From Patescibacteria group bacterium (lineage in GTDB: Bacteria > Patescibacteriota > Minisyncoccia > Phycocordibacterales > Zambryskibacteraceae), in contig JBBUBA010000012.1 of assembly GCA_038058485.1 (NCBI GenBank), forward strand, positions 1 through 44,752: a stretch of 44,752 nt of DNA, read 5' to 3'. Below the pieces are notes generated by a model. That model worked only from the letters and a program-made list of their open reading frames with translations, made no database searches and was not told the origin of the DNA. The position numbers and the translations under genes were made by a program. Positions 1 through 44,752 of the stretch are shown here, one piece after another; positions within the stretch are counted from its first letter, which is position 1; each line of letters opens with the position of its first letter.

Positions 1-51
1 AGTAATCGCGGGTCAGCTATACCGCGGTGAATACGTTCTCAAGTCTTGTAC

Positions 52-944
52 TCAGCCGTAAGGCGCTGGGCAGGTAATAAATCTAAGTTGTTGAAATCAA
101 CTCCTCCGGAATATCTCTGGAGCGTAGTGAACGGGTAATCTGCATACCGTGAGGTGGCAGGTGAAGGATCCTAGTAGCAAAAAGCAGTCCATTCAAAAAA
201 GAGGGGTACGACCCATTGGGTGAGTAATGGGGAAGTGCCACAAAAACCTCGAATGGAATGCAGGGAATAGAGTTATTATTGACCCCAGGAGATCTCAGGG
301 TGGACGAAGTAGTTGTCCACATGAGAAGTCAGCTGCGTCGTAGTACCACTCGTCAACTTAATGTTATAATTGAGTAACGCATGGGAAGGACAAAACCGAT
401 AGTTTCGAAGGATTACATTGTTGGATTGACTGATGGAGAGGGGTGCTTTTATGTTAATACATGGAAGTCTTCTTCATACAAAGCAGGGTATGGAGTTCAA
501 ATGCACTTTCATCTGAAAATGCAAGAGAAGGATAAGCCCTTACTTGAGAAAATCAAAAACACTCTTGAATGTGGCGCGGTGTACTTTCAGAAAGAACAGC
601 GCGTTAACCATTCTCAGTGTTATAGATACACAGTCAGTTCTCAGAAAGATATAATAGAAAGTATTATTCCTTTCTTCCAACAATATCCCTTGCAAAGTGT
701 TTCTAAACGAAGAAGTTTCTTAATTTTCTGTCGAATTGCCAAACTTGTTCAGTCAGGTAGGCATTTGACAGAGAGTGGAGTGAAACAAATTCAAACACTG
801 AAGTCGAGGATGAACCAGAGAACTATTGGACTCGCGTAGTGCGGGAAATCCGCACGCTACGTTCCGTCACCATGCCGACACATGGCCGGATCCTAACACT
901 TGTTTAGTACATGTTAGGAGGGAACGCGAAACAAAAATTATCGC
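52..944 (+). mobile_element. Intervening sequence in 16S rRNA (putative self-splicing, group I-like intron); boundaries +/- a few nt
   Basis: The conserved 16S sequence breaks after CTTGTAC (51) and resumes near 945 (..AATCCGCCCGTC). The ~890-nt insert carries a homing endonuclease ORF. I did not fold the ribozyme core. Confidence 0.75.
381..839 (+). CDS. LAGLIDADG homing endonuclease (single-motif type), intron-encoded
   Basis: The N-terminal YIVGLTDGEGCF motif is a LAGLIDADG dodecapeptide. Size is 152 aa, and the ORF lies wholly inside the rRNA insertion. Confidence 0.9.
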   Translation: MGRTKPIVSKDYIVGLTDGEGCFYVNTWKSSSYKAGYGVQMHFHLKMQEKDKPLLEKIKNTLECGAVYFQKEQRVNHSQCYRYTVSSQKDIIESIIPFFQQYPLQSVSKRRSFLIFCRIAKLVQSGRHLTESGVKQIQTLKSRMNQRTIGLA

Positions 945-1188
945 AATCCGCCCGTCAACTCAAGGGAGATGGGAGTACCCGAAGTTCCCGCCTAGCGGGA
1001 CCCACGGTAAGCTCATCGACAGGGAGTAAGTCGTAACAAGGCACGGGTAGCGGAAGCTGCTCGTGGAGTAATTCAATTTGAAAATCTTTTGCCAAAAGCA
1101 AAGGTGACAGAGTCGATATCTATCGAAAGGTGGATGGACAATTATCACAAAGTCCTAAAATGTGATATGACACTTAGGAAAGACTAGT

Positions 1189-1213
1189 GAACGGAGCAAA
1201 ACAGAGAACGATA
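1189..1213 (+). repeat. 25-nt conserved box GAACGGAGCAAAACAGAGAACGATA, copy 1
   Basis: Identical 25-mer recurs at 2797-2821. Both copies sit just upstream of a GNRA-loop terminator hairpin followed by TTTTGTGTTG. Confidence 0.8.
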
Positions 1214-1215
1214 GC

Positions 1216-1243
1216 AAAACCGCCGAAAGGCGGTTTTGTGTTG
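1216..1243 (+). terminator. Intrinsic terminator downstream of 16S
   Basis: AAAACCGCC-GAAA-GGCGGTTTT hairpin followed by a T-rich tail. Confidence 0.7.
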
Positions 1244-1297
1244 CAATCCTAGCTAGGGATGGTAAGCTTTACTGATACTAATAATCAATTTTAAATC

Positions 1298-2797
1298 ATG
1301 AAGCGTCTTGTTATGGGTCTTGTTCTAGTCTTTCCTTTGTTTGTTTCTGCACAATTAACAATTCTCACTATTCCCACTTCCTCTGTACTTCCAAATGCAA
1401 AGGTTGGGCAATCATATTCTGTGGCGTTGAATGTTTCTGGTGGAGACGGCTCAAATTATAGCTGGAGTGTAGATGGTGGGGCAGCCGCATTCCCAGTGAC
1501 TGGTTTAGGTTTTAGCTCTACGTATGGAAATCAGATCTACATCACTGGCACTCCAGCAAAGATTTATGTTGGAGGGGTCGAACAAACGACTCCCCGTACT
1601 TTCACCTTTAATGTTTCTGTAACCTCTGGTTCTCAAAGCTATACTAAGCAGTTTACTTTAACAGTAGATCCGGCGATAACTTCAGCACCTACTGTATCTT
1701 TAGGAAATCCGACATATTATTCTAATGGCACTGCATATATGTCTTGGAGTGCTACAAATGTGACTTCTTGCACGGCGCTGAAGGAAGGAGGATTTCACTC
1801 CTTAATACTAGATTTACCGACTAATCAAACTAGCTTCGGCCCAAATTATTTTATTGCTGATAGTAACGGAAATTATTCGATTAGATGTACCGGGCCAGGG
1901 GGAACAGCGGTTTCAAATTCTGTGGTAGTTTCTTCTAGCTTACTACCGACTCCAATTCCTACTATTACAGTTGCTCTTTCTGCAAACCCATCAATTATTA
2001 CAGCTGGGCAATCAGTAACCATAACTTGGTCTTCAACCAATGCCGTAAGTTGTGGCCCAACAGAAAAGGACGGAAGATGGAATCCCGGTTCAGAAACTTC
2101 TGGTTATATAACCGTAAGTCCAACTCAGACCACTACATACACTATTCTTTGTCATAGTCAGACTGAAAGTATTCTGGCTGCAAATCAGCCATTATCTGTA
2201 ACCAAAAGTGTGACCGTTGTTGTTACATCAGCAACTTCTCCAGTGGATCCTGCTATTAGATCCCAGATGGCAAATGCTCGGGCACAAGCAGAGTTGTATT
2301 ATGATACCCATAATAATAGCTATGCTGGGGTATGCACTAACAGCGGAGGAGTATATTCGTTTATGGCTAATGCTGCCCAACAACTTTCTTCAGGAAATGT
2401 CGTTGGATATAATGCCATTCCATTTTCCTACAATGCTTCTGGTGCTAGTGGATCTTCAGTTTGTCACGACGGCGCTGGTTCTTGGGCGGCCATTACTTCC
2501 TTGAAAAATCCTACCACTGCAAACTCCGGCCACTGTGTCGATTCTACAGGGGTTTCTAGGGAAGCAACATCTTTGCCGGCTTACGCAACTTCTTGTCCAG
2601 GTTCTTCTACTCAAGCTCCCGCTTACACCCCACCCGTAACAACTACGGTCTCTCCAGCTAGCCTAACCACCATGTCTGATGCGCAGAGACAATCGATGAT
2701 AATGCAACTCCAACAGTTATTAGCCTCACTTCTTCAGCAACTTATCCAGCTCCTACAACAACAGGCTGCTACGGCAATAATGAGTCAATCGCGCTAG
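1298..2797 (+). CDS. Secreted surface protein with Ig-like repeats, a Cys-containing pilin-like globular domain and a Gln/Leu-rich C-terminus
   Basis: Signal peptide MKRLVMGLVLVFPLFVSAQ. He_PIG-like segment (VGQSYSVALNVSGGDG..YSWSV..ITGTP). ARAQAELYYD..SYAGVC ... HCVDSTG resembles pilin head domains. Tail is QLQQLLASLLQQLIQLLQQQ. Confidence 0.85.
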   Translation: MKRLVMGLVLVFPLFVSAQLTILTIPTSSVLPNAKVGQSYSVALNVSGGDGSNYSWSVDGGAAAFPVTGLGFSSTYGNQIYITGTPAKIYVGGVEQTTPRTFTFNVSVTSGSQSYTKQFTLTVDPAITSAPTVSLGNPTYYSNGTAYMSWSATNVTSCTALKEGGFHSLILDLPTNQTSFGPNYFIADSNGNYSIRCTGPGGTAVSNSVVVSSSLLPTPIPTITVALSANPSIITAGQSVTITWSSTNAVSCGPTEKDGRWNPGSETSGYITVSPTQTTTYTILCHSQTESILAANQPLSVTKSVTVVVTSATSPVDPAIRSQMANARAQAELYYDTHNNSYAGVCTNSGGVYSFMANAAQQLSSGNVVGYNAIPFSYNASGASGSSVCHDGAGSWAAITSLKNPTTANSGHCVDSTGVSREATSLPAYATSCPGSSTQAPAYTPPVTTTVSPASLTTMSDAQRQSMIMQLQQLLASLLQQLIQLLQQQAATAIMSQSR

Positions 2798-2821
2798 AAC
2801 GGAGCAAAACAGAGAACGATA
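2797..2821 (+). repeat. 25-nt conserved box, copy 2 (followed by a 43-nt GC-rich insertion at 2822-2864)
   Basis: 25/25 identity with 1189-1213. Starts at the stop codon of the 1298..2797 CDS. Confidence 0.8.
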
Positions 2822-2864
2822 CCCGCCTGCAAGCGCCTGAGCGCAAGCGATGGCGGGCAGGAAC

Positions 2865-2893
2865 AAAATCCCCGCAAGGGGATTTTGTGTTGG
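2865..2893. terminator. Bidirectional intrinsic terminator between convergent genes
   Basis: AAAATCCCC-GCAA-GGGGATTTT hairpin with A/T runs on both sides. Lies between the stops of 1298..2797(+) and 2894..3349(-). Confidence 0.7.
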
Positions 2894-3349
2894 CTAATTA
2901 GATTTACACTGGAAAGCAAATGTAGCTTGACCAAGAATCTTTCCGCTAGTTGACGAAGCTATATTTTGACAAGAGTATACTCTAAATGAATACTCATCTG
3001 GGTAGGACGAAGAATTCCCCTCGGCACATTTTTGGGCTGCGAGTGCAAATACTGGTCCAGTTCCTGGACGCACGCTACCAATTTGCTGGTGGTCACTCAC
3101 GAGTGTTCCACAAGCATTAGTTGGGTATGTGTATACAATAGTCTTTTCCTCAAGGGATAATGCGGCACTTGATGTTGAGTTGTAAGTTGGGTTGTTGTAC
3201 CCAGAATAATCTATTGGGTTGTAGGGTGAAACTGTATATGGGTTTGTATTTCTAGATTTAACCAGAGATCGGTTTTGTATAAAGGCATAAACTACCGCGA
3301 CTATAACTAGTATTGAGATAAAACCTAGTCCTATATAAGTCTTAAGCAT
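2894..3349 (-). CDS. Small membrane-anchored extracytoplasmic protein (4 Cys), unknown function
   Basis: N-terminal TM helix (IGLGFISILVIVAVVYAFI). Its start lies 1 nt after the stop of 3351..4019, so the two look co-transcribed. Confidence 0.7.
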   Translation of the reverse strand: MLKTYIGLGFISILVIVAVVYAFIQNRSLVKSRNTNPYTVSPYNPIDYSGYNNPTYNSTSSAALSLEEKTIVYTYPTNACGTLVSDHQQIGSVRPGTGPVFALAAQKCAEGNSSSYPDEYSFRVYSCQNIASSTSGKILGQATFAFQCKSN

Positions 3350-3350
3350 C

Positions 3351-4019
3351 TTATCTTGAATCTTTCCTCACGTCAGACAAAAAGTAAAAGAAAATTAAGC
3401 CTGATGTTAAGAAAGTTACAACGAGGTTTGCCACTGATACCACAAGGGAGTCAGTGCTATTAAGGAAATTATAAACAAAGAGAACTGCTCGAGTTATTAA
3501 AACAATGAATGTCCAGACCAAAGCTACATACACTAGTTGCTTTCTTGTTTTCATGTTCCGCATATCCGGATTTCTCAAAATCCTTTTTTTCAAGTCAACG
3601 AAAAGATATGCAAAGATTGGGAACGAGACTATGATAGCTGCTATATACCAAGTGAGAAGTGAGCCACCAAAGTATGAGTAACCACCGGCATTTTTTAGCA
3701 TTGAGTTCACAATAAAGTGTCCAATGCCAGCCAAAGCCATGGCGTTTATTGCTAATGTGACAAACATGAGCACGTATTCGAATACTACCCACATGCCAAA
3801 GTGGTCATCTGGAGTAGAATTTGACGATGGGGGCTTTGTTGGGGTAGGTGGAGGAGGAACAATATTAGGCTGCGGCACTTGATTAACTACAGGGTTTAAG
3901 GATAAGTCCACTACATTTGCTGGCCATCCAGCGGTTAGGAGTTGTTGTTTTATTTGGATATCAGTTTGCCCTTGAGATCTCGCAGTCTCTATATATTTGT
4001 TTAATCCTTGTGTGTCCAT
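3351..4019 (-). CDS. Integral membrane protein (DUF5671-like architecture): small N-terminal helical domain, Pro-rich linker, about 4 TM helices
   Basis: Domain layout read from the translation. TATAAT (4026-4031, minus strand) lies 6 nt upstream of the ATG, suggesting a leaderless mRNA. Confidence 0.8.
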   Translation of the reverse strand: MDTQGLNKYIETARSQGQTDIQIKQQLLTAGWPANVVDLSLNPVVNQVPQPNIVPPPPTPTKPPSSNSTPDDHFGMWVVFEYVLMFVTLAINAMALAGIGHFIVNSMLKNAGGYSYFGGSLLTWYIAAIIVSFPIFAYLFVDLKKRILRNPDMRNMKTRKQLVYVALVWTFIVLITRAVLFVYNFLNSTDSLVVSVANLVVTFLTSGLIFFYFLSDVRKDSR

Positions 4020-4098
4020 TTGTAAATTATAGCACTCCCAGAAGATAGAAGATTTGGCATATGTTGATTGGGGATAGTTGTAGCTCGGGATTTTGTGT

Positions 4099-4126
4099 TT
4101 GACAAATACTTATATAAGGGTAGTTT
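4099..4126 (+). promoter_or_regulatory. Sigma70-type promoter for candidate sRNA 1
   Basis: TTGACA (4099-4104), 16-nt spacer, TAGTTT (4121-4126). Confidence 0.45.
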
Positions 4127-4132
4127 GACTAA

Positions 4133-4345
4133 TGGAAACTCACCAAGGGGGGCGCGTGGATGACATGACAGGATTCGATTGGGATCCGAATTTGTACCAA
4201 GGTCGCAGTTGAGAGCAGGTGGAGTCGAATTACAAGACCATGGCTTGGCTGTACGGGTGTGCCGTGGCATGCTTGATCTGTTTCGTGTTGTATGAGTTGG
4301 GGAGTTTCGTCGCAAGCCTCTTCTAGCGAAAGAGGCTTTTCTACT
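4133..4345 (+). ncRNA. Candidate structured small RNA 1 (~210 nt), class unknown
   Basis: Promoter upstream. Closing stem GAAACTC.CCAA (4135-4146) pairs with TTGG.GAGTTTC (4297-4308). Terminator hairpin AGCCTCT/AGAGGCT (4315-4337) plus T tract. No credible ORF. Confidence 0.5.
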
Positions 4346-4368
4346 ATATTTTAGGCCACATTTTATGC

Positions 4369-4398
4369 TTGACAAAAGGAAATCATGTGTGATATAAT
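4369..4398 (+). promoter_or_regulatory. Strong sigma70 promoter with extended -10, for candidate sRNA 2
   Basis: TTGACA (4369-4374), 18-nt spacer, TGaTATAAT (4390-4398). Confidence 0.7.
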
Positions 4399-4404
4399 AT
4401 GCAA

Positions 4405-4672
4405 AGACAAACGCATGACCAACTTCTTGGGGAGGACACGTGTCACTTGACCCGCTCGGCTTCCGAGTCCATTTCGAATCGAAACGGTGGTACGAGGGAT
4501 GGGGAGTAGTGCTGAAGCGGGTGCTTCCTGCTCTACTCGCTTTCTCTCTCCTCTTCTATCTCTACCTCACCCCCATCATCAAGGGTGTGATGAAGTGGTG
4601 GCTTGGTCTGCCGTAGAAGATTCGAAAGGGCGCCGAGGTTACGAAAGTAACCAAGGTGCCCTTTGTTGTTTG
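4405..4672 (+). ncRNA. Candidate small RNA 2 (~265 nt) with a 45-nt pyrimidine-rich tract, class unknown
   Basis: Near-consensus promoter. Long terminator hairpin at 4627-4662 (inner GGTTAC-GAAA-GTAACC) followed by TTGTTGTTTGTG. CU-rich tract at 4531-4575. The overlapping ORFs look spurious. Confidence 0.55.
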
Positions 4673-4745
4673 TGCGCGCGCCAGGGGTCGAACCTGGGAC
4701 CTACCGAGTATCAGTCGATTGCTCTACCAGCTGAGCTACGCGCGC
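4673..4745 (-). tRNA. tRNA-Ile (anticodon GAU), CCA not encoded
   Basis: Hand-folded cloverleaf. Acceptor GCGCGCG/CGCGCGC; D arm GCTC-AGCTGGTA-GAGC; anticodon arm ATCGA-CTGATAC-TCGGT; T arm CCAGG-TTCGACC-CCTGG; discriminator A. Confidence 0.9.
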
Positions 4746-4793
4746 TTGGTGGAGAACTATATCATAGCAAAACTCTCGTGTATAATATTCAAA

Positions 4794-5060
4794 ATGCCAA
4801 AAAGTAGAATTATTCCAATCATTGGATTCTTTATTGCTCTTTTGCCTGTTCTTGGTTTTCCTCACTCTTGGGAATCTTTTTTTCAGGTTGTCGGTGGCTT
4901 AGGTATTGTGCTTCTGGCCGTGCTCATTTCAATAGACAAGAGACTCACTCTCAAAGCCAAATCTGAAAAACGCTTAATGACTCGTCGATCTAGGATGGAA
5001 ATGGAAGAACAAAGTGAGGCCCAATCAACGGTACAGAATGATACAGCGTCGACACAATAA
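4794..5060 (+). CDS. Small membrane protein (2 TM), unknown function
   Basis: The ORF-track ORF 4656..5060 overlaps the tRNA, so the in-frame ATG at 4794 is preferred. It is preceded by TATAAT (4781-4786) plus 7 nt (leaderless pattern). Hydrophobic N-terminal half. Confidence 0.6.
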   Translation: MPKSRIIPIIGFFIALLPVLGFPHSWESFFQVVGGLGIVLLAVLISIDKRLTLKAKSEKRLMTRRSRMEMEEQSEAQSTVQNDTASTQ

Positions 5061-6240
5061 GGGATTCTTGTGGGTGGGAGTTTTTGCTCTCCTGACTCTT
5101 TGCGTTTTAGTTTTTATTTTACCTATAGTTTTCAAAAAAAATTATATCTACGCTCCTGATGAAACATCAACTAATACTTTAATTGCTTCTACCACTGTGC
5201 CCGTGTTTGTGGTAACTCATGTGCCTACTCCAGAACCGCTTAAGGCCATATACATGACGGCTTGTGTAGCCAGTACAAATACTTGGAGGTATACCCTCAA
5301 GAAATTTATCGAGGATACCGAACTCAACTCTGTTGTCATTGATATCAAAGACTATTCTGGCACGGTGTCTATTGAAGACGAAGGTTTGCAGAAAAATGAT
5401 GCATCAGGTTGCAAGGTTAGAGACTTAAAAGAATTTATTGGGGAACTGCATGAAAGCAAGATTTATGTAATTGGCCGTGTCACTGTTTTTCAAGATCCGT
5501 ACTATACCAAAGTTCATCCTGATTTAGCCGTGAAATCGAAGGCTAGTGGTTTGGCTTGGGAGGACAACAAAGGTCTTTCTTTTGTTGATGTTGGCGCAAA
5601 AGATTATTGGGACTATGTAATCAAACTGGCAAAAGCTAGTTACGGAATTGGTTTTGATGAAATTAATTTTGATTACATTCGTTACCCGTCGGATGGCAAT
5701 ATGAAAGATGCTAGCTATACTTGGACCATCGGCACGTCTACAAAATCTGAAATGTTAGAGAATTTCTTCTCCTATTTGCATGACAATACTAAAGACACGG
5801 GGATGAAAACTTCGGCAGATCTTTTTGGCCTGACCACTTTGGCAATTGATGATATGGGGATAGGACAAGTGCTTGAGAAAACTCTTCCATATTTCGACTT
5901 TGTCTATCCAATGGTTTATCCATCACACTACGCATGGAATACGGGAGGTTTCGGGAACCCAGCTACTCACCCTTACGAAATCGTCAAATTCTCGATGACG
6001 AACGGGGTCATTCGTGAACAGGCTCAAAGAGTGTCATTGGGTATTGCAACCTCAACCCCATCCAAACTAAGGCCATGGCTACAGGACTTCGATCTTGGGG
6101 CGGAGTATGGCGTGGTGGAGGTTCAGGCGCAGATAAAGGCCACCTACGACTCAGGGCTCACCAGCTGGCTCATGTGGGACGCTGGGAACAAATACACTCC
6201 TAGCGCATACCTGCCTGCGCAGACGAGTTTGCCAGAGTAG
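5014..6240 (+). CDS. Membrane-anchored putative glycoside hydrolase (DUF4015 / GHL-type TIM barrel)
   Basis: N-terminal TM helix, then GFDEINFDYIRYPSDG and surrounding pattern typical of the DUF4015 putative glycosyl hydrolase family. The true start may be the in-frame ATG at 5038. Confidence 0.8.
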   Translation: MRPNQRYRMIQRRHNKGFLWVGVFALLTLCVLVFILPIVFKKNYIYAPDETSTNTLIASTTVPVFVVTHVPTPEPLKAIYMTACVASTNTWRYTLKKFIEDTELNSVVIDIKDYSGTVSIEDEGLQKNDASGCKVRDLKEFIGELHESKIYVIGRVTVFQDPYYTKVHPDLAVKSKASGLAWEDNKGLSFVDVGAKDYWDYVIKLAKASYGIGFDEINFDYIRYPSDGNMKDASYTWTIGTSTKSEMLENFFSYLHDNTKDTGMKTSADLFGLTTLAIDDMGIGQVLEKTLPYFDFVYPMVYPSHYAWNTGGFGNPATHPYEIVKFSMTNGVIREQAQRVSLGIATSTPSKLRPWLQDFDLGAEYGVVEVQAQIKATYDSGLTSWLMWDAGNKYTPSAYLPAQTSLPE

Positions 6241-6254
6241 TGTAGTATCAGGCC

Positions 6255-7556
6255 ATGAGCGATTGGAAGGAATTTTTTAGAGGCAAAACAATAACCGTCA
6301 TGGGACTCGGGCTTCTTGGTCGTGGAGTTGGGGATGCAGAATTTTTAGCTAAATTTGCAAAGGAGATTATTGTTACTGATCTTAAGACTTCGACTGCACT
6401 AGAGTCCTCACTGGCAAGGCTCCGAAAGTTTAAAAATATTAAATATGTCTTAGGTAAGCATAGGTTAGAAGATTTTAAAAATAGAGATTTCATAATAAAG
6501 GCGGCTGGAGTACCTCTAGATTCTCCATACATTACTCACGCGAGAAAGCATAAGATGCCAGTGTATATGAGCACAGCTCTATTTGCATATCTGTCCCCTT
6601 CCAAAATTATTGGAGTAACAGGAACTCGAGGCAAGACCACCGTGACATATATGCTCTATGAAATTTTGAAGAGAGCAAAGAAGGGGCGAGTATATTTGGG
6701 TGGGAACGTCCAAGGCATGGCCACCTTGCCGATGCTTGCTCAAGCAAAAAAGGACGATGTTTATGTGCTCGAACTTGATTCGTGGCAACTCCAAGGGTTC
6801 GGTGATTTAAAGATAAGTCCACCTCTCTCTGTCTTCACAAACTTTATGCCAGATCATCTAAACTACTACAAAAATGATCTCAAAAAATATTTTGGAGATA
6901 AAGCTAATATTTTTAAATATCAAAAAAGGGGAGACATTCTTATCGTTGGAGAAAATTTAAAAAAAATACCAAAAAGAGCTATTCGGATTTCTGAAAGTGA
7001 TTTACCCAGAGACATAATTTTACAAATACCAGGTAAACATAATCGATTTAATGCCGCTCTAGCTTATGTTTCGGCTAAAAAATTTGGAATCCCCATACCA
7101 CTAATCAAAAAAAGTTTGAGAGAATTTAAAGGAGTTTCAGGTAGATTAGAAAAAATCAGAGATTACAAAGGGGTAGAAATATATAACGACACCACAGCTA
7201 CCACTCCACACGCCTTAAAGATTGCCCTCGAAGCCCTAAATGGCAAGCAAGTTATTCTTATAGCTGGAGGTTCGGATAAAAATATTGGTCTAGCTTTGCT
7301 TAAGAAACCCTTAACTTTGTGTAAAAAAATAATTCTTTTCCCAGGTTCAGGAACTGATAGGTTGATAAAAGAAAAAATTGTAAAGCAGTTCATTTTAGCT
7401 AAAGAGATGAATGATGCTGTACAAAAAGCTTTCAGATTTACCACCAAAGGAGAGGCAATTCTTCTCTCACCAGGCTTCGCTTCATTTGGATTATTCAAAA
7501 ATGAGTATGATAGGGGAGAAAAGTTTGTAACCGCGATTAAGAAATTCACAAAATAG
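6255..7556 (+). CDS. murD: UDP-N-acetylmuramoyl-L-alanine--D-glutamate ligase
   Basis: N-terminal Rossmann-like VMGLGLLGRG and Mur ligase P-loop GVTGTRGKTT; length 433 aa. TAGTAT (6243-6248) plus 6 nt lies before the ATG. Confidence 0.9.
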   Translation: MSDWKEFFRGKTITVMGLGLLGRGVGDAEFLAKFAKEIIVTDLKTSTALESSLARLRKFKNIKYVLGKHRLEDFKNRDFIIKAAGVPLDSPYITHARKHKMPVYMSTALFAYLSPSKIIGVTGTRGKTTVTYMLYEILKRAKKGRVYLGGNVQGMATLPMLAQAKKDDVYVLELDSWQLQGFGDLKISPPLSVFTNFMPDHLNYYKNDLKKYFGDKANIFKYQKRGDILIVGENLKKIPKRAIRISESDLPRDIILQIPGKHNRFNAALAYVSAKKFGIPIPLIKKSLREFKGVSGRLEKIRDYKGVEIYNDTTATTPHALKIALEALNGKQVILIAGGSDKNIGLALLKKPLTLCKKIILFPGSGTDRLIKEKIVKQFILAKEMNDAVQKAFRFTTKGEAILLSPGFASFGLFKNEYDRGEKFVTAIKKFTK

Positions 7557-7558
7557 AA

Positions 7559-7585
7559 AGGAGCCACCCGGGTTGAGTGGCTCCT
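7559..7585. terminator. Hairpin terminator between murD and the convergent small ORF
   Basis: AGGAGCCAC-N9-GTGGCTCCT. The T-rich tail (TTCTATTTT) is on the minus-strand side. Confidence 0.6.
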
Positions 7586-7611
7586 CGTTTGCGTCTGGGG
7601 CAGAATTCGGA

Positions 7612-7800
7612 CTAGCGGACTTCCATCTGCCGACGGATCACGGTGTTGAGCGCGGGTGGGAACCCGACGCTGTCGACAAGCTCCTCGAGAAGATCTCGAG
7701 AAGTCTCAGTCACTTCCATGAGTTCCGGCAAAAGCTCGCCGGTCTCAAGGAAGTACTTGAGAGTGAGCTCGTCGAGCTTGCTGCCGATTGTCTCGGCCAT
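7612..7800 (-). CDS. Small acidic helical protein (62 aa), unknown function, GC-rich and probably foreign
   Basis: ATG at 7800 is preceded by AAAGGAGGG (7804-7812) at 3 nt. Upstream promoter is TTGACT-N16-TATAAT, with the terminator hairpin downstream. Local GC is clearly above its neighbours. Confidence 0.5.
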   Translation of the reverse strand: MAETIGSKLDELTLKYFLETGELLPELMEVTETSRDLLEELVDSVGFPPALNTVIRRQMEVR

Positions 7801-7914
7801 AAGCCCTCCTTTGTTGGGGTCTAATATCATTATACACAATTTACATATGAAGTCAAGTCTCATCCATAACTACAGTCTTTTATGTACCTTAAAAACGTTG
7901 TATAATCAACACAA

Positions 7915-9579
7915 ATGTACAATCCGGAGAAGATTACATACTTCGCCGAGACAGACTCTCGAAATAAGCGTGTTAATTTCGGTATAAAGGCCAAGGATCG
8001 CCTCAAGCACGTCTACGTAATAGGCAAGACAGGTATGGGGAAATCGACACTCCTCGAGAACATGGCTGTACAGGATATCAAAGGGAACGAAGGGATGGCC
8101 TTTCTCGACCCACATGGTAAGTCTGCAGAACTTCTTTTGGAATACGTACCTCCTGAGCGTGTCAAAGATGTAATTTACTTTGCCCCCTTTGATACAGAAC
8201 ATCCTATTTCTTTCAATGTTATGGAAGATGTAGGGGTGGACAAGCGACACCTCGTGGCTAACGGCCTCATGAGTGCCTTCAAAAAGATTTGGGTCGATGC
8301 CTGGAGCGCGAGGATGGAATACATTTTGAATAACATTCTGCTAGCACTTCTTGAGTACCCCGGCTCAACTCTAGTGGGGGTGAATCGCATGCTTGCCGAC
8401 AAACCCTATCGATTAAAGGTTGTTGAAAATATTAAAGATCCATCGGTCAAATCTTTTTGGGTAGATGAGTTCGAGAAGTATGGAGAGAAGTATATGCAAG
8501 AAGCTGGAGCTGCGATACAAAACAAAATTGGACAGTTTATAAGTAATCCTTTGGTTAGGAACATTATCGGCCAAGAGAAGTCCTCATTTGATTTGAGGAA
8601 ACTCATGGACGAAGGCAAGATTATTATTATCAATCTCTCTAAGGGTCGGGTAGGCGAGGCCAACGCCAACCTCATAGGGTCCATGCTCATAACCAAAATT
8701 TACCTTGCTGCCATGAGTCGAGCCGACAAGAGCGATACAGAGCTACAAAAACTCCCGAATTTTTATTTGTATGTTGATGAGTTTCAGTCTTTTGCCAATG
8801 AGTCATTTGCCGACATTCTCTCCGAAGCTCGCAAATACAAACTCAATCTCACCATTGCGCATCAGTATATAGAACAGATGGCCGAAGAGGTTAGAGCGGC
8901 GGTCTTTGGTAACGTAGGCACAATGATCACTTTTAGAGTCGGTGCATACGATGCTGAAGTTTTAGAAAAAGAGTTTGCCCCGACGTTTACAGCCGAAGAT
9001 TTGGTGAATCTTGGGTCGTATCAAATTTATTTGAAGCTCATGATAGACGGAATAGGTTCTCAACCATTTTCCGCAATGACTATGGCTCCGATAGAAAAGC
9101 CCGCCACATCTTCTGCTGAAGAAATAATTCGTAATTCGCGCCGAATTTATGCGACACCCAAGCTTGAGGTTGAGAAAAAAATTCAAGCTTGGCATGAAGA
9201 GGGGAGAGTCGTCAAACCAGAGAAGAGAGCTGATAAAAAATATGAACCGAGGAAGTATGAGCCAAGAGTGGAACCTAGACCTGCTTTTGTTCCCAAACCC
9301 GCGCCTCCGCCGGCCCCTTTCCCAGTTCAACCAGAGGATGATTTTAAACCCCTCAAGGGCATTTCGCTCGATATGATTAAACAAACATCCAACAATCAGC
9401 GTCCTGTCTCGCAAAAGAATATGAGCGAGCTTCGCAACGCCCTCTCATCGATAGTAAAGACTCAGTCAACAGTTCATAAACCAGAACCCGTTACTCCACC
9501 TAAACCTCCTCAAGTTGAGCCAAAAAAACCAAAAGAAATACCAGAAGCCGAACTCAAAGCTCTTCTAGATGTCGAATAG
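7915..9579 (+). CDS. TraD/VirD4-like (type IV secretion coupling-protein family) P-loop ATPase with Pro/Lys-rich disordered tail
   Basis: Walker A GKTGMGKST, Walker B-like FYLYVDEFQSF, and ARKYKLNLTIAHQY typical of the TraG/TraD family. No N-terminal TM helices. TATAAT (7901-7906) plus 8 nt lies before the ATG. Confidence 0.8.
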   Translation: MYNPEKITYFAETDSRNKRVNFGIKAKDRLKHVYVIGKTGMGKSTLLENMAVQDIKGNEGMAFLDPHGKSAELLLEYVPPERVKDVIYFAPFDTEHPISFNVMEDVGVDKRHLVANGLMSAFKKIWVDAWSARMEYILNNILLALLEYPGSTLVGVNRMLADKPYRLKVVENIKDPSVKSFWVDEFEKYGEKYMQEAGAAIQNKIGQFISNPLVRNIIGQEKSSFDLRKLMDEGKIIIINLSKGRVGEANANLIGSMLITKIYLAAMSRADKSDTELQKLPNFYLYVDEFQSFANESFADILSEARKYKLNLTIAHQYIEQMAEEVRAAVFGNVGTMITFRVGAYDAEVLEKEFAPTFTAEDLVNLGSYQIYLKLMIDGIGSQPFSAMTMAPIEKPATSSAEEIIRNSRRIYATPKLEVEKKIQAWHEEGRVVKPEKRADKKYEPRKYEPRVEPRPAFVPKPAPPPAPFPVQPEDDFKPLKGISLDMIKQTSNNQRPVSQKNMSELRNALSSIVKTQSTVHKPEPVTPPKPPQVEPKKPKEIPEAELKALLDVE

Positions 9580-10735
9580 TTCGACCATGCTCACTACACG
9601 TAAAAGAATTCTCGTTCTCTCTCTGGCATATTATCCACTTGTGGGAGGAGCGGAGATAGCTATAAAGGAAATCACAGATCGGATTCGAGATATTGATTTT
9701 GACATGATAACGATGAGGTTTGATAAATCGCACTTGAAATTTGAGGCAATTGACAATGTCCATGTTCATCGCATTGGATGGGGTGGAAATTATATAAACA
9801 AAATACTTTTTGTACCCCTAGCCGCCCTTAAAGCTTGGCGACTAAATAGGAAGAACCATTACCGCAAATTTTGGGCCATGATGACGTATATGCTTTTCCC
9901 CATCTCTATTATGAGACTTTTTGGAAACACGACTCCGTATGCTCTGACTCTTCAAGATGGGGACCCATTTGAGCATGTTTTTAGACGCTCCCACATCAGA
10001 GTTTTTGCTCCACTACTTAGAAAGGGAATCAGAGAGGCAGAAGTTGTGCAAACTATCTCAAACTTTTTGGCAGATTGGGCAAAAAAGTTTGGCTATATGA
10101 AAAAAGTAGAAGTTATTCCAAACGGGGTAGATGTAGATAAATTTCAGAATCAAGAATCAAGAATCAGGAATCAGGATAAAACGATTTTGATCACCACCTC
10201 AAGACTGGTGAAGAAAAATGGAGTAGGGGATGTGATAGATGCCTTGAGACTACTTCCCGAAAATATTTCTTTCAAAATTCTGGGGACAGGCCCCTTGATG
10301 TCCGAATTGAAAATGAAAGTTAAAAGTCTGAATTTGAAAAGTCGTGTAAATTTTCTAGGTTATATACCGCAAAGCGAAATCCCTAATTATTTGCACAAAG
10401 CAGATATATTTATTCGCCCCTCACTTTCCGAAGGCATGGGGAGTTCTTTTGTTGAAGCGATGGCGGCAGGACTTCCTGTGATTGCTACCCCCGTTGGAGG
10501 TATTCCCGATTTCCTTTTTGATCCGGACAGAAATAAAAATCATCACTCCACTGGTCTTTTTGTAAACATTCATGACTCCAAGGACATCGCTCGGCAAGTA
10601 GCGAGGCTCATAAAAGACTCAAAACTTCGTGAGACCCTCATAAACAATGGTAGACGCCTCGTGAGAGAGAAGTATGACTGGAATTTGATAGCGGGGGAGA
10701 TGAAGAGTAAGGTGTTCAATAATGGAAAATTCTAA
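9569..10735 (+). CDS. Glycosyltransferase, GT4 family
   Basis: C-terminal RPSLSEGMGSSFVEAMAAGLPVIATPVGGIPDF (the E-x7-E region of GT4). The start overlaps the previous stop. Confidence 0.85.
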   Translation: MSNSSTMLTTRKRILVLSLAYYPLVGGAEIAIKEITDRIRDIDFDMITMRFDKSHLKFEAIDNVHVHRIGWGGNYINKILFVPLAALKAWRLNRKNHYRKFWAMMTYMLFPISIMRLFGNTTPYALTLQDGDPFEHVFRRSHIRVFAPLLRKGIREAEVVQTISNFLADWAKKFGYMKKVEVIPNGVDVDKFQNQESRIRNQDKTILITTSRLVKKNGVGDVIDALRLLPENISFKILGTGPLMSELKMKVKSLNLKSRVNFLGYIPQSEIPNYLHKADIFIRPSLSEGMGSSFVEAMAAGLPVIATPVGGIPDFLFDPDRNKNHHSTGLFVNIHDSKDIARQVARLIKDSKLRETLINNGRRLVREKYDWNLIAGEMKSKVFNNGKF

Positions 10736-11822
10736 ACCGAGAGTGCTAATAGTTGCGAGCATATATCCACCTGACCCAGGTGGCCCGGCTCTGCATGCCA
10801 ATAAGCAGTTTGAGTATTTTGACAGAATGGGATTCAAGGTCGGCTTAGTGGTTTTGTCGTGGTATAAAAAGTGGCCCATTGGACTCCGTCACCTGATATT
10901 TTTTTTCAAAATTCTAGCAAAAATATGGCGTTACGATCTTGTATATATGCACGATGCCGTTGGTGCTGGACTCCCTGCCCTTATAGCTGCAAAAATATTT
11001 AGAAAGAGATCTATAGTCAGAATTGGAGGAGATTTAGCTTGGGAAAGAAAAGTGGACAGAAACAAGACTGACCTCTCAATGAATGAGTGGTATACAGCAG
11101 GTTACAATTTTAATGACAGATTCTACAAACTTTCAAGGTGGTTACTAAGAAGAGTAAATAAGATCGTTGTACCGTCACCACTTTTATCGAATCTTTATGA
11201 GAGATATTACGGAATTGGTCCTGAAAAAGTACAAGTTATACCAAACCCGATACCAGAAATTACAAAAAACCTAATTGTTAACCAGAAAAGGACAATTGTG
11301 TATGCTAGTCGTTTAGTTGCCTACAAGAATTTGAGGTTTGTACTAAGAGTTTTATCTAAAATTTTCCCCCTTAACAATGATATTAAATTTATAATAATGG
11401 GTGATGGTCCAGAAAAAGCTTCATTAATAAAATTTGCAAAAACATTAAAAATTGAAGGTCAGGTAGTATTTACTGGATTAGTTGATCAGTCAAAAGTTTT
11501 TGAAGAGACAGCGATCTGTTTATTTACAATTGGGCCTGCTTTAACCGAGTTTAATCCAAATTACATTCTCCAATCACTTTCTTTTGGAAAGCCATTTCTC
11601 ATCAGTAAAGAAAACGGCTTTCCATTTGAAGTGCCAGATGGCTTCCTTTTTGATCCCAGAGATGAATCAGAACTAGAGAGTCGCATAAATAGTTTTTTGA
11701 CAGTAGATGGTTATACAAAGGCTTTAAATCAAGCAAGGTCGATTGATTTCAAAATGTCTTGGGACGATGTCATGATTAGTAATCTTAACCTTATTAGACA
11801 GCTTTTAAATGGCCAGAAATAA
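10722..11822 (+). CDS. Glycosyltransferase, GT4-like
   Basis: GT-B layout with N-terminal VLIVASIYPPDPGGPALHA. Overlaps both neighbours. Confidence 0.75.
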   Translation: MENSKPRVLIVASIYPPDPGGPALHANKQFEYFDRMGFKVGLVVLSWYKKWPIGLRHLIFFFKILAKIWRYDLVYMHDAVGAGLPALIAAKIFRKRSIVRIGGDLAWERKVDRNKTDLSMNEWYTAGYNFNDRFYKLSRWLLRRVNKIVVPSPLLSNLYERYYGIGPEKVQVIPNPIPEITKNLIVNQKRTIVYASRLVAYKNLRFVLRVLSKIFPLNNDIKFIIMGDGPEKASLIKFAKTLKIEGQVVFTGLVDQSKVFEETAICLFTIGPALTEFNPNYILQSLSFGKPFLISKENGFPFEVPDGFLFDPRDESELESRINSFLTVDGYTKALNQARSIDFKMSWDDVMISNLNLIRQLLNGQK

Positions 11823-12927
11823 GGGCATAATGGTATCAATGGAAAAAATAAATCTCAGAGTTCTAATGATATCTAGCGACCGTAATATTCTTGTGACCGA
11901 GAGTGCTGTGACAAGTCGGATAAATGAATATAGAAAAATTGCAGATGAATTGCATATAATTCTCTTGTCTGACAAAAAACATAATTTGAAGCCAGCGAGG
12001 CTTTTTGAAAATGTCTGGGTTTATCCAACAAATTCAGACAATAGATTTTTGCGACCGATGGATGCGGTGAGAATCGGAAAGAAAATCACATGTTCTCTCA
12101 TTACCACTCAAGACCCGTTCGAGTGTGGTTGGGTCGGCATGAGACTTAAAAAGTTAAAAAAGATTCCACTTGAGGTTCAGTTACACACTGATCCATTCTC
12201 GGTACATTTTGCTGGCGGATTGTTTAACATTATACGTAAATGGATAATGAAAAGCGTACTAAGGCAAGCGGATAGTGTCCGTGTAGTTTTAAGATCAGTT
12301 GGAGACGAACTCATGGAGAAGTATGGGGTCAAAAATATTTCTGTACTGCCTATATATATTGACAGGACACGAATTGAAGGCAGATTAAAATTTGATTTGC
12401 ACGATAAATATAGATTCAAAACAGTTTTGCTAATGGTTACACGTCTCGCAAGGGAGAAAAATATTAACACGGCTCTTGAGTGCCTCAAGAAGGTGCGACA
12501 CAAATTTCCAGACACTGGAATGGTTATTGTGGGTTCTGGAACCGAGAAGTTCGAAGAACAAGATGGGGTCGTCTTCGTCGAATGGCAAGAAGATTTGAGT
12601 TCCTTCTATAAGACCTCTGATATATTCATCCAGACTTCTGACTTCGAGGGCTACGGCCTCTCACTTGTTGAAGCCGGATTGTCTGGTATGGCAGTGGTTT
12701 CGACATCAGTTGGGGTGGCTAAGGAGCTTGTGGAAGAAAAAGATCTACTGATATCTACTTCGGACGCAGAGTCATTTGCAGTAGCCGTCGATAGTCTTAT
12801 CAATAATAAAGATCTTCGTGAAAGACTCGGAAATAGCCTCAAAAAATCTATCGAAGCCAAAGTTCTTACCAAAGAAGCCTATTTAAATAAGATTAGGGAA
12901 AATTGGGAAAAAACTGCCAGAAAATGA
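11809..12927 (+). CDS. Glycosyltransferase, GT4 family (start uncertain; alternative in-frame ATGs at 11830 and 11839)
   Basis: FIQTSDFEGYGLSLVEAGLSGMAVVSTSVG motif. Confidence 0.8.
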   Translation: MARNKGIMVSMEKINLRVLMISSDRNILVTESAVTSRINEYRKIADELHIILLSDKKHNLKPARLFENVWVYPTNSDNRFLRPMDAVRIGKKITCSLITTQDPFECGWVGMRLKKLKKIPLEVQLHTDPFSVHFAGGLFNIIRKWIMKSVLRQADSVRVVLRSVGDELMEKYGVKNISVLPIYIDRTRIEGRLKFDLHDKYRFKTVLLMVTRLAREKNINTALECLKKVRHKFPDTGMVIVGSGTEKFEEQDGVVFVEWQEDLSSFYKTSDIFIQTSDFEGYGLSLVEAGLSGMAVVSTSVGVAKELVEEKDLLISTSDAESFAVAVDSLINNKDLRERLGNSLKKSIEAKVLTKEAYLNKIRENWEKTARK

Positions 12928-13973
12928 AGATTCTAATAATTACGCAGAAAGTGGACGAGTCTGATGATATATTGGGCTTCTTTGTATCCTGGATTGAAGC
13001 TATTGGGAGAAAAGTTGATAAAATTGATGTTATCTGTCTTGCTAAAGGAAAATATAATTTATCAAACAATGTTAGTGTTGTGTCGCTAGGCAAGGAAAAA
13101 GGATTCCCCAAAATATTTCGGGTCATAATCTTTTATTTCTATCTTTTGTGTATATTACCGAGGGTCGATGGTGTCTTTGTACACATGGCACCAGAATATG
13201 TTAAGGCCCTTCATCCACTAAATATTTTTTTTAAAAAACCGATTGTTATGTGGTATGCCCACATAAAGGTAAGTAATACTGCTAAATGGGCCATGGAACA
13301 TGTTGATTACATTTTGACTCCGTCCAAAGAGAGTTTTGAAATGGATTCACCAAAAGTTATTGCAACTGGTCATGGAATCAACACAGAAATATTCGAGCCC
13401 TTGAATCTAGAGCCAGAATTAGATGTTCTGGCCATTTCCCGTATCTCCAGAGTAAAAAGACTGGAAACACTAATAGAAGCAGCCTGGATTCTCAAGGGGC
13501 GTGGCAAAAGTCCAAGCATCAGTATATATGGCAAGCCAGCAAGGCCGGAAGATCAAGAGTATTTTGCCGAATTGAAGAGGAAAGTTCGAACATACCATCT
13601 CGGCAACATAGACTGGAGAGGAAGTGTGGCCAATATGGATACCCCAAAAATCTATGCTAGCCACAGATTACACGTTAGAATGCAAGGTGGGGGCGGATTT
13701 GGTAAAACTGAACTTGAAGCGATGAGCATGGGGATCCCATCTATTGTGCCGACAAGTGTGTATATAAAAGATTTGAATGATTTTGGATCAGGTCTTTATT
13801 TCAAAGAAGATGATGCTGAAGAACTAGCGAATAAAATAGAAAAAGTTTTAGCTTGGAATAAGAAAAGGAGACAAAAATATGCTACGATTGCACGCAAACT
13901 TGTGGTGGAAAAACATAATGTAAATAATATGGCTGAGAAATTTGTTAATCTATTAAAGTCATGTGTGGTATAG
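12924..13973 (+). CDS. Glycosyltransferase, GT4-like
   Basis: MKILIITQK start in an ATGA overlap with the upstream stop. C-terminal GGFGKTELEAMSMGIPSIV. Confidence 0.75.
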   Translation: MKILIITQKVDESDDILGFFVSWIEAIGRKVDKIDVICLAKGKYNLSNNVSVVSLGKEKGFPKIFRVIIFYFYLLCILPRVDGVFVHMAPEYVKALHPLNIFFKKPIVMWYAHIKVSNTAKWAMEHVDYILTPSKESFEMDSPKVIATGHGINTEIFEPLNLEPELDVLAISRISRVKRLETLIEAAWILKGRGKSPSISIYGKPARPEDQEYFAELKRKVRTYHLGNIDWRGSVANMDTPKIYASHRLHVRMQGGGGFGKTELEAMSMGIPSIVPTSVYIKDLNDFGSGLYFKEDDAEELANKIEKVLAWNKKRRQKYATIARKLVVEKHNVNNMAEKFVNLLKSCVV

Positions 13974-15778
13974 CCGGATTTAACTGGAAGGACAAGAGTC
14001 TAGGTGAGAAAATGGGTTCCTGTCTTTCGCATCGTGGCCCGGATGCTTCCGGAGAATTTTTGGATGAGGGTGTAACTCTCTCCCATCGTCGACTTGCGAT
14101 AATAGATCTCTCGAAAGCAGCGAACCAGCCAATGATGGATTCTAAGAAGAACTTGGTAATCGTTTACAATGGCGAGATCTATAATTATAAGGAACTTAAA
14201 CAGGAATTGTCGAACAACTATGCTTTTAAAACTGAGAGTGATACTGAAGTGATACTGGCGGGGTATGAGAAGTGGGGTAAAGATGTGTTGAAAAAGTTGA
14301 ATGGCATATTCAGTTTCGCAATATGGAACAGGCGTGAGAAGGAGCTTTTTTGTGCACGCGACCACATGGGAGTTAAACCCTTCTACTACTCCTATCAGGA
14401 TGGCAAACTAATTTTTGCATCAGAGATTAAATCCATTCTTGTGCATGATCTGTCGAGGAGACTTGATTTGATAGCTTTCAATGAATATATACGAGTACTT
14501 TATGTACCTGAACCAAGGACGATGATAGAAGGCATATTAAAGCTTGCTCCTGGTCATTTCCTCACGCTTAAAAACGGTGATCTGCACATAGAAGAGTATT
14601 ATGTGTCTAGCAATACTGAAAGTAAGTGGAGCTACAATGAAGCCAAGGCCGCTGTAAAGAAAACATTGGGAGAAGCTGTTGTCCGGCAATTGGTAGCTGA
14701 TGTGCCCGTAGGGGTGTACCTCTCAGGGGGGATAGACTCAAGCATCGTACTCGCCGCCGCTTCACGGTCAAAGAAAAACATCAAGACATTTTCAATTGGC
14801 TTTGATCTAGAAGATAAAGAAGAAGAAGACAAGTTCAATAGAGATTTTTTTATTGCGAAAGAGACGGCAGTATACTTTGGAACTGACCATCACGCTTTAT
14901 TAATCACTACAAAAGATGTGGCGGATACACTAGAGCAAATAATTGGAAATATTGATGATCCGGTTTCAAATCCAACAGCGATACCGATGGCTCATCTTTC
15001 GAAATTTGCCAGGGAAAAGGTGACAGTCGTTCTTACAGGCAACGGTGGAGACGAGCTCTTTGGCGGATATGAACGCTACAGAATGAGCAGAAGAGCTGAT
15101 ATGGTTGGAGCAGTCCCTGGTGCAAAATACTTCTTGCCCAAAAGAATTCGATCTGCCGTTGACATGTCAGCATTAGACCGATTGGTACAGTTTGAATTTG
15201 AGAAGGATGGGCGACTTACAAAAGTTTTGAATAGTGCGTATTTTACTCCTGTACAAAACGTTAAAGGGAAGTTTAATAAATATGTTTCTTGTTTTAAGGA
15301 CAAGACCTCAGCTCTTATGCTTGCTGATTTAAGATCGTGGCTACCGGACCAAGCGCTTTCGCTTGGAGATAAAATGAGTATGCTGGGATCCATCGAGGAA
15401 CGAGTGCCTTTTCTAGATAAGGAGGTTGTGGACTTGGCCATGAGCCTTCCCCTAAACTTTAAAGTGGGTCCATTTGAGATGAAAAAAATACTCAAAGATG
15501 CTTTCAGAGATGATCTACCAAATGCGCTATTTAAGGAGCCTAAGAGAGGGTGGTTCTCGCCCGGCGCAAAGTGGTTACGTCGCAAGGAGATACTTACTAT
15601 TGTCGAGAGAATTCTTGATAGAGAGTATTACTTTGGCACCGCAGACCTTTTTATATGGGACAGCATTAAAAATATGCTCGATGACCACGTGGGGAAGAAG
15701 GAATATAATCTGACGATCATTTGGGCAATAATGACTTTTCAAATCTGGGCAAGAAAATATGGTATCTCAATTTCATGA
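13961..15778 (+). CDS. asnB: Asparagine synthase (glutamine-hydrolysing) family amidotransferase
   Basis: N-terminal MCGIAG nucleophile and PP-loop SGGIDSS; 605 aa. The glycan-locus context suggests sugar-carboxylate amidation (inference). Confidence 0.85.
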   Translation: MCGIAGFNWKDKSLGEKMGSCLSHRGPDASGEFLDEGVTLSHRRLAIIDLSKAANQPMMDSKKNLVIVYNGEIYNYKELKQELSNNYAFKTESDTEVILAGYEKWGKDVLKKLNGIFSFAIWNRREKELFCARDHMGVKPFYYSYQDGKLIFASEIKSILVHDLSRRLDLIAFNEYIRVLYVPEPRTMIEGILKLAPGHFLTLKNGDLHIEEYYVSSNTESKWSYNEAKAAVKKTLGEAVVRQLVADVPVGVYLSGGIDSSIVLAAASRSKKNIKTFSIGFDLEDKEEEDKFNRDFFIAKETAVYFGTDHHALLITTKDVADTLEQIIGNIDDPVSNPTAIPMAHLSKFAREKVTVVLTGNGGDELFGGYERYRMSRRADMVGAVPGAKYFLPKRIRSAVDMSALDRLVQFEFEKDGRLTKVLNSAYFTPVQNVKGKFNKYVSCFKDKTSALMLADLRSWLPDQALSLGDKMSMLGSIEERVPFLDKEVVDLAMSLPLNFKVGPFEMKKILKDAFRDDLPNALFKEPKRGWFSPGAKWLRRKEILTIVERILDREYYFGTADLFIWDSIKNMLDDHVGKKEYNLTIIWAIMTFQIWARKYGISIS

Positions 15779-16971
15779 AAAAAGTAATCATAGTCACGCC
15801 TAGGTCACCCTTCCAGGGCAGAGGAGCAGATGAACAAGATCGTCTCTGTGGTATTGAGTGGTTCATCAACAATGGATATGGTGTACAGGTAATAACTAAG
15901 ACCTTTCCAAGCGATTTTCCTCACATCGAAGAATCAAAAAAACGTCTCAACATCTCTATTACTGGAATTTCTTACAAATATAGAGGCAAAAGATCTCTAG
16001 TAAGACTTTTGAGGCGTTTAGTGTGGCCTCCATACTGGGATGGGGCAGCATTTGAATATACTGATCGCGAAATACAAAATGAATTGAAAAAACAAATCGA
16101 AGAGTTCAAGCCTGACTTTGTTTGGTTTGACTATACCTATCTTTGGCCTCTGTATCACATACCTTTAAAAAAGAAGATTCCCATAATTACACGGTCAATA
16201 AATTTTGAACCCGATCATTTTCTTGATGAAGATGGTAGAACCCCACTCAACTATTTTCTGGTTTTGTTTAAGTATCTTAGTGAAATCACTTCGTTTAGAA
16301 AAAGTGCCCATTTTTTTTCCATAACACCTAAGGAGGAAAAAATTTATAGAAAATTTGGAAAAACATCATTAAGCACTTTGCCACTTAGGTCACTTTGCTC
16401 AAGACTTGAAGAGAGAGAGACTGTGTGTCATGAAGGCCTACACATTGGTTTTACGCCATCTACTTTTACTGTGAGTCATAATTTACAAGCCTTACTTTTT
16501 ATTATTCGTGACGTATATCCGCTTCTGCCAGAAGAAGTAAAAAAAATTACTACCATTCATGTTACTGGGAACAAGTTCCCAGAATCACTAAAAATTGAAC
16601 TTCCTAAATCTGTCAAATACGATGGATTTGTACCAAACTCTATCGATTTTTGGAAAGCTATGGACATTTCTTTTTCCCCATCTTTATTTGGTGCGGGCAT
16701 GCAGCAAAAAATTTTTGAGCCCATAGCTCTTGGTGTTCCAACTATCACTTCCAAAAGAGGTCTAGCTGATTATCCATTTGAATGTGGTGTACATGTTGTG
16801 TGTGCAAGTTCTAAAGAAGAAGTGGTCAGTGCAATAATTGGTTTGTATAATAACAAAGCGAAAGCACAGTCTATATCAAGAGAGGCTCAGAAACTTTCAA
16901 GACATTTTTTCTCAAAAACTCGAATAGATTGGATACTTAAAAATGGCATAAGATCATCTACAAAAAAATAG
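15775..16971 (+). CDS. Glycosyltransferase-like protein (GT-B fold)
   Basis: MKKVIIVTPRSP start in an ATGA overlap with the asnB stop. C-terminal GAGMQQKIFEPIALGVPTITS. Confidence 0.6.
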   Translation: MKKVIIVTPRSPFQGRGADEQDRLCGIEWFINNGYGVQVITKTFPSDFPHIEESKKRLNISITGISYKYRGKRSLVRLLRRLVWPPYWDGAAFEYTDREIQNELKKQIEEFKPDFVWFDYTYLWPLYHIPLKKKIPIITRSINFEPDHFLDEDGRTPLNYFLVLFKYLSEITSFRKSAHFFSITPKEEKIYRKFGKTSLSTLPLRSLCSRLEERETVCHEGLHIGFTPSTFTVSHNLQALLFIIRDVYPLLPEEVKKITTIHVTGNKFPESLKIELPKSVKYDGFVPNSIDFWKAMDISFSPSLFGAGMQQKIFEPIALGVPTITSKRGLADYPFECGVHVVCASSKEEVVSAIIGLYNNKAKAQSISREAQKLSRHFFSKTRIDWILKNGIRSSTKK

Positions 16972-16972
16972 A

Positions 16973-18073
16973 ATGAAACTCTACTATTTAGCAAATGTCA
17001 GGCTACCGACAGAGAAGGCTCACGGCATACAGATAATGAAGATGTGTGAAGCGTTCGCCAACCAACACCTTGATGTGGAACTGATAGTACCAAACCGGAA
17101 AACTCCAATAACTGATGATCCGTTTGTATACTATAATGTTAAGAACAATTTTAAAATTAAGAGACTCTGGTCGTTCGATCTAGTTCGTTTTGGTCGCATA
17201 GGTTTCTGGGTACAATCCATTACTTTTGCTGAAGTTGCTACGTGGTATCTCCTTATGAGGAAGGGATTATTATATACCCGTGATGAGTTGCTAGCAGTGT
17301 CTCTCTGTTCAATCGGTAGGCGAGTGACTTGGGAAGCACATATGGGGCAAAAAAACCTTCTGGTAAAGTTTCTTACAAAGATCGGGGTAAGGTTTGTTGT
17401 TATTAGTCACGGGCTTAGAGATTTCTATATTAGCTTTGGCGTGCCCGAAAACAAAATCCATGTCGCACCAGATGCGGTAGATATGGGACAATTTTCAACA
17501 ACTGTTACACGTAAGCAATCGAGACAAGGATTAGATCTTCCAATTGACCAAAAAATTGTTATGTATATAGGCCTTCTTGATGAGTGGAAGGGTTACAGAG
17601 TACTTCTTAATGCGTCGAGGTACTTAGAGAAAAAAAATATTCAGGTTGTGGTTATTGGTGGAAGGCACGAGCAAATTGAGGAGTTAAAATCGGATTATCC
17701 ACATGTAAATTTTCTTGGCTATCGGCCTTACAATGAATTGCCACAACATCAAAAGGCAGCGAATATTCTTGTGATACCGAATTCTTCTGAAACTGTAATT
17801 TCAAGTTATTATACCTCACCGTTAAAACTATTTGCACACATGGCAAGTGGAGTACCAATTATTGCTTCTGATCTGCCGTCACTTCGTGAGATTCTTGATG
17901 ATTCTTCAGCTTATTTTTTTAAAGCAGATGACCCAAAGGATTTGGCACGAATAATAAACGGAATTTTCCTTGAGCCAAATATGGCAGAGGCAAAGGCAAG
18001 AAGAGCATTTGAGAAAGTAAAAAATTATTCGTGGAACAAACGTGCAGAAAACATTCTAAAGTTTATTTGCTGA
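16973..18073 (+). CDS. Glycosyltransferase, GT4 family
   Basis: SPLKLFAHMASGVPIIASDLPSLREIL in the C-terminal domain. Last gene of the plus-strand run. Confidence 0.8.
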   Translation: MKLYYLANVRLPTEKAHGIQIMKMCEAFANQHLDVELIVPNRKTPITDDPFVYYNVKNNFKIKRLWSFDLVRFGRIGFWVQSITFAEVATWYLLMRKGLLYTRDELLAVSLCSIGRRVTWEAHMGQKNLLVKFLTKIGVRFVVISHGLRDFYISFGVPENKIHVAPDAVDMGQFSTTVTRKQSRQGLDLPIDQKIVMYIGLLDEWKGYRVLLNASRYLEKKNIQVVVIGGRHEQIEELKSDYPHVNFLGYRPYNELPQHQKAANILVIPNSSETVISSYYTSPLKLFAHMASGVPIIASDLPSLREILDDSSAYFFKADDPKDLARIINGIFLEPNMAEAKARRAFEKVKNYSWNKRAENILKFIC

Positions 18074-18087
18074 ACATCATTATATTA

Positions 18088-18118
18088 AAAGCCACCAAAC
18101 TCTGTGGTGTGGTGGCGT
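18088..18118. terminator. Bidirectional hairpin terminator
   Basis: GCCACCA-N12-TGGTGGC flanked by AAAA on the plus-strand 5' side, which reads as TTTTAATATAAT downstream of the hairpin on the minus strand. Positions approximate. Confidence 0.55.
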
Positions 18119-18138
18119 GTTGGAAAGTCACTGTAACA

Positions 18139-19356
18139 TTAGAGAAAGTGGTCGCCACGATCAGGTAGAGGGACAACAATCTGATCATCGCTTCTAATCA
18201 ATTCCTCCAACCACCAGTTAGCAGGGTTGTAAAGACAAGTGATCTCCGCACACTCCGAGGAAGCGTCGAAATCCTCGAGCATTATGCTTAGTGCTCGATG
18301 GGTTTCGATCTGGTGCGAAGTGGTGTAGGCGTCCTTTCCTGCCACCCGGGCGTTCTCTACTCCACGCTTGGCCGGACAGTGGAAGACTCCCAGAGGCGAA
18401 AGAACTTGCCGAAAGGCCATCATGTGGCAAGTCTTCGGTTGCCGGGTAAACTCGCGCCAGTTTCCTGTCATGAGAACTCGGAGGTTAGTACTTTCAAGAA
18501 CGAGGAATCTCTCATCCTCAAGAGTTTTCGCCTCCAAAACAGCCGCGGAGATCTGATCGAGAGTCTTCTCCGTGTTAACCATGACGCTAGGATCCATCAC
18601 TTCCGCTCCATCCTGGAAACGAGTCAGGAACGGTTTGAAGGAAATGTAACTGAATCCGCTTTGCTTCGCGAGTCTTGTAGCTCCCACGATCTCGTGAATG
18701 TTTGAAACGACATTGACCCCCTCCGTGCGCTCGGCTCCATCCCACACAATGATGTAGGAAAAACCGATTTGAACTTCCGGATTTGCAGAGCGGATTCTAG
18801 GCACCCAGGAGCAAATACCCTCGAGGTTGACAGCCTTACTTCGCGGATTGTGCATCCTCTGGAAGGTATCGTTCGTGCCCGAATCGAGTGAAAATCGAAT
18901 CCAGTCTCCACTTGAGAGTACTTGGACGGTTCTCTCTAGTACGTCGCCTCGAGACCCGTTTGTGACGATCCCGATCTTGACGTCACGCTCTTTGAGAAAA
19001 CGAACAGTTTCTTCAAACTTGGGATGGACAGTCGGTTCACCCCCACCGATGAGGATGACACTTCGGAGCCCACCCTGGGCCATGTTGTTGAGGGACTCGA
19101 AAAGCTCCGAATTGACATAATTCACACCGGTATTCAGTTTGTCCCAGTCGATGCAGTGACCACAGGCGTAATTGCAGGCCGTGGTCAAATCTAGGTTGAT
19201 AGAGACAAGCCTGATCTGAGGCATGGGCGGTGTCTCTTCGCCGGCAAGACGTGCTTTTCGAACAGCTCTTTGCCACTCGATGTATCTCTGAACTTCAGGA
19301 AGCAACTCTCCTTGCCGTAATTTGGCGGCAAAGTTGTGCTTGGGTGCGATGTTCAT
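18139..19356 (-). CDS. Radical SAM enzyme with C-terminal auxiliary-cluster (twitch/SPASM-like) Cys pattern, function unknown
   Basis: CNYACGHC (CX3CX2C), GGGEPT glycine-rich motif, and C-terminal C-x12-G-x3-C ... C-x4-C. GC-rich. GGAGGTGGT lies immediately upstream of the ATG. Confidence 0.85.
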   Translation of the reverse strand: MNIAPKHNFAAKLRQGELLPEVQRYIEWQRAVRKARLAGEETPPMPQIRLVSINLDLTTACNYACGHCIDWDKLNTGVNYVNSELFESLNNMAQGGLRSVILIGGGEPTVHPKFEETVRFLKERDVKIGIVTNGSRGDVLERTVQVLSSGDWIRFSLDSGTNDTFQRMHNPRSKAVNLEGICSWVPRIRSANPEVQIGFSYIIVWDGAERTEGVNVVSNIHEIVGATRLAKQSGFSYISFKPFLTRFQDGAEVMDPSVMVNTEKTLDQISAAVLEAKTLEDERFLVLESTNLRVLMTGNWREFTRQPKTCHMMAFRQVLSPLGVFHCPAKRGVENARVAGKDAYTTSHQIETHRALSIMLEDFDASSECAEITCLYNPANWWLEELIRSDDQIVVPLPDRGDHFL

Positions 19357-19443
19357 ACCACCTCCAATTGGTTGGGGTACAGGTCTAATGTAAGATTAGC
19401 ATTAAGCTAGCCAAGAAACAATTTTCAGTATAATGGGAAGAAA

Positions 19444-20124
19444 TTATCTAGTCTCAAGGATTTGGACACGCTCTGGTTTAGGTGTAGGGGCACGGAGAAT
19501 ACGCGCCAAGCGATAGGTGTATTGGCCCTGCCACAGTTCTAGAATTTGCACGGCAACCTCTTGTGGGAGCATGAAGGGAGTAGTGTCGCGATCCGTTCCC
19601 GACCAGAAATTGGTATTCATGCCAGCAGGTCCGACCACCAGAGTCTTTTTAATTCGTTTATCGAGAGAAACAGATTGCGCAAGCATGGCAAGCCCCGCCT
19701 TTACTGCAGAGTAAACAGGTTCAGTTTCCCGTGGGATCCATTGAGACGTCGAAGTGATGACGATCAATCCAGCGAGGGATCCTTGTTTCCTAATAATTCG
19801 CTGCAGGATAAGTGCGGGGGCTGTGATACCGACATTAACCATCTGGGCTATGTGATTATCGGAGAGCTCGGCAATCTGTCCATTTTCAAAAAATCCAGCC
19901 GCATATACAAGCAAATCAATAACAGGAAGCGTGGCTAGCATCTTGTCTAGATCGCTTCTAAGATGACTTAGATCTTCCGTAATGTTAAATTCCAAGAACA
20001 CTAGTCCTTGCGAAACAAGTTTGGGGGATCTGCCTGTGGTGTATATGCTGGCCCCTTTTTCCAAGAGTTTTGTTCCGATTTCTAAACCGAGGCCAGAGCT
20101 CCCTCCGACGATAAGCACATTCAT
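19444..20124 (-). CDS. Short-chain dehydrogenase/reductase (classical SDR)
   Basis: MNVLIVGGSSGLGLEIG cofactor motif and YSAVKAG (YxxxK). Start chosen at 20124, with TATCAT plus 6 nt upstream; the track ORF extends to 20190. Confidence 0.8.
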   Translation of the reverse strand: MNVLIVGGSSGLGLEIGTKLLEKGASIYTTGRSPKLVSQGLVFLEFNITEDLSHLRSDLDKMLATLPVIDLLVYAAGFFENGQIAELSDNHIAQMVNVGITAPALILQRIIRKQGSLAGLIVITSTSQWIPRETEPVYSAVKAGLAMLAQSVSLDKRIKKTLVVGPAGMNTNFWSGTDRDTTPFMLPQEVAVQILELWQGQYTYRLARILRAPTPKPERVQILETR

Positions 20125-20147
20125 AAGATTATGATAGCATTGAAAAT

Positions 20148-21299
20148 ATGTTACAGCGATTCTACAATGTCCTGTTCCTTTCTTCGTCATTCCTCGTTTC
20201 TATTTTTTTAGGTAAAGCCAATCGAGGGAACGTGGCCCCTCAAGTAGTTTTGATCGGGCAACTTGCGAAGCTTGGAGACATGGTTTGCACTACTCCCATG
20301 TTTCGAGCAGTTAAGAAGAAGTATCCAAAATGTAGATTAATCGTTGTTGGTCTTAGTGGAAACGAGGAACTTTTAAGAGGAAATTCGGATGTGGATGAAT
20401 ACCTAGCTTATACAGGTAACCCTTTCTCGTTATTGAAAAGGATAAGGAAGAGTGAATGTGATTTCGCCTGTATAGCTACACCAAATTTTGTTTTTCTTGC
20501 TCTTTTGTATTTGTCTGGAATTCCTCTGATTGCCGTACCTACAATAGTAAACGGCTTCAGTCCTTACGAAACTCGCTCCTATAAATTACTTCGAAATCTG
20601 GTAGCCACAGCTCCTCACAGTATGGGTTCCTATGCATCTAGGGAATATTTGCGCCTCCTCGAGTTAATTGGTATTACGGATCGTGACACGACAAAGCATC
20701 TCGTCTTTTCTAGGCAGGCTAGTGAACGTATAGATACTTTTTTGGGCACAATTGAAGTCCTTAAAAATGATTTTGTTGTTGGGATTACTCCCGGAGCAGG
20801 CAATAAATTAAAGCAGTGGCCACCTGAACGATTTGCTAGACTTTCTGATTATCTTATTCAACAATATAATGCAAGGATTATAATAATTGGGTCAAGAGGG
20901 GACATGGAAGAAGGAAAAGAGATGCTCAGTTTCTTAAAAAACAAGGATGGAGTAACTGACACTGTAGGTAATTTTTCAATAGATGAGTTGAAAGCCTTGG
21001 TTTCCAAGCTCAGTTTGTTTATAGGTGTTGATACGGGACCCATTTATATCGCAGAAGCTTTTGGGGTGCCTACTATTGATATCATTGGTCCAATGGATGA
21101 ACATGAACAGCCGCCGAGAGGAAGACTTAATGAAATCGTTGTTGCGGAAAGACTACAGCCAGTAATGCATATAATGAATGCAAGACAACTAGATGAGGTC
21201 GAAGCTAGACGACAGGTCGAAGCTATTACTGTTGAAATGGTAACTAAGGCAGTCGACAGAGTTTTGTCTCAACTAAATTTCAACCAAGAACGAGTTTGA
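20148..21299 (+). CDS. Glycosyltransferase family 9 (heptosyltransferase-like)
   Basis: LGDMVCTTPMFRAVKKKYP, GAGNKLKQWPPERF and IGVDTGPIYIAEAFGVPTIDIIGP match the GT9 pattern. There is a ~30-aa hydrophobic N-terminal extension, so the start is uncertain. Confidence 0.8.
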   Translation: MLQRFYNVLFLSSSFLVSIFLGKANRGNVAPQVVLIGQLAKLGDMVCTTPMFRAVKKKYPKCRLIVVGLSGNEELLRGNSDVDEYLAYTGNPFSLLKRIRKSECDFACIATPNFVFLALLYLSGIPLIAVPTIVNGFSPYETRSYKLLRNLVATAPHSMGSYASREYLRLLELIGITDRDTTKHLVFSRQASERIDTFLGTIEVLKNDFVVGITPGAGNKLKQWPPERFARLSDYLIQQYNARIIIIGSRGDMEEGKEMLSFLKNKDGVTDTVGNFSIDELKALVSKLSLFIGVDTGPIYIAEAFGVPTIDIIGPMDEHEQPPRGRLNEIVVAERLQPVMHIMNARQLDEVEARRQVEAITVEMVTKAVDRVLSQLNFNQERV

Positions 21300-22131
21300 G
21301 CAGATCTGTCCTAACATTTTTGTTCTCTACTGCTTTTGTGATCTCTTTCATAGTTATCGCGCCCGCTTGGTATGATTCTTTTATTAAATCAATGAAAAAT
21401 TGTTCCACATTTTTATTTGGATGAGGAAGATAGTGGGTTGGATATTTGCCGAGAAGTTTATGTATTGGCTCGCGGGGAATAATGCCGAATATTTTTGGTA
21501 AAGGGTTGATGGTGAAGTCTATTTGGAGGCCGGTTTTCCAAGGTTGAGTGAGTCTATTTGTTGTGTGTAGCATGTGTGTGTCCTTATCTAGCTTATCTAG
21601 ACTATTCCAGTCTCTAGAGAGCTCTTTAATTTCTGGTTCGAATTTAAGACTCATTATGTCAATGTAATCTGTCTGCTTTTTTTCTAAGGCGCTTAAAAAA
21701 TCTTTTATTTTCCAATGTTTGAGTTTGCTGTTGTCCATCACCATTACACTGGTATCCCAAGCATCTTTTTTCCTACAAGCAGCAAGAGGCTTACCTTGGA
21801 GATCCATGTTCATAAGAGGGGAGATATCACCGATAGCGAAGATATCTGGGTCGATAACTATTGAACGTCCTTCATACTTCATTTTTTCTGGAGGCATGAA
21901 GCGGGAGAGGGTGAAGGATTGTAAATCATTTGGGTCATAAGAGATCTCTCTACCACCTCTCAAGTATCTCTTGCCGGCAAAATTCTTAAATTCCTGAAGA
22001 TCGTCGACATTCAGGATTTCAATTTTTATCAGAGAATCTTTTGGCAGATGTTTTTCTATGGCGAATTTAGCTAGTAGTGCTCCCAGACCTTGTTTGTCGT
22101 TTGTATGAATGAAGATTTTGTTCACACGCAT
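21280..22131 (-). CDS. GT8-like nucleotide-diphospho-sugar glycosyltransferase (tentative)
   Basis: LSRFMPPE...SIVIDPDIFAIGDISPL resembles the GT8 DxD region. No other recognisable motif. Confidence 0.55.
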   Translation of the reverse strand: MRVNKIFIHTNDKQGLGALLAKFAIEKHLPKDSLIKIEILNVDDLQEFKNFAGKRYLRGGREISYDPNDLQSFTLSRFMPPEKMKYEGRSIVIDPDIFAIGDISPLMNMDLQGKPLAACRKKDAWDTSVMVMDNSKLKHWKIKDFLSALEKKQTDYIDIMSLKFEPEIKELSRDWNSLDKLDKDTHMLHTTNRLTQPWKTGLQIDFTINPLPKIFGIIPREPIHKLLGKYPTHYLPHPNKNVEQFFIDLIKESYQAGAITMKEITKAVENKNVRTDLLKLVLG

Positions 22132-22144
22132 ATATTAGCAAATT

Positions 22145-22180
22145 TAAAAACATAAGAAAAAGCCGCCCTTTTGGGGACGG
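22145..22180 (-). terminator. Intrinsic terminator of the second radical SAM gene
   Basis: Minus strand reads GCCGTCCCCAAAAGGGCGGC followed by TTTTTCTT. Positions approximate. Confidence 0.65.
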
Positions 22181-22187
22181 CCGACAT

Positions 22188-23150
22188 CTAGTACAGGGCA
22201 CAAGTTTCGCAGGCGGTGCCCTTGACGTTTCCATCAAGATGCGCTTGACGGAGGTTTTGGAAAGCGATGCTGTGCCAACCTTCTTCGAGGGAAACCTTGT
22301 TGAGATCTGCCATGGTCCATGAACCATTGGCATCAAAACAGCAAGCTGTGAGCATCCCACAAGAGGTGATGTGAGCCTCTGTGAAGACTGCCCAGCAAGG
22401 GATTGGATCGACGAGTCCACCGATCCTACCTTGGTTACCAGCTGTCGGTTTGATCCCGAGTTCCACCTCCCTCGCAATCGGTGATCCACCCATTGTGTAC
22501 GGAGGCAGTTCATAGGTGTGGTCGACGAACGGATCAACACGCTCCTCAAAAAACTTGATCATCCTCTCATGCTGTTCATCGTTGTAGCGAATTCTTGAAG
22601 CAGAGAGCTCACAGCGGTGTCCTGTTCGGTCGAGAATCTCATCTCGAATGTCCTTGGCCGCTTCGATGTTTTGTATGGCCATGTGGAAAAGCCGTTCAGG
22701 TCTCGCCGTTACTTCAGCGAACTGCTCTGGAGAGTCGTTGTTGACACTCCATTTGAGAGAAGTCAGTCCCGCTTCGATGACAGCTCGCACCTTTTCTGGT
22801 GTGGAAATCGTGGCATTCGAAGTCAAGAATCGGCCTTCAAATCCAAGCTCAGTCGCGAGCTTGATTGCAGGAATCAGAACTTCCATGGCGGTGAAAGACT
22901 CACCGATATAGAAGAACCCAATTTCCTTGATACCGAAGTCATGGCATTCTCTGATCATCCGCTCGAGAAATGACCACTCCATCGGCTTGGTCGGTTGTGA
23001 CTCCCGCTTTGTGAGAGCACAGAAACCACACCGAAGGTTGCAGATGCCGGTAACCTCTATCTTGACAGATTGAGGGGGTGGTGGCTTGGGACTACGGTGA
23101 GAGATGGGGATTTGTGCTACTCGGTCGATACGCTCTGTGATGGTGGGCAC
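22188..23150 (-). CDS. Radical SAM enzyme with truncated SPASM/twitch-like C-terminus, function unknown
   Basis: CNLRCGFC (CX3CX2C). C-terminal CWAVFTEAHITSCGMLTACC ... CETC. GTG start preceded by AAGGAG plus 5 nt. GC-rich. Confidence 0.85.
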   Translation of the reverse strand: MPTITERIDRVAQIPISHRSPKPPPPQSVKIEVTGICNLRCGFCALTKRESQPTKPMEWSFLERMIRECHDFGIKEIGFFYIGESFTAMEVLIPAIKLATELGFEGRFLTSNATISTPEKVRAVIEAGLTSLKWSVNNDSPEQFAEVTARPERLFHMAIQNIEAAKDIRDEILDRTGHRCELSASRIRYNDEQHERMIKFFEERVDPFVDHTYELPPYTMGGSPIAREVELGIKPTAGNQGRIGGLVDPIPCWAVFTEAHITSCGMLTACCFDANGSWTMADLNKVSLEEGWHSIAFQNLRQAHLDGNVKGTACETCALY

Positions 23151-23281
23151 AGGAACTCCTTTTTGTTGGTTGTCAAAGATGGTCTAGAAGGATAATACAG
23201 TATCTGGTAATTATTCTCAAGAAAAGTCCTACAAATTTAGGGTATGTTGCTTAGACGGTCTTGAGGGGTATAATGTCGCTA

Positions 23282-24256
23282 ATGAGCAAAGATAAGGGTT
23301 CTTTAGATAGAGCCCGGTTCACCCTTGAACAAGAAATATCGTCCATCATTCGTTTAAAAAAAACGATAAAAACCAACTTGGGTAAGGCCATAGCCATTCT
23401 TCGAAGTAGAAAAGGAAAGATTATCTTAACAGGTATTGGGAAATCTGGATTTATTGGCATGAAGATTTCCGCGACATTTACAAGCATGGGTAACCCTGCC
23501 GTTTTTTTGCACCCGGTAGAAGCTCTACACGGTGATACTGGAATGGTGTCTGATGGGGATGTGGTTATTGCTGTGTCCTTTTCTGGCAATTCTCGGGAAG
23601 TTGTAAGAATAGTAAAGTATCTAAAAAAGGAGTTTGCTATTAAGACTATATCTATAACTGGTAATAGGAGGTCACTACTGGCAAGAATTTCTGACGCTAA
23701 TATTGTTTTGAATGTACAAAAAGAAGGTAGTCCGTATGGTATGGCACCTATGGCCAGTACGACCACTTCTCTTGTCATTGGAGACATGTTGGTTTCTGCC
23801 ATTACTTCGCTCAGAAACTTCAAAAAATCAAATTTTGCAAAGCTTCATCCTAGTGGTTCTTTGGGTCTGGAATTTAAAACGGTAAAAAGTTACATGACTC
23901 CGAGGAAAGAAGTTCCTGTTGTGGTTGAAAAAGCAGATTCTAGAATGATGATTAATAAAATGAATAATAAGCATCCTGGAGTTGTCGCTGTGGTGAATTC
24001 AAGTGGCAAATTGACGGGAGTGGTTACAGATGGTGATGTTAGAAGGTTTCTGGTTTCTGGCAGAGAGATAGGAACTGCCAGAGTTAAGGAAATAATGACC
24101 AAGAATCCAAAAAAAATAAGAGAAACTAGCTCCTTGAAAACAGCTTTATCTACCATGGAAGATTTTAGAATAACGAGCTTGTTTGCGGTAGATAGTCGTA
24201 ATAAGCTGAAGGGAATTATTCATATACATGATATTGTTGGTGGAGTGATCATATAA
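23282..24256 (+). CDS. kpsF: KpsF/GutQ-family sugar-phosphate isomerase (SIS domain plus CBS pair), arabinose-5-phosphate isomerase-like
   Basis: GIGKSGFIGMKISATFTSMGNPAVFLHPVEALHGDTGMV followed by two CBS repeats. Start chosen 7 nt after TATAAT (23269-23274); the track starts at TTG 23261. Confidence 0.85.
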   Translation: MSKDKGSLDRARFTLEQEISSIIRLKKTIKTNLGKAIAILRSRKGKIILTGIGKSGFIGMKISATFTSMGNPAVFLHPVEALHGDTGMVSDGDVVIAVSFSGNSREVVRIVKYLKKEFAIKTISITGNRRSLLARISDANIVLNVQKEGSPYGMAPMASTTTSLVIGDMLVSAITSLRNFKKSNFAKLHPSGSLGLEFKTVKSYMTPRKEVPVVVEKADSRMMINKMNNKHPGVVAVVNSSGKLTGVVTDGDVRRFLVSGREIGTARVKEIMTKNPKKIRETSSLKTALSTMEDFRITSLFAVDSRNKLKGIIHIHDIVGGVII

Positions 24257-24263
24257 AGACTTT

Positions 24264-25733
24264 ATGGCAGTAATGGATTATAAATATAGTCTCGATTTCC
24301 TTGAAAAAATAAATCACTCTGTTTTTGAGGGTAAGCTTGATACTCGTGGAGTTTTTTATGAGGGATACAATATTTGGTATTTTTTTCAAGCTTCTCTGTT
24401 TGTTGACATCAAGAAGTTTAGTTTATCTAAAGAGATTCCACCTGAAAACAGGTTATCCATCAGTGGGTTCCTTGTTTCATTATTTTTCTTATTTTTCTCA
24501 CTTTGTTCCCTGTTTTTTTTGTCTTTAACGAGGAAAAGAGTTATGATCTTTTCGGTAGATTCTTTGTCTTCAAAATTCAAAAGCGATTACAGGATGGAAT
24601 CTCTCTATAGTTTTTTAGAAACAAAGGATATTGATTTCTTTGAAGTATTCCATACAATCCCGAGTAAAACCACAATGTTTCGTCTGTTCAAAAGAAGCCG
24701 CCTCACCATGTATCTTGAGTCGATAGATTTTATGTTTTTTATTAAACAAAAAATAGTCAGCTTTTTTTCCTTACCTAATAAAGATAATGATTTTGTAGAT
24801 TTGCTGCAGTTAAACGACTTTTCAGATAAAGAAAAATTATTTGCGGCATATTGCATCGGGAAATATTTCAAAGCAGTGCCCATATCGTTATTTAGGATTA
24901 AAATGCTCAAAAAGATTATCAAATTTTTGAAAGTCAAAACAATTTTAACTATTGATGACACTCGGCATTACAACGAACTTCTTGTAGCGGCCAAGCTTTG
25001 CGGTGTCCTAACCATTGCATTTCAACATGGGCATTACACGGGATATCATGTTGGCTGTCTTAGACAAGGTATTCCTGATAATCCTGTATCTTCAACCGTA
25101 CTCTGTGTCTGGAGCGAATATTGGAAGAAGGAATTACAAAGATTAAATTCGTTTTTCCCTTCCTCCTCAATTTTTGTAACTGGACCGACGTTTGATGCAG
25201 TGCAAATTCAGAAAAAATCTCTACAAACTAAGATAAACAATAAAAAAGATACAGTCTGTGTACTTATACCTTATGAAACGGATGCGCCAAAGAATGAAGC
25301 AAGATTATTTATTCATGAACTATTAAGGTATCCAAATGTGAAGATAATTTTTAAAACTAGGCCTAACAGAGACAAACAAAGTCAACTCGATGAATATGGA
25401 ATTCAAGATGGAAGGGTGGAGGTGGTACGCAGTCTTTCTGACGTCATAGCTGATGTGGATGTAGTGTTGGGTGTATACTCGACGATTCTCTATGACATGG
25501 TTGCTCTGGAAAAACATGTTTACATAATGGATACAGGCATGGACTACGGCCAAGGAATGATAATAAACGGCCTAGCGGACCGTTTGTATCTTAGGGATAT
25601 TAAAAAGGCTATCTCGGCTCATTCAGCTTCAGGAGAGATGCTTAAAGATCGAAAAGAAAAAGTTGTGGGTACAAATCCGCAACAAGTCGCAACGTCCCTC
25701 GAAGTCTTATTTAAGAAATATCAGATTATTTAA
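24264..25733 (+). CDS. Membrane-anchored protein with GT-B-like C-terminal half, putative glycan or nonulosonate transferase
   Basis: Hydrophobic segments at about residues 30-95. The FQHGHYTGYH and VLGVYSTILYDMVAL regions are reminiscent of capsule/sialyl-type transferases. No firm family call. Confidence 0.4.
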   Translation: MAVMDYKYSLDFLEKINHSVFEGKLDTRGVFYEGYNIWYFFQASLFVDIKKFSLSKEIPPENRLSISGFLVSLFFLFFSLCSLFFLSLTRKRVMIFSVDSLSSKFKSDYRMESLYSFLETKDIDFFEVFHTIPSKTTMFRLFKRSRLTMYLESIDFMFFIKQKIVSFFSLPNKDNDFVDLLQLNDFSDKEKLFAAYCIGKYFKAVPISLFRIKMLKKIIKFLKVKTILTIDDTRHYNELLVAAKLCGVLTIAFQHGHYTGYHVGCLRQGIPDNPVSSTVLCVWSEYWKKELQRLNSFFPSSSIFVTGPTFDAVQIQKKSLQTKINNKKDTVCVLIPYETDAPKNEARLFIHELLRYPNVKIIFKTRPNRDKQSQLDEYGIQDGRVEVVRSLSDVIADVDVVLGVYSTILYDMVALEKHVYIMDTGMDYGQGMIINGLADRLYLRDIKKAISAHSASGEMLKDRKEKVVGTNPQQVATSLEVLFKKYQII

Positions 25734-26461
25734 TGAGAAACTTTCTGTATAAGGTAAATAAATTGGTTAAAGAAATATTTACTTACCATAAGCTAACTAT
25801 GAGTGAGGTTGATTACGATGCTTATTGGCGGGACAAAAGGGGGAAGAATATTGGAGTCATGTCGGATTGGCAGATTGAGCGTGCAGACTTTGTCGTAAGT
25901 ATCTTAAACGGTAAAAAAAATATATCCATATCTGATATAGCTTGTGGTGAGGGATCAATACTAAATTATATTGGTAAGAGTTTAGGCGTAAGTAAACTTA
26001 TTGGTACGGATATATCAAACGTTGCTCTTGATCGAGCAAAAGGCTTTGGCATAGAAGTTAGAAGGTTGGATATTGAAGATACTAAAGAACTTGAAAAAAT
26101 ACCGAAGGCCGATTATCAAATTTTATTTGAAATTCTTGAACACGTACCACACTCTGAGGAGCTTCTAAGGTCTGCTGTAAGTAAGGCGATAGCGGGTGTA
26201 TTTTTTTCTTTCCCAAACACTGGTTTTTTTGTGCACCGCTTGAGGCTCTTATTTGGACGGTTTCCGCTTCAGTGGAGGCTTTTCCCGGGAGAGCATATAA
26301 GATTTTGGACCAAGAGAGATCTTGTCTGGTGGCTATACAGTCTTGGATATTCAGACTTTAAAATTCATTTTTACAAAGGAGTACCAATATTAAATAAGAT
26401 CTGGCCATCACTTTTTGCTGCTGGATTCGTCGTCTATTTGGCTAAAGCTGGCACATCATGA
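25733..26461 (+). CDS. Class I SAM-dependent methyltransferase (MetW-like)
   Basis: Motif I DIACGEGSIL and FEILEHVP. Confidence 0.75.
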   Translation: MRNFLYKVNKLVKEIFTYHKLTMSEVDYDAYWRDKRGKNIGVMSDWQIERADFVVSILNGKKNISISDIACGEGSILNYIGKSLGVSKLIGTDISNVALDRAKGFGIEVRRLDIEDTKELEKIPKADYQILFEILEHVPHSEELLRSAVSKAIAGVFFSFPNTGFFVHRLRLLFGRFPLQWRLFPGEHIRFWTKRDLVWWLYSLGYSDFKIHFYKGVPILNKIWPSLFAAGFVVYLAKAGTS

Positions 26462-28263
26462 TAAGGATAAAAACCAATCCATTGATAGATATCAAAAATA
26501 ATGTCTTCTCCCTCTTAAGACTTCTGTATCATGCCTTTAAAACATACAAAACTAAGATTGTTATTCTTACCTTTCTTGGCATGTTGAGTGGTCTTGTAGA
26601 AGCCGTAGGAGTCAGTACGGTTATTCCTCTTTTTTCCTTTCTGACTGGTGCTGGTGAGGGCACAGATTTTATATCTCAAACAGTGGAAAAAGGTTTTTAT
26701 TTTATTGGAATTCCATTTACCATGCGATACGTCTTGGGATTTGTTATTTTGTTGTTTATATTTCGAACGGTTGCTCTTTTTTTTGCTAACTACATACGCA
26801 TTAGTATCACTGCCGATTATGAAGAGAGGACTCGAACTGATTTGTTCAACAAGACTCTAAAGGCTAGCTGGTCACTTTTATTGAAACAAAAACTTGGCCA
26901 CCTTGAAACGATGATGATGGTTAATATTTCTCACGGAGAACGGCTTTTGAACACAGTAAGTAGTCTGACGGTGATTGTCACAGGATTGGCTATGTACACT
27001 CTAGTTGCCCTAAACATCTCTTTCAACGTTACCGTCATAACAGTCCTGTTAAGCGCTTTCCTGTTAGTTTTTATAAAACCGTTGATTAGTCGGACACATA
27101 CTCTAGCCAAAGAGGTCGAATTAGTGAATCGCCAGGTTGCTCACCATGTAAATGAAAACATTTTGGGAATGAAGACCATCAAGTCCATGCAGGTTGATCA
27201 TCAAATTCTTGAGATAGGCAAACGCTTCTTCAGCACACTACGAAGGCTGAAGGTGAGGATCGCCTTTTTTCGCCTAATCCCAGTCTCCCTCATGCAGCCA
27301 CTAGGACTCATTTTTGTTGTTCTTATTTTTGCCTACTCATATAAGAGTTCCAACTTCAATTTAGCTGCCTTTTTGGCAGTTATGTATCTTATACAGAGAA
27401 TGTTTATTTTCGTTGAGCAATTCCAGAGTCAGCTTCATATTGCCATTGAATCCTCGCCATATTTGCAGGAGGTCGTTGATTATGCCGCTAGATTTAGTGG
27501 GCAGGAGGAAGGGTCTCCTGGTTCAAGAAAGTTTTCTTTTGATAACCAACTTGTTTTTCAAGATGTGGAATTTGCTTATGCTAACCGTCGGGCGGTATTG
27601 CAGGATGTAAATTTCACGATACCTCGTGGGAGCACTGTTGGACTGATTGGGCCCTCTGGTTCGGGCAAAACAACTATTGTAGACATGATGCTTAGGCTCT
27701 TTAAACCCACGGCAGGAAAAATTTCAATAGATGGAAACGACATTGAAAGTATTGATATTCATGAGTGGAGAAGAAGCATCGGGTATGTTGCCCAAGACAT
27801 TTTTCTTATCAACGATACTATTGCTAACAATGTCCGTTTCTATGATTCTGAGTTAACCAGAGACGAGATTGAAAGTGCCATAAAGATGGCTGATATGGAT
27901 GATTTTATCAAAGAGTTACCTTCGGGGTTAGATACAGTTGTTGGGGAGCGCGGCATTCAGTTGTCTGGTGGGCAGCGTCAGCGGATTATTATTGCTCGGG
28001 TTCTTGCCAGAAAACCAAAGATTCTAATTTTAGACGAGGCAACAAGCGCACTAGATGGTGAATCAGAAACTCAAATTCAAAATGTTATTAAAAAAATTAA
28101 AGGCCAAGTAACTGTAATTATTATTGCTCACCGTCTATCGACAATAATGCATTCAGACGAGATTGTTGTACTTGATAATGGAAGGATTGTTGAAAAAGGA
28201 TTACCAGAAGATTTATTGAACGATAAGGATTCTTATTTTTACAAAGTCTATACAATGGCATAG
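26458..28263 (+). CDS. ABC exporter, fused permease/ATPase (MsbA-like)
   Basis: Six predicted TM helices, then Walker A GPSGSGKTT, signature LSGGQRQR and Walker B ILILDEATS. Confidence 0.9.
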   Translation: MIRIKTNPLIDIKNNVFSLLRLLYHAFKTYKTKIVILTFLGMLSGLVEAVGVSTVIPLFSFLTGAGEGTDFISQTVEKGFYFIGIPFTMRYVLGFVILLFIFRTVALFFANYIRISITADYEERTRTDLFNKTLKASWSLLLKQKLGHLETMMMVNISHGERLLNTVSSLTVIVTGLAMYTLVALNISFNVTVITVLLSAFLLVFIKPLISRTHTLAKEVELVNRQVAHHVNENILGMKTIKSMQVDHQILEIGKRFFSTLRRLKVRIAFFRLIPVSLMQPLGLIFVVLIFAYSYKSSNFNLAAFLAVMYLIQRMFIFVEQFQSQLHIAIESSPYLQEVVDYAARFSGQEEGSPGSRKFSFDNQLVFQDVEFAYANRRAVLQDVNFTIPRGSTVGLIGPSGSGKTTIVDMMLRLFKPTAGKISIDGNDIESIDIHEWRRSIGYVAQDIFLINDTIANNVRFYDSELTRDEIESAIKMADMDDFIKELPSGLDTVVGERGIQLSGGQRQRIIIARVLARKPKILILDEATSALDGESETQIQNVIKKIKGQVTVIIIAHRLSTIMHSDEIVVLDNGRIVEKGLPEDLLNDKDSYFYKVYTMA

Positions 28264-28264
28264 C

Positions 28265-29722
28265 ATGAAAAGTAAACGCATTTTTTTGATCTGGAATGGA
28301 GGTGAACAAGAAGTTCGGTCTATTATTCAAAAGCTCGAAGCAGACTCGCACAAAGTGGTATACGTAATTAGTAATGGCACCAGCCAGTTTTCCTTAGATG
28401 GCATCATCGTTCATTTGGACAACGATGCTAGGAGGGGCATTGCGGCTAAAGGAATTGATGAGAGCGAATTCTTTCCCCCAGACAAAGAATTGATAAGGGT
28501 TATGTTTAAGACAGAGTCCCTTATCCTCACTATGATGAATCGAAAAGTAGACTCTCCTGCTAAGCCCATGTCTTTGGACGAAAAGAAGCATTTCTATTAT
28601 CACCTTCTACGATACTGGCATGGCGTGTTTAAAAAATACCAACCTGATCTCATTATTTTTCCAGCAGTACCCCATAATGTCTCTAATTTCACTATTTATT
28701 CTCTCGCTAAATGCTTCAATACCCCCACCGCCCTTTTTCAAGAAACTTGGGCTTCCGACAGAATTCTTCTTCAATTCGCCTACGACCAAGAAAGCTTAAT
28801 GCTTTCAACGGCTCTCAATAAAAACAAGGGAAAGATTTTTTCTCCAGAAAGCCTAAGCCCTGATCTTGAGAGGTACTATCGTCTTCACACCGACTCAGCT
28901 GGAGACGCCACACCCTTTGATGTCTTAGTACAAGCCAAGCGTTACAGAGGTCTCGAGCGACTCTCTCTTAAACTCGAAGCAGTCCTCTCTAGTCTTAAGG
29001 ATCTTACTTTCTTCATTAAAGCCTGGAAATATATAAGACGAATGATTCAACCAAATCTTAAAAAAGATTACAATCGCCTAACGGTTGATCTAGATTTCAA
29101 AAAACCTTTCGTCTACATGCCACTCCATTGGCAACCCGAATGCACGACCAGTCCATTAGGAGATATGTATGTTGATCAGCTTCTGATGATTGAAACCCTG
29201 TCGGTTGCCTTACCAGAAGGATGGAGACTCTATGTTAAGGAACATCCTTTCCAATGGTCTGTTGACGGAGTGACCACATATTCGAACATGAGATATAGGG
29301 GTTATTATGAACACCTAGCCAAACTCAAGGGGGTGTTCTTAGTAGATGTTTCAACTGATACTTATACCCTCCTTGCGCATTCTAAGGCGGTGGCGACGAT
29401 TACTGGTCGCGCAGGAATAGAGGCTGTTTTAAGAGGCAAGCCAGTTTTAGTTTTTGGTTATCCATGGTACATGAGTCTCCCTGGAATTTTCCGTATAACA
29501 GGACCTTCGGAGTGCCAGAAATCACTTCAGAGTATCAAAGACGGTTATGTTCCGGACAAAAACGAAGTTCTCAATTATTTGAAGAGTTTTGATGAGAGTA
29601 CAGGTAGGGGTTACATTGAACCCTTGGGGAAGATGAATACGGCTATTAGTCGAGAGAAAAGTATTTCAGAAGTATTACGCCTACTTGAAATAGGTATGAA
29701 AAGATGCGATAGTAAGAAATAA
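28265..29722 (+). CDS. Capsule polysaccharide biosynthesis protein family (KpsS/KpsC-like transferase)
   Basis: FVYMPLHWQPECTTSPLGDMYVDQLLMIETLSVALPEGWRLYVKEHP and ATITGRAGIEAVLRGKPVLVFG fit my recollection of the Capsule_synth family pattern. Confidence 0.6.
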   Translation: MKSKRIFLIWNGGEQEVRSIIQKLEADSHKVVYVISNGTSQFSLDGIIVHLDNDARRGIAAKGIDESEFFPPDKELIRVMFKTESLILTMMNRKVDSPAKPMSLDEKKHFYYHLLRYWHGVFKKYQPDLIIFPAVPHNVSNFTIYSLAKCFNTPTALFQETWASDRILLQFAYDQESLMLSTALNKNKGKIFSPESLSPDLERYYRLHTDSAGDATPFDVLVQAKRYRGLERLSLKLEAVLSSLKDLTFFIKAWKYIRRMIQPNLKKDYNRLTVDLDFKKPFVYMPLHWQPECTTSPLGDMYVDQLLMIETLSVALPEGWRLYVKEHPFQWSVDGVTTYSNMRYRGYYEHLAKLKGVFLVDVSTDTYTLLAHSKAVATITGRAGIEAVLRGKPVLVFGYPWYMSLPGIFRITGPSECQKSLQSIKDGYVPDKNEVLNYLKSFDESTGRGYIEPLGKMNTAISREKSISEVLRLLEIGMKRCDSKK

Positions 29723-29723
29723 C

Positions 29724-30737
29724 TTGGCCAAAACAAAACACGCTTTTCTAAAGGGTAAGACAATGCTTATAACTGGTGGAACAGGCTCTTTTGGCCGTAA
29801 TTTCGTCAAATATCTTCTGGAAACTTCTGACTTAAAGAAGCTAATCATCTTAAGTCGAGACGAACTCAAGCAATCTCAAATGAGATCCCAGATCAGAGAT
29901 AAGAGGCTCCGTTTTTTTATTGGTGATGTCCGGGATTTACAGCGTCTTGAGCGCGCCTTCAATGGGGTTGATATGGTCGTTCATGCGGCCGCCCTCAAGC
30001 AAGTTCCTACTCTTGAGTACAATCCTTTTGAGGCAGTAAAGACCAATATCTTGGGTAGTCAAAATGTGATAGATGCTGCGATTGATCAAGGGGTGAAGAA
30101 GGTGGTTCTTATTTCCACTGATAAGGCCGCTTCACCAACCAATCTTTATGGATCGACCAAGTTGTGTGCGGAGAGGCTTTTCATAAGTGGTAATGCTTAT
30201 ACTGCCGATGATACTTTATTAAGTTGTGTCCGATATGGAAATGTAGTAGGGAGTAGAGGGAGCGTGGTAGATGTTCTACTTAGGAATCCCGATCAATCTA
30301 CTGTTACAATTACTCACGAGGAGATGACACGTTTTTGGATAAACCTTGAACAAAGTTTCACGCTGGTACTTTTCACCCTTGAAAAGATGTCTGGAGGGGA
30401 GATATTTGTCCCCAAGATTCCAAGTATGAAAGTGGCTGATCTTTTTCACGCACTGGCTCCTAAGGCTAAGAAAAAAGTGACAGGAATGAGACCAGGAGAA
30501 AAGCTCCACGAGCTTTTATTGACCAAAGAAGAGGCTCGCCATGCTATAGAGCTTGAGGATTATTATGTCATTCTTCCGGAACATGATGAACTTTTCAATA
30601 ACAATATCCGTTTCAAAAAGATACTCAGCCAAAGTAAGAAGTTGCCCAAGAACTTTAGCTACTCAAGTGATACAAACCATAAGTGGCTGACCCAAGATGA
30701 GTTCCGTAAAATGGTGAGTTCCAGTCAACTTCTATGA
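29724..30737 (+). CDS. pseB: UDP-N-acetylglucosamine 4,6-dehydratase (inverting), PseB type (probable start ATG 29763)
   Basis: LITGGTGSFG..LSRDELKQSQM..RFFIGDVRD..STDKAA.P.NLYG.TKLC..VRYGNVVGSRGSV..FVPKIPSMK..RPGEKLHE is co-linear with PseB/FlaA1. Confidence 0.85.
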   Translation: MAKTKHAFLKGKTMLITGGTGSFGRNFVKYLLETSDLKKLIILSRDELKQSQMRSQIRDKRLRFFIGDVRDLQRLERAFNGVDMVVHAAALKQVPTLEYNPFEAVKTNILGSQNVIDAAIDQGVKKVVLISTDKAASPTNLYGSTKLCAERLFISGNAYTADDTLLSCVRYGNVVGSRGSVVDVLLRNPDQSTVTITHEEMTRFWINLEQSFTLVLFTLEKMSGGEIFVPKIPSMKVADLFHALAPKAKKKVTGMRPGEKLHELLLTKEEARHAIELEDYYVILPEHDELFNNNIRFKKILSQSKKLPKNFSYSSDTNHKWLTQDEFRKMVSSSQLL

Positions 30738-31837
30738 TCCCTTATGGCAAGCAAGAGATAACCTCTCAAGATATCTCTGCAGTTGTTAAGGTTCTGAAAT
30801 CAGATTTCTTAACTCAAGGTCCGCAAATAGCCGAGTTTGAAAAAGAGTTTGCAAAGTATGTCGGCGCGAAGTATGCGGTGGCTGTGGCTAATGGCACAGC
30901 GGCACTTCACATCAGTGCTCTGGCTCTGGGGGTGAGCAAAAAAAGTCACGCTATTACCACTCCCATCACTTTTGTCGCTTCGGGCAATTGCGTGCTCTAC
31001 GCTGGAGGTCAGGTGGAATTTGCAGATATAAATTCCGAGACCCTGATCCTAGATGTTAAAAAAATCAAACAACTTCTTGAAAGTAAACCCAAGAATTATT
31101 ACTCAGGACTGATCGTGGTGGATATGGCCGGGTATCCAGCTGACTTAAAAGCCTTTAGGAAACTTGCAGACAAACACGGACTCTGGATCATAGAAGATGC
31201 TTGCCATGCCCTTGGTTGTGGAAATGGAAAATTCGCTGATGTTTCTACTTTCTCCTTTCACCCCGTTAAACATATTACTACTGGCGAGGGAGGCATGATC
31301 ACCACCAATCGCCAGGATCTGTATGAAAAACTATTAAGATTACGCACGCATGGCATTACGAAGGACCCAAGGCGCCTTAAGGAGCGTCACGGCGGTTGGT
31401 ATTATGAAATGCAGGATCTCGGGTTTAATTATAGGATGACTGATATCCAGGCAACTTTGGGCCGAAGCCAGCTTAAAAGAGCACGTAAAAATCTTGCTAA
31501 ACGCCGTAAAATTGCTCGAGTATATGATCAGGCATTTAAAAACACGAGCATACAGATTTCGCCAAAATGTCTAGGGCATGCCTACCATCTTTATATTATT
31601 CAAACAAAAAAACGTAAAGAGCTATACGATTATCTCCACGACAATGGAATCTTAGTTCAAGTACATTACATCCCAATGCACTTGCATCCTTTCTACAAAA
31701 AAATGGGTTGGAAGAAGGGCAATTTCCCCAAGGCGGAGGCTTATTATGAAAAAGCCTTGAGTCTACCCATGTACCCAACACTGACAAACAAAGAGCAGAA
31801 GTTCGTGATTAAAAAAGTGTTAGAATTCATAAAATAA
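30734..31837 (+). CDS. pseC: DegT/PseC-type PLP aminotransferase (UDP-4-amino-4,6-dideoxy-sugar transaminase)
   Basis: MIPYGKQEIT..DFLTQGP.., FSFHPVKHITTGEGG (catalytic Lys) and VHYIPMHLHPFY. Confidence 0.85.
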   Translation: MIPYGKQEITSQDISAVVKVLKSDFLTQGPQIAEFEKEFAKYVGAKYAVAVANGTAALHISALALGVSKKSHAITTPITFVASGNCVLYAGGQVEFADINSETLILDVKKIKQLLESKPKNYYSGLIVVDMAGYPADLKAFRKLADKHGLWIIEDACHALGCGNGKFADVSTFSFHPVKHITTGEGGMITTNRQDLYEKLLRLRTHGITKDPRRLKERHGGWYYEMQDLGFNYRMTDIQATLGRSQLKRARKNLAKRRKIARVYDQAFKNTSIQISPKCLGHAYHLYIIQTKKRKELYDYLHDNGILVQVHYIPMHLHPFYKKMGWKKGNFPKAEAYYEKALSLPMYPTLTNKEQKFVIKKVLEFIK

Positions 31838-31841
31838 CATT

Positions 31842-32582
31842 ATGAAAAAAGTAGGTATTATTTCTCAAGCTCGAATGGCCAGTACCCGTTTACCAGGTAA
31901 GCTCATGCTTTCTATTAAAGGCAAGCCACTTTTGCAATATTTTGTAGAACGACTCGAGAAAAGCGGTATACCGCTTTATATCGCCACGAGTACAGAATCG
32001 AATAATGACATTATTGCGGGATTTTGTGAGGAACACGACATAACCTGTTTTCGCGGAGACGAGAATAACATTTTGAAACGTTACTATGATTGCGCTGTCG
32101 AGCACAAACTAGATGTCATTATCCGCATCACTTCGGATTGCCCGCTGTCTGACGGAGCGGTGGTCAAAGAAGCACTTGAGACGTATCTGGCTTTTAATGA
32201 TGAAAATGTTCACTATTCGAACTGTGTGGAGCTCACCTGTCCACACGGGATGAATTTCGAGATTTTCTCCTTCAAACTTCTGGAAGAGGCGTATAAAAAT
32301 GCGACTGATGATTTCGACAAAGAGCACGCTACCCCGTATATTATCAAGAATAAATCTGGAAACGTCGTTCTGAAGCATTATACGATAGACAAGAATGCTC
32401 ATGATTATAGAGTAACGGTTGATACGTACGATGACTTCAAGCTAATGAGAAAATTGATCGAAGAGTATGGAGCGGATACCAAGAATCAAGACGAGATCAT
32501 CTCGATCTTTGAAGCTCATTCGGAATTAGTGGAGATGAATAGGCCTAAGAAGCCTCATGTCTGGGCGCTTGATAAGAAATAA
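31842..32582 (+). CDS. CMP-sugar cytidylyltransferase family (SpsF/PseF-like)
   Basis: N-terminal GIISQARMASTRLPGKLML and RITSDCPL motif. Confidence 0.75.
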   Translation: MKKVGIISQARMASTRLPGKLMLSIKGKPLLQYFVERLEKSGIPLYIATSTESNNDIIAGFCEEHDITCFRGDENNILKRYYDCAVEHKLDVIIRITSDCPLSDGAVVKEALETYLAFNDENVHYSNCVELTCPHGMNFEIFSFKLLEEAYKNATDDFDKEHATPYIIKNKSGNVVLKHYTIDKNAHDYRVTVDTYDDFKLMRKLIEEYGADTKNQDEIISIFEAHSELVEMNRPKKPHVWALDKK

Positions 32583-33185
32583 ATGGAACCAAAAGAAGTT
32601 GTAGTAATATTCGCCGGTGGATTTGCTCAAAAAAATGGCCAATGGATAAGTCGGAGATTTGGAGATGATGGAGTGGGCCCCCCAGGATCGGACTTACGAA
32701 TGCTCGCCGGAGCTTATCTATACCAAGAAGATCCCTCACGTCTGCTCATTACTTCTGGTGGCAGGGGATACCTAGACAGTCTGTTCCCCCTTGGATTGAC
32801 CATGGCTGGGGTGATCAAGAGAGAGCTTGTGGGCAAGGGAGTACCGGCGGATAGTGTTATTGAAGAGTTCAAGTCCTCCAATACTTACTCACAGCTTAGT
32901 GCTCTGCAAGATCTAGCTCTTGAATACAAATTTACTTCAGTACTTCTCGTATCCAGCTCACATCACTTGCCGAGGATTGAAGCCATGCTTAAATATGCTC
33001 CTGGGCTTAGAGAAATAGAAAAGATTGCTAGAACCGTTTCCGCCGACGAAGTGGTGATAAAAAAAGATCTTTCTTGGAAAAAAGTAATAGAGACAAATTA
33101 TAATCGAGAGCCGCTAAAGAGTATTATAGAAAGAGAACCCTCAGGGATCGAACAAATCAAAAACGGAACGTATAAATTTAAATGA
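32583..33185 (+). CDS. DUF218 (YdcF/ElyC-like) protein
   Basis: VVIFAGG...LITSGGRG...LLVSSSHHLPR pattern. Confidence 0.65.
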   Translation: MEPKEVVVIFAGGFAQKNGQWISRRFGDDGVGPPGSDLRMLAGAYLYQEDPSRLLITSGGRGYLDSLFPLGLTMAGVIKRELVGKGVPADSVIEEFKSSNTYSQLSALQDLALEYKFTSVLLVSSSHHLPRIEAMLKYAPGLREIEKIARTVSADEVVIKKDLSWKKVIETNYNREPLKSIIEREPSGIEQIKNGTYKFK

Positions 33186-34240
33186 ACAAGCCAGCAGAGT
33201 TGAAAATAGATAAGAGGAAGGTTGGGCCCGGACACCCTGTGTTTATCATTGCGGAAATGTCGGGGAATCATGGGCAGAGTTTCAATAAGGCCAAGAAGAT
33301 TGTGGATGCGGCGGCCAGAGCTGGAGTGGATGCTATTAAACTTCAGACCTTCAAACCAGACGAGCACACTCTCGACTGCGATAACAAATACTTTCAAGTC
33401 AAGATAAACAAAGCTTGGAAGGGCGAGACTCTCTATAGTTTATATAAAAAAGTTTATACCCCATGGGAGTGGCAGGCTAAACTTAAAAAATATGCAGAAT
33501 CAAAAGGTCTGATCTGTTTCTCGGCCCCAGGCCATGAGAGTGCGGTGGATTTTTTAGAGAAAATAAAAGTGCCAGTATACAAAGTAGCTTCGTTTGACAT
33601 TGTAGATCCAGCTCTTTTGAAGAGGATTGGTCGAACTAAAAAACCGGTGATTATTTCTCGCGGGCTTGCTTCTGTCGAAGATATTAAATTTGCTATAAAA
33701 ACTCTCAGATCTGCAGGGTGTCCAGCAGTAGCTGTACTCCATTGTATAAGCTCGTATCCCGCGAAACTCGAACAGATGAATTTACTAACAGTGCCGGACA
33801 TCGTCAAGCGGTTTGGAGTGGTAAGCGGGCTCTCAGACCACTCGCTCGGTCTAACAGCTTCACTTACTGCCGTCGCTTTAGGTGCTTCGATCATAGAAAA
33901 GCATGTTATTTTAAGTCGCAAAGATGGCGGACCGGATGCAGAATTTTCTCTGGAGCCTCGAGAGTTTAAAGAGCTGGTGCAATCCGTGCGCGAAATAGAA
34001 AAGGTTTTGGGAGAAGTTTCTTATAAGGTTGGCAAGCATGAAGCCCAGAATATCATCTTTCGCCGCTCACTCTTTGTTGTTGAGAATATTAACAAAGATG
34101 AAAAGTTTACTAAAAAGAATATTCGTTCGATTCGTCCAGGTTATGGTCTCCCACCGAAAGAATTGCCAAAAGTTTTAGGCAAGAAGGCCACCAAGGATAT
34201 TTTACGTGGCACTCCTCTTGACCACACTCTGTTTCAGTGA
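33182..34240 (+). CDS. pseI: NeuB-family nonulosonic acid synthase (pseudaminic/legionaminic/sialic acid synthase)
   Basis: FIIAEMSGNHGQS..A..AGVDAIKLQTF TIM-barrel N-terminus and a C-terminal SAF-like domain. The pseI symbol is inferred only from the adjacent pseB/pseC. Confidence 0.8.
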   Translation: MNKPAELKIDKRKVGPGHPVFIIAEMSGNHGQSFNKAKKIVDAAARAGVDAIKLQTFKPDEHTLDCDNKYFQVKINKAWKGETLYSLYKKVYTPWEWQAKLKKYAESKGLICFSAPGHESAVDFLEKIKVPVYKVASFDIVDPALLKRIGRTKKPVIISRGLASVEDIKFAIKTLRSAGCPAVAVLHCISSYPAKLEQMNLLTVPDIVKRFGVVSGLSDHSLGLTASLTAVALGASIIEKHVILSRKDGGPDAEFSLEPREFKELVQSVREIEKVLGEVSYKVGKHEAQNIIFRRSLFVVENINKDEKFTKKNIRSIRPGYGLPPKELPKVLGKKATKDILRGTPLDHTLFQ

Positions 34241-34253
34241 TATTTTTGGATGA

Positions 34254-34889
34254 ATGAAAATCACTCTTGTCTCGGATAATCCGGGGAGTTGGATACACCC
34301 TTATGTGGCCGAATTGGCTAGACTTCTTCGCGCAGACGGACACGATGTCTCTGTAGTGGGAGACTCGAAAGGGATTCCAACGGGTGGGATTACCTTCCTT
34401 TTGGCTTGTGAGAGGATTATCTCTGAAGAAACCCTTGGCAGAAGTCTGCATAACCTCGTCATCCATGAGAGTGCTCTGCCCAAGGGCCGAGGTTGGTCGC
34501 CGATGACTTGGCAGATCCTCGAGGGCAAAAATGAGATTCCTATCACCCTGTTTGAAGCAGAAGTTGAAGTAGATAGTGGGGCAATTTACTTCCAAGACGT
34601 GATGAAGTTCAAGGGACACGAGCTTGTCGATGAGTTGCGCAAGGTGCAGGGAGAGAAGACTATTGAACTGGCACGACGCTTCGTTCGAGAATATCCGAAT
34701 GTGGCAGGTCGAGAGCAGACTGGCGAGGTCTCACACTACGAGCGTCGCCGAGCTGAGGATAGCGAGCTTGATTCGACTAAAACACTCGCCGAACTCTTCG
34801 ATCAGTTGCGAGTGGTGGACAACGAACGCTATCCGGCCTACTTCAGGCATCGGGGACATGTGTATACGATTAAGATCACCAAAGCATGA
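34254..34889 (+). CDS. Formyltransferase-family protein (Fmt/PurN fold)
   Basis: HESALPKGRGWSP active-site motif; 211 aa. GC-rich relative to flanks. Confidence 0.75.
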   Translation: MKITLVSDNPGSWIHPYVAELARLLRADGHDVSVVGDSKGIPTGGITFLLACERIISEETLGRSLHNLVIHESALPKGRGWSPMTWQILEGKNEIPITLFEAEVEVDSGAIYFQDVMKFKGHELVDELRKVQGEKTIELARRFVREYPNVAGREQTGEVSHYERRRAEDSELDSTKTLAELFDQLRVVDNERYPAYFRHRGHVYTIKITKA

Positions 34890-35818
34890 AGTCCTCAAAA
34901 AATATCATGATTACATGTGGTGGCGGTGGTGGGCCGATCTTCCTGGCCCGCCACCTGCAAGAGCGCCACCGAATCTTCCTCGTTGATGGTAGCAGAGAGA
35001 ATGCCGCTCCATATCTGGGGTTCCCGTTTGAGCGAGTCTCTTTCGGTAACAACCCAGTTTTTATAAAAGAAATGCAAAGCTTGATCAATAAGTGGCACAT
35101 CGATTGTATTGTGCCTGGGGCGGACGAAGAGTTGATACCAGTATCAAAACTTTTGGAGACTAACCACGGACTGATGGCATTGATCCCCTCAAAAGAATTT
35201 ATAGAGTTGTGTCTCGACAAGAGAGGACTAATGGAAATCTTGGCCAAAGCCAAGATTTCCACACTTCTGTCATACGAGAGTTTGGCCAAAGTAAAGTATC
35301 CAGCTCTGGCCAAACCAAACTCCGGTAGAGGCTCTCGACAGGTGCACAAGGTGAAGAATAAACAGGAACTAGATGGATATCTCAAGTTATATAGCAAAAA
35401 ATTTCAAAACGTTCTGGTTCAGCCATACATCGAGGGTGTAGAGTATACCGTCTCGGTCATCGTTAACAATAAAAACAAGTTCATCGGAATTGTGCCCAAA
35501 CGGGTGATAGAGAAGAGAGGTATCACTCGAGCGGCAGTCTCCGAAAGAAATATTCAAATAGAGAAAGTGTGCAAAAAAATTATTGCAACCTTCAATCCTC
35601 GGGGCCCCTTCAACGTCCAATTAAAATTGGATAAAGGGAAAATATATATTTTCGAGATTAATCCCAGACTCTCAACCACATCGGTTTTGAGTGATAAGGC
35701 TTTCGGAAATGAGGTTATGCTCCATATCAAGTATCATGATAAGGATACGATTACCCACCCTCCCAAGTTTAAAGAAGGGGTGTATTTGTATCGCTATGAA
35801 GAAAACATCTTTAAATAA
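34886..35818 (+). CDS. ATP-grasp ligase
   Basis: YPALAKPNSGRGSRQVHKV, VLVQPYIEGVEYTV and IFEINPRLS. Confidence 0.75.
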   Translation: MKSSKNIMITCGGGGGPIFLARHLQERHRIFLVDGSRENAAPYLGFPFERVSFGNNPVFIKEMQSLINKWHIDCIVPGADEELIPVSKLLETNHGLMALIPSKEFIELCLDKRGLMEILAKAKISTLLSYESLAKVKYPALAKPNSGRGSRQVHKVKNKQELDGYLKLYSKKFQNVLVQPYIEGVEYTVSVIVNNKNKFIGIVPKRVIEKRGITRAAVSERNIQIEKVCKKIIATFNPRGPFNVQLKLDKGKIYIFEINPRLSTTSVLSDKAFGNEVMLHIKYHDKDTITHPPKFKEGVYLYRYEENIFK

Positions 35819-36584
35819 AAAAATTCTTCTTTTGGGTGCGGGTGGTTTGGTGGGGCGGGCCTTGTTCAATAATTTTGAGAGTCTCGGTTTAGACGTGCGG
35901 GGTACTACCAGAGCTGATTTGGATACTTGTGACACAGAGATAGTGAAAGGATTTCCCTGGTCGGACTATGATGTGATAGTAGATTGTACAGGTTTTATTG
36001 ATTACGGTGAGACTAAAGAAATAGAAGAAAAGTTGAAAAAAGTAAACATGGAAGCTCCGTTAAATCTTCTTAGCCAGCTTGGAGAGACTCAGCGATATAT
36101 ATATCTTTCAAGCCATGTCGTTCTTTTGCCTCCAGAGAGCCAAAATCCTTACGCTAAGTCTAAGGCCGAGTTCGAGAAGTTGTCTGCCTCGGGGGAGGTG
36201 AAGGCCAAAGTATTAATCCTCAGACTTCCTGGCATTTTTGCTGACGAACGAGAAAGTGGTCTCTTGTATAAAATCAAACAAAGTTTTTTGAAGCGGGAGT
36301 CTCTATCTCTTACTATAAACAACGTGCTTTGGCATGCCATGTACTTACCGCGCGTAATTGAGATTATCGAAAAATTGATCACGATCTCACCTAAAGAACG
36401 CATTATCACTGTCGGCTATCCCACAGAGACAAACATCGAAAAGATTATAGGAGACAGAAAGAACGTCATCTTGAATGTAAATCAAACAGATCACTATTGC
36501 CCAGATGTGAGAATTCAAAACCAATATATTCAAATTACTCCTCCGATGTTTGAAGAAGACCTGGAAGCTTACTTTAAAAAATGA
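35796..36584 (+). CDS. NAD(P)-dependent sugar reductase/epimerase-like protein (extended SDR)
   Basis: ILLLGAGGLVGRAL Rossmann motif and YAKSK (YxxxK). Start chosen at MKKTSLNKK; the track ORF 35691 overlaps the ATP-grasp gene. Confidence 0.65.
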   Translation: MKKTSLNKKILLLGAGGLVGRALFNNFESLGLDVRGTTRADLDTCDTEIVKGFPWSDYDVIVDCTGFIDYGETKEIEEKLKKVNMEAPLNLLSQLGETQRYIYLSSHVVLLPPESQNPYAKSKAEFEKLSASGEVKAKVLILRLPGIFADERESGLLYKIKQSFLKRESLSLTINNVLWHAMYLPRVIEIIEKLITISPKERIITVGYPTETNIEKIIGDRKNVILNVNQTDHYCPDVRIQNQYIQITPPMFEEDLEAYFKK

Positions 36585-37069
36585 TTATAAATACAGCCAG
36601 AGTAGTAGACAGGGTGGCGGGGGTCGTTTTGAAAGAAGACTCAGTCCTCCTCATGTATAGAAAAAACTATGGCAAAGAGTACTACACTTTTCCAGGTGGA
36701 GGCATAGACTATGGTGAGACAAAGGAAGGGGCGTTCATCCGTGAGATGGCTGAGGAGACTTCGCTCAATGTAAAACCCGAAAAGATTCTGTATGAAGTAA
36801 ATTGGGATAATGGTACCAAGCAGTATTTCTTCCAAGTCACATGTCTCATCGGCGAACCTGTTCTCGGAGATTTTGATGAAAGGAAGATTATGCAGAAAGA
36901 TCCAGAACAATACTACGAACCCAAATGGGTCCAAATTGCGGATTTACCCAAGCTACTCATCTTTCCGCTTGAAGTGGTAGATTTACTAATAAGTGACCTG
37001 AAAACTGGTCTTCCGGCTATAGCTCGCCAATTATCGATAACGTTTGCAACAAGTCGTCAAGAGAGGTAA
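36581..37069 (+). CDS. NUDIX hydrolase
   Basis: Nudix box GGGIDYGETKEGAFIREMAEETSL. Confidence 0.85.
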   Translation: MIINTARVVDRVAGVVLKEDSVLLMYRKNYGKEYYTFPGGGIDYGETKEGAFIREMAEETSLNVKPEKILYEVNWDNGTKQYFFQVTCLIGEPVLGDFDERKIMQKDPEQYYEPKWVQIADLPKLLIFPLEVVDLLISDLKTGLPAIARQLSITFATSRQER

Positions 37070-37078
37070 GGTTGAGCC

Positions 37079-37750
37079 ATGAATAAGACTAATAAGGTCT
37101 TGGTAGTAGTAGCCCATCCTGATGATGAGCTCTTGGGACTGGCCGGTACGCTTTGCAAGCATCGAGACGCGGGAGACAATGTGTCTATTTTGATCTTGGC
37201 TAATGGTGAGGACTCTCGGGATACAGGGGCTAATGCCAAAAAGCGCCTTGGCCAAGCTGGAAGAGTGGCAAAGAAATTGAAGGCCAAACTATATCTGGAA
37301 AACTTGCCGGACAATCAGTTTGACTCTGTACCACTCTTAAAGATCGCTAAGCTTGTGGAAAAAGTGATTTTCAAAGTGAAGCCGTCTATCGTCTACACTC
37401 ACCATCCGCAAGATCTCAACATTGATCACCAGAAGGCGTGTGAGGCGGTAATGACAGCTTGTCGCCCAATGCCTGGTGTGCACGTTAGGAAGATTTTTGG
37501 ATTCGAAACCCTCTCTTCAACTGAGTGGCAAATAAAGGATTTCAGACAATTTGCGCCGAATCATTATGTGGATATACACAAGTATCTAAAGGAGAAGCGG
37601 TCTCTCCTCAAACACTATCACGATGAAATGCGCAACTACCCTCACTCTCGTTCCTATGAAGGAGTAGAAATACTTGCTAAGTACAGAGGTTTGGAAGTTG
37701 GACTCAAGTCCGCCGAAGCCTTTGAGGTTCTGCGTTCCATCGATTTCTGA
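37079..37750 (+). CDS. PIG-L/LmbE-family N-deacetylase
   Basis: VVAHPDDELLG motif and downstream HxDH. Confidence 0.85.
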   Translation: MNKTNKVLVVVAHPDDELLGLAGTLCKHRDAGDNVSILILANGEDSRDTGANAKKRLGQAGRVAKKLKAKLYLENLPDNQFDSVPLLKIAKLVEKVIFKVKPSIVYTHHPQDLNIDHQKACEAVMTACRPMPGVHVRKIFGFETLSSTEWQIKDFRQFAPNHYVDIHKYLKEKRSLLKHYHDEMRNYPHSRSYEGVEILAKYRGLEVGLKSAEAFEVLRSIDF

Positions 37751-37792
37751 TCTAAATTAGAGGGCTACTTTATAAAATGCTAGGATACAGCC

Positions 37793-38404
37793 ATGCCTAC
37801 ACAAGTGGTGATAGTCGATTACGGATTAGGTAACCTAACCTCTGTTAAAAATGCGCTTCTGATGGTTGGTGTGGAAGCTCTTATAACAAGAGATCCCACA
37901 GATATTAGCGATGCATCTCACCTCATCCTCCCGGGCGTTGGTAGTTTTGGTCAGGGGATGAGAGGTTTGAAGGAGCGCGGGCTCGTCGAGGTATTGCAGA
38001 AAGAAGTTCTCGAGAATCACAAAAAAATTCTAGGAATTTGTCTAGGCATGCAGCTTCTTGCGACGAAAGGATTTGAGTTCGGAGAGAACGAAGGACTTGG
38101 TTTCTTGTCTGGGGAAGTTGTTAAAATCAATACTGCCGAAAGATTGCCTCACATGGGTTGGAACAATGTTTCCCTCGTAGGTGAACACAGAATTACTGAA
38201 GGGCTCGAAACAAATCCCCAGTTCTACTTTGTTCACAGCTTCCACTTCAAACCGGAAGATAGGAGTATTGTGGCCGGTGTGGCGGAGTATGGCGAACCCA
38301 TAGTATCTATAATAGAGAAGGGGAATATCTTCGGTACACAGTTCCATCCTGAAAAAAGTCATGATGCGGGTCTAAAAATCCTTAAAAATTTTCTTAATCT
38401 CTAA
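37793..38404 (+). CDS. hisH: Imidazole glycerol phosphate synthase HisH-like glutamine amidotransferase (WbuY-type paralogue)
   Basis: ILPGVGSFG, GICLGMQLL (nucleophile Cys) and FGTQFHPEKS. TAGGAT (37781-37786) plus 6 nt lies before the ATG. Confidence 0.85.
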   Translation: MPTQVVIVDYGLGNLTSVKNALLMVGVEALITRDPTDISDASHLILPGVGSFGQGMRGLKERGLVEVLQKEVLENHKKILGICLGMQLLATKGFEFGENEGLGFLSGEVVKINTAERLPHMGWNNVSLVGEHRITEGLETNPQFYFVHSFHFKPEDRSIVAGVAEYGEPIVSIIEKGNIFGTQFHPEKSHDAGLKILKNFLNL

Positions 38405-39231
38405 TGCTTACCACCAGACTCATTCCGGTGCTCCTATATAAAAGTGGAATTTTAGTTAGAAGTAGAACCTTTACGCTTCACCAAGCCACTGGTGATCCCA
38501 TAACCCAAGTGGAACGTCTAACTGCTTGGAAAGCTGACGAACTTATATATCTAGATATTAGTCGAGACGCAGTTTATGATTTCAGACAAACGATGAACGT
38601 CATAGGTCCGACGAGTTCGAGTAGGGATTTATTTGCAACAATGCAGAACAATTTCATCGATGTTGTGAGAGAAGTATCAAAGATTTGTAGGATTCCGTTG
38701 ACCGTCGGCGGTAAAATCCGTACAATTGAGGATATCCGAGTCCGTCTTGAGGCTGGTGCAGACAAGGTAAGTATCAATACCGAGGCTTTGCGAAGAAAAG
38801 AGTTTATTAGAGAGGCAGCAGAGGCCTTTGGTAGCCAATGTATTGTCATTTCGATAGATGTCAAGTTTGATCCGGAGAAGAACAGATGGGCGGTCTATCG
38901 TGATTTTGGTAAAGTGAGGACAGGCCTTGATCCAGCTACTTGGGCCAAGGAAGCGGTTCAATATGGTGCAGGGGAGATACTCATACAATCGATAGATCGA
39001 GACGGCACAGGTAGGGGATATGACTTGGATCTTGTCCGTGAGGTGGTAAGAGAGGTTAGCGTCCCGGTCATTGCCTTGGGGGGAGTTGGGGAATTTGAGC
39101 ATCTAGTAGAGGGGATAAAGAGGGGTGAAGCAAGTGCTGTGGCCGCCGCTAACATTTTCCATTTCAGCGAACAGAGTGTTATCAATGCAAAAGAATATAT
39201 GAAAAAAAAAGGTATAAATGTCCGACTATAA
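38404..39231 (+). CDS. hisF: HisF-like cyclase subunit (WbuZ-type paralogue)
   Basis: RLIPVLL...ADELIYLDIS...GGKIRT...GADKVSINT...SIDRDGTG.GYD...ALGGVG pattern. Confidence 0.85.
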   Translation: MLTTRLIPVLLYKSGILVRSRTFTLHQATGDPITQVERLTAWKADELIYLDISRDAVYDFRQTMNVIGPTSSSRDLFATMQNNFIDVVREVSKICRIPLTVGGKIRTIEDIRVRLEAGADKVSINTEALRRKEFIREAAEAFGSQCIVISIDVKFDPEKNRWAVYRDFGKVRTGLDPATWAKEAVQYGAGEILIQSIDRDGTGRGYDLDLVREVVREVSVPVIALGGVGEFEHLVEGIKRGEASAVAAANIFHFSEQSVINAKEYMKKKGINVRL

Positions 39232-40363
39232 CAAATCAAAGTGTCATATATGTGGTGAGACAGAGACTTTTAAAGTAGCAAACAAAAATTACTATTTGGA
39301 TGGATTAAAGGTCCAAATAAAACAAGAGTACCTAATTTGCTCACGGTGCGGGTTCCTTTTCACCGCAGATCCTCCATCTAAAAAGTTTCTAGAAAAATAC
39401 TATAATACGAGTTTCCAGGAGCGGAGTGGATTTGCGGATTCCTCCGAGAAAAGACATGTAAGGGACCAAGTACATTTTCTGAAAAGCTCAATGGGTGTTT
39501 TTAGCGGACCGATTCTTGAGATTGGGCCAAACCATGGAGAATTTCTTGATGAACTAAGAAAAATTGGTACTCATAAGTTATATTATTCAGAATTGAACGA
39601 GCGAGCAGCAAGAATATTGAAAGCTAGAGGCTATACGGATTTCGATTCCATGAAGTCAAAGAGGGGATCCGTCAGTCTTATCGTACTGATGCACACCCTG
39701 GAGCACGTTGTCGATCCCCGCCACTTCATTGCGAGGCTTGTTTCCTATCTGTCCGAGAATGGACATCTTTACATCGAAGTGCCAGATTTTTCCCGCCATG
39801 ACAAGAACACTGATTCCTTACTGTTTGAGCATGTAAATTATTTTGGGAAATTCTCACTTCACTATCTTCTCTTCTCATGCGGTCTCGACATCATATCTAT
39901 TGAATCTGATACCGATGCTCTGTACACTGCCTGTCCACGCCGAATTGTTCGCATAATCGCGCAAAAATCTAATACTATCCCCAATACCTCCCAAAAACGA
40001 ATTGATGCCATCCGTAAAACAATTAGTAGAGAAAATTTATTTTTCGAAAAACTAGACGATTTCCTTTTCAAGGTGAAGCGGGGAGAGAGAATTGGTATTT
40101 ACACGGCAGGTCTTCTTGCTAGAGAAAGTCTTCGGAAGACTAGATTGGGAAGCAAAACAGTAGTGGGTATATTTGATCGGGATAAAAGCAAGTGGGGGAA
40201 GAAGGTGGGGGGGGTGAATATAATGTCACCAGAAGAGATAAAGAAATTCAACATAAAATATCTGCTAGTCTTGAACGAAGGGTATGAGAACCAGATTCGG
40301 AAGGATCTAGGTAAATCAAAATTTCCAAAGGCTACCTTTTATTCAGATATTATGAAATTATAG
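39218..40363 (+). CDS. Class I SAM methyltransferase with N-terminal zinc ribbon and extra C-terminal domain (NDP-sugar C-methyltransferase-like architecture)
   Basis: CHICG...CSRCG, motif I ILEIGPNHGEF, and a ~120-aa C-terminal domain. Confidence 0.65.
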   Translation: MSDYNKSKCHICGETETFKVANKNYYLDGLKVQIKQEYLICSRCGFLFTADPPSKKFLEKYYNTSFQERSGFADSSEKRHVRDQVHFLKSSMGVFSGPILEIGPNHGEFLDELRKIGTHKLYYSELNERAARILKARGYTDFDSMKSKRGSVSLIVLMHTLEHVVDPRHFIARLVSYLSENGHLYIEVPDFSRHDKNTDSLLFEHVNYFGKFSLHYLLFSCGLDIISIESDTDALYTACPRRIVRIIAQKSNTIPNTSQKRIDAIRKTISRENLFFEKLDDFLFKVKRGERIGIYTAGLLARESLRKTRLGSKTVVGIFDRDKSKWGKKVGGVNIMSPEEIKKFNIKYLLVLNEGYENQIRKDLGKSKFPKATFYSDIMKL

Positions 40364-40367
40364 TGGG

Positions 40368-41561
40368 ATGAAGACGAAAAGACCGATGACATATTGCAAA
40401 CGGTGCACCTACCCGATTATGGCGGTTAATTTGACAATAGGCGATGAAGGGGTCTGTAGTGGCTGCACTGTCCATGATGAGAAACCTGTAATAGATTGGA
40501 CTAAGCGAGAAGAAGAGTTCAAGAACTTGCTCGAATCTTATAAGAGCAAAGATGATAGTAACTATGATTGCATCATCCCTGTTTCTGGAGGTAAGGACAG
40601 CCACTTCCAGGCTTGGTATATAAAGGAGAAGCTTGGTTTGAATCCGCTCCTCGTCACTTACTATACTCACAACTACACACCGACCGGCGAGGAAAACTTG
40701 AAGAATATCGGCAAGACCTTCGGTATCGATCATTACGTGTTCACTCCGAGCTACAAAGTTATCCAGAAGATGAATCGCCTCGGTTTCAAAAAGACCGGAG
40801 ATATGAGCTGGCATTTCCACTGTGGGGCTTGGACAGTGCCATTTCAGTTGGCTGTCAAAATGAACATTCCCTTAGTGATTTACGGAGAACATGGGCTACT
40901 CGACTTGGCTGGACAATTTAGTTTTGAAGATCGACCAGAGTTTACTCAAAGGTATAGAAAGGAGACAATGATGCGAGGATTCGAACCAGAGGATTTTTTG
41001 GGAGGTGAAGAAGGTCTCACGAAAAGAGACTTGGAGTGGGCCCAGTTCCCATCTGATGAAGACATAGCCAGAGTTGGGGTCAGAGGCATATATATGGGTG
41101 TCTACGTCTTTTGGGACGCCAACAAGCACACGAAGGAGATTAGCATCCCGGCTGGTTTCAAACCCAATCCAGAGCCGTTTGTGAGGACATATAGGACAAT
41201 GTCTAATGTCGATGATATCCACGAAAACGGTATCAAGGATTATATGAAGTTTGTGAAGTTCGGTTACGGTAGAGCAACAGACCATACTTCTAAAGATATT
41301 CGTCTGGGGGTAATGACCCGCGAAGAAGGTATTGAATTATTGAAAAAATACGATGGAGCCTTCCCTCACAAATCGTTTAAATATTTTTTAGACATGACCG
41401 ATATGAGCGAAGAGGAGTTTTGGAAGACTGCAGATACGTTCCGCGATCCTCGAGTGTGGTGGATAGAGGATGGGCTGTGGTGGAAGGATAATATTTGGGG
41501 TGAACCGTCTTCATATGGCCAGGTTCATTTGTCAAAAGAAATGCAAAAAAAGTATGTTTAA
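40368..41561 (+). CDS. N-acetyl sugar amidotransferase (WbuX/PseA-type PP-loop enzyme)
   Basis: N-terminal CKRC...GVCSGC zinc motif followed by PP-loop PVSGGKDS. Confidence 0.8.
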   Translation: MKTKRPMTYCKRCTYPIMAVNLTIGDEGVCSGCTVHDEKPVIDWTKREEEFKNLLESYKSKDDSNYDCIIPVSGGKDSHFQAWYIKEKLGLNPLLVTYYTHNYTPTGEENLKNIGKTFGIDHYVFTPSYKVIQKMNRLGFKKTGDMSWHFHCGAWTVPFQLAVKMNIPLVIYGEHGLLDLAGQFSFEDRPEFTQRYRKETMMRGFEPEDFLGGEEGLTKRDLEWAQFPSDEDIARVGVRGIYMGVYVFWDANKHTKEISIPAGFKPNPEPFVRTYRTMSNVDDIHENGIKDYMKFVKFGYGRATDHTSKDIRLGVMTREEGIELLKKYDGAFPHKSFKYFLDMTDMSEEEFWKTADTFRDPRVWWIEDGLWWKDNIWGEPSSYGQVHLSKEMQKKYV

Positions 41562-42552
41562 GGAAAATGATATCCGCCCAAAAGATTTATTGGAGGGACA
41601 GAAGAAGGCGGTTGAAGCAGATATTCGGACCTTGCTAGATAGAAAATCAGAATTTGTTGAAGTTGCGTGTCCTGCCTGTGGGGGGAATGATTTTGTATCA
41701 AAGTTTGAGAAAAATGGTTTTAAATACGTCGAGTGTCCTAAATGTCTAACTTTCTACATGAGTCCTCGTCCAACCTTGAGAATTCTCACGGCTTTTCTTG
41801 AGAATTCACAAAATTATGCTTACTGGAGTAAATACATATTTCCTGCATCTGAAGAAACTCGGAGAATGAAAATTTTCTCTCCTAGAGTAGATCGAGTTCT
41901 GGGACTTTGTAAAAAACATCGAGTGAGTATGGATGCCTTACTCGAAGTGGGGGCAGGTTTCGGCACCTTTTGTGAGGAGCTTAAGGGAAGAAAAATATTC
42001 AAGCGAGTGGTAGCCATAGAGCCAAGTCCAACATTGGCAGCGGTTTGTAGAAAAAAGGGAATAGAGACTGTCGAATCGACAATCGAAAATATTGAATTTA
42101 AACATGGAAAGTCCTTTGACTTAGTTGTTAATTTTGAGGTAATTGAGCACCTCTTTTCTCCCAGAGAATTTGTTATTGCCTGCCGCAAATTACTCAAACC
42201 AAGCGGATTGTTTATAATAACTTGTCCCAATGGTCGTGGTTTTGACATAAAAACACTTGGTCCCGTATCTGACACAATTGATCATGAACATTTAAATTAT
42301 TTTAATCCCGAGTCACTTGCTGTCCTTTTAACCTCATGTGGATTTAAAGTACTAGAAAGTATTACGCCAGGTGTCCTGGATGCTGAACTGGTTCGTAACA
42401 AGGTTATAGAAGGTAAGTTTGACATAGCCGGCCAACCTTTTTTGAATGAAATACTTGTAGAAGAATGGGATAGGTTGGGTAGTATCTTTCAAGATTTTTT
42501 ATCGTTTCAGGGTTTATCTTCAAACATGTGGCTTGTGGCAAAAAATTGCTAG
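41554..42552 (+). CDS. Class I SAM methyltransferase with N-terminal zinc ribbon
   Basis: CPACGG...CPKC, motif I LLEVGAGFGTF and NFEVIEHL. Start chosen at the ATG overlapping the upstream stop; the track starts at 41470. Confidence 0.75.
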   Translation: MFKENDIRPKDLLEGQKKAVEADIRTLLDRKSEFVEVACPACGGNDFVSKFEKNGFKYVECPKCLTFYMSPRPTLRILTAFLENSQNYAYWSKYIFPASEETRRMKIFSPRVDRVLGLCKKHRVSMDALLEVGAGFGTFCEELKGRKIFKRVVAIEPSPTLAAVCRKKGIETVESTIENIEFKHGKSFDLVVNFEVIEHLFSPREFVIACRKLLKPSGLFIITCPNGRGFDIKTLGPVSDTIDHEHLNYFNPESLAVLLTSCGFKVLESITPGVLDAELVRNKVIEGKFDIAGQPFLNEILVEEWDRLGSIFQDFLSFQGLSSNMWLVAKNC

Positions 42553-42576
42553 GAGGAGTTATGTTAGGATAGTTCC

Positions 42577-44643
42577 ATGAATAGACAAATTCTTAAGAAC
42601 ACAATTCTAGTCGGTATATTTACCATCCCTTTTGTTCCATTTCTAGTTTCAGGCTCGCTTTTTTTCCCATTCATCACCACTAAAGCTTTTGCCTGGAGAT
42701 TTATAGTTGAAATTGTCTTTGCTGTTTGGGTCGTTTTGGCACTCTTAGCTCCAGAATTTCGGCTAAGACGCTCGCCGATTCTTTATGCGGTGTTAGTCTT
42801 CCTTCTTATAGTAGGTTTGGCCGATCTCTTCGGTGTGGAGCCCATGAAAAGTTTCTGGTCGAATTTCGAGCGCATGGAGGGTTTTGTAACAATGCTCCAT
42901 CTCGGGGCGCTTTCCATAGTGATGGGATCTGTTCTCAGAGAAAGGGAGTGGAATTGGTGGTGGAATACAACTTTAGTGGCTTCAGCAGTCATGGTCCTCT
43001 ACTCCCTTTTGCAACTATCAGGTTCTCCTAGTTTCCCCATACACCAAGGTGGAGTGAGAGTCGATGGTACTATTGGCAACGCTTCATACCTCGCCCTATA
43101 TTTCCTGATACACATCTTTGTTGCCATTTTCTATTTTGTGAAAAGTCGTACATCAGCCTTGAGATGGACTTATGGGACACTTATATTGGGTCAGGTTTTC
43201 ATCCTCTACCACACGGCCACTAGAGGAGCCATTCTCGGTTTGATTGGGGGGCTTATCCTAGTTGCTTTGCTAGGTTTGATTAACAAACAGGATCGGAAGG
43301 TGAGAAAAATTAGTATCTGTTTTTTGATTGGTCTTGCAATTTTTATTACTGGATTTTTGGCTATTAGGAACACCTCTCTTGTAAAGAATAGCCAGGTACT
43401 CAATCGTTTTTCTACTCTCTCACCTTCTTTGTGGAAAACTGAAGGTCGTGCCTTTATCTGGCCGATGGCCTTGAAAGGCATTGGGGAGAGACCTTTGCTT
43501 GGTTGGGGACAGGATAATTTCAATTATGTTTTTGCCGAACACTATTCTGCCAAAATGTATAATCTGGAACCTTGGTTTGATCGCGCCCACAACATCTTTC
43601 TTGACTGGGCAGTGGCTGCGGGGATATTGGGTCTTGGCGCCTACCTCTCTTTATATGGAGTATTACTCTGGACTATTTGGAAGAGAGAAAGTCTTCTTTC
43701 TCACATGGAACGCTCTGTTCTAACCGGTCTCATTGTTGCGTATTTCTTCAATAATATATTTGTTTTTGATAATCTTGTCAGTTACGTTTTGTTCTTCTCC
43801 TTGTTCTCGTACATGCATAGTAAGATTGTCAAAGATGTGACAATTCCAGTTAAGATTATTTCAGAAAAAATTGTGATCGCCACATCCATTGGAATAGCCC
43901 TGTTACTAATTGTGGTTATCTACTTTGTAAACGTCAAACCTTTGATTGCGAATACTAACCTCATCATGGCACTTCAGACTGTGCAATCATCTGGTAGCAA
44001 AGCTACGGCAATTGGATATTTCGAAAAAGCTTACGCCTCCTCACGTTTGGGTCGGCCTGAAGTGGTTGAGTGGGTGTCCTCTTCGGCTCCAACGATACTT
44101 TCTGACGAAACAATTCCTATGGACAAAAGGAATGCTTACTTTGAGTTTGCAAAAAACAGTTTAGAAGTGATAACTAAGGAATTATCTGGAGACCCTCGAT
44201 ACGAGCTTGTTGCGGGGTCCTTCTACTCAAGTGTGGGGGGCAAGGCTGATGCGCTCAGACACTTTGAGGAAGCAAAAAAACTAATGCGAGAGAAGCAGTT
44301 AGTCTACTTCAACCTTGGACAGATGGCTCTAATTGACAATAATTTCCCAGAAGCTCTCTCTCAGTTTAAAACGGCTTACGATTTAGCTCCTGGATACGAT
44401 GACGCCAAGATGGCATACCTTGTTGGAGCAATTTATGCCCGAGACAGTAATCTTGTAATCAAACTTTTATCGGAAATTAATCCTGCTACTCTGATTTCTG
44501 ACCCTCGCGCTTTATCTGCACTCTATCAAACAGGGCAGAAGCCTTTCTTACTAACTCTCCTAAGAGATTTGGTAATAAAAGTTCCTCAACAAAAAGATGT
44601 GATCGAAGCAAACATCAAACAAATTGAAAGCGGAGGTGTCTAA
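42577..44643 (+). CDS. O-antigen ligase/polymerase-like (Wzy_C) polytopic membrane protein fused to C-terminal TPR repeats
   Basis: About 12 TM helices. GWGQDNF...RAHNIFLDWAVAAGILG is typical of the Wzy_C family. The ~200-aa C-terminal region has TPR-like repeats. TAGGAT (42565-42570) plus 6 nt lies before the ATG. Confidence 0.8.
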   Translation: MNRQILKNTILVGIFTIPFVPFLVSGSLFFPFITTKAFAWRFIVEIVFAVWVVLALLAPEFRLRRSPILYAVLVFLLIVGLADLFGVEPMKSFWSNFERMEGFVTMLHLGALSIVMGSVLREREWNWWWNTTLVASAVMVLYSLLQLSGSPSFPIHQGGVRVDGTIGNASYLALYFLIHIFVAIFYFVKSRTSALRWTYGTLILGQVFILYHTATRGAILGLIGGLILVALLGLINKQDRKVRKISICFLIGLAIFITGFLAIRNTSLVKNSQVLNRFSTLSPSLWKTEGRAFIWPMALKGIGERPLLGWGQDNFNYVFAEHYSAKMYNLEPWFDRAHNIFLDWAVAAGILGLGAYLSLYGVLLWTIWKRESLLSHMERSVLTGLIVAYFFNNIFVFDNLVSYVLFFSLFSYMHSKIVKDVTIPVKIISEKIVIATSIGIALLLIVVIYFVNVKPLIANTNLIMALQTVQSSGSKATAIGYFEKAYASSRLGRPEVVEWVSSSAPTILSDETIPMDKRNAYFEFAKNSLEVITKELSGDPRYELVAGSFYSSVGGKADALRHFEEAKKLMREKQLVYFNLGQMALIDNNFPEALSQFKTAYDLAPGYDDAKMAYLVGAIYARDSNLVIKLLSEINPATLISDPRALSALYQTGQKPFLLTLLRDLVIKVPQQKDVIEANIKQIESGGV

Positions 44644-44752
44644 AAGTTTTATTAGAAAGTTATCCACACTTTCTGCAACAACACTATTGTATGTGTGGTG
44701 AGTAAGGAACATAATAAATACAAGTCGCGCGTAGGAGATCTTCGAAATATTT

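What the first reader, a model, noticed from the sequence alone, without database searches (positions are those of the whole stretch)
1066..1090. 16S 3' tail lacks the CCUCC anti-Shine-Dalgarno sequence
Helix 45 is intact (CACGGGTAGC-GGAA-GCTGCTCGTG, 1042-1065). The tail that should read GAUCACCUCCUUA instead reads GAGUAAUUCAAUU. No CACCTCC occurs between the hairpin and the terminator at 1216. Loss of the anti-SD is rare in bacteria. It fits the near-total absence of SD motifs upstream of the native genes in this window.
Basis: seen in the sequence. Interest (0 to 1): 0.6.

Follow-up and report, generated by a model that had tools for sequence, protein, structure and literature searches.

The report
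Parcubacterial 16S without anti-Shine-Dalgarno
This ultra-small uncultured bacterium (Parcubacteria/Paceibacteria) really has a 16S ribosomal RNA whose tail has lost the sequence that normally docks ribosomes onto messenger RNAs. Its genes instead start directly at their promoters, but the loss was already published for this group in 2022.

Summary
Helix 45 is intact at 1042-1065. The tail reads GGAGUAAUUCAAUUUGAAA where bacteria normally have GGAUCACCUCCUUA. No CUCC or CCUCC occurs anywhere in the pre-rRNA 3' part (1041-1300). That part is closed by a leader/trailer processing stem (1188-1214) and a terminator-like hairpin.

This is not a local defect. The core GGA-R-UA-W-UUCAA is conserved in 137 related species of the same order of Paceibacteria. 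Other families of the class carry canonical or other decayed tails. Complete relatives have only one 16S gene.

- Upstream regions in this genome show no Shine-Dalgarno (SD) enrichment: 5.4% against 5.2-5.8% in control positions, and 23% against 1-5% in E. coli with the same script.
- The new tail has no complementarity to mRNAs at any position.
- A TATAAT-like -10 box peaks exactly 12 nt before start codons (7.3-fold), the signature of leaderless mRNAs.
- Era, which binds GAUCACCUCC, was not found.
- In two same-order genomes prfB has no SD-dependent frameshift.

The loss is already published (Tsurumaki et al. 2022, RNA 28:1041). This scan has noted the same thing in many other Parcubacteria genomes.

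The parts
1..54 (+). 16S rRNA exon 1, cut by the contig end. It corresponds to about E. coli 1337-1394 and ends in ...CUUGUACUCA.
   Evidence: Rfam SSU_rRNA_bacteria aligns from model position 1337. Relatives without the insertion read CTTGTACTCA|CCGCCCGTCA.
55..948 (+). 894-nt insertion (intron-like) in the 16S gene, between the positions equivalent to about 1394 and 1395.
   Evidence: The exon junction was inferred from the uninterrupted 16S genes of G272, G180, G078 and G244. No group I or group II model reached its threshold.
381..839 (+). LAGLIDADG homing endonuclease ORF (152 aa) inside the insertion.
   Evidence: Pfam PF00961 LAGLIDADG_1, E = 7.5e-26. A TATAAT box lies upstream of its ATG.
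949..1041 (+). 16S exon 2: CCGCCCGUCA..., helix 44, and the AAGUCGUAACAAGG linker.
   Evidence: Sequence. It is 85-96% identical to 50 relatives.
1042..1065 (+). Helix 45, with 10 base pairs and a GGAA loop at 1052-1055.
   Evidence: All 10 pairs are kept in 20 sequences, and one pair changes GC to CG on both sides.
1066..1085 (+). Variant 3' tail GAGUAAUUCAAUUUGAAAAU, in place of GAUCACCUCCUUA. It has no anti-SD and is predicted to be unpaired.
   Evidence: The core GGA-R-UA-W-UUCAA is conserved in 137 loci.
1086..1104 (+). Trailer hairpin 1 (CUUUUGC-CAAAA-GCAAAGG). Its sequence and length are hypervariable among relatives.
   Evidence: Every relative has a hairpin here, but with a different stem sequence.
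1110..1150 (+). Conserved GAGUCGAUAU box, and the region where relatives carry trailer hairpin 2. In this window the hairpin itself is shortened.
   Evidence: In the relatives, the RNAalifold helix at columns 80-122 of alignment A1 has 8 pairs with compensatory changes on both sides.
1188..1214 (+). 3' strand of the pre-16S processing stem. It pairs with the 16S leader on contig C33, at positions 27-72 of the minus strand.
   Evidence: RNAduplex gives -40.6 kcal/mol, against -18.7 +/- 3.9 for 300 shuffles. A comparable stem forms in 29 of 32 relatives.
1216..1243 (+). Terminator-like hairpin, AAAACCGCC-GAAA-GGCGGUUUU followed by GUGUUG.
   Evidence: Seen in the sequence. The consensus scan did not call it.

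Best explanation
The window holds the 3' end of the single 16S rRNA gene of a Paceibacteria (Parcubacteria, CPR) bacterium. In this bacterium's order the anti-Shine-Dalgarno tail has been replaced by a different, conserved, A+U-rich tail, GGA-R-UA-W-UUCAA(UUUGAAA). The ribosome therefore cannot form an SD/anti-SD helix.

Translation initiation has shifted to SD-independent routes. Most first genes of transcription units have their -10 promoter box 6-7 nt before the start codon. Their mRNAs would then begin at or next to the AUG, which is leaderless initiation. Internal genes are probably started by coupling or re-initiation at overlapping or abutting stop and start codons.

Shown here:
- absence of CCUCC in the tail and in the whole pre-rRNA 3' part;
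- clade-wide conservation of the variant tail;
- a single rrs in complete relatives;
- no SD enrichment upstream of genes;
- no complementarity between the new tail and mRNAs;
- the position of the -10 box.

Inferred, not shown:
- that transcripts really start at the AUG;
- where the mature 16S 3' end lies;
- that internal genes use coupling.
For: Tail and helix 45.

Same tail in relatives: 29 of 29 close relatives and 137 loci titled Paceibacteria, Nomurabacteria or Zambryskibacteria.

No hidden anti-SD: 3 of 131 relatives have any CCTCC within 300 nt downstream, at inconsistent positions. The leader/trailer stem closes the pre-rRNA at 1188-1214. G272, G180 and G078 have one 16S gene each, and G272's 16S has no insertion at all.

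Distribution in the class: 78 of 301 sampled genomes have the canonical tail, this variant is found mostly in the window's own order, and many other decayed tails exist.

SD usage:
- G000 5.4% against 5.2-5.8% in controls.
- G272 5.4% against 3.6-5.6%.
- E. coli 23% against 1-5% with the same script.
- Mean duplex energy with ACCUCCUUA is weaker upstream of starts (-1.95) than elsewhere (-2.4 to -3.0) in G000, but -4.59 against -2.4 in E. coli.

New tail against mRNA: |z| <= 0.6 at all positions from -60 to +140, compared with shuffled tails.

-10 box: the TATAAT-like hexamer peaks at -12 (53 hits against 3.2 per background position). Over -14 to -11 that is 18.8% of genes in G000 (7.3-fold) and 28% in G272.

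Era (TIGR00436) is not found above its cut-off in any of five Paceibacteria genomes searched. YbeY and a four-domain S1 protein are present.

prfB of the same-order genomes G272 and G207 is in one frame, without the SD-stimulated frameshift.

Literature: Tsurumaki et al. 2022 found the anti-SD motif in only 48% of Parcubacteria (PMC9297842). Era recognises GAUCACCUCC (PMC10582724). A Pribnow box 6-8 nt from the start codon defines GeneMarkS-2 'group C' leaderless genomes (PMC6028130).
Against: - No RNA data.
- The MAG is 87% complete. The middle of its 16S and its 23S are not assembled, so a second rrs cannot be excluded in this genome itself.
- About 4% of G000 genes carry good SD-like motifs at the right distance, with a small positional peak at -11 to -8. 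These genes are G+C-richer than the rest.
- G078 is a complete genome of another family that also lacks CCUCC. AGGAGG-type motifs are still enriched there: 10.5% against 3%. SD-like signals therefore do not track the tail perfectly.
- G244 has a canonical tail but uses SD in only about 10% of genes and also shows some -10 box enrichment. The move away from SD may have preceded the loss of the anti-SD.
- My gene starts come from a simple ORF rule, which dilutes all signals.
Confidence: 0.85

Rival explanations
1. A functional anti-SD exists elsewhere. Candidates are a second, unassembled 16S copy with a canonical tail, an intervening sequence after helix 45 whose removal restores CCUCC, or an anti-SD-like stretch supplied from the insertion (window 95-107, AAUCAACUCCUCC).
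For: The MAG is incomplete and its rrs is split over contig ends. Rfam's local alignment placed the model's 3' end on 95-107. A few genes carry good SD motifs. G078 shows SD-like enrichment without a visible partner.
Against: The complete or near-complete relatives G272, G180 and G078 have a single 16S gene. G272 has the same tail, no insertion, and no suitable CCUCC. Only 3 of 131 relatives have any CCTCC within 300 nt downstream, at inconsistent positions. The pre-rRNA is closed by the leader/trailer stem with no CUCC inside it. The 95-107 motif lies in a mobile LAGLIDADG insertion that relatives lack. There is no net SD enrichment in G000 or G272.
Confidence: 0.05
2. The new conserved tail is an alternative anti-SD. 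It would pair with a co-evolved, non-canonical motif in 5' leaders or just downstream of the start codon.
For: Twelve or more nucleotides after helix 45 are nearly invariant across 137 species, while the adjacent hairpin is hypervariable. The tail is predicted to be single-stranded.
Against: Duplex energies between the tail and 20-nt windows from -60 to +140 do not differ from those of shuffled tails, with |z| <= 0.6. Mean energy at -20 to -1 is not lower than in controls, in G000 or in G272. The enriched upstream k-mers are TATAAT-type promoter words, not complements of the tail.
Confidence: 0.04
3. The conserved stretch after helix 45 is not part of the mature rRNA at all. It would be a processing signal in the 120-nt structured trailer, and the mature 16S would end at or a few nucleotides after helix 45.
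For: The trailer between helix 45 and the processing stem is long (about 120 nt) and contains conserved boxes and hairpins with covariation. YbeY, the 3'-end maturation nuclease, is present.
Against: The conserved block is about as long as the normal mature tail (12-13 nt), and it keeps the two adenines of GAUCA (GAGUA). Tail-leader complementarity is not above chance: the longest match averages 6.8 nt against 6.1 nt in shuffles, at inconsistent positions. Under this reading too the mature rRNA has no anti-SD, so it changes only the role of the conserved block.
Confidence: 0.2

Closest known systems
Anti-SD-less subgroup of Parcubacteria (Tsurumaki, Saito, Tomita, Kanai 2022, RNA 28:1041; PMC9297842)
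   Same: Same lineage and same observation. The CCTCCT motif at the 16S 3' end was detected in only 48% of Parcubacteria, and the lineages without it overlap the group that lacks uL1. uL1 is also not found here.
   Different: That paper reports only absence of the motif. It does not describe the conserved replacement tail of this order, the range of decayed tails across the class, the lack of pairing between the new tail and mRNAs, or the -10 box at -12. Here uL1 is also missing from a class member with a canonical tail, G244.
Bacterial genomes rich in leaderless transcripts (GeneMarkS-2 'group C': Actinobacteria, Deinococcus-Thermus; Lomsadze et al. 2018, PMC6028130)
   Same: The Pribnow box lies 6-8 nt before the start codon of first genes in operons. 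The fraction of genes affected is comparable: 19-28% of all genes here, against 25-50% of operons there.
   Different: Group C organisms keep a canonical anti-SD and use SD sites on their leadered and internal genes. This lineage has no anti-SD and shows no SD enrichment.
Bacteroidetes/Flavobacteria (GeneMarkS-2 'group B')
   Same: SD motifs precede only about 3% of genes (PMC6028130).
   Different: Their 16S keeps the standard anti-SD (PMC6028130), and they use an A-rich leader motif about 9 nt from the start rather than a promoter at the start codon.
Mammalian mitochondrial 12S rRNA
   Same: The small-subunit rRNA lacks the anti-SD (stated in PMC10582724). From general knowledge, the mRNAs are leaderless.
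   Different: Mitochondria keep an Era homologue (ERAL1) that binds helix 45 (PMC10582724). No Era was found in these genomes.

Membership tests
Bacterial 16S rRNA 3' minor domain | Helix 44, the AAGUCGUAACAAGG linker, and helix 45 with a GGAA loop carrying the two dimethyl-adenosine positions | tested here: met
   Window 949-1065. Helix 45 has 10 pairs and a GGAA loop.
Bacterial 16S rRNA 3' minor domain | 3' tail GAUCACCUCCUUA containing the anti-SD CCUCC | tested here: not met
   The tail is GAGUAAUUCAAUU. There is no CUCC in 1041-1300.
Anti-SD-less Parcubacteria (Tsurumaki 2022) | Belongs to Parcubacteria/Paceibacteria | tested here: met
   119 or more public contigs with the same helix 45 and tail are titled Paceibacteria, Nomurabacteria, Zambryskibacteria or Parcubacteria. 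The genome is 0.5 Mb.
Anti-SD-less Parcubacteria (Tsurumaki 2022) | CCTCCT motif absent from the 16S 3' end | tested here: met
Anti-SD-less Parcubacteria (Tsurumaki 2022) | Overlap with the uL1-lacking group | tested here: met
   PF00687 was not found in G000, G272, G207, G078 or G244, and was found in all 14 control genomes. G000 is 87% complete; the four other genomes are 100% complete.
Leaderless-rich bacterial genomes (GeneMarkS-2 group C) | -10 (Pribnow) box located 6-8 nt upstream of the start codons of first genes | tested here: met
   The hexamer start peaks at -12, with 53 hits against 3.2 background; enrichment over -14 to -11 is 7.3-fold. The same script gives 1.2-fold in E. coli.
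Leaderless-rich bacterial genomes (GeneMarkS-2 group C) | Transcripts experimentally start at the start codon | not testable with these tools
Leaderless-rich bacterial genomes (GeneMarkS-2 group C) | Remaining (leadered or internal) genes use SD-type ribosome-binding sites | tested here: not met
   No SD enrichment in G000 or G272.

The most novel reading that the evidence does not exclude
The strictly conserved, single-stranded 12-19 nt that replaced the anti-SD (GGA-R-UA-W-UUCAA-UUUGAAA) is kept in the mature 30S subunit and has gained a function of its own. It might fill the cleft where the SD helix normally sits, or bind a lineage-specific protein, so as to favour 5'-terminal-AUG (leaderless) mRNAs. 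It would then be more than a decayed remnant or a processing signal. A related open point is that something other than the 16S tail may read the AGGAGG-type sites. These sites persist in a few G+C-rich genes here and in about 10% of genes of the anti-SD-less complete genome G078.
Probability: 0.15. Interest if true: 0.65.

Novelty: already known. Interest (0 to 1): 0.3.

Why it matters
SD/anti-SD pairing is the textbook way bacterial ribosomes find start codons, and complete loss of the anti-SD is rare. A large free-standing branch of bacteria that lacks it, and places promoters directly at start codons, is a natural experiment in SD-independent initiation.

It also has a practical consequence. 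Gene finders that rely on ribosome-binding-site models will misplace starts in these genomes.

The basic fact is published, so this window adds detail rather than a discovery. The details are an order-specific conserved replacement tail, a graded series of decayed tails across the class, no evidence that the new tail pairs with mRNAs, and loss of the SD-dependent prfB frameshift in same-order genomes.

Tried and rejected
1. Hidden anti-SD in the insertion. Rfam aligned its 3' end to 95-107. I rejected this because relatives without the insertion have the same tail and no such motif.

2. Second rrs or a 23S gene in the MAG. Motif scans and RF00177 found only the 27F site at the end of C33, plus this window.

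3. CACCTCCT-type hits elsewhere in G000. They lie in or beside protein-coding sequence with no rRNA-like context. Two of them look like SD sites of genes on the opposite strand.

4. Tail pairing with the 16S leader. The longest complementarity averages 6.8 nt against 6.1 nt in shuffles, at inconsistent positions. Rejected.

5. Tail pairing with mRNA 5' regions or with early coding sequence. No signal.

6. The ATCACCTCCAT inside G078's 16S gene. It lies in an unrelated insertion about 700 nt upstream of helix 44, so it is a coincidence.

7. The prfB frameshift test in G000 itself. The gene is cut by the end of contig C18, so I used the same-order genomes instead.

8. RNA-seq mapping.

9. Full-length RNAduplex of 300-nt flanks gave a meaningless end-to-end duplex. 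I repeated it on short segments.

Full report
**What is in the window.**

The window is the whole of contig C12 of a 507-kb, 48-contig MAG that is 87% complete. It begins inside the 16S rRNA gene.

- Bases 1-54 match the bacterial SSU model from position 1337.
- Bases 55-948 are an 894-nt insertion that encodes a LAGLIDADG endonuclease (381-839; Pfam PF00961, E = 7.5e-26).
- The gene resumes at 949 with CCGCCCGUCA, helix 44, the AAGUCGUAACAAGG linker, and helix 45 at 1042-1065.

I set the exon junction from four relatives with an uninterrupted sequence at this site, which read CTTGTACTCA|CCGCCCGTCA. The rest of the 16S is not assembled. Only its first 20 bases sit at the end of contig C33, and no 23S motif was found in the MAG.

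**The observation.**

After G1066 the sequence is AGUAAUUCAAUUUGAAAAU, where E. coli has AUCACCUCCUUA. No CCTCC, CTCC or CCTC occurs between 1041 and 1300. The only CCTCC in the first 1400 bases is at 103, inside the insertion.

**It is a lineage trait, not a defect of this gene.**

A search of 60 relatives found the helix 44 to tail region in 50 of them, aligned through the tail. All 29 loci read in full have GGAGUAAUUCAA(U/G)U....

A pattern scan of public genomes returned 119 or more contigs, titled Paceibacteria, Nomurabacteria, Zambryskibacteria or Parcubacteria. Over 137 loci the core GGA-R-UA-W-UUCAA is conserved, and what follows is more variable.

In a sample of 301 genomes of the class:
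- 78 have the canonical GGAUCACCUCC.
- This variant is found mostly in the window's own order.
- Many other families carry other decayed, A+U-rich tails. Examples are GGAUCAUCUCC, GGAUUUUCUCCUUUUAAGGA, GGAUUAUAUUCAUUAAA, GGAGUUUAAUUUUUAAUUUU and GGAACAUUUCUUUUUAGGGA.

The anti-SD has therefore eroded repeatedly, or stepwise, within Paceibacteria.

*Second rrs.* None was found in this MAG, but the MAG is incomplete. G272 is from the same order, has 2 contigs and is 100% complete. G180 is also from the same order. G078 is from another family and is a single 651-kb contig. Each of the three has exactly one 16S hit. G272's gene is 1.5 kb, has no insertion, and has the same tail.

*Second intron after helix 45.* The 16S leader on C33 pairs with window 1188-1214 at -40.6 kcal/mol, against -18.7 +/- 3.9 for shuffles. 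This is the usual pre-16S processing stem. A terminator-like hairpin follows at 1216-1243, and a protein gene starts at 1298. Nothing inside this closed unit contains CUCC. Among 131 relatives with at least 300 nt downstream, only 3 have any CCTCC, at unrelated positions.

Rfam's local alignment of its 3' end to 95-107 (AAUCAACUCCUCC) is an artefact. That stretch lies in a mobile insertion which relatives lack.

**The trailer.**

An alignment of 20 trailers shows these elements in order:
- helix 45, with one compensatory change;
- a fully conserved, unpaired tail;
- a hairpin whose sequence and length differ in every species (window 1086-1104);
- a conserved GAGUCGAUAU box;
- a second hairpin, with 8 pairs showing changes on both sides.

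The trailer is thus about 120 nt of structured RNA inside the processing stem. The tail has no above-chance complementarity to the leader.

**Do the genes use SD sites?**

I called genes with a simple ORF rule and compared positions -18 to -4 with control positions, using the same script on five genomes.

| Genome | 16S tail | SD 5-mers at -18 to -4 | Control positions |
|---|---|---|---|
| G000 (this genome) | variant | 5.4% | 5.2-5.8% |
| G272 (same order) | variant | 5.4% | 3.6-5.6% |
| G244 (another family) | canonical | 9.7% | 2.1-2.9% |
| G078 (another family) | no CCUCC | 10.5% | 2.6-3.3% |
| E. coli (100 kb) | canonical | 23% | 1-5% |

In E. coli the 4-mer count is 41%. Mean duplex energy with ACCUCCUUA is weakest just upstream of starts in G000 (-1.95, against -2.4 to -3.0 elsewhere). 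In E. coli it is -4.59 against -2.4.

In the window itself, 4 of 41 called genes have an SD-like motif, and two of them lie in the 18-23 kb cassette region. Genome-wide, about 20 genes carry good SD-like motifs. These genes are G+C-richer than the rest (0.457 against 0.389, p = 7e-4) and have longer upstream gaps. This agrees with the scan's earlier notes on this genome.

**Is the new tail an alternative anti-SD?**

No evidence for it. Duplex energies between AGUAAUUCAAUUUGAAA and 20-nt windows from -60 to +140 do not differ from those of 20 shuffled tails, with |z| <= 0.6. The k-mers enriched upstream of starts are not complements of the tail.

**What replaces SD.**

The k-mers enriched at -20 to -1 are TATAAT, GTATAA, TATAAA and similar words. 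A TATAAT-like hexamer, with at most one mismatch and with A2 and T6 fixed, starts at -12 in 53 genes, against 3.2 per background position. Over -14 to -11 it covers 18.8% of genes in G000 (7.3-fold), 28% in G272, 20% in G078, 7% in G244 and 2% in E. coli.

A -10 box spanning -12 to -7 relative to the A of ATG places the transcription start at the start codon. This is the defining layout of leaderless-rich bacteria (GeneMarkS-2 group C; PMC6028130). The difference is that those organisms keep their anti-SD.

Many other genes overlap or abut the preceding gene; the median gap is 35 nt and the lower quartile is 4 nt. That fits coupling or re-initiation, which is inferred here, not shown.

**Supporting gene content.**

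- Era, which binds GAUCACCUCC and the base of helix 45 (PMC10582724), has no match above its cut-off in any of five Paceibacteria genomes.
- YbeY and a four-domain S1 protein are present in all five.
- uL1 is not found in any of the five.
- bS21 is not found in G000 and gives only sub-threshold matches in three of the others.
- In the same-order genomes G272 and G207, prfB is a single frame without the SD-stimulated +1 frameshift, and it has a -10 box 7 nt before its ATG.
- G000's own prfB is cut by a contig end.

**Prior knowledge.**

Tsurumaki et al. (2022, RNA 28:1041; PMC9297842) state that the anti-SD motif was detected in only 48% of Parcubacteria and that the lineages lacking it overlap the uL1-lacking group. 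The core of this finding is therefore published.

In the searched library I found no paper that holds both 'leaderless' and 'Parcubacteria'. The only relevant paper that holds 'leaderless' and 'Patescibacteria' mentions leaderless translation only in connection with YchF.

This scan has already recorded the same tail loss, and the same -10 box layout, in many other Parcubacteria genomes. I reached both conclusions from my own computations before reading those notes.

**Limits.**

The mature 3' end and the transcription starts are therefore inferred. My gene starts are heuristic. G078 shows that SD-like motifs can persist without a visible partner, and this remains unexplained.

**Verdict.**

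The phenomenon is clade-wide and already known. Interest is modest.

Noticed in passing
window 1189-1213 and 2797-2821: The 25-nt 3' strand of the 16S processing stem is repeated exactly just after the stop of ORF 1298-2797 (499 aa, no Pfam hit). Each copy is followed by a similar terminator-like hairpin (1216-1243 and about 2866-2893). It looks like a gene cassette captured between two copies of a short stretch, as earlier notes describe elsewhere in this genome.
   Followed up: partly
G078:C1 (loci L176-L195, L198; 16S at 389679-391800, minus strand): A complete single-contig Paceibacteria genome of another family has one 16S gene, with tail GGAGUUUCAAUUUUAAUUUU and no CCUCC within 300 nt. 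AGGAGG-type motifs still peak at -14 to -10 in about 10% of its genes, against 3% at control positions. This is an SD-like signal with no visible partner.
   Followed up: partly
G078:C1:560560-561591 (L222): prfB keeps the CUU UGA C +1 frameshift site. The site is preceded by a G+C-rich hairpin (GGUCCGCCGCGCGGCGGGCC) rather than by an SD-like element.
   Followed up: no
G272:C2:251852-252712 (L224); G207:C3:82176-83057 (L225): In same-order genomes prfB is in one reading frame, is short at the N-terminus, and has a -10 box 7 nt before its ATG.
   Followed up: partly
window 55-948: An 894-nt insertion with a LAGLIDADG endonuclease ORF splits the 16S between the positions equivalent to about 1394 and 1395. 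No Rfam group I or group II intron model reached its threshold. A weak group-II-D1D4-1 match at 305-391 (20.6 bits, E = 0.47) is probably chance.
   Followed up: partly
window 1086-1150 and relatives L002-L030: The roughly 120-nt trailer between helix 45 and the processing stem is structured and partly conserved. It holds a hypervariable hairpin, a GAGUCGAUAU box, and a second hairpin with covariation. I did not look for a published description of it.
   Followed up: partly
G000 genome-wide, position -11 from start codons: The word CTTCTAA peaks at -11 (10 genes).
   Followed up: no
window 1216-1298; contig C33: The 16S gene is not followed by a 23S gene. It ends in a terminator-like hairpin and a protein gene follows, so the rRNA genes appear to be unlinked. 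No 23S motif was found in the MAG.
   Followed up: no

What the first reader, a model, noticed from the sequence alone, without database searches (positions are those of the whole stretch)
18139..23150. Two radical-SAM enzymes bracketing SDR, GT9 and GT8-like genes inside a glycan locus: candidate undescribed radical sugar-tailoring module
The first radical SAM enzyme (18139..19356) has CNYACGHC plus C-x12-G-x3-C...C-x4-C. The second (22188..23150) has CNLRCGFC plus C-x11-CG-x4-CC...CETC. Each combines a canonical CX3CX2C site with a short auxiliary-cluster pattern like the twitch/SPASM domains. BtrN, a twitch-domain enzyme, is a radical sugar dehydrogenase. The two genes flank a classical SDR, a heptosyltransferase-family GT9 and a GT8-like transferase, and sit directly next to KpsF. 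I know of no characterised nucleotide-sugar or nonulosonate pathway with this gene set. The arrangement suggests radical oxidation, epimerisation or C-C chemistry on a heptose, Kdo-like or nonulosonic sugar before transfer. This is my best candidate for novel biochemistry in the window, but the function is inference only.
Basis: inference. Interest (0 to 1): 0.72.

Follow-up and report, generated by a model that had tools for sequence, protein, structure and literature searches.

The report
Two separate radical-SAM sugar-tailoring gene pairs
The five genes are real, but they are not one pathway: two unrelated, uncharacterised radical-SAM gene pairs have been inserted into a conserved cell-surface sugar locus of a tiny candidate-phyla bacterium, one pair shared with Planctomycetes and Myxobacteria and the other with uncultured phages.

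Summary
Observation confirmed. All five ORFs and every cysteine motif are at the stated coordinates, and the cysteines are invariant across each family.

Interpretation partly supported. Both radical-SAM proteins fall below every curated family cut-off and sit repeatedly among glycan genes. They do not form one module. In 334 related loci the two families never co-occur outside this window.

Cassette 1 is SDR→rSAM1. In 80 genomes, rSAM1 relatives follow an NAD(P) oxidoreductase in 74. This is Gfo/Idh/MocA in Planctomycetota and Myxococcota, and an SDR in CPR bacteria. A Nudix-like gene (28/80) and a GT9 heptosyltransferase (19/80; WaaF-type in cultured Saltatorellus ferox) often accompany it. 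The predicted fold is nearest BlsE, DesII, viperin and MoaA.

Cassette 2 is rSAM2→GT8-like. rSAM2 is a one-auxiliary-cluster (twitch) enzyme. A GT8-like transferase lies next to it in 5 of 6 CPR loci and 46 of 80 uncultured-phage loci. The phage and CPR partners are homologous (HHalign 98.5%). Burkholderiales carry stand-alone copies.

Both radical-SAM genes have foreign base composition (GC3 0.55-0.57 versus 0.29-0.39 for the genes immediately flanking the block).

Most likely function is radical oxidation or elimination on activated sugars. For rSAM1 this would be followed by ketoreduction, as in AprD4/AprD3. The chemistry is inferred, not shown.

The parts
18139..19356 (-). rSAM1: radical-SAM enzyme, 405 aa. 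It has a CX3CX2C site (C61/65/68), a GGGEP SAM motif (104-108), a conserved N-terminal helix (H7, F9, K12, Q15, Y25, W28) and a C-terminal four-Cys site (C310, C327, C369, C374).
   Evidence: AF2 model: pLDDT 91. Foldseek top hits are BlsE, SkfB, DesII, viperin and MoaA. GC 0.516 and GC3 0.574.
19444..20124 (-). Classical SDR, the partner of rSAM1. It lies upstream on the same strand with an 87-nt gap. The ORF runs to 20190, but the likely start is M23 at 20124.
   Evidence: adh_short 74 bits. The Gly-rich VGGSSGLG motif and YSAVK are visible in the translation. The same SDR sits next to rSAM1 in L006 (72%), L007, L008, L010, L014, L023 and L035.
20148..21299 (+). GT9 (heptosyltransferase-family, GT-B) glycosyltransferase. 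It is part of the conserved CPR glycan core and a frequent neighbour of rSAM1.
   Evidence: Glyco_transf_9 67.2 bits. PDB hits 3tov and 1psw/WaaF. Relatives at 44-48% identity sit next to rSAM1 in L006, L023, L035, L038 and L083. A GT9 also lies in the GT8-like loci L005, L088 and L171.
21280..22131 (-). GT8-like GT-A glycosyltransferase, 283 aa, with an invariant DxD (D94, D96). It is the partner of rSAM2, downstream on the same strand.
   Evidence: Glyco_transf_8 32.9 bits, cut-off 24.3. 707 relatives, the named ones all CPR. Adjacent to rSAM2 in L005, L088, L168 and L334. Homologous to the phage partner family phrog_28018 (HHalign 98.5%, E 3e-15).
22161..22182 (-). Terminator-like hairpin (8 pairs, 6 G-C, T-rich tail) in the 56-nt gap between the rSAM2 stop and the GT8-like start.
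   Evidence: This is a consensus match only; the number of such sites in the region does not exceed shuffles.
22188..23150 (-). rSAM2: twitch-type radical-SAM enzyme, 320 aa. It has CX3CX2C (C37/41/44) and one auxiliary-cluster site (C252, C270/C271, C314, C317).
   Evidence: AF2 model: pLDDT 82.7. Foldseek top hits are SuiB, DesII, viperin, anSME, BtrN and BlsE. GC 0.518 and GC3 0.555.
23192..23220 (-). Sigma-70-like promoter match (10 of 12) 42 nt upstream of the rSAM2 start.
   Evidence: Consensus match only.
23261..24256 (+). KpsF/GutQ-family arabinose-5-phosphate isomerase (SIS + 2 CBS domains). A conserved neighbour of rSAM2 in CPR.
   Evidence: TIGR00393 254.9 bits, cut-off 203.7. Adjacent to rSAM2 in L088, L168 and L334. 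Adjacent to the GT8-like gene without rSAM2 in L172.
24264..25733 (+). 489-aa protein with no family assignment. A conserved member of the CPR core.
   Evidence: No Pfam or PDB match. Relatives at 34-36% identity lie next to rSAM2 in L005 and L088. Genes of the same size and position occur in L168, L334 and L171.
25733..26461 (+). SAM-dependent methyltransferase of the conserved CPR core.
   Evidence: Methyltransf_23. 46% identical relatives in L005 and L088.

Best explanation
The block is a mosaic. A conserved CPR surface-glycan core carries two independent accessory cassettes, each built around an uncharacterised radical-SAM enzyme. The core consists of GT9, the GT8-like transferase, KpsF, a 489-aa protein and a methyltransferase.

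Cassette 1 is SDR→rSAM1, next to GT9. rSAM1 most likely binds a nucleotide-activated sugar, with the heptose-type donor of the adjacent GT9 as the leading candidate. It would abstract a sugar hydrogen with the 5'-deoxyadenosyl radical and eliminate or oxidise a neighbouring hydroxyl to give a keto-sugar. The C-terminal cluster would handle the electron or bind the substrate. The partner NAD(P)H oxidoreductase would then reduce the ketone. The net result would be deoxygenation or epimerisation, in the manner of AprD4/AprD3.

Cassette 2 is rSAM2→GT8-like. rSAM2 is a twitch-type enzyme that most likely oxidises or epimerises a sugar, as BtrN, HygY or DesII do. It would act either on the donor used by the GT8-like transferase or on the residue that transferase installs. 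This pair circulates on uncultured phages.

Shown here: gene identities, conserved Cys sites, partner conservation, independence of the two cassettes, phage carriage, and foreign base composition. Inferred: substrate class and all chemistry.
For: Independence of the cassettes:
- 0 of 80 rSAM1 loci have rSAM2 or the GT8-like gene, and 0 of 160 rSAM2 loci have rSAM1 or the SDR.
- The core exists without either cassette in L171 and L172.

Cassette 1:
- An oxidoreductase lies immediately upstream in 67+2 (Gfo/Idh/MocA) plus 5 (SDR) of 80 loci.
- The genes overlap by 4 bp in L001.
- Gfo is replaced by a non-orthologous SDR in CPR.
- A Nudix-like gene, with weak YffH/AdpP/NudK-type matches far below cut-off, occurs in 28 of 80 loci.
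- GT9 lies downstream in 19 of 80 loci. In Saltatorellus ferox it passes the heptosyltransferase II equivalog (150 bits, cut-off 134.6).
- Best fold matches are enzymes with nucleotide or nucleoside-sugar substrates: BlsE, DesII (TMq 0.61), viperin and MoaA.
- There is a precedent for a radical-SAM dehydratase with an NADPH reductase partner (PMC5461906).

Cassette 2:
- A GT8-like gene is adjacent in the window, L005, L088, L168 and L334.
- It is adjacent in 46 of 80 viral loci. The viral and CPR partners are homologous.
- All four BtrN auxiliary-cluster ligands align with invariant Cys.
- Glycan context also occurs in Elusimicrobia and in phage loci with Gmd-like, DegT, methyltransferase and GT genes.

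Foreign origin:
- GC3 is 0.574 and 0.555, against 0.29-0.39 for the genes immediately flanking the block (GT4a, GT4b, GT9, GT8-like, KpsF, unk489, MT242, ABC) and up to 0.53 elsewhere in the window.
- The same excess is seen in other CPR loci.
Against: - No substrate, product or cluster has been measured.
- rSAM2's top fold hit is the peptide maturase SuiB.
- Many rSAM2 relatives are stand-alone genes near ccoNOQP, fnr, ribonucleotide reductase and ccm in Burkholderiales, with no glycan gene nearby. One CPR copy is also stand-alone (L333).
- 26 of 66 viral loci with enough flanking DNA show no partner.
- 5 of 79 informative rSAM1 loci lack a detectable oxidoreductase.
- No heptose-nucleotide synthesis genes (gmhA, hldE, gmhB) are in the window.
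- Fold similarities have TM about 0.5-0.6 and are shared with many radical-SAM enzymes.
Confidence: 0.6

Rival explanations
1. One reading: the two radical-SAM enzymes, the SDR, GT9 and GT8-like transferase form one integrated pathway that makes and transfers a single novel sugar.
For: The genes are physically contiguous in the window. The GT9 is a neighbour of both cassettes in different genomes, so both could act on the same glycan.
Against: The two families never co-occur in 334 related loci. Each has its own conserved partner. The transcription units differ, and a terminator-like hairpin follows rSAM2. The core exists without either cassette.
Confidence: 0.08
2. rSAM2 is a protein or peptide maturase (anSME-, SuiB- or epimerase-like). 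It would modify a surface or virion protein, or the glycosyltransferase's protein acceptor, rather than a sugar.
For: The top Foldseek hits include SuiB, anSME, SkfB and EpeE. It carries a SPASM/twitch domain. In phages it lies beside terminase, portal and capsid genes.
Against: At 320 aa it has no N-terminal peptide-recognition domain. It has one auxiliary cluster, not two. No conserved small ORF stood out in the neighbourhood clustering, which used a minimum of 70 aa. The conserved partner is a glycosyltransferase. BtrN, DesII and BlsE score similarly.
Confidence: 0.12
3. rSAM2 is a housekeeping, oxygen-independent enzyme of central metabolism, and its position in glycan loci is incidental.
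For: About half of the sampled cellular relatives are stand-alone, near ccoNOQP, ccoG, a Crp/Fnr regulator, NrdD and ccm genes. These copies are at least 67-73% identical to some phage copies.
Against: A homologous GT8-like gene is adjacent, often with overlapping coding regions, in CPR and in 46 of 80 phage loci. A housekeeping enzyme is not expected as a phage accessory gene next to sugar genes.
Confidence: 0.1
4. rSAM1 is a viperin-like or MoaA-like enzyme acting on a free nucleotide (antiviral ddh-nucleotide or cofactor synthesis), not on a sugar for a glycan.
For: The best profile hits are prokaryotic viperin (NCBIfam 62.4 bits; PADLOC pVip 65 bits) and MoaA. Viperin and MoaA are among the fold matches.
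Against: Scores are far below cut-off (62 against 180) and cover only the N-terminal half of the profiles. No defence or molybdopterin genes are nearby. Its constant partners are an oxidoreductase, a Nudix-like protein and GT9. It has an extra 130-aa C-terminal Cys domain.
Confidence: 0.07

Closest known systems
AprD4/AprD3 (radical-SAM diol dehydratase plus NADPH reductase; C3'-deoxygenation of paromamine)
   Same: A radical-SAM enzyme is encoded with a dedicated NAD(P)H oxidoreductase and acts on a carbohydrate (PMC5461906). rSAM1 has such a partner in 74 of 79 informative loci.
   Different: No sequence relationship was tested because no AprD4 sequence was at hand. The substrate here is presumed to be nucleotide-activated and destined for a GT9, not an aminoglycoside. 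The partner is Gfo/Idh/MocA or a classical SDR.
DesII (TDP-4-amino-4,6-dideoxyglucose deaminase/dehydrogenase) and BlsE (cytosylglucuronate decarboxylase)
   Same: These are the best structural matches of the rSAM1 model (BlsE E 5.5e-13; DesII TMq 0.61) and are among the top matches of rSAM2. Both act on nucleotide- or nucleoside-linked sugars.
   Different: Identity is 13-17%, with no profile-level membership (TIGR04466 rSAM_BlsE 28.5 bits for the S. ferox relative of rSAM1, L070, against a cut-off of 400). rSAM1 has its own invariant N-terminal helix and four-Cys C-terminal domain.
BtrN (2-deoxy-scyllo-inosamine dehydrogenase, the founding twitch-domain enzyme)
   Same: The rSAM2 C-terminus aligns with the BtrN twitch domain. 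All four auxiliary-cluster Cys positions are matched by invariant Cys. TMt is 0.67.
   Different: The whole-protein E-value is only 1e-3. rSAM2 is about 70 residues longer, has a conserved CC doublet and a GNQGR motif, and is partnered with a glycosyltransferase.
Viperin / prokaryotic pVip
   Same: This is the best sequence-profile hit for the rSAM1 core.
   Different: The hit is below cut-off (62 against 180 bits) and covers only the N-terminal half. The genomic context and C-terminal domain differ.
LPS inner-core toolkit (KdsD/KpsF, GT9 WaaC/WaaF, GT8 WaaI/J-type)
   Same: The CPR core combines the same three families. In S. ferox the rSAM1 cassette ends in a WaaF-type gene.
   Different: No KdsA, WaaA or heptose-nucleotide genes are in the window. 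Whether CPR bacteria make LPS is not addressed by these data (my recollection is that they are not known to). The GT9 and GT8-like proteins fall below the specific equivalog cut-offs.

Membership tests
Radical SAM superfamily (both proteins) | CX3CX2C cluster motif, SAM-binding GGE-type motif and a partial TIM-barrel core | tested here: met
   PF04055 scores 61.4 and 44.8 bits against a cut-off of 29.5. The motifs are invariant. GGGEP (rSAM1) and GES (rSAM2) are conserved. The AF2 models give radical-SAM folds.
SPASM subclass (two auxiliary clusters) | A seven-Cys C-terminal motif that binds two extra [4Fe-4S] clusters | tested here: not met
   rSAM2 hits PF13186 (34.3 bits), but only five C-terminal Cys are invariant (C252, C270, C271, C314, C317). 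rSAM1 has no SPASM hit.
Twitch subclass (one auxiliary cluster, BtrN-like) - rSAM2 | Cys, then a beta-hairpin, then Cys ... CxxC, ligating one auxiliary cluster | tested here: met
   In the HMMER alignment to BtrN 4m7t, residues 252-317 align with 189-255 and all four ligand positions are occupied by invariant Cys. A hairpin is predicted at E258-261/E266-268. Cluster binding itself is not testable here.
Twitch-like auxiliary site - rSAM1 | Four conserved Cys around a beta-hairpin after the core | tested here: inconclusive
   C310, C327, C369 and C374 are invariant. A hairpin at E316-320/E323-325 lies between C310 and C327. There is no SPASM/twitch profile hit, and the C-terminus does not align with rSAM2.
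BtrN / radical-SAM sugar dehydrogenase family | Whole-length homology to BtrN | tested here: not met
   E 1.1e-3, with no single stretch significant on its own.
Viperin / pVip | Score above the NF038283 cut-off and full-length match including the C-terminal nucleotide-binding part | tested here: not met
   62.4 bits against a cut-off of 180. Profile positions 3-156 of 281 only. PADLOC pVip positions 1-141 of 257.
MoaA, anSME, PqqE, mycofactocin and other curated radical-SAM equivalogs | Score above the curated cut-off | tested here: not met
   All hits score 62 bits or less against cut-offs of 130-650.
GT9 heptosyltransferase family (20148-21299) | PF01075 domain; a specific WaaC/F/Q equivalog | tested here: inconclusive
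   Family level is met (67.2 bits, cut-off 22; PDB 3tov E 5e-17). The specific equivalogs are not met (80.3 against 170.2, and 71.3 against 134.6). The donor sugar is not testable.
GT8 (21280-22131) | PF01501 domain with a DxD motif | tested here: met
   32.9 bits against a cut-off of 24.3. D94 and D96 are invariant in 30 sequences. The match is divergent: the only PDB hit has E 0.17.
KpsF/GutQ arabinose-5-phosphate isomerase (23261-24256) | SIS plus tandem CBS domains, and a score above the TIGR00393 cut-off | tested here: met
   254.9 bits against 203.7. SIS and CBS domains are present.
AprD4/AprD3-type deoxygenation pair | A radical-SAM dehydratase encoded with a dedicated NAD(P)H reductase; homology to AprD4 | tested here: inconclusive
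   The pairing feature is met. Homology was not tested because no sequence was available. Activity is not testable.

The most novel reading that the evidence does not exclude
Both cassettes would represent undescribed carbohydrate radical chemistry with wide reach. (i) The oxidoreductase-rSAM1-(Nudix)-GT9 operon would be a new route to a modified heptose-type nucleotide sugar, used in the envelope of Planctomycetota, Myxococcota and CPR bacteria. (ii) The rSAM2/GT8-like pair would be a phage-borne glycan-editing device that rewrites a host surface receptor or decorates the virion. CPR bacteria would have captured it, and Burkholderiales would have domesticated it as a stand-alone gene.
Probability: 0.25. 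Interest if true: 0.8.

Novelty: new variant of a known kind. Interest (0 to 1): 0.58.

Why it matters
Few radical-SAM enzymes that act on sugars have been characterised (BtrN, DesII, AprD4, BlsE and some others). Almost all come from antibiotic pathways.

Two large, well-conserved and unnamed families appear here in cell-envelope glycan loci. rSAM1 relatives were found in 494 of about 185,000 species genomes. rSAM2 relatives were found on at least 533 metagenome contigs and 204 viral contigs.

Each family has a constant partner that narrows the chemistry to be tested. One host is a cultured organism, Saltatorellus ferox Poly30, where genetics may be possible.

If the phage link holds, rSAM2 with its GT8-like partner would be a new class of phage accessory gene for glycan modification. 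The result also shows that surface glycans of CPR bacteria are diversified by horizontally acquired tailoring cassettes.

Tried and rejected
- Greedy and all-ORF clustering of neighbours in GC-rich loci was swamped by antisense ORFs. I replaced it with targeted tblastn using defined partner proteins.
- BLASTP between the window's GT8-like protein and the phage partner found nothing. Only profile-profile comparison showed the homology.
- Cultured-phage genomes (INPHARED) and plasmids hold no rSAM2 relative.
- Plasmids hold one 29%-identical rSAM1 paralogue in an unannotated Streptomyces replicon. It was not followed further.
- BFVD viral structures gave only 16-18% identical radical-SAM proteins.
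- Seven literature searches found no characterised member. They found only notes of uncharacterised radical-SAM genes in a Campylobacter capsule locus and in pelagimyophage host-recognition clusters.
- HHalign of the two radical-SAM families against each other aligned only the core.
- The viperin/defence reading was rejected on PADLOC and NCBIfam scores.
- Model coordinates could not be accessed to measure Cys-Cys distances.

Full report
**Observation**

The window comes from a Patescibacteria (CPR) metagenome-assembled genome; 100%-identical proteins P0001 and P0121 sit on a 56,697-bp contig. All five ORFs and KpsF lie at the stated coordinates.

Pfam confirms each assignment: Radical_SAM in both outer genes, a SPASM-type domain only in the second, and adh_short, Glyco_transf_9 and Glyco_transf_8 in the inner three. 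NCBIfam places the neighbour above the KpsF/GutQ cut-off.

They are not chance. C61/65/68 plus C182, C310, C327, C369 and C374 are invariant in 30 rSAM1 relatives. C37/41/44 plus C252, C270, C271, C314 and C317 are invariant in 31 rSAM2 relatives.

The SDR ORF is probably 22 codons too long. Relatives are 226-227 aa, and alignments begin at residue 18-20.

**Neither enzyme belongs to a named family**

Against NCBIfam the best hits are prokaryotic viperin (62 bits, cut-off 180) for rSAM1 and the tungsten-cofactor maturase or MoaA (about 40 bits, cut-offs 284-380) for rSAM2. All cover only the common core. PDB sequence searches give only weak core or twitch-domain matches: viperin-like proteins for rSAM1, and SuiB and BtrN for rSAM2.

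Both are nevertheless members of large, well-conserved families. There are 2,169 and 1,754 database clusters with E ≤ 1e-3. The best 120 of each are full length at 45-83% identity.

**The two enzymes are not one module**

I fetched 80 genomic loci around rSAM1 relatives (494 found among GTDB species genomes). I also fetched 80 viral loci and a dozen loci with called genes.

Targeted tblastn with the window's proteins shows that no rSAM1 locus carries rSAM2 or the GT8-like gene. No rSAM2 locus carries rSAM1 or the SDR. The only double hits are 25-29% cross-matches of the shared core.

Profile-profile comparison of the two families aligns only residues 49-212 of rSAM1.

The surrounding CPR core comprises GT9, the GT8-like transferase, KpsF, a ~490-aa protein of unknown family and a methyltransferase. 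This core occurs without either radical-SAM gene in L171 and L172. The window is therefore, so far, the only place where both cassettes have landed either side of that core.

**Cassette 1: SDR→rSAM1**

| Feature in the 80 genomic loci | Count |
|---|---|
| Gfo/Idh/MocA oxidoreductase directly upstream | 67 |
| The same, truncated at a contig end | 2 more |
| The window's SDR instead (all CPR or unclassified 'bacterium') | 5 |
| Locus cut at the gene (uninformative) | 1 |
| No detectable oxidoreductase (L038, L055, L066, L076, L083) | 5 |
| 230-aa Nudix-like protein | 28 |
| GT9 directly downstream | 19 |

- In L001 the three genes overlap by 4 bp.
- The 230-aa protein has NCBIfam matches to YffH/AdpP- and NudK-type NDP-sugar pyrophosphatases. 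These are weak: 37 bits against a cut-off of 79.6.
- In cultured Saltatorellus ferox Poly30 the downstream GT9 passes the heptosyltransferase II equivalog, 150 bits against 134.6.
- In CPR the arrangement is SDR-rSAM1 with the window-type GT9 alongside, at 44-48% identity, in L006, L023 and L035; L038 and L083 carry the GT9 but no SDR.
- Replacement of the Gfo partner by an unrelated SDR, with the radical-SAM gene kept at 52-56% identity, argues that an NAD(P)-dependent redox step is functionally coupled to rSAM1.
- The AlphaFold model is confident (pLDDT 91). Its nearest solved structures are BlsE, SkfB, DesII (TMq up to 0.61), viperin and MoaA. Four of these five use nucleotide- or nucleoside-linked substrates.
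- The known AprD4/AprD3 pair shows that a radical-SAM dehydratase with an NADPH reductase partner achieves sugar deoxygenation (PMC5461906).

My preferred mechanism follows from this. rSAM1 abstracts a hydrogen from a nucleotide-activated sugar and eliminates or oxidises a hydroxyl to give a keto-sugar. The partner oxidoreductase reduces it, and GT9 transfers the product. A heptose-type donor is the leading guess because of the GT9 and Nudix-like neighbours. Only the gene associations and fold similarity are shown; the rest is inference. The window itself holds no heptose-nucleotide genes.

**Cassette 2: rSAM2→GT8-like**

rSAM2 carries one auxiliary-cluster site, not the seven-Cys SPASM motif. 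HMMER aligns residues 252-317 with the BtrN twitch domain, and all four BtrN ligand positions fall on invariant Cys.

In CPR, a GT8-like gene is adjacent in the window, L005 (83% identity for rSAM2, 63% for GT8-like), L088, L168 and L334. KpsF is adjacent in four of these, and the ~490-aa protein in all five. One CPR copy, L333, stands alone. An Elusimicrobia copy lies in an O-antigen-like locus beside a FAD oxidoreductase.

The family is unexpectedly abundant on IMG/VR viral contigs, with 204 full-length relatives at 43-53% identity. rSAM1 has none.

- In 46 of 80 viral loci a ~243-aa protein (phrog_28018, no Pfam hit) is adjacent, often with overlapping coding regions. Among the 66 viral loci with at least 900 nt of flank on each side, 35 have the partner adjacent and 5 farther away.
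- BLAST does not link this protein to the window's GT8-like protein.
- HHalign of the two family alignments gives 98.5% probability, E 3e-15 over 182 columns, including the DxD motif.
- The pair is therefore a conserved two-gene unit shared by CPR bacteria and phages.
- The viral loci contain terminase, portal, major head and virion structural proteins by PHROGs. They also contain a Gmd-like nucleotide-sugar enzyme, a DegT aminotransferase, methyltransferases and further GT-like genes.
- A 54%-identical copy lies in another phage-like region, directly after an MptE-like/methyltransferase gene.
- No cultured phage or plasmid carries a relative.

By contrast, about half of the metagenomic relatives are stand-alone genes. 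Burkholderiales examples lie next to ribonucleotide reductase, ccm, ccoNOQP/ccoG and a Crp/Fnr regulator. These copies are at least 67-73% identical to some partner-linked phage copies. The enzyme can therefore work without an adjacent transferase.

The rSAM2 model (pLDDT 82.7) matches SuiB, DesII, viperin, anSME, BtrN (TMt 0.67) and BlsE about equally. Fold alone does not decide between sugar and peptide substrates.

I favour a BtrN/DesII/HygY-like oxidation or epimerisation of a sugar linked to the GT8-like transfer step. (HygY's activity is cited from my own knowledge.) A peptide or protein substrate and an unrelated anaerobic housekeeping role remain as rivals.

**Foreign origin**

The two radical-SAM genes have GC 0.516 and 0.518, and GC3 0.574 and 0.555. 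The genes immediately flanking the block have GC 0.35-0.40 and GC3 0.29-0.39 (GT4a, GT4b, GT9, GT8-like, KpsF, unk489, MT242, ABC); further out in the window GC3 reaches about 0.53.

The same excess (+0.005 to +0.17 GC) is seen for the orthologues in every other CPR locus examined. The GT8-like gene is not anomalous.

The block also breaks the strand uniformity of the ORFs on either side of it, from 5.0 to 44.6 kb. A promoter-like site precedes rSAM2 and a terminator-like hairpin follows it (consensus matches only). All of this fits repeated horizontal insertion of accessory cassettes.

**Context of the window**

The locus holds six GT4 genes, an AsnB-type amidotransferase and an ABC exporter. 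It also holds a KpsC/KpsS-type Capsule_synth protein and a pseudaminic/legionaminic-type nonulosonate block (29.7-39.2 kb). An O-antigen-ligase-like Wzy_C protein closes the locus. No KdsA or heptose-nucleotide genes were seen.

**Verdict**

- The 'radical sugar-tailoring' idea is reasonable and gains support from neighbourhood conservation.
- The finding should be re-framed as two independent, horizontally mobile cassettes built on two uncharacterised radical-SAM families.
- Function is unproven.
- Novelty is at the level of new variants of a known kind of enzyme (radical-SAM carbohydrate tailoring). The phage-borne pair is the least expected element.

Noticed in passing
window 22188-23150; loci L173-L252, L170: The rSAM2 family is common on predicted viral contigs: 204 full-length relatives in IMG/VR. 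It often lies just upstream of terminase, portal and capsid genes, alongside sugar-nucleotide and GT genes. It is absent from 50,697 cultured-phage records.
   Followed up: partly
window 18139-19356 and 22188-23150; L005, L006, L007, L023, L035, L088, L168, L333, L334: In nearly every CPR locus examined the radical-SAM gene is 5-17 GC points richer than its surroundings, with GC3 up to 0.75. The exception is L038, where the excess is only 0.005. The anomaly persists across relatives only 54-83% identical, so simple one-off transfer followed by amelioration does not explain it.
   Followed up: partly
L003, L004, L096, L107, L113 (relatives of rSAM2): Stand-alone rSAM2 copies in Burkholderiales-type contigs lie near cbb3 oxidase genes (ccoNOP, ccoG), a Crp/Fnr regulator, class II and class III ribonucleotide reductases and ccm genes. 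This hints at low-oxygen regulation.
   Followed up: no
L070 4181-8312 (Saltatorellus ferox Poly30, NZ_CP036434): A cultured planctomycete carries the full operon: Nudix-like gene, Gfo/Idh/MocA, rSAM1 and a WaaF-type GT9. It lies next to PEP carboxylase and offers a tractable system for genetics.
   Followed up: partly
window 24264-25733: A 489-aa protein is conserved beside KpsF, rSAM2 and the GT8-like gene in CPR loci. It has no Pfam, NCBIfam, PHROG, PADLOC or PDB match. It may be an unrecognised transferase or polymerase.
   Followed up: partly
window 28265-29722 and 26458-28263: A Capsule_synth (KpsC/KpsS-type, beta-Kdo-transferase-like) protein lies next to an ABC exporter, and KpsF is nearby. 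This is a capsule-like export arrangement in a CPR genome.
   Followed up: no
window 29724-39231: A nonulosonate block is present: PseB-like dehydratase, DegT aminotransferase, cytidylyltransferase, NeuB, formyltransferase, ATP-grasp, Nudix, PIG-L deacetylase, and HisH/HisF-like amidotransferase. The formyltransferase (34254-34889) also has raised GC (0.509).
   Followed up: no
window 381-839: A LAGLIDADG homing-endonuclease ORF lies at the start of the window. No rRNA or intron RNA was detected by Rfam in the window.
   Followed up: no
window 7915-9579: A VirD4/TrwB/HerA-like ATPase gene sits between a Mur-ligase-like gene and the first GT4 of the glycan locus.
   Followed up: no
window 22161-22182: A strong-looking hairpin with a T-tail lies exactly in the 56-nt gap between rSAM2 and the GT8-like gene. 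It suggests rSAM2 may be transcribed as its own unit, or that read-through is attenuated.
   Followed up: no
L332 9001-9828 (Streptomyces sp. BHT-5-2 plasmid p1): The only plasmid hit for rSAM1 is a 29%-identical paralogue on a 2.8-Mb linear Streptomyces replicon with no annotation. It may lie in a natural-product cluster.
   Followed up: no

What the first reader, a model, noticed from the sequence alone, without database searches (positions are those of the whole stretch)
29724..37750. Pseudaminic-acid-type nonulosonate pathway with non-canonical middle steps
PseB (29763..30737), PseC (30734..31837), a NeuB/PseI synthase (33182..34240) and a cytidylyltransferase (31842..32582) are clear. No GNAT PseH and no PseG-type UDP-sugar hydrolase is present. 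In their place are a formyltransferase (HESALPKGRG), an ATP-grasp ligase, a small NAD(P) reductase, a NUDIX hydrolase, a PIG-L deacetylase and a DUF218 protein. One plausible reading is that NUDIX substitutes for PseG in NDP release, that formyl or aminoacyl groups replace the 4-N-acetyl, and that PIG-L allows N-acyl exchange. N-formyl pseudaminic acid derivatives are known, for example in the Pseudomonas aeruginosa O7/strain 1244 glycan. A full pathway of this kind in a presumed reduced-genome CPR organism, with NUDIX in the PseG slot, would be noteworthy.
Basis: partly seen in the sequence, partly recalled or inferred. Interest (0 to 1): 0.6.

Follow-up and report, generated by a model that had tools for sequence, protein, structure and literature searches.

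The report
Pseudaminic-acid operon: DUF218 replaces PseG
A tiny uncultured (Parcubacteria-type) bacterium carries a real operon for the sialic-acid-like surface sugar pseudaminic acid that lacks two textbook enzymes.

Summary
PseB, PseC and PseI pass NCBIfam's curated cut-offs, and ten genes from 29724 to 37750 form one tightly packed run on the + strand. No PseG, PseH, other GNAT, NeuD-type or NeuC-type gene was found in the 507-kb genome, which is 87% complete.

NUDIX is not the conserved stand-in for PseG. It occurs only in four close syntenic contigs, always beside a DUF218 gene.

The DUF218 gene (32583-33185) is the better candidate:
- It sits next to PseI-type synthases across Patescibacteria.
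- It was mutually exclusive with PseG in the genomes sampled.
- Elsewhere it is fused to a GNAT, a CMP-transferase or a formyltransferase.
- It keeps Thr-His-Arg of the catalytic cluster reported in October 2026 for DUF218/Upr hydrolases. Those enzymes cut sugar-O-diphosphate bonds on the sugar side, which is the chemistry PseG performs.

The formyltransferase-like protein, or the ATP-grasp ligase, probably replaces PseH. PIG-L and the WbuX/Y/Z genes remodel the N-acyl groups. The role of NUDIX is unresolved.

This scan had already noted "DUF218 replaces PseG" on other DNA: 37 notes in at least 36 other genomes. I found no paper describing it. Nothing here is shown biochemically.

The parts
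28265..29722 (+). KpsS/KpsC-like protein (Pfam Capsule_synth). Candidate transferase for the finished sugar. Context only, lying just upstream of the finding.
   Evidence: Pfam PF05159 46 bits. No NCBIfam match. The homologue sits in the same position in L051, L058, L062 and several loci of the class.
29724..30737 (+). PseB, the inverting UDP-GlcNAc 4,6-dehydratase/5-epimerase
   Evidence: TIGR03589 449.3 bits against a cut-off of 407.75. FnlA and LegB fall far below their cut-offs.
30734..31837 (+). PseC, the aminotransferase that makes UDP-4-amino-4,6-dideoxy-beta-L-AltNAc
   Evidence: TIGR03588 462 bits against a cut-off of 423.5.
31842..32582 (+). Divergent CMP-nonulosonate synthetase (CTP_transf_3), not a PseF equivalog
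   Evidence: Pfam PF02348 99 bits. TIGR03584 only 16.9 bits. Conserved in 8 class loci. Fused to DUF218 in P0141, P0167, P0177 and P0193.
32583..33185 (+). Soluble DUF218/Upr-like protein. Proposed UDP-sugar hydrolase and functional replacement of PseG.
   Evidence: Pfam PF02698 55 bits. Adjacent to PseI-type synthases. Fusions. T101, H128 and R131 align with SanA T125, H149 and R152. AF2 model pLDDT 93.6; best PDB match YdcF. No TM segment.
33182..34240 (+). PseI, pseudaminic acid synthase (NeuB family plus SAF domain)
   Evidence: TIGR03586 453.6 bits against a cut-off of 340.25. NeuB is below its cut-off.
34254..34889 (+). Short formyltransferase-like protein. Candidate N-formyltransferase replacing PseH, or acting together with PIG-L.
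   Evidence: PF00551 37.9 bits against a cut-off of 26.1. H71 and D107 are invariant, but the catalytic Asn position (His-2) is Val, with an invariant Asn at His-4. It is the only Formyl_trans_N match in the genome. FolD is present. More than 2,000 relatives, commonly in Pse loci.
34886..35818 (+). ATP-grasp ligase (PRK12767 type). Candidate N-acyl ligase.
   Evidence: NF009402 150 bits, below its cut-off of 218. Pfam ATP-grasp_3 65 bits. Orthologues in L051, L058, L062, L063 and L072, and a distant one in L037.
35796..36584 (+). Short RmlD-like SDR (262 aa) with the fold of an NDP-4-keto-sugar reductase
   Evidence: Pfam RmlD_sub_bind 41.8 bits. GxxGxxG and S105-Y119-K123 are invariant in 5 orthologues. 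AF2 model pLDDT 70; best folds are RmlD 3SC6 (TM 0.71) and MlghC.
36581..37069 (+). NUDIX hydrolase with a canonical Nudix box. Part of the lineage-specific tailoring cassette; role unresolved.
   Evidence: Pfam PF00293 49 bits. Box GGIDYGETKEGAFIREMAEET at residues 40-60. Orthologues only in L058, L062, L063 and L072. PDB matches are generic MutT/NUDX1.
37079..37750 (+). PIG-L family de-N-acetylase
   Evidence: Pfam PF02585 85 bits. BshB1 is below its cut-off. Pairs with formyltransferase-like genes in L002, L004, L059, L060, L062 and L063.
37793..41561 (+). Acetamidino module, interrupted by a 381-aa methyltransferase (39218-40363): HisH-like (37793-38404), WbuZ/HisF-like (38404-39231) and WbuX amidotransferase (40368-41561)
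   Evidence: TIGR01855 242.7 bits. TIGR03572 264 bits, below its cut-off of 299.7. TIGR03573 359.7 bits against a cut-off of 203.2. Pfam Methyltransf_23.

Best explanation
The locus is an operon for a CMP-activated, N-acyl-modified pseudaminic acid.

Steps identified by family membership:
- PseB and PseC convert UDP-GlcNAc to UDP-4-amino-4,6-dideoxy-beta-L-AltNAc.
- PseI condenses the freed 6-deoxy-hexosamine with PEP.
- A divergent CTP_transf_3 enzyme makes the CMP-sugar.

Inferred steps:
1. The 4-amino group is not acetylated, because the genome has no GNAT. It is formylated by the formyltransferase-like protein, using 10-formyl-THF made by FolD, or acylated by the ATP-grasp ligase.
2. The soluble DUF218/Upr-like protein then hydrolyses the sugar-1-O-diphosphate bond of the UDP-sugar, releasing UDP and the free sugar. 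This is the PseG reaction, carried out by an unrelated fold.
3. PIG-L removes an N-acetyl group so that it can be replaced. WbuX/Y/Z convert an N-acetyl into an acetamidino group. Methyltransferases decorate further.
4. The RmlD-like SDR and the NUDIX belong to a lineage-specific cassette that most likely acts on nucleotide-linked intermediates. Their exact reactions are unknown.

My estimates:
- A real Pse-type pathway without PseG and PseH: 0.9.
- DUF218 is the UDP-sugar hydrolase: about 0.65.
- The formyltransferase-like protein, rather than the ATP-grasp, acylates N7: about 0.5.
For: Core enzymes pass the equivalog cut-offs.

Absence of the usual enzymes:
- PseG, PseH, other GNATs, NeuD-type and NeuC-type enzymes were not found in the genome.
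- PseG was found in none of 15 other PseI-positive genomes of the class, most of them 92-100% complete.
- The same search does find PseG in 5 of 401 genomes of the phylum.

DUF218 travels with PseI:
- Present in 9 of 15 class loci.
- In the class sample of 301 genomes, 11 hold a full-length match. Eight of these lie directly beside a PseI-type synthase, two lie in the same cluster, and one lies beside a PseH.
- Of 14 distinct loci fetched through DUF218 itself, 11 have the synthase directly adjacent.

Mutual exclusion: four PseG-positive, PseI-positive genomes of the phylum have no full-length Pse-type DUF218.

Position swap: PseG sits directly before the formyltransferase-like gene in L002, and DUF218 sits there in L060.

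Fusions: DUF218::GNAT, CTP_transf_3::DUF218 and Formyl_trans_N::DUF218.

Chemistry:
- The preprint 10.64898/2026.10.14.759067 reports that the DUF218 proteins SanA, ElyC and YgjQ hydrolyse the C55-PP-sugar bond, with 18O from water ending up on the sugar.
- It names T125, H149, R152 and E182 as catalytic.
- The window protein aligns T101, H128 and R131 to the first three.
- These positions are T in 88, H in 84 and R in 90 of 90 family representatives.
- The protein has no TM segment and gives a confident Rossmann-like model.

Formyl route:
- This is the only Formyl_trans_N match in the genome, and FolD is present.
- His and Asp of the catalytic triad are invariant.
- A deacetylase plus formyltransferase, and CMP-nonulosonates with a free or formylated amine, are reported for the Kuenenia Leg-type cluster.
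Against: - No enzyme activity has been measured for any of these proteins.
- The Upr work is an unreviewed preprint. It concerns membrane-anchored periplasmic enzymes acting on lipid-linked substrates.
- The counterpart of the fourth catalytic residue (E182) could not be placed by alignment. Candidates are the all-acidic position 155, E185 and E81.
- The hhalign match to SanA is modest (probability 59%, E 9e-5). The best structural match, YdcF, has TM only 0.52.
- Five of 16 PseI-positive class genomes have neither PseG nor a clear DUF218. Two of them carry a HAD phosphatase in the locus instead. So other solutions exist.
- The formyltransferase-like family lacks the catalytic Asn at its usual position. 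In other genomes it co-occurs with both PseH and PseG, so it may act on N5 after PIG-L rather than replace PseH.
- The genome is 87% complete.
Confidence: 0.6

Rival explanations
1. The NUDIX hydrolase takes PseG's place by splitting the UDP-sugar into UMP and sugar-1-phosphate, which a phosphatase then frees. Alternatively it hydrolyses at C1, as GDP-mannose mannosyl hydrolase does.
For: - NUDIX is conserved inside the operon in four close relatives.
- Its neighbour is an RmlD-like enzyme that acts on nucleotide sugars, so a nucleotide-sugar substrate is plausible.
- G079 has neither PseG nor DUF218. It carries a HAD phosphatase fused to a degenerate NUDIX-like domain beside GNAT-PseI.
- From general knowledge, the Nudix enzyme GDP-mannose mannosyl hydrolase releases GDP plus free sugar.
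Against: - NUDIX is absent from the Pse loci of all 15 other PseI-positive class genomes.
- It never occurs without DUF218 in the loci seen.
- Its Nudix box is the canonical pyrophosphatase type, and no phosphatase is encoded in the window's locus.
- PDB and NCBIfam matches are generic MutT/NUDX1 types.
- The NUDIX-like part in G079 scores only E = 0.007 and has no Nudix box.
Confidence: 0.12
2. The DUF218 protein works like its characterised relatives, on a lipid-linked (undecaprenyl-diphosphate) glycan and from the cytoplasmic side. It would be a release or carrier-recycling factor for the polysaccharide made by this locus. UDP removal would then be done by something not yet recognised.
For: - The only demonstrated DUF218 activity is hydrolysis of C55-PP-sugar.
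- The window is a large glycan-assembly locus with many glycosyltransferases, an ABC exporter and a Wzy_C protein.
Against: - The protein has no membrane anchor.
- It is tied specifically to PseI, not to glycosyltransferases or flippases.
- It is fused to soluble enzymes that work at the nucleotide-sugar level: GNAT, CMP-transferase and formyltransferase.
- This reading leaves the obligatory UDP-release step without an enzyme in more than ten near-complete genomes.
Confidence: 0.1
3. Nothing is replaced. Canonical pseG and pseH lie in the unassembled 13% of the genome, and the extra genes only decorate the sugar.
For: - The genome is 87% complete in 48 contigs.
- In other bacteria the formyltransferase-like/PIG-L pair co-occurs with PseG and PseH.
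Against: - None of 15 other PseI-positive class genomes has PseG. Most are 92-100% complete and one is a single contig.
- Syntenic contigs L058, L062, L063 and L072 show the same gene set without PseG or a GNAT.
- Pse genes are normally clustered, and this operon has no gaps.
Confidence: 0.05

Closest known systems
Canonical CMP-pseudaminic acid pathway PseB-PseC-PseH-PseG-PseI-PseF (Campylobacter jejuni, Helicobacter pylori)
   Same: PseB, PseC and PseI are equivalog-level members. The overall logic is the same: UDP-GlcNAc, then a 4-amino-6-deoxy-L-AltNAc intermediate, then the free sugar, then condensation with PEP, then the CMP-sugar.
   Different: There is no GT-B-type PseG and no GNAT PseH anywhere in the genome. 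The cytidylyltransferase is not a PseF equivalog. Five extra tailoring genes are embedded in the operon.
Upr-like (formerly DUF218) release factors UprA/SanA, UprB/ElyC and UprC/YgjQ of E. coli (bioRxiv 10.64898/2026.10.14.759067)
   Same: Same Pfam domain. The Thr, His and Arg of the reported catalytic cluster are conserved. The reported reaction, hydrolysis of a sugar-1-O-diphosphate bond with water attacking the sugar side, is the same type of bond cleavage that PseG performs on a UDP-sugar.
   Different: The window protein is soluble with no TM anchor. It is encoded in a nucleotide-sugar operon, so its presumed substrate is a UDP-sugar rather than a C55-PP-glycan. The Glu182 counterpart is not established. 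Sequence similarity is remote (hhalign probability 59%).
E. coli YdcF (PDB 3CA8), the cytoplasmic DUF218 protein of unknown function
   Same: It is the best structural match of the model. It is also soluble and cytoplasmic.
   Different: TM is only 0.52 and identity 11%. A profile search of PDB sequences did not find it. [quoted passage not shown]
Legionaminic-acid-type cluster of Ca. Kuenenia stuttgartiensis with an embedded deacetylase and formyltransferase (SugarBase preprint 10.64898/2026.04.20.719630)
   Same: A deacetylase and a formyltransferase are embedded among nonulosonate core genes. CMP-sugars with a free or formylated amine show that the exchange happens at the nucleotide-sugar level.
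   Different: That cluster is Leg-type, with a LegG-type hydrolysing epimerase. This one is Pse-type, with DUF218 plus an ATP-grasp/SDR/NUDIX cassette.
7-N-formyl pseudaminic acids (Pse5Hb7Fo of Pseudomonas aeruginosa O7/1244; Pse5Ac7Fo). Cited from general knowledge and from the abstract of PMC11040635.
   Same: They give a chemical precedent for formyl on the amine installed by PseC and for a non-acetyl group at N5.
   Different: No structure is known for this organism's sugar. The formyltransferase-like protein here lacks the usual catalytic Asn position.

Membership tests
PseB (TIGR03589) | Score above the curated equivalog cut-off, and better than FnlA/LegB | tested here: met
   449.3 bits against 407.75. 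FnlA scores 251 against 730 and LegB 58.7 against 475.
PseC (TIGR03588) | Score above the curated equivalog cut-off | tested here: met
   462 bits against 423.5.
PseI (TIGR03586) | Score above the curated equivalog cut-off and not NeuB/LegI type | tested here: met
   453.6 bits against 340.25. NeuB_NnaB scores 297.7, below its cut-off of 399.65.
PseF (TIGR03584) | Score above the curated equivalog cut-off | tested here: not met
   16.9 bits against 205.7. It is a member of Pfam CTP_transf_3 only (99 bits).
PseG (TIGR03590, GT-B UDP-sugar hydrolase) | A gene in the genome that matches the PseG profile | tested here: not met
   The only match is 19.4 bits, in a 378-aa ORF on another contig. None of 15 PseI-positive class relatives has a match over the cut-off.
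PseH (TIGR03585, GNAT) | A GNAT gene in the locus or elsewhere in the genome | tested here: not met
   No match to TIGR03585, PF13302 or PF00583 in the genome.
Upr-like / DUF218 hydrolases | Pfam DUF218 domain | tested here: met
   PF02698 55.1 bits against a cut-off of 27.6.
Upr-like / DUF218 hydrolases | Catalytic Thr-His-Arg-Glu cluster (UprA T125, H149, R152, E182) | tested here: inconclusive
   T101, H128 and R131 align to T125, H149 and R152 and are 98%, 93% and 100% conserved in 90 representatives. The Glu counterpart could not be placed.
Upr-like / DUF218 hydrolases | Membrane-anchored periplasmic location and a C55-PP-glycan substrate | tested here: not met
   There is no hydrophobic segment: the highest 19-residue hydropathy is 1.03, against 2.93 for SanA. 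The substrate was not tested.
Upr-like / DUF218 hydrolases | Hydrolysis of a sugar-1-O-diphosphate bond, with water attacking the sugar | not testable with these tools
   This needs an enzyme assay with 18O-labelled water.
Folate-dependent N-formyltransferases (Formyl_trans_N) | Asn-His-Asp catalytic triad, with Asn two residues before His | tested here: not met
   His71 and Asp107 are invariant. The Asn position is Val69, and an invariant Asn67 lies four residues before His. Only profile positions 85-166 of 181 are matched.
NUDIX hydrolases | Nudix box GX5EX7REUXEEXGU | tested here: met
   GGIDYGETKEGAFIREMAEET at residues 40-60. The penultimate Gly of the box is Ser. PF00293 49 bits.
RmlD-like NDP-4-keto-sugar reductases (extended SDR) | GxxGxxG, the Ser-Tyr-Lys triad and an RmlD-like fold | tested here: met
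   G14, G17, G20, S105, Y119 and K123 are invariant. The best fold is RmlD 3SC6, TM 0.71. TIGR01214 scores only 29 bits against 224, so it is not an RmlD equivalog.

The most novel reading that the evidence does not exclude
A soluble clade of the DUF218/Upr-like hydrolases has been recruited from lipid-diphosphate-glycan cleavage to nucleotide-sugar cleavage. In Patescibacteria and some other uncultured lineages it would be the UDP-sugar hydrolase of pseudaminic acid synthesis, a non-orthologous replacement of PseG. That would be the first cytoplasmic substrate and the first biosynthetic (rather than recycling) role for the family. It would also hint at what the unassigned cytoplasmic members such as YdcF might do.
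Probability: 0.6. Interest if true: 0.7.

Novelty: new variant of a known kind. Interest (0 to 1): 0.6.

Why it matters
Pseudaminic acid pathways are annotated, and targeted by inhibitors, on the assumption that the six-enzyme PseB-C-H-G-I-F route is general. This locus suggests that a whole bacterial phylum usually makes the sugar without PseG, using an unrelated fold.

The result would give a concrete enzyme assay for a soluble branch of DUF218, a very large family whose first biochemical activity was reported only in October 2026. It would also improve automatic detection of nonulosonate pathways in metagenomes, where a missing PseG currently makes the pathway look incomplete.

The embedded cassette of formyltransferase-like protein, ATP-grasp, RmlD-like SDR, NUDIX and PIG-L predicts an undescribed N-acyl variant of the sugar on the surface of ultra-small bacteria.

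Tried and rejected
- **PseG or PseH elsewhere in the genome.** Not found. Other possible acetyltransferases (PF13302, PF00583, NeuD/PglD) and a NeuC/LegG-type hydrolysing epimerase were not found either.
- **NUDIX as the general PseG substitute.** Rejected on distribution.
- **Finding the NUDIX subfamily.** PDB and NCBIfam gave only generic MutT/NUDX1 matches.
- **Wide search for DUF218 relatives.**
  - The word-based homologue search found only 6 proteins.
  - The pattern scans found only 7 loci in genome contigs and 13 in metagenome contigs, because they key on the C-terminal QIKNGTYK motif.
  - The full HMMER scan was needed to see the family: 280 representatives at E <= 1e-30.
- **PDB sequence search with the DUF218 profile.** Nothing real.
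- **Placing the fourth catalytic residue by alignment to SanA.** Unresolved.
- **Literature on DUF218 with pseudaminic, nonulosonic or legionaminic acid.** No paper holds both.
- **Literature on ATP-grasp with pseudaminic acid.** Three papers, none about this cassette.
- **EpaA/EpaB 8-epimerisation as a model for the SDR.** Different families: an aldo-keto reductase fusion and a classical short-chain SDR.
- **Promoter and terminator scan.** No signal above shuffled sequence.

Full report
**1. What is there**

Positions 29724-37750 hold ten genes on the + strand. They overlap by 4-23 nt or are separated by 0-13 nt. No promoter-like or terminator-like signal exceeds what shuffled sequence gives.

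NCBIfam places three of them above curated equivalog cut-offs:
- PseB: TIGR03589, 449.3 bits against 407.75.
- PseC: TIGR03588, 462 bits against 423.5.
- PseI: TIGR03586, 453.6 bits against 340.25. The NeuB model stays below its own cut-off.

So the dehydratase is the inverting type and the synthase is the Pse type.

The cytidylyltransferase (31842-32582) is a clear CTP_transf_3 protein (99 bits). It is not a PseF equivalog (16.9 bits against 205.7).

- DUF218 (32583-33185).
- A short Formyl_trans_N-like protein (34254-34889).
- An ATP-grasp ligase (34886-35818).
- A short SDR, whose likely start is the ATG at 35796.
- A NUDIX hydrolase with a canonical Nudix box (36581-37069).
- A PIG-L deacetylase (37079-37750).

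The cluster continues downstream with HisH-like, WbuZ-like, methyltransferase and WbuX genes, which form the acetamidino module. Upstream lie a KpsS-like protein, an ABC exporter and a methyltransferase. The whole window is a glycan-assembly locus.

**2. The missing enzymes are really missing**

The genome (506,783 bp, 48 contigs, 87% complete) gives one 19-bit PseG match, in a 378-aa ORF on another contig. It gives no PseH match. It also has no Acetyltransf_1, Acetyltransf_3, NeuD/PglD-type or NeuC/LegG-type match.

Incompleteness is not the explanation:
- In a sample of 301 genomes of the same class, 16 have a PseI above the cut-off.
- None of the other 15 has a PseG above the cut-off. The best match is 17.9 bits.
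- Most of those 15 are 92-100% complete, and one is a single contig.
- The same search does find PseG in 5 of 401 genomes of the phylum, so it can detect the gene in these organisms when it is present.

Most class relatives do carry a small GNAT beside PseI, which gives weak PseH matches. This genome and its close syntenic relatives do not.

**3. Which gene travels with PseI**

I fetched about 20 kb around PseI in the 15 relatives and compared the gene content.

Beyond PseB, PseC, the cytidylyltransferase and the GNAT, the recurrent gene is the DUF218 protein. It is usually the gene directly before or after PseI (maps).

NUDIX, the SDR and PIG-L were mostly absent from these loci. More sensitive HMMs built from orthologues confirmed this:
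- NUDIX: no locus.
- ATP-grasp: one locus (L037).
- PIG-L: one locus (L041).

A profile of the DUF218 subfamily (A2) searched over the 301 genomes gave 11 full-length matches:
- Eight are directly adjacent to a PseI-type synthase.
- Two are in the same cluster. One is fused to a GNAT. The other forms the C-terminal part of a 470-aa ORF.
- One lies beside a true PseH.

Loci fetched through DUF218 itself, from genome and metagenome collections, gave 14 distinct loci. Eleven have the synthase directly adjacent and two have it within 5 kb.

Four PseI-positive genomes of the phylum that carry canonical PseG next to PseI have no full-length Pse-type DUF218. In the sample searched the two genes are therefore mutually exclusive. 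The sample is small and the genomes are related, so this is suggestive rather than a statistical result.

The two genes also occupy the same position. PseG sits directly before the formyltransferase-like gene in L002, a contig of a non-CPR bacterium (the same protein also occurs on a contig of 4.5 Mb). DUF218 sits directly before that gene in L060.

**4. Fusions**

A full HMMER scan of 1.84 billion representatives found 280 at E <= 1e-30. Among them are fusions:
- DUF218::GNAT (P0132, P0140).
- CTP_transf_3::DUF218 (P0141, P0167, P0177, P0193).
- Formyl_trans_N::DUF218 (P0131, P0181).
- DUF218::GFO_IDH_MocA oxidoreductase (P0208, P0216).

The first three partners are soluble enzymes for N-acylation and CMP activation, the steps of nonulosonate synthesis that flank UDP removal.

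**5. Chemistry**

A bioRxiv preprint of 15 October 2026 (10.64898/2026.10.14.759067) reports the following:
- The E. coli DUF218 proteins SanA, ElyC and YgjQ (renamed UprA, UprB and UprC) hydrolyse the phosphoacetal bond between undecaprenyl diphosphate and the first sugar.
- 18O from water is incorporated into the sugar.
- Activity depends on Mg2+ or Ca2+.
- T125, H149, R152 and E182 of UprA are essential.

That is the same bond type and the same side of attack as the PseG reaction (UDP-sugar to UDP plus free sugar).

A profile-sequence alignment of A2 to SanA puts T101, H128 and R131 of the window protein on T125, H149 and R152. In 90 family representatives these columns are T in 88, H in 84 and R in 90.

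The Glu182 counterpart could not be assigned. Position 155 is always acidic, and E81 and E185 are invariant.

The protein has no hydrophobic anchor, unlike SanA. Its AlphaFold model is confident (pLDDT 93.6). The best PDB neighbour is cytoplasmic YdcF, at TM 0.52.

I therefore read the DUF218 protein as a soluble Upr-like hydrolase acting on the UDP-sugar. This is an inference, not a demonstration.

**6. Who replaces PseH**

With no GNAT in the genome, the 4-amino group made by PseC needs another acyl donor.

In favour of the formyltransferase-like protein:
- It is the only Formyl_trans_N match in the genome.
- FolD, which makes 10-formyl-THF, is present. Formate-THF ligase was not found.
- His71 and Asp107 of the catalytic triad are invariant in its family.

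Against it:
- The Asn that normally lies two residues before the His is Val. An invariant Asn lies four residues before it.
- The nearest solved structure is 1ZGH, deposited as a methionyl-tRNA formyltransferase. It also has no Asn at the usual position.
- The family has more than 2,000 relatives.
- It usually sits with PIG-L in Pse loci, including loci that have both PseG and PseH. There is also a formyltransferase-like::GNAT fusion.

So it may swap acetyl for formyl at N5 after deacetylation rather than acylate N7. In that case the ATP-grasp ligase would be the PseH substitute. I cannot decide between the two.

A deacetylase plus formyltransferase inside a Leg-type cluster, with CMP-sugars carrying free and formylated amines, has been reported for Kuenenia. 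This supports N-acyl exchange at the nucleotide-sugar level.

**7. The NUDIX and its cassette**

NUDIX orthologues (48-62% identity) were found only in four close syntenic contigs: L058, L062, L063 and L072. They always come with DUF218-PseI, the ATP-grasp, the SDR, PIG-L and a formyltransferase-like gene, in shuffled order.

The SDR keeps GxxGxxG and the Ser-Tyr-Lys triad. Its model is of moderate confidence (pLDDT 70). It best matches the NDP-4-keto-sugar reductases RmlD (TM 0.71) and MlghC. The cassette therefore probably works on nucleotide-linked sugars.

Two of the five PseI-positive class genomes that lack both PseG and DUF218 carry a HAD phosphatase in the locus. One of these is fused to a degenerate NUDIX-like domain. 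A pyrophosphatase-plus-phosphatase route to the free sugar may therefore exist in some lineages.

In this window, however, DUF218 is present and no phosphatase is.

**8. Comparison and novelty**

The pathway works like the canonical Pse route but fails the membership tests for PseG, PseH and PseF.

The library of papers searched holds nothing that links DUF218 to nonulosonic acids. The Upr preprint leaves the cytoplasmic member YdcF and two further clades unassigned.

After reaching this reading I found that the scan already holds 37 notes in at least 36 other genomes proposing that DUF218 replaces PseG. Others describe SDR/ATP-grasp/HAD cassettes in Pse loci. Within the scan, then, this is a repeat observation on new DNA.

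This report adds:
- The mechanistic link to the Upr hydrolases, with residue-level conservation.
- The PseG/DUF218 exclusion test within the phylum.
- The finding that NUDIX belongs to a narrow lineage-specific cassette.

Noticed in passing
whole genome G000 (C12:34254-34889; C45:3137-3610): The only Formyl_trans_N match in the 87%-complete genome is the sugar-operon protein. No canonical methionyl-tRNA formyltransferase was detected, yet FolD is present and formate-THF ligase is not. Either fmt lies in the unassembled part, or the organism starts translation without formyl-Met.
   Followed up: partly
L043 (G079:C1, about 30100-31430), 439-aa ORF: A HAD phosphatase fused to a degenerate NUDIX-like domain (no Nudix box). 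It sits between the cytidylyltransferase and GNAT-PseI in a single-contig genome that has neither PseG nor Pse-type DUF218. It may represent a third way to free the sugar.
   Followed up: partly
window 28265-29722: A KpsS/KpsC-like (Capsule_synth) protein lies directly upstream of pseB. It is conserved in that position in L051, L058, L062 and several class loci. It is a candidate pseudaminyl transferase, followed upstream by a half-size ABC exporter.
   Followed up: partly
G244:C28:2224-3857: In one class relative the PseI gene next to DUF218 is split into two overlapping fragments (profile positions 2-156 and 160-327). This is probably a frameshift or an assembly error.
   Followed up: no
L051 and L055 (record titles): L051 is labelled as an uncultured Saccharibacteria MAG, yet its DUF218, PseI and neighbouring genes are 48-75% identical to the window's and lie in the same order. 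L055 is a 2.5-kb contig binned as Gammaproteobacteria that carries the CPR-type DUF218-PseI pair. Both labels look like binning or naming artefacts.
   Followed up: no
L051:10633-12717: In this close relative about 2.1 kb is inserted between DUF218 and pseI, which abut in the window. The content of the insert was not examined.
   Followed up: no
class sample: NeuB-family synthases are very common in this class of ultra-small genomes. 87 of 301 genomes have one, often 2-4 copies per genome, including roughly 515-530-aa fusion forms. This suggests heavy investment in nonulosonate surface sugars.
   Followed up: no
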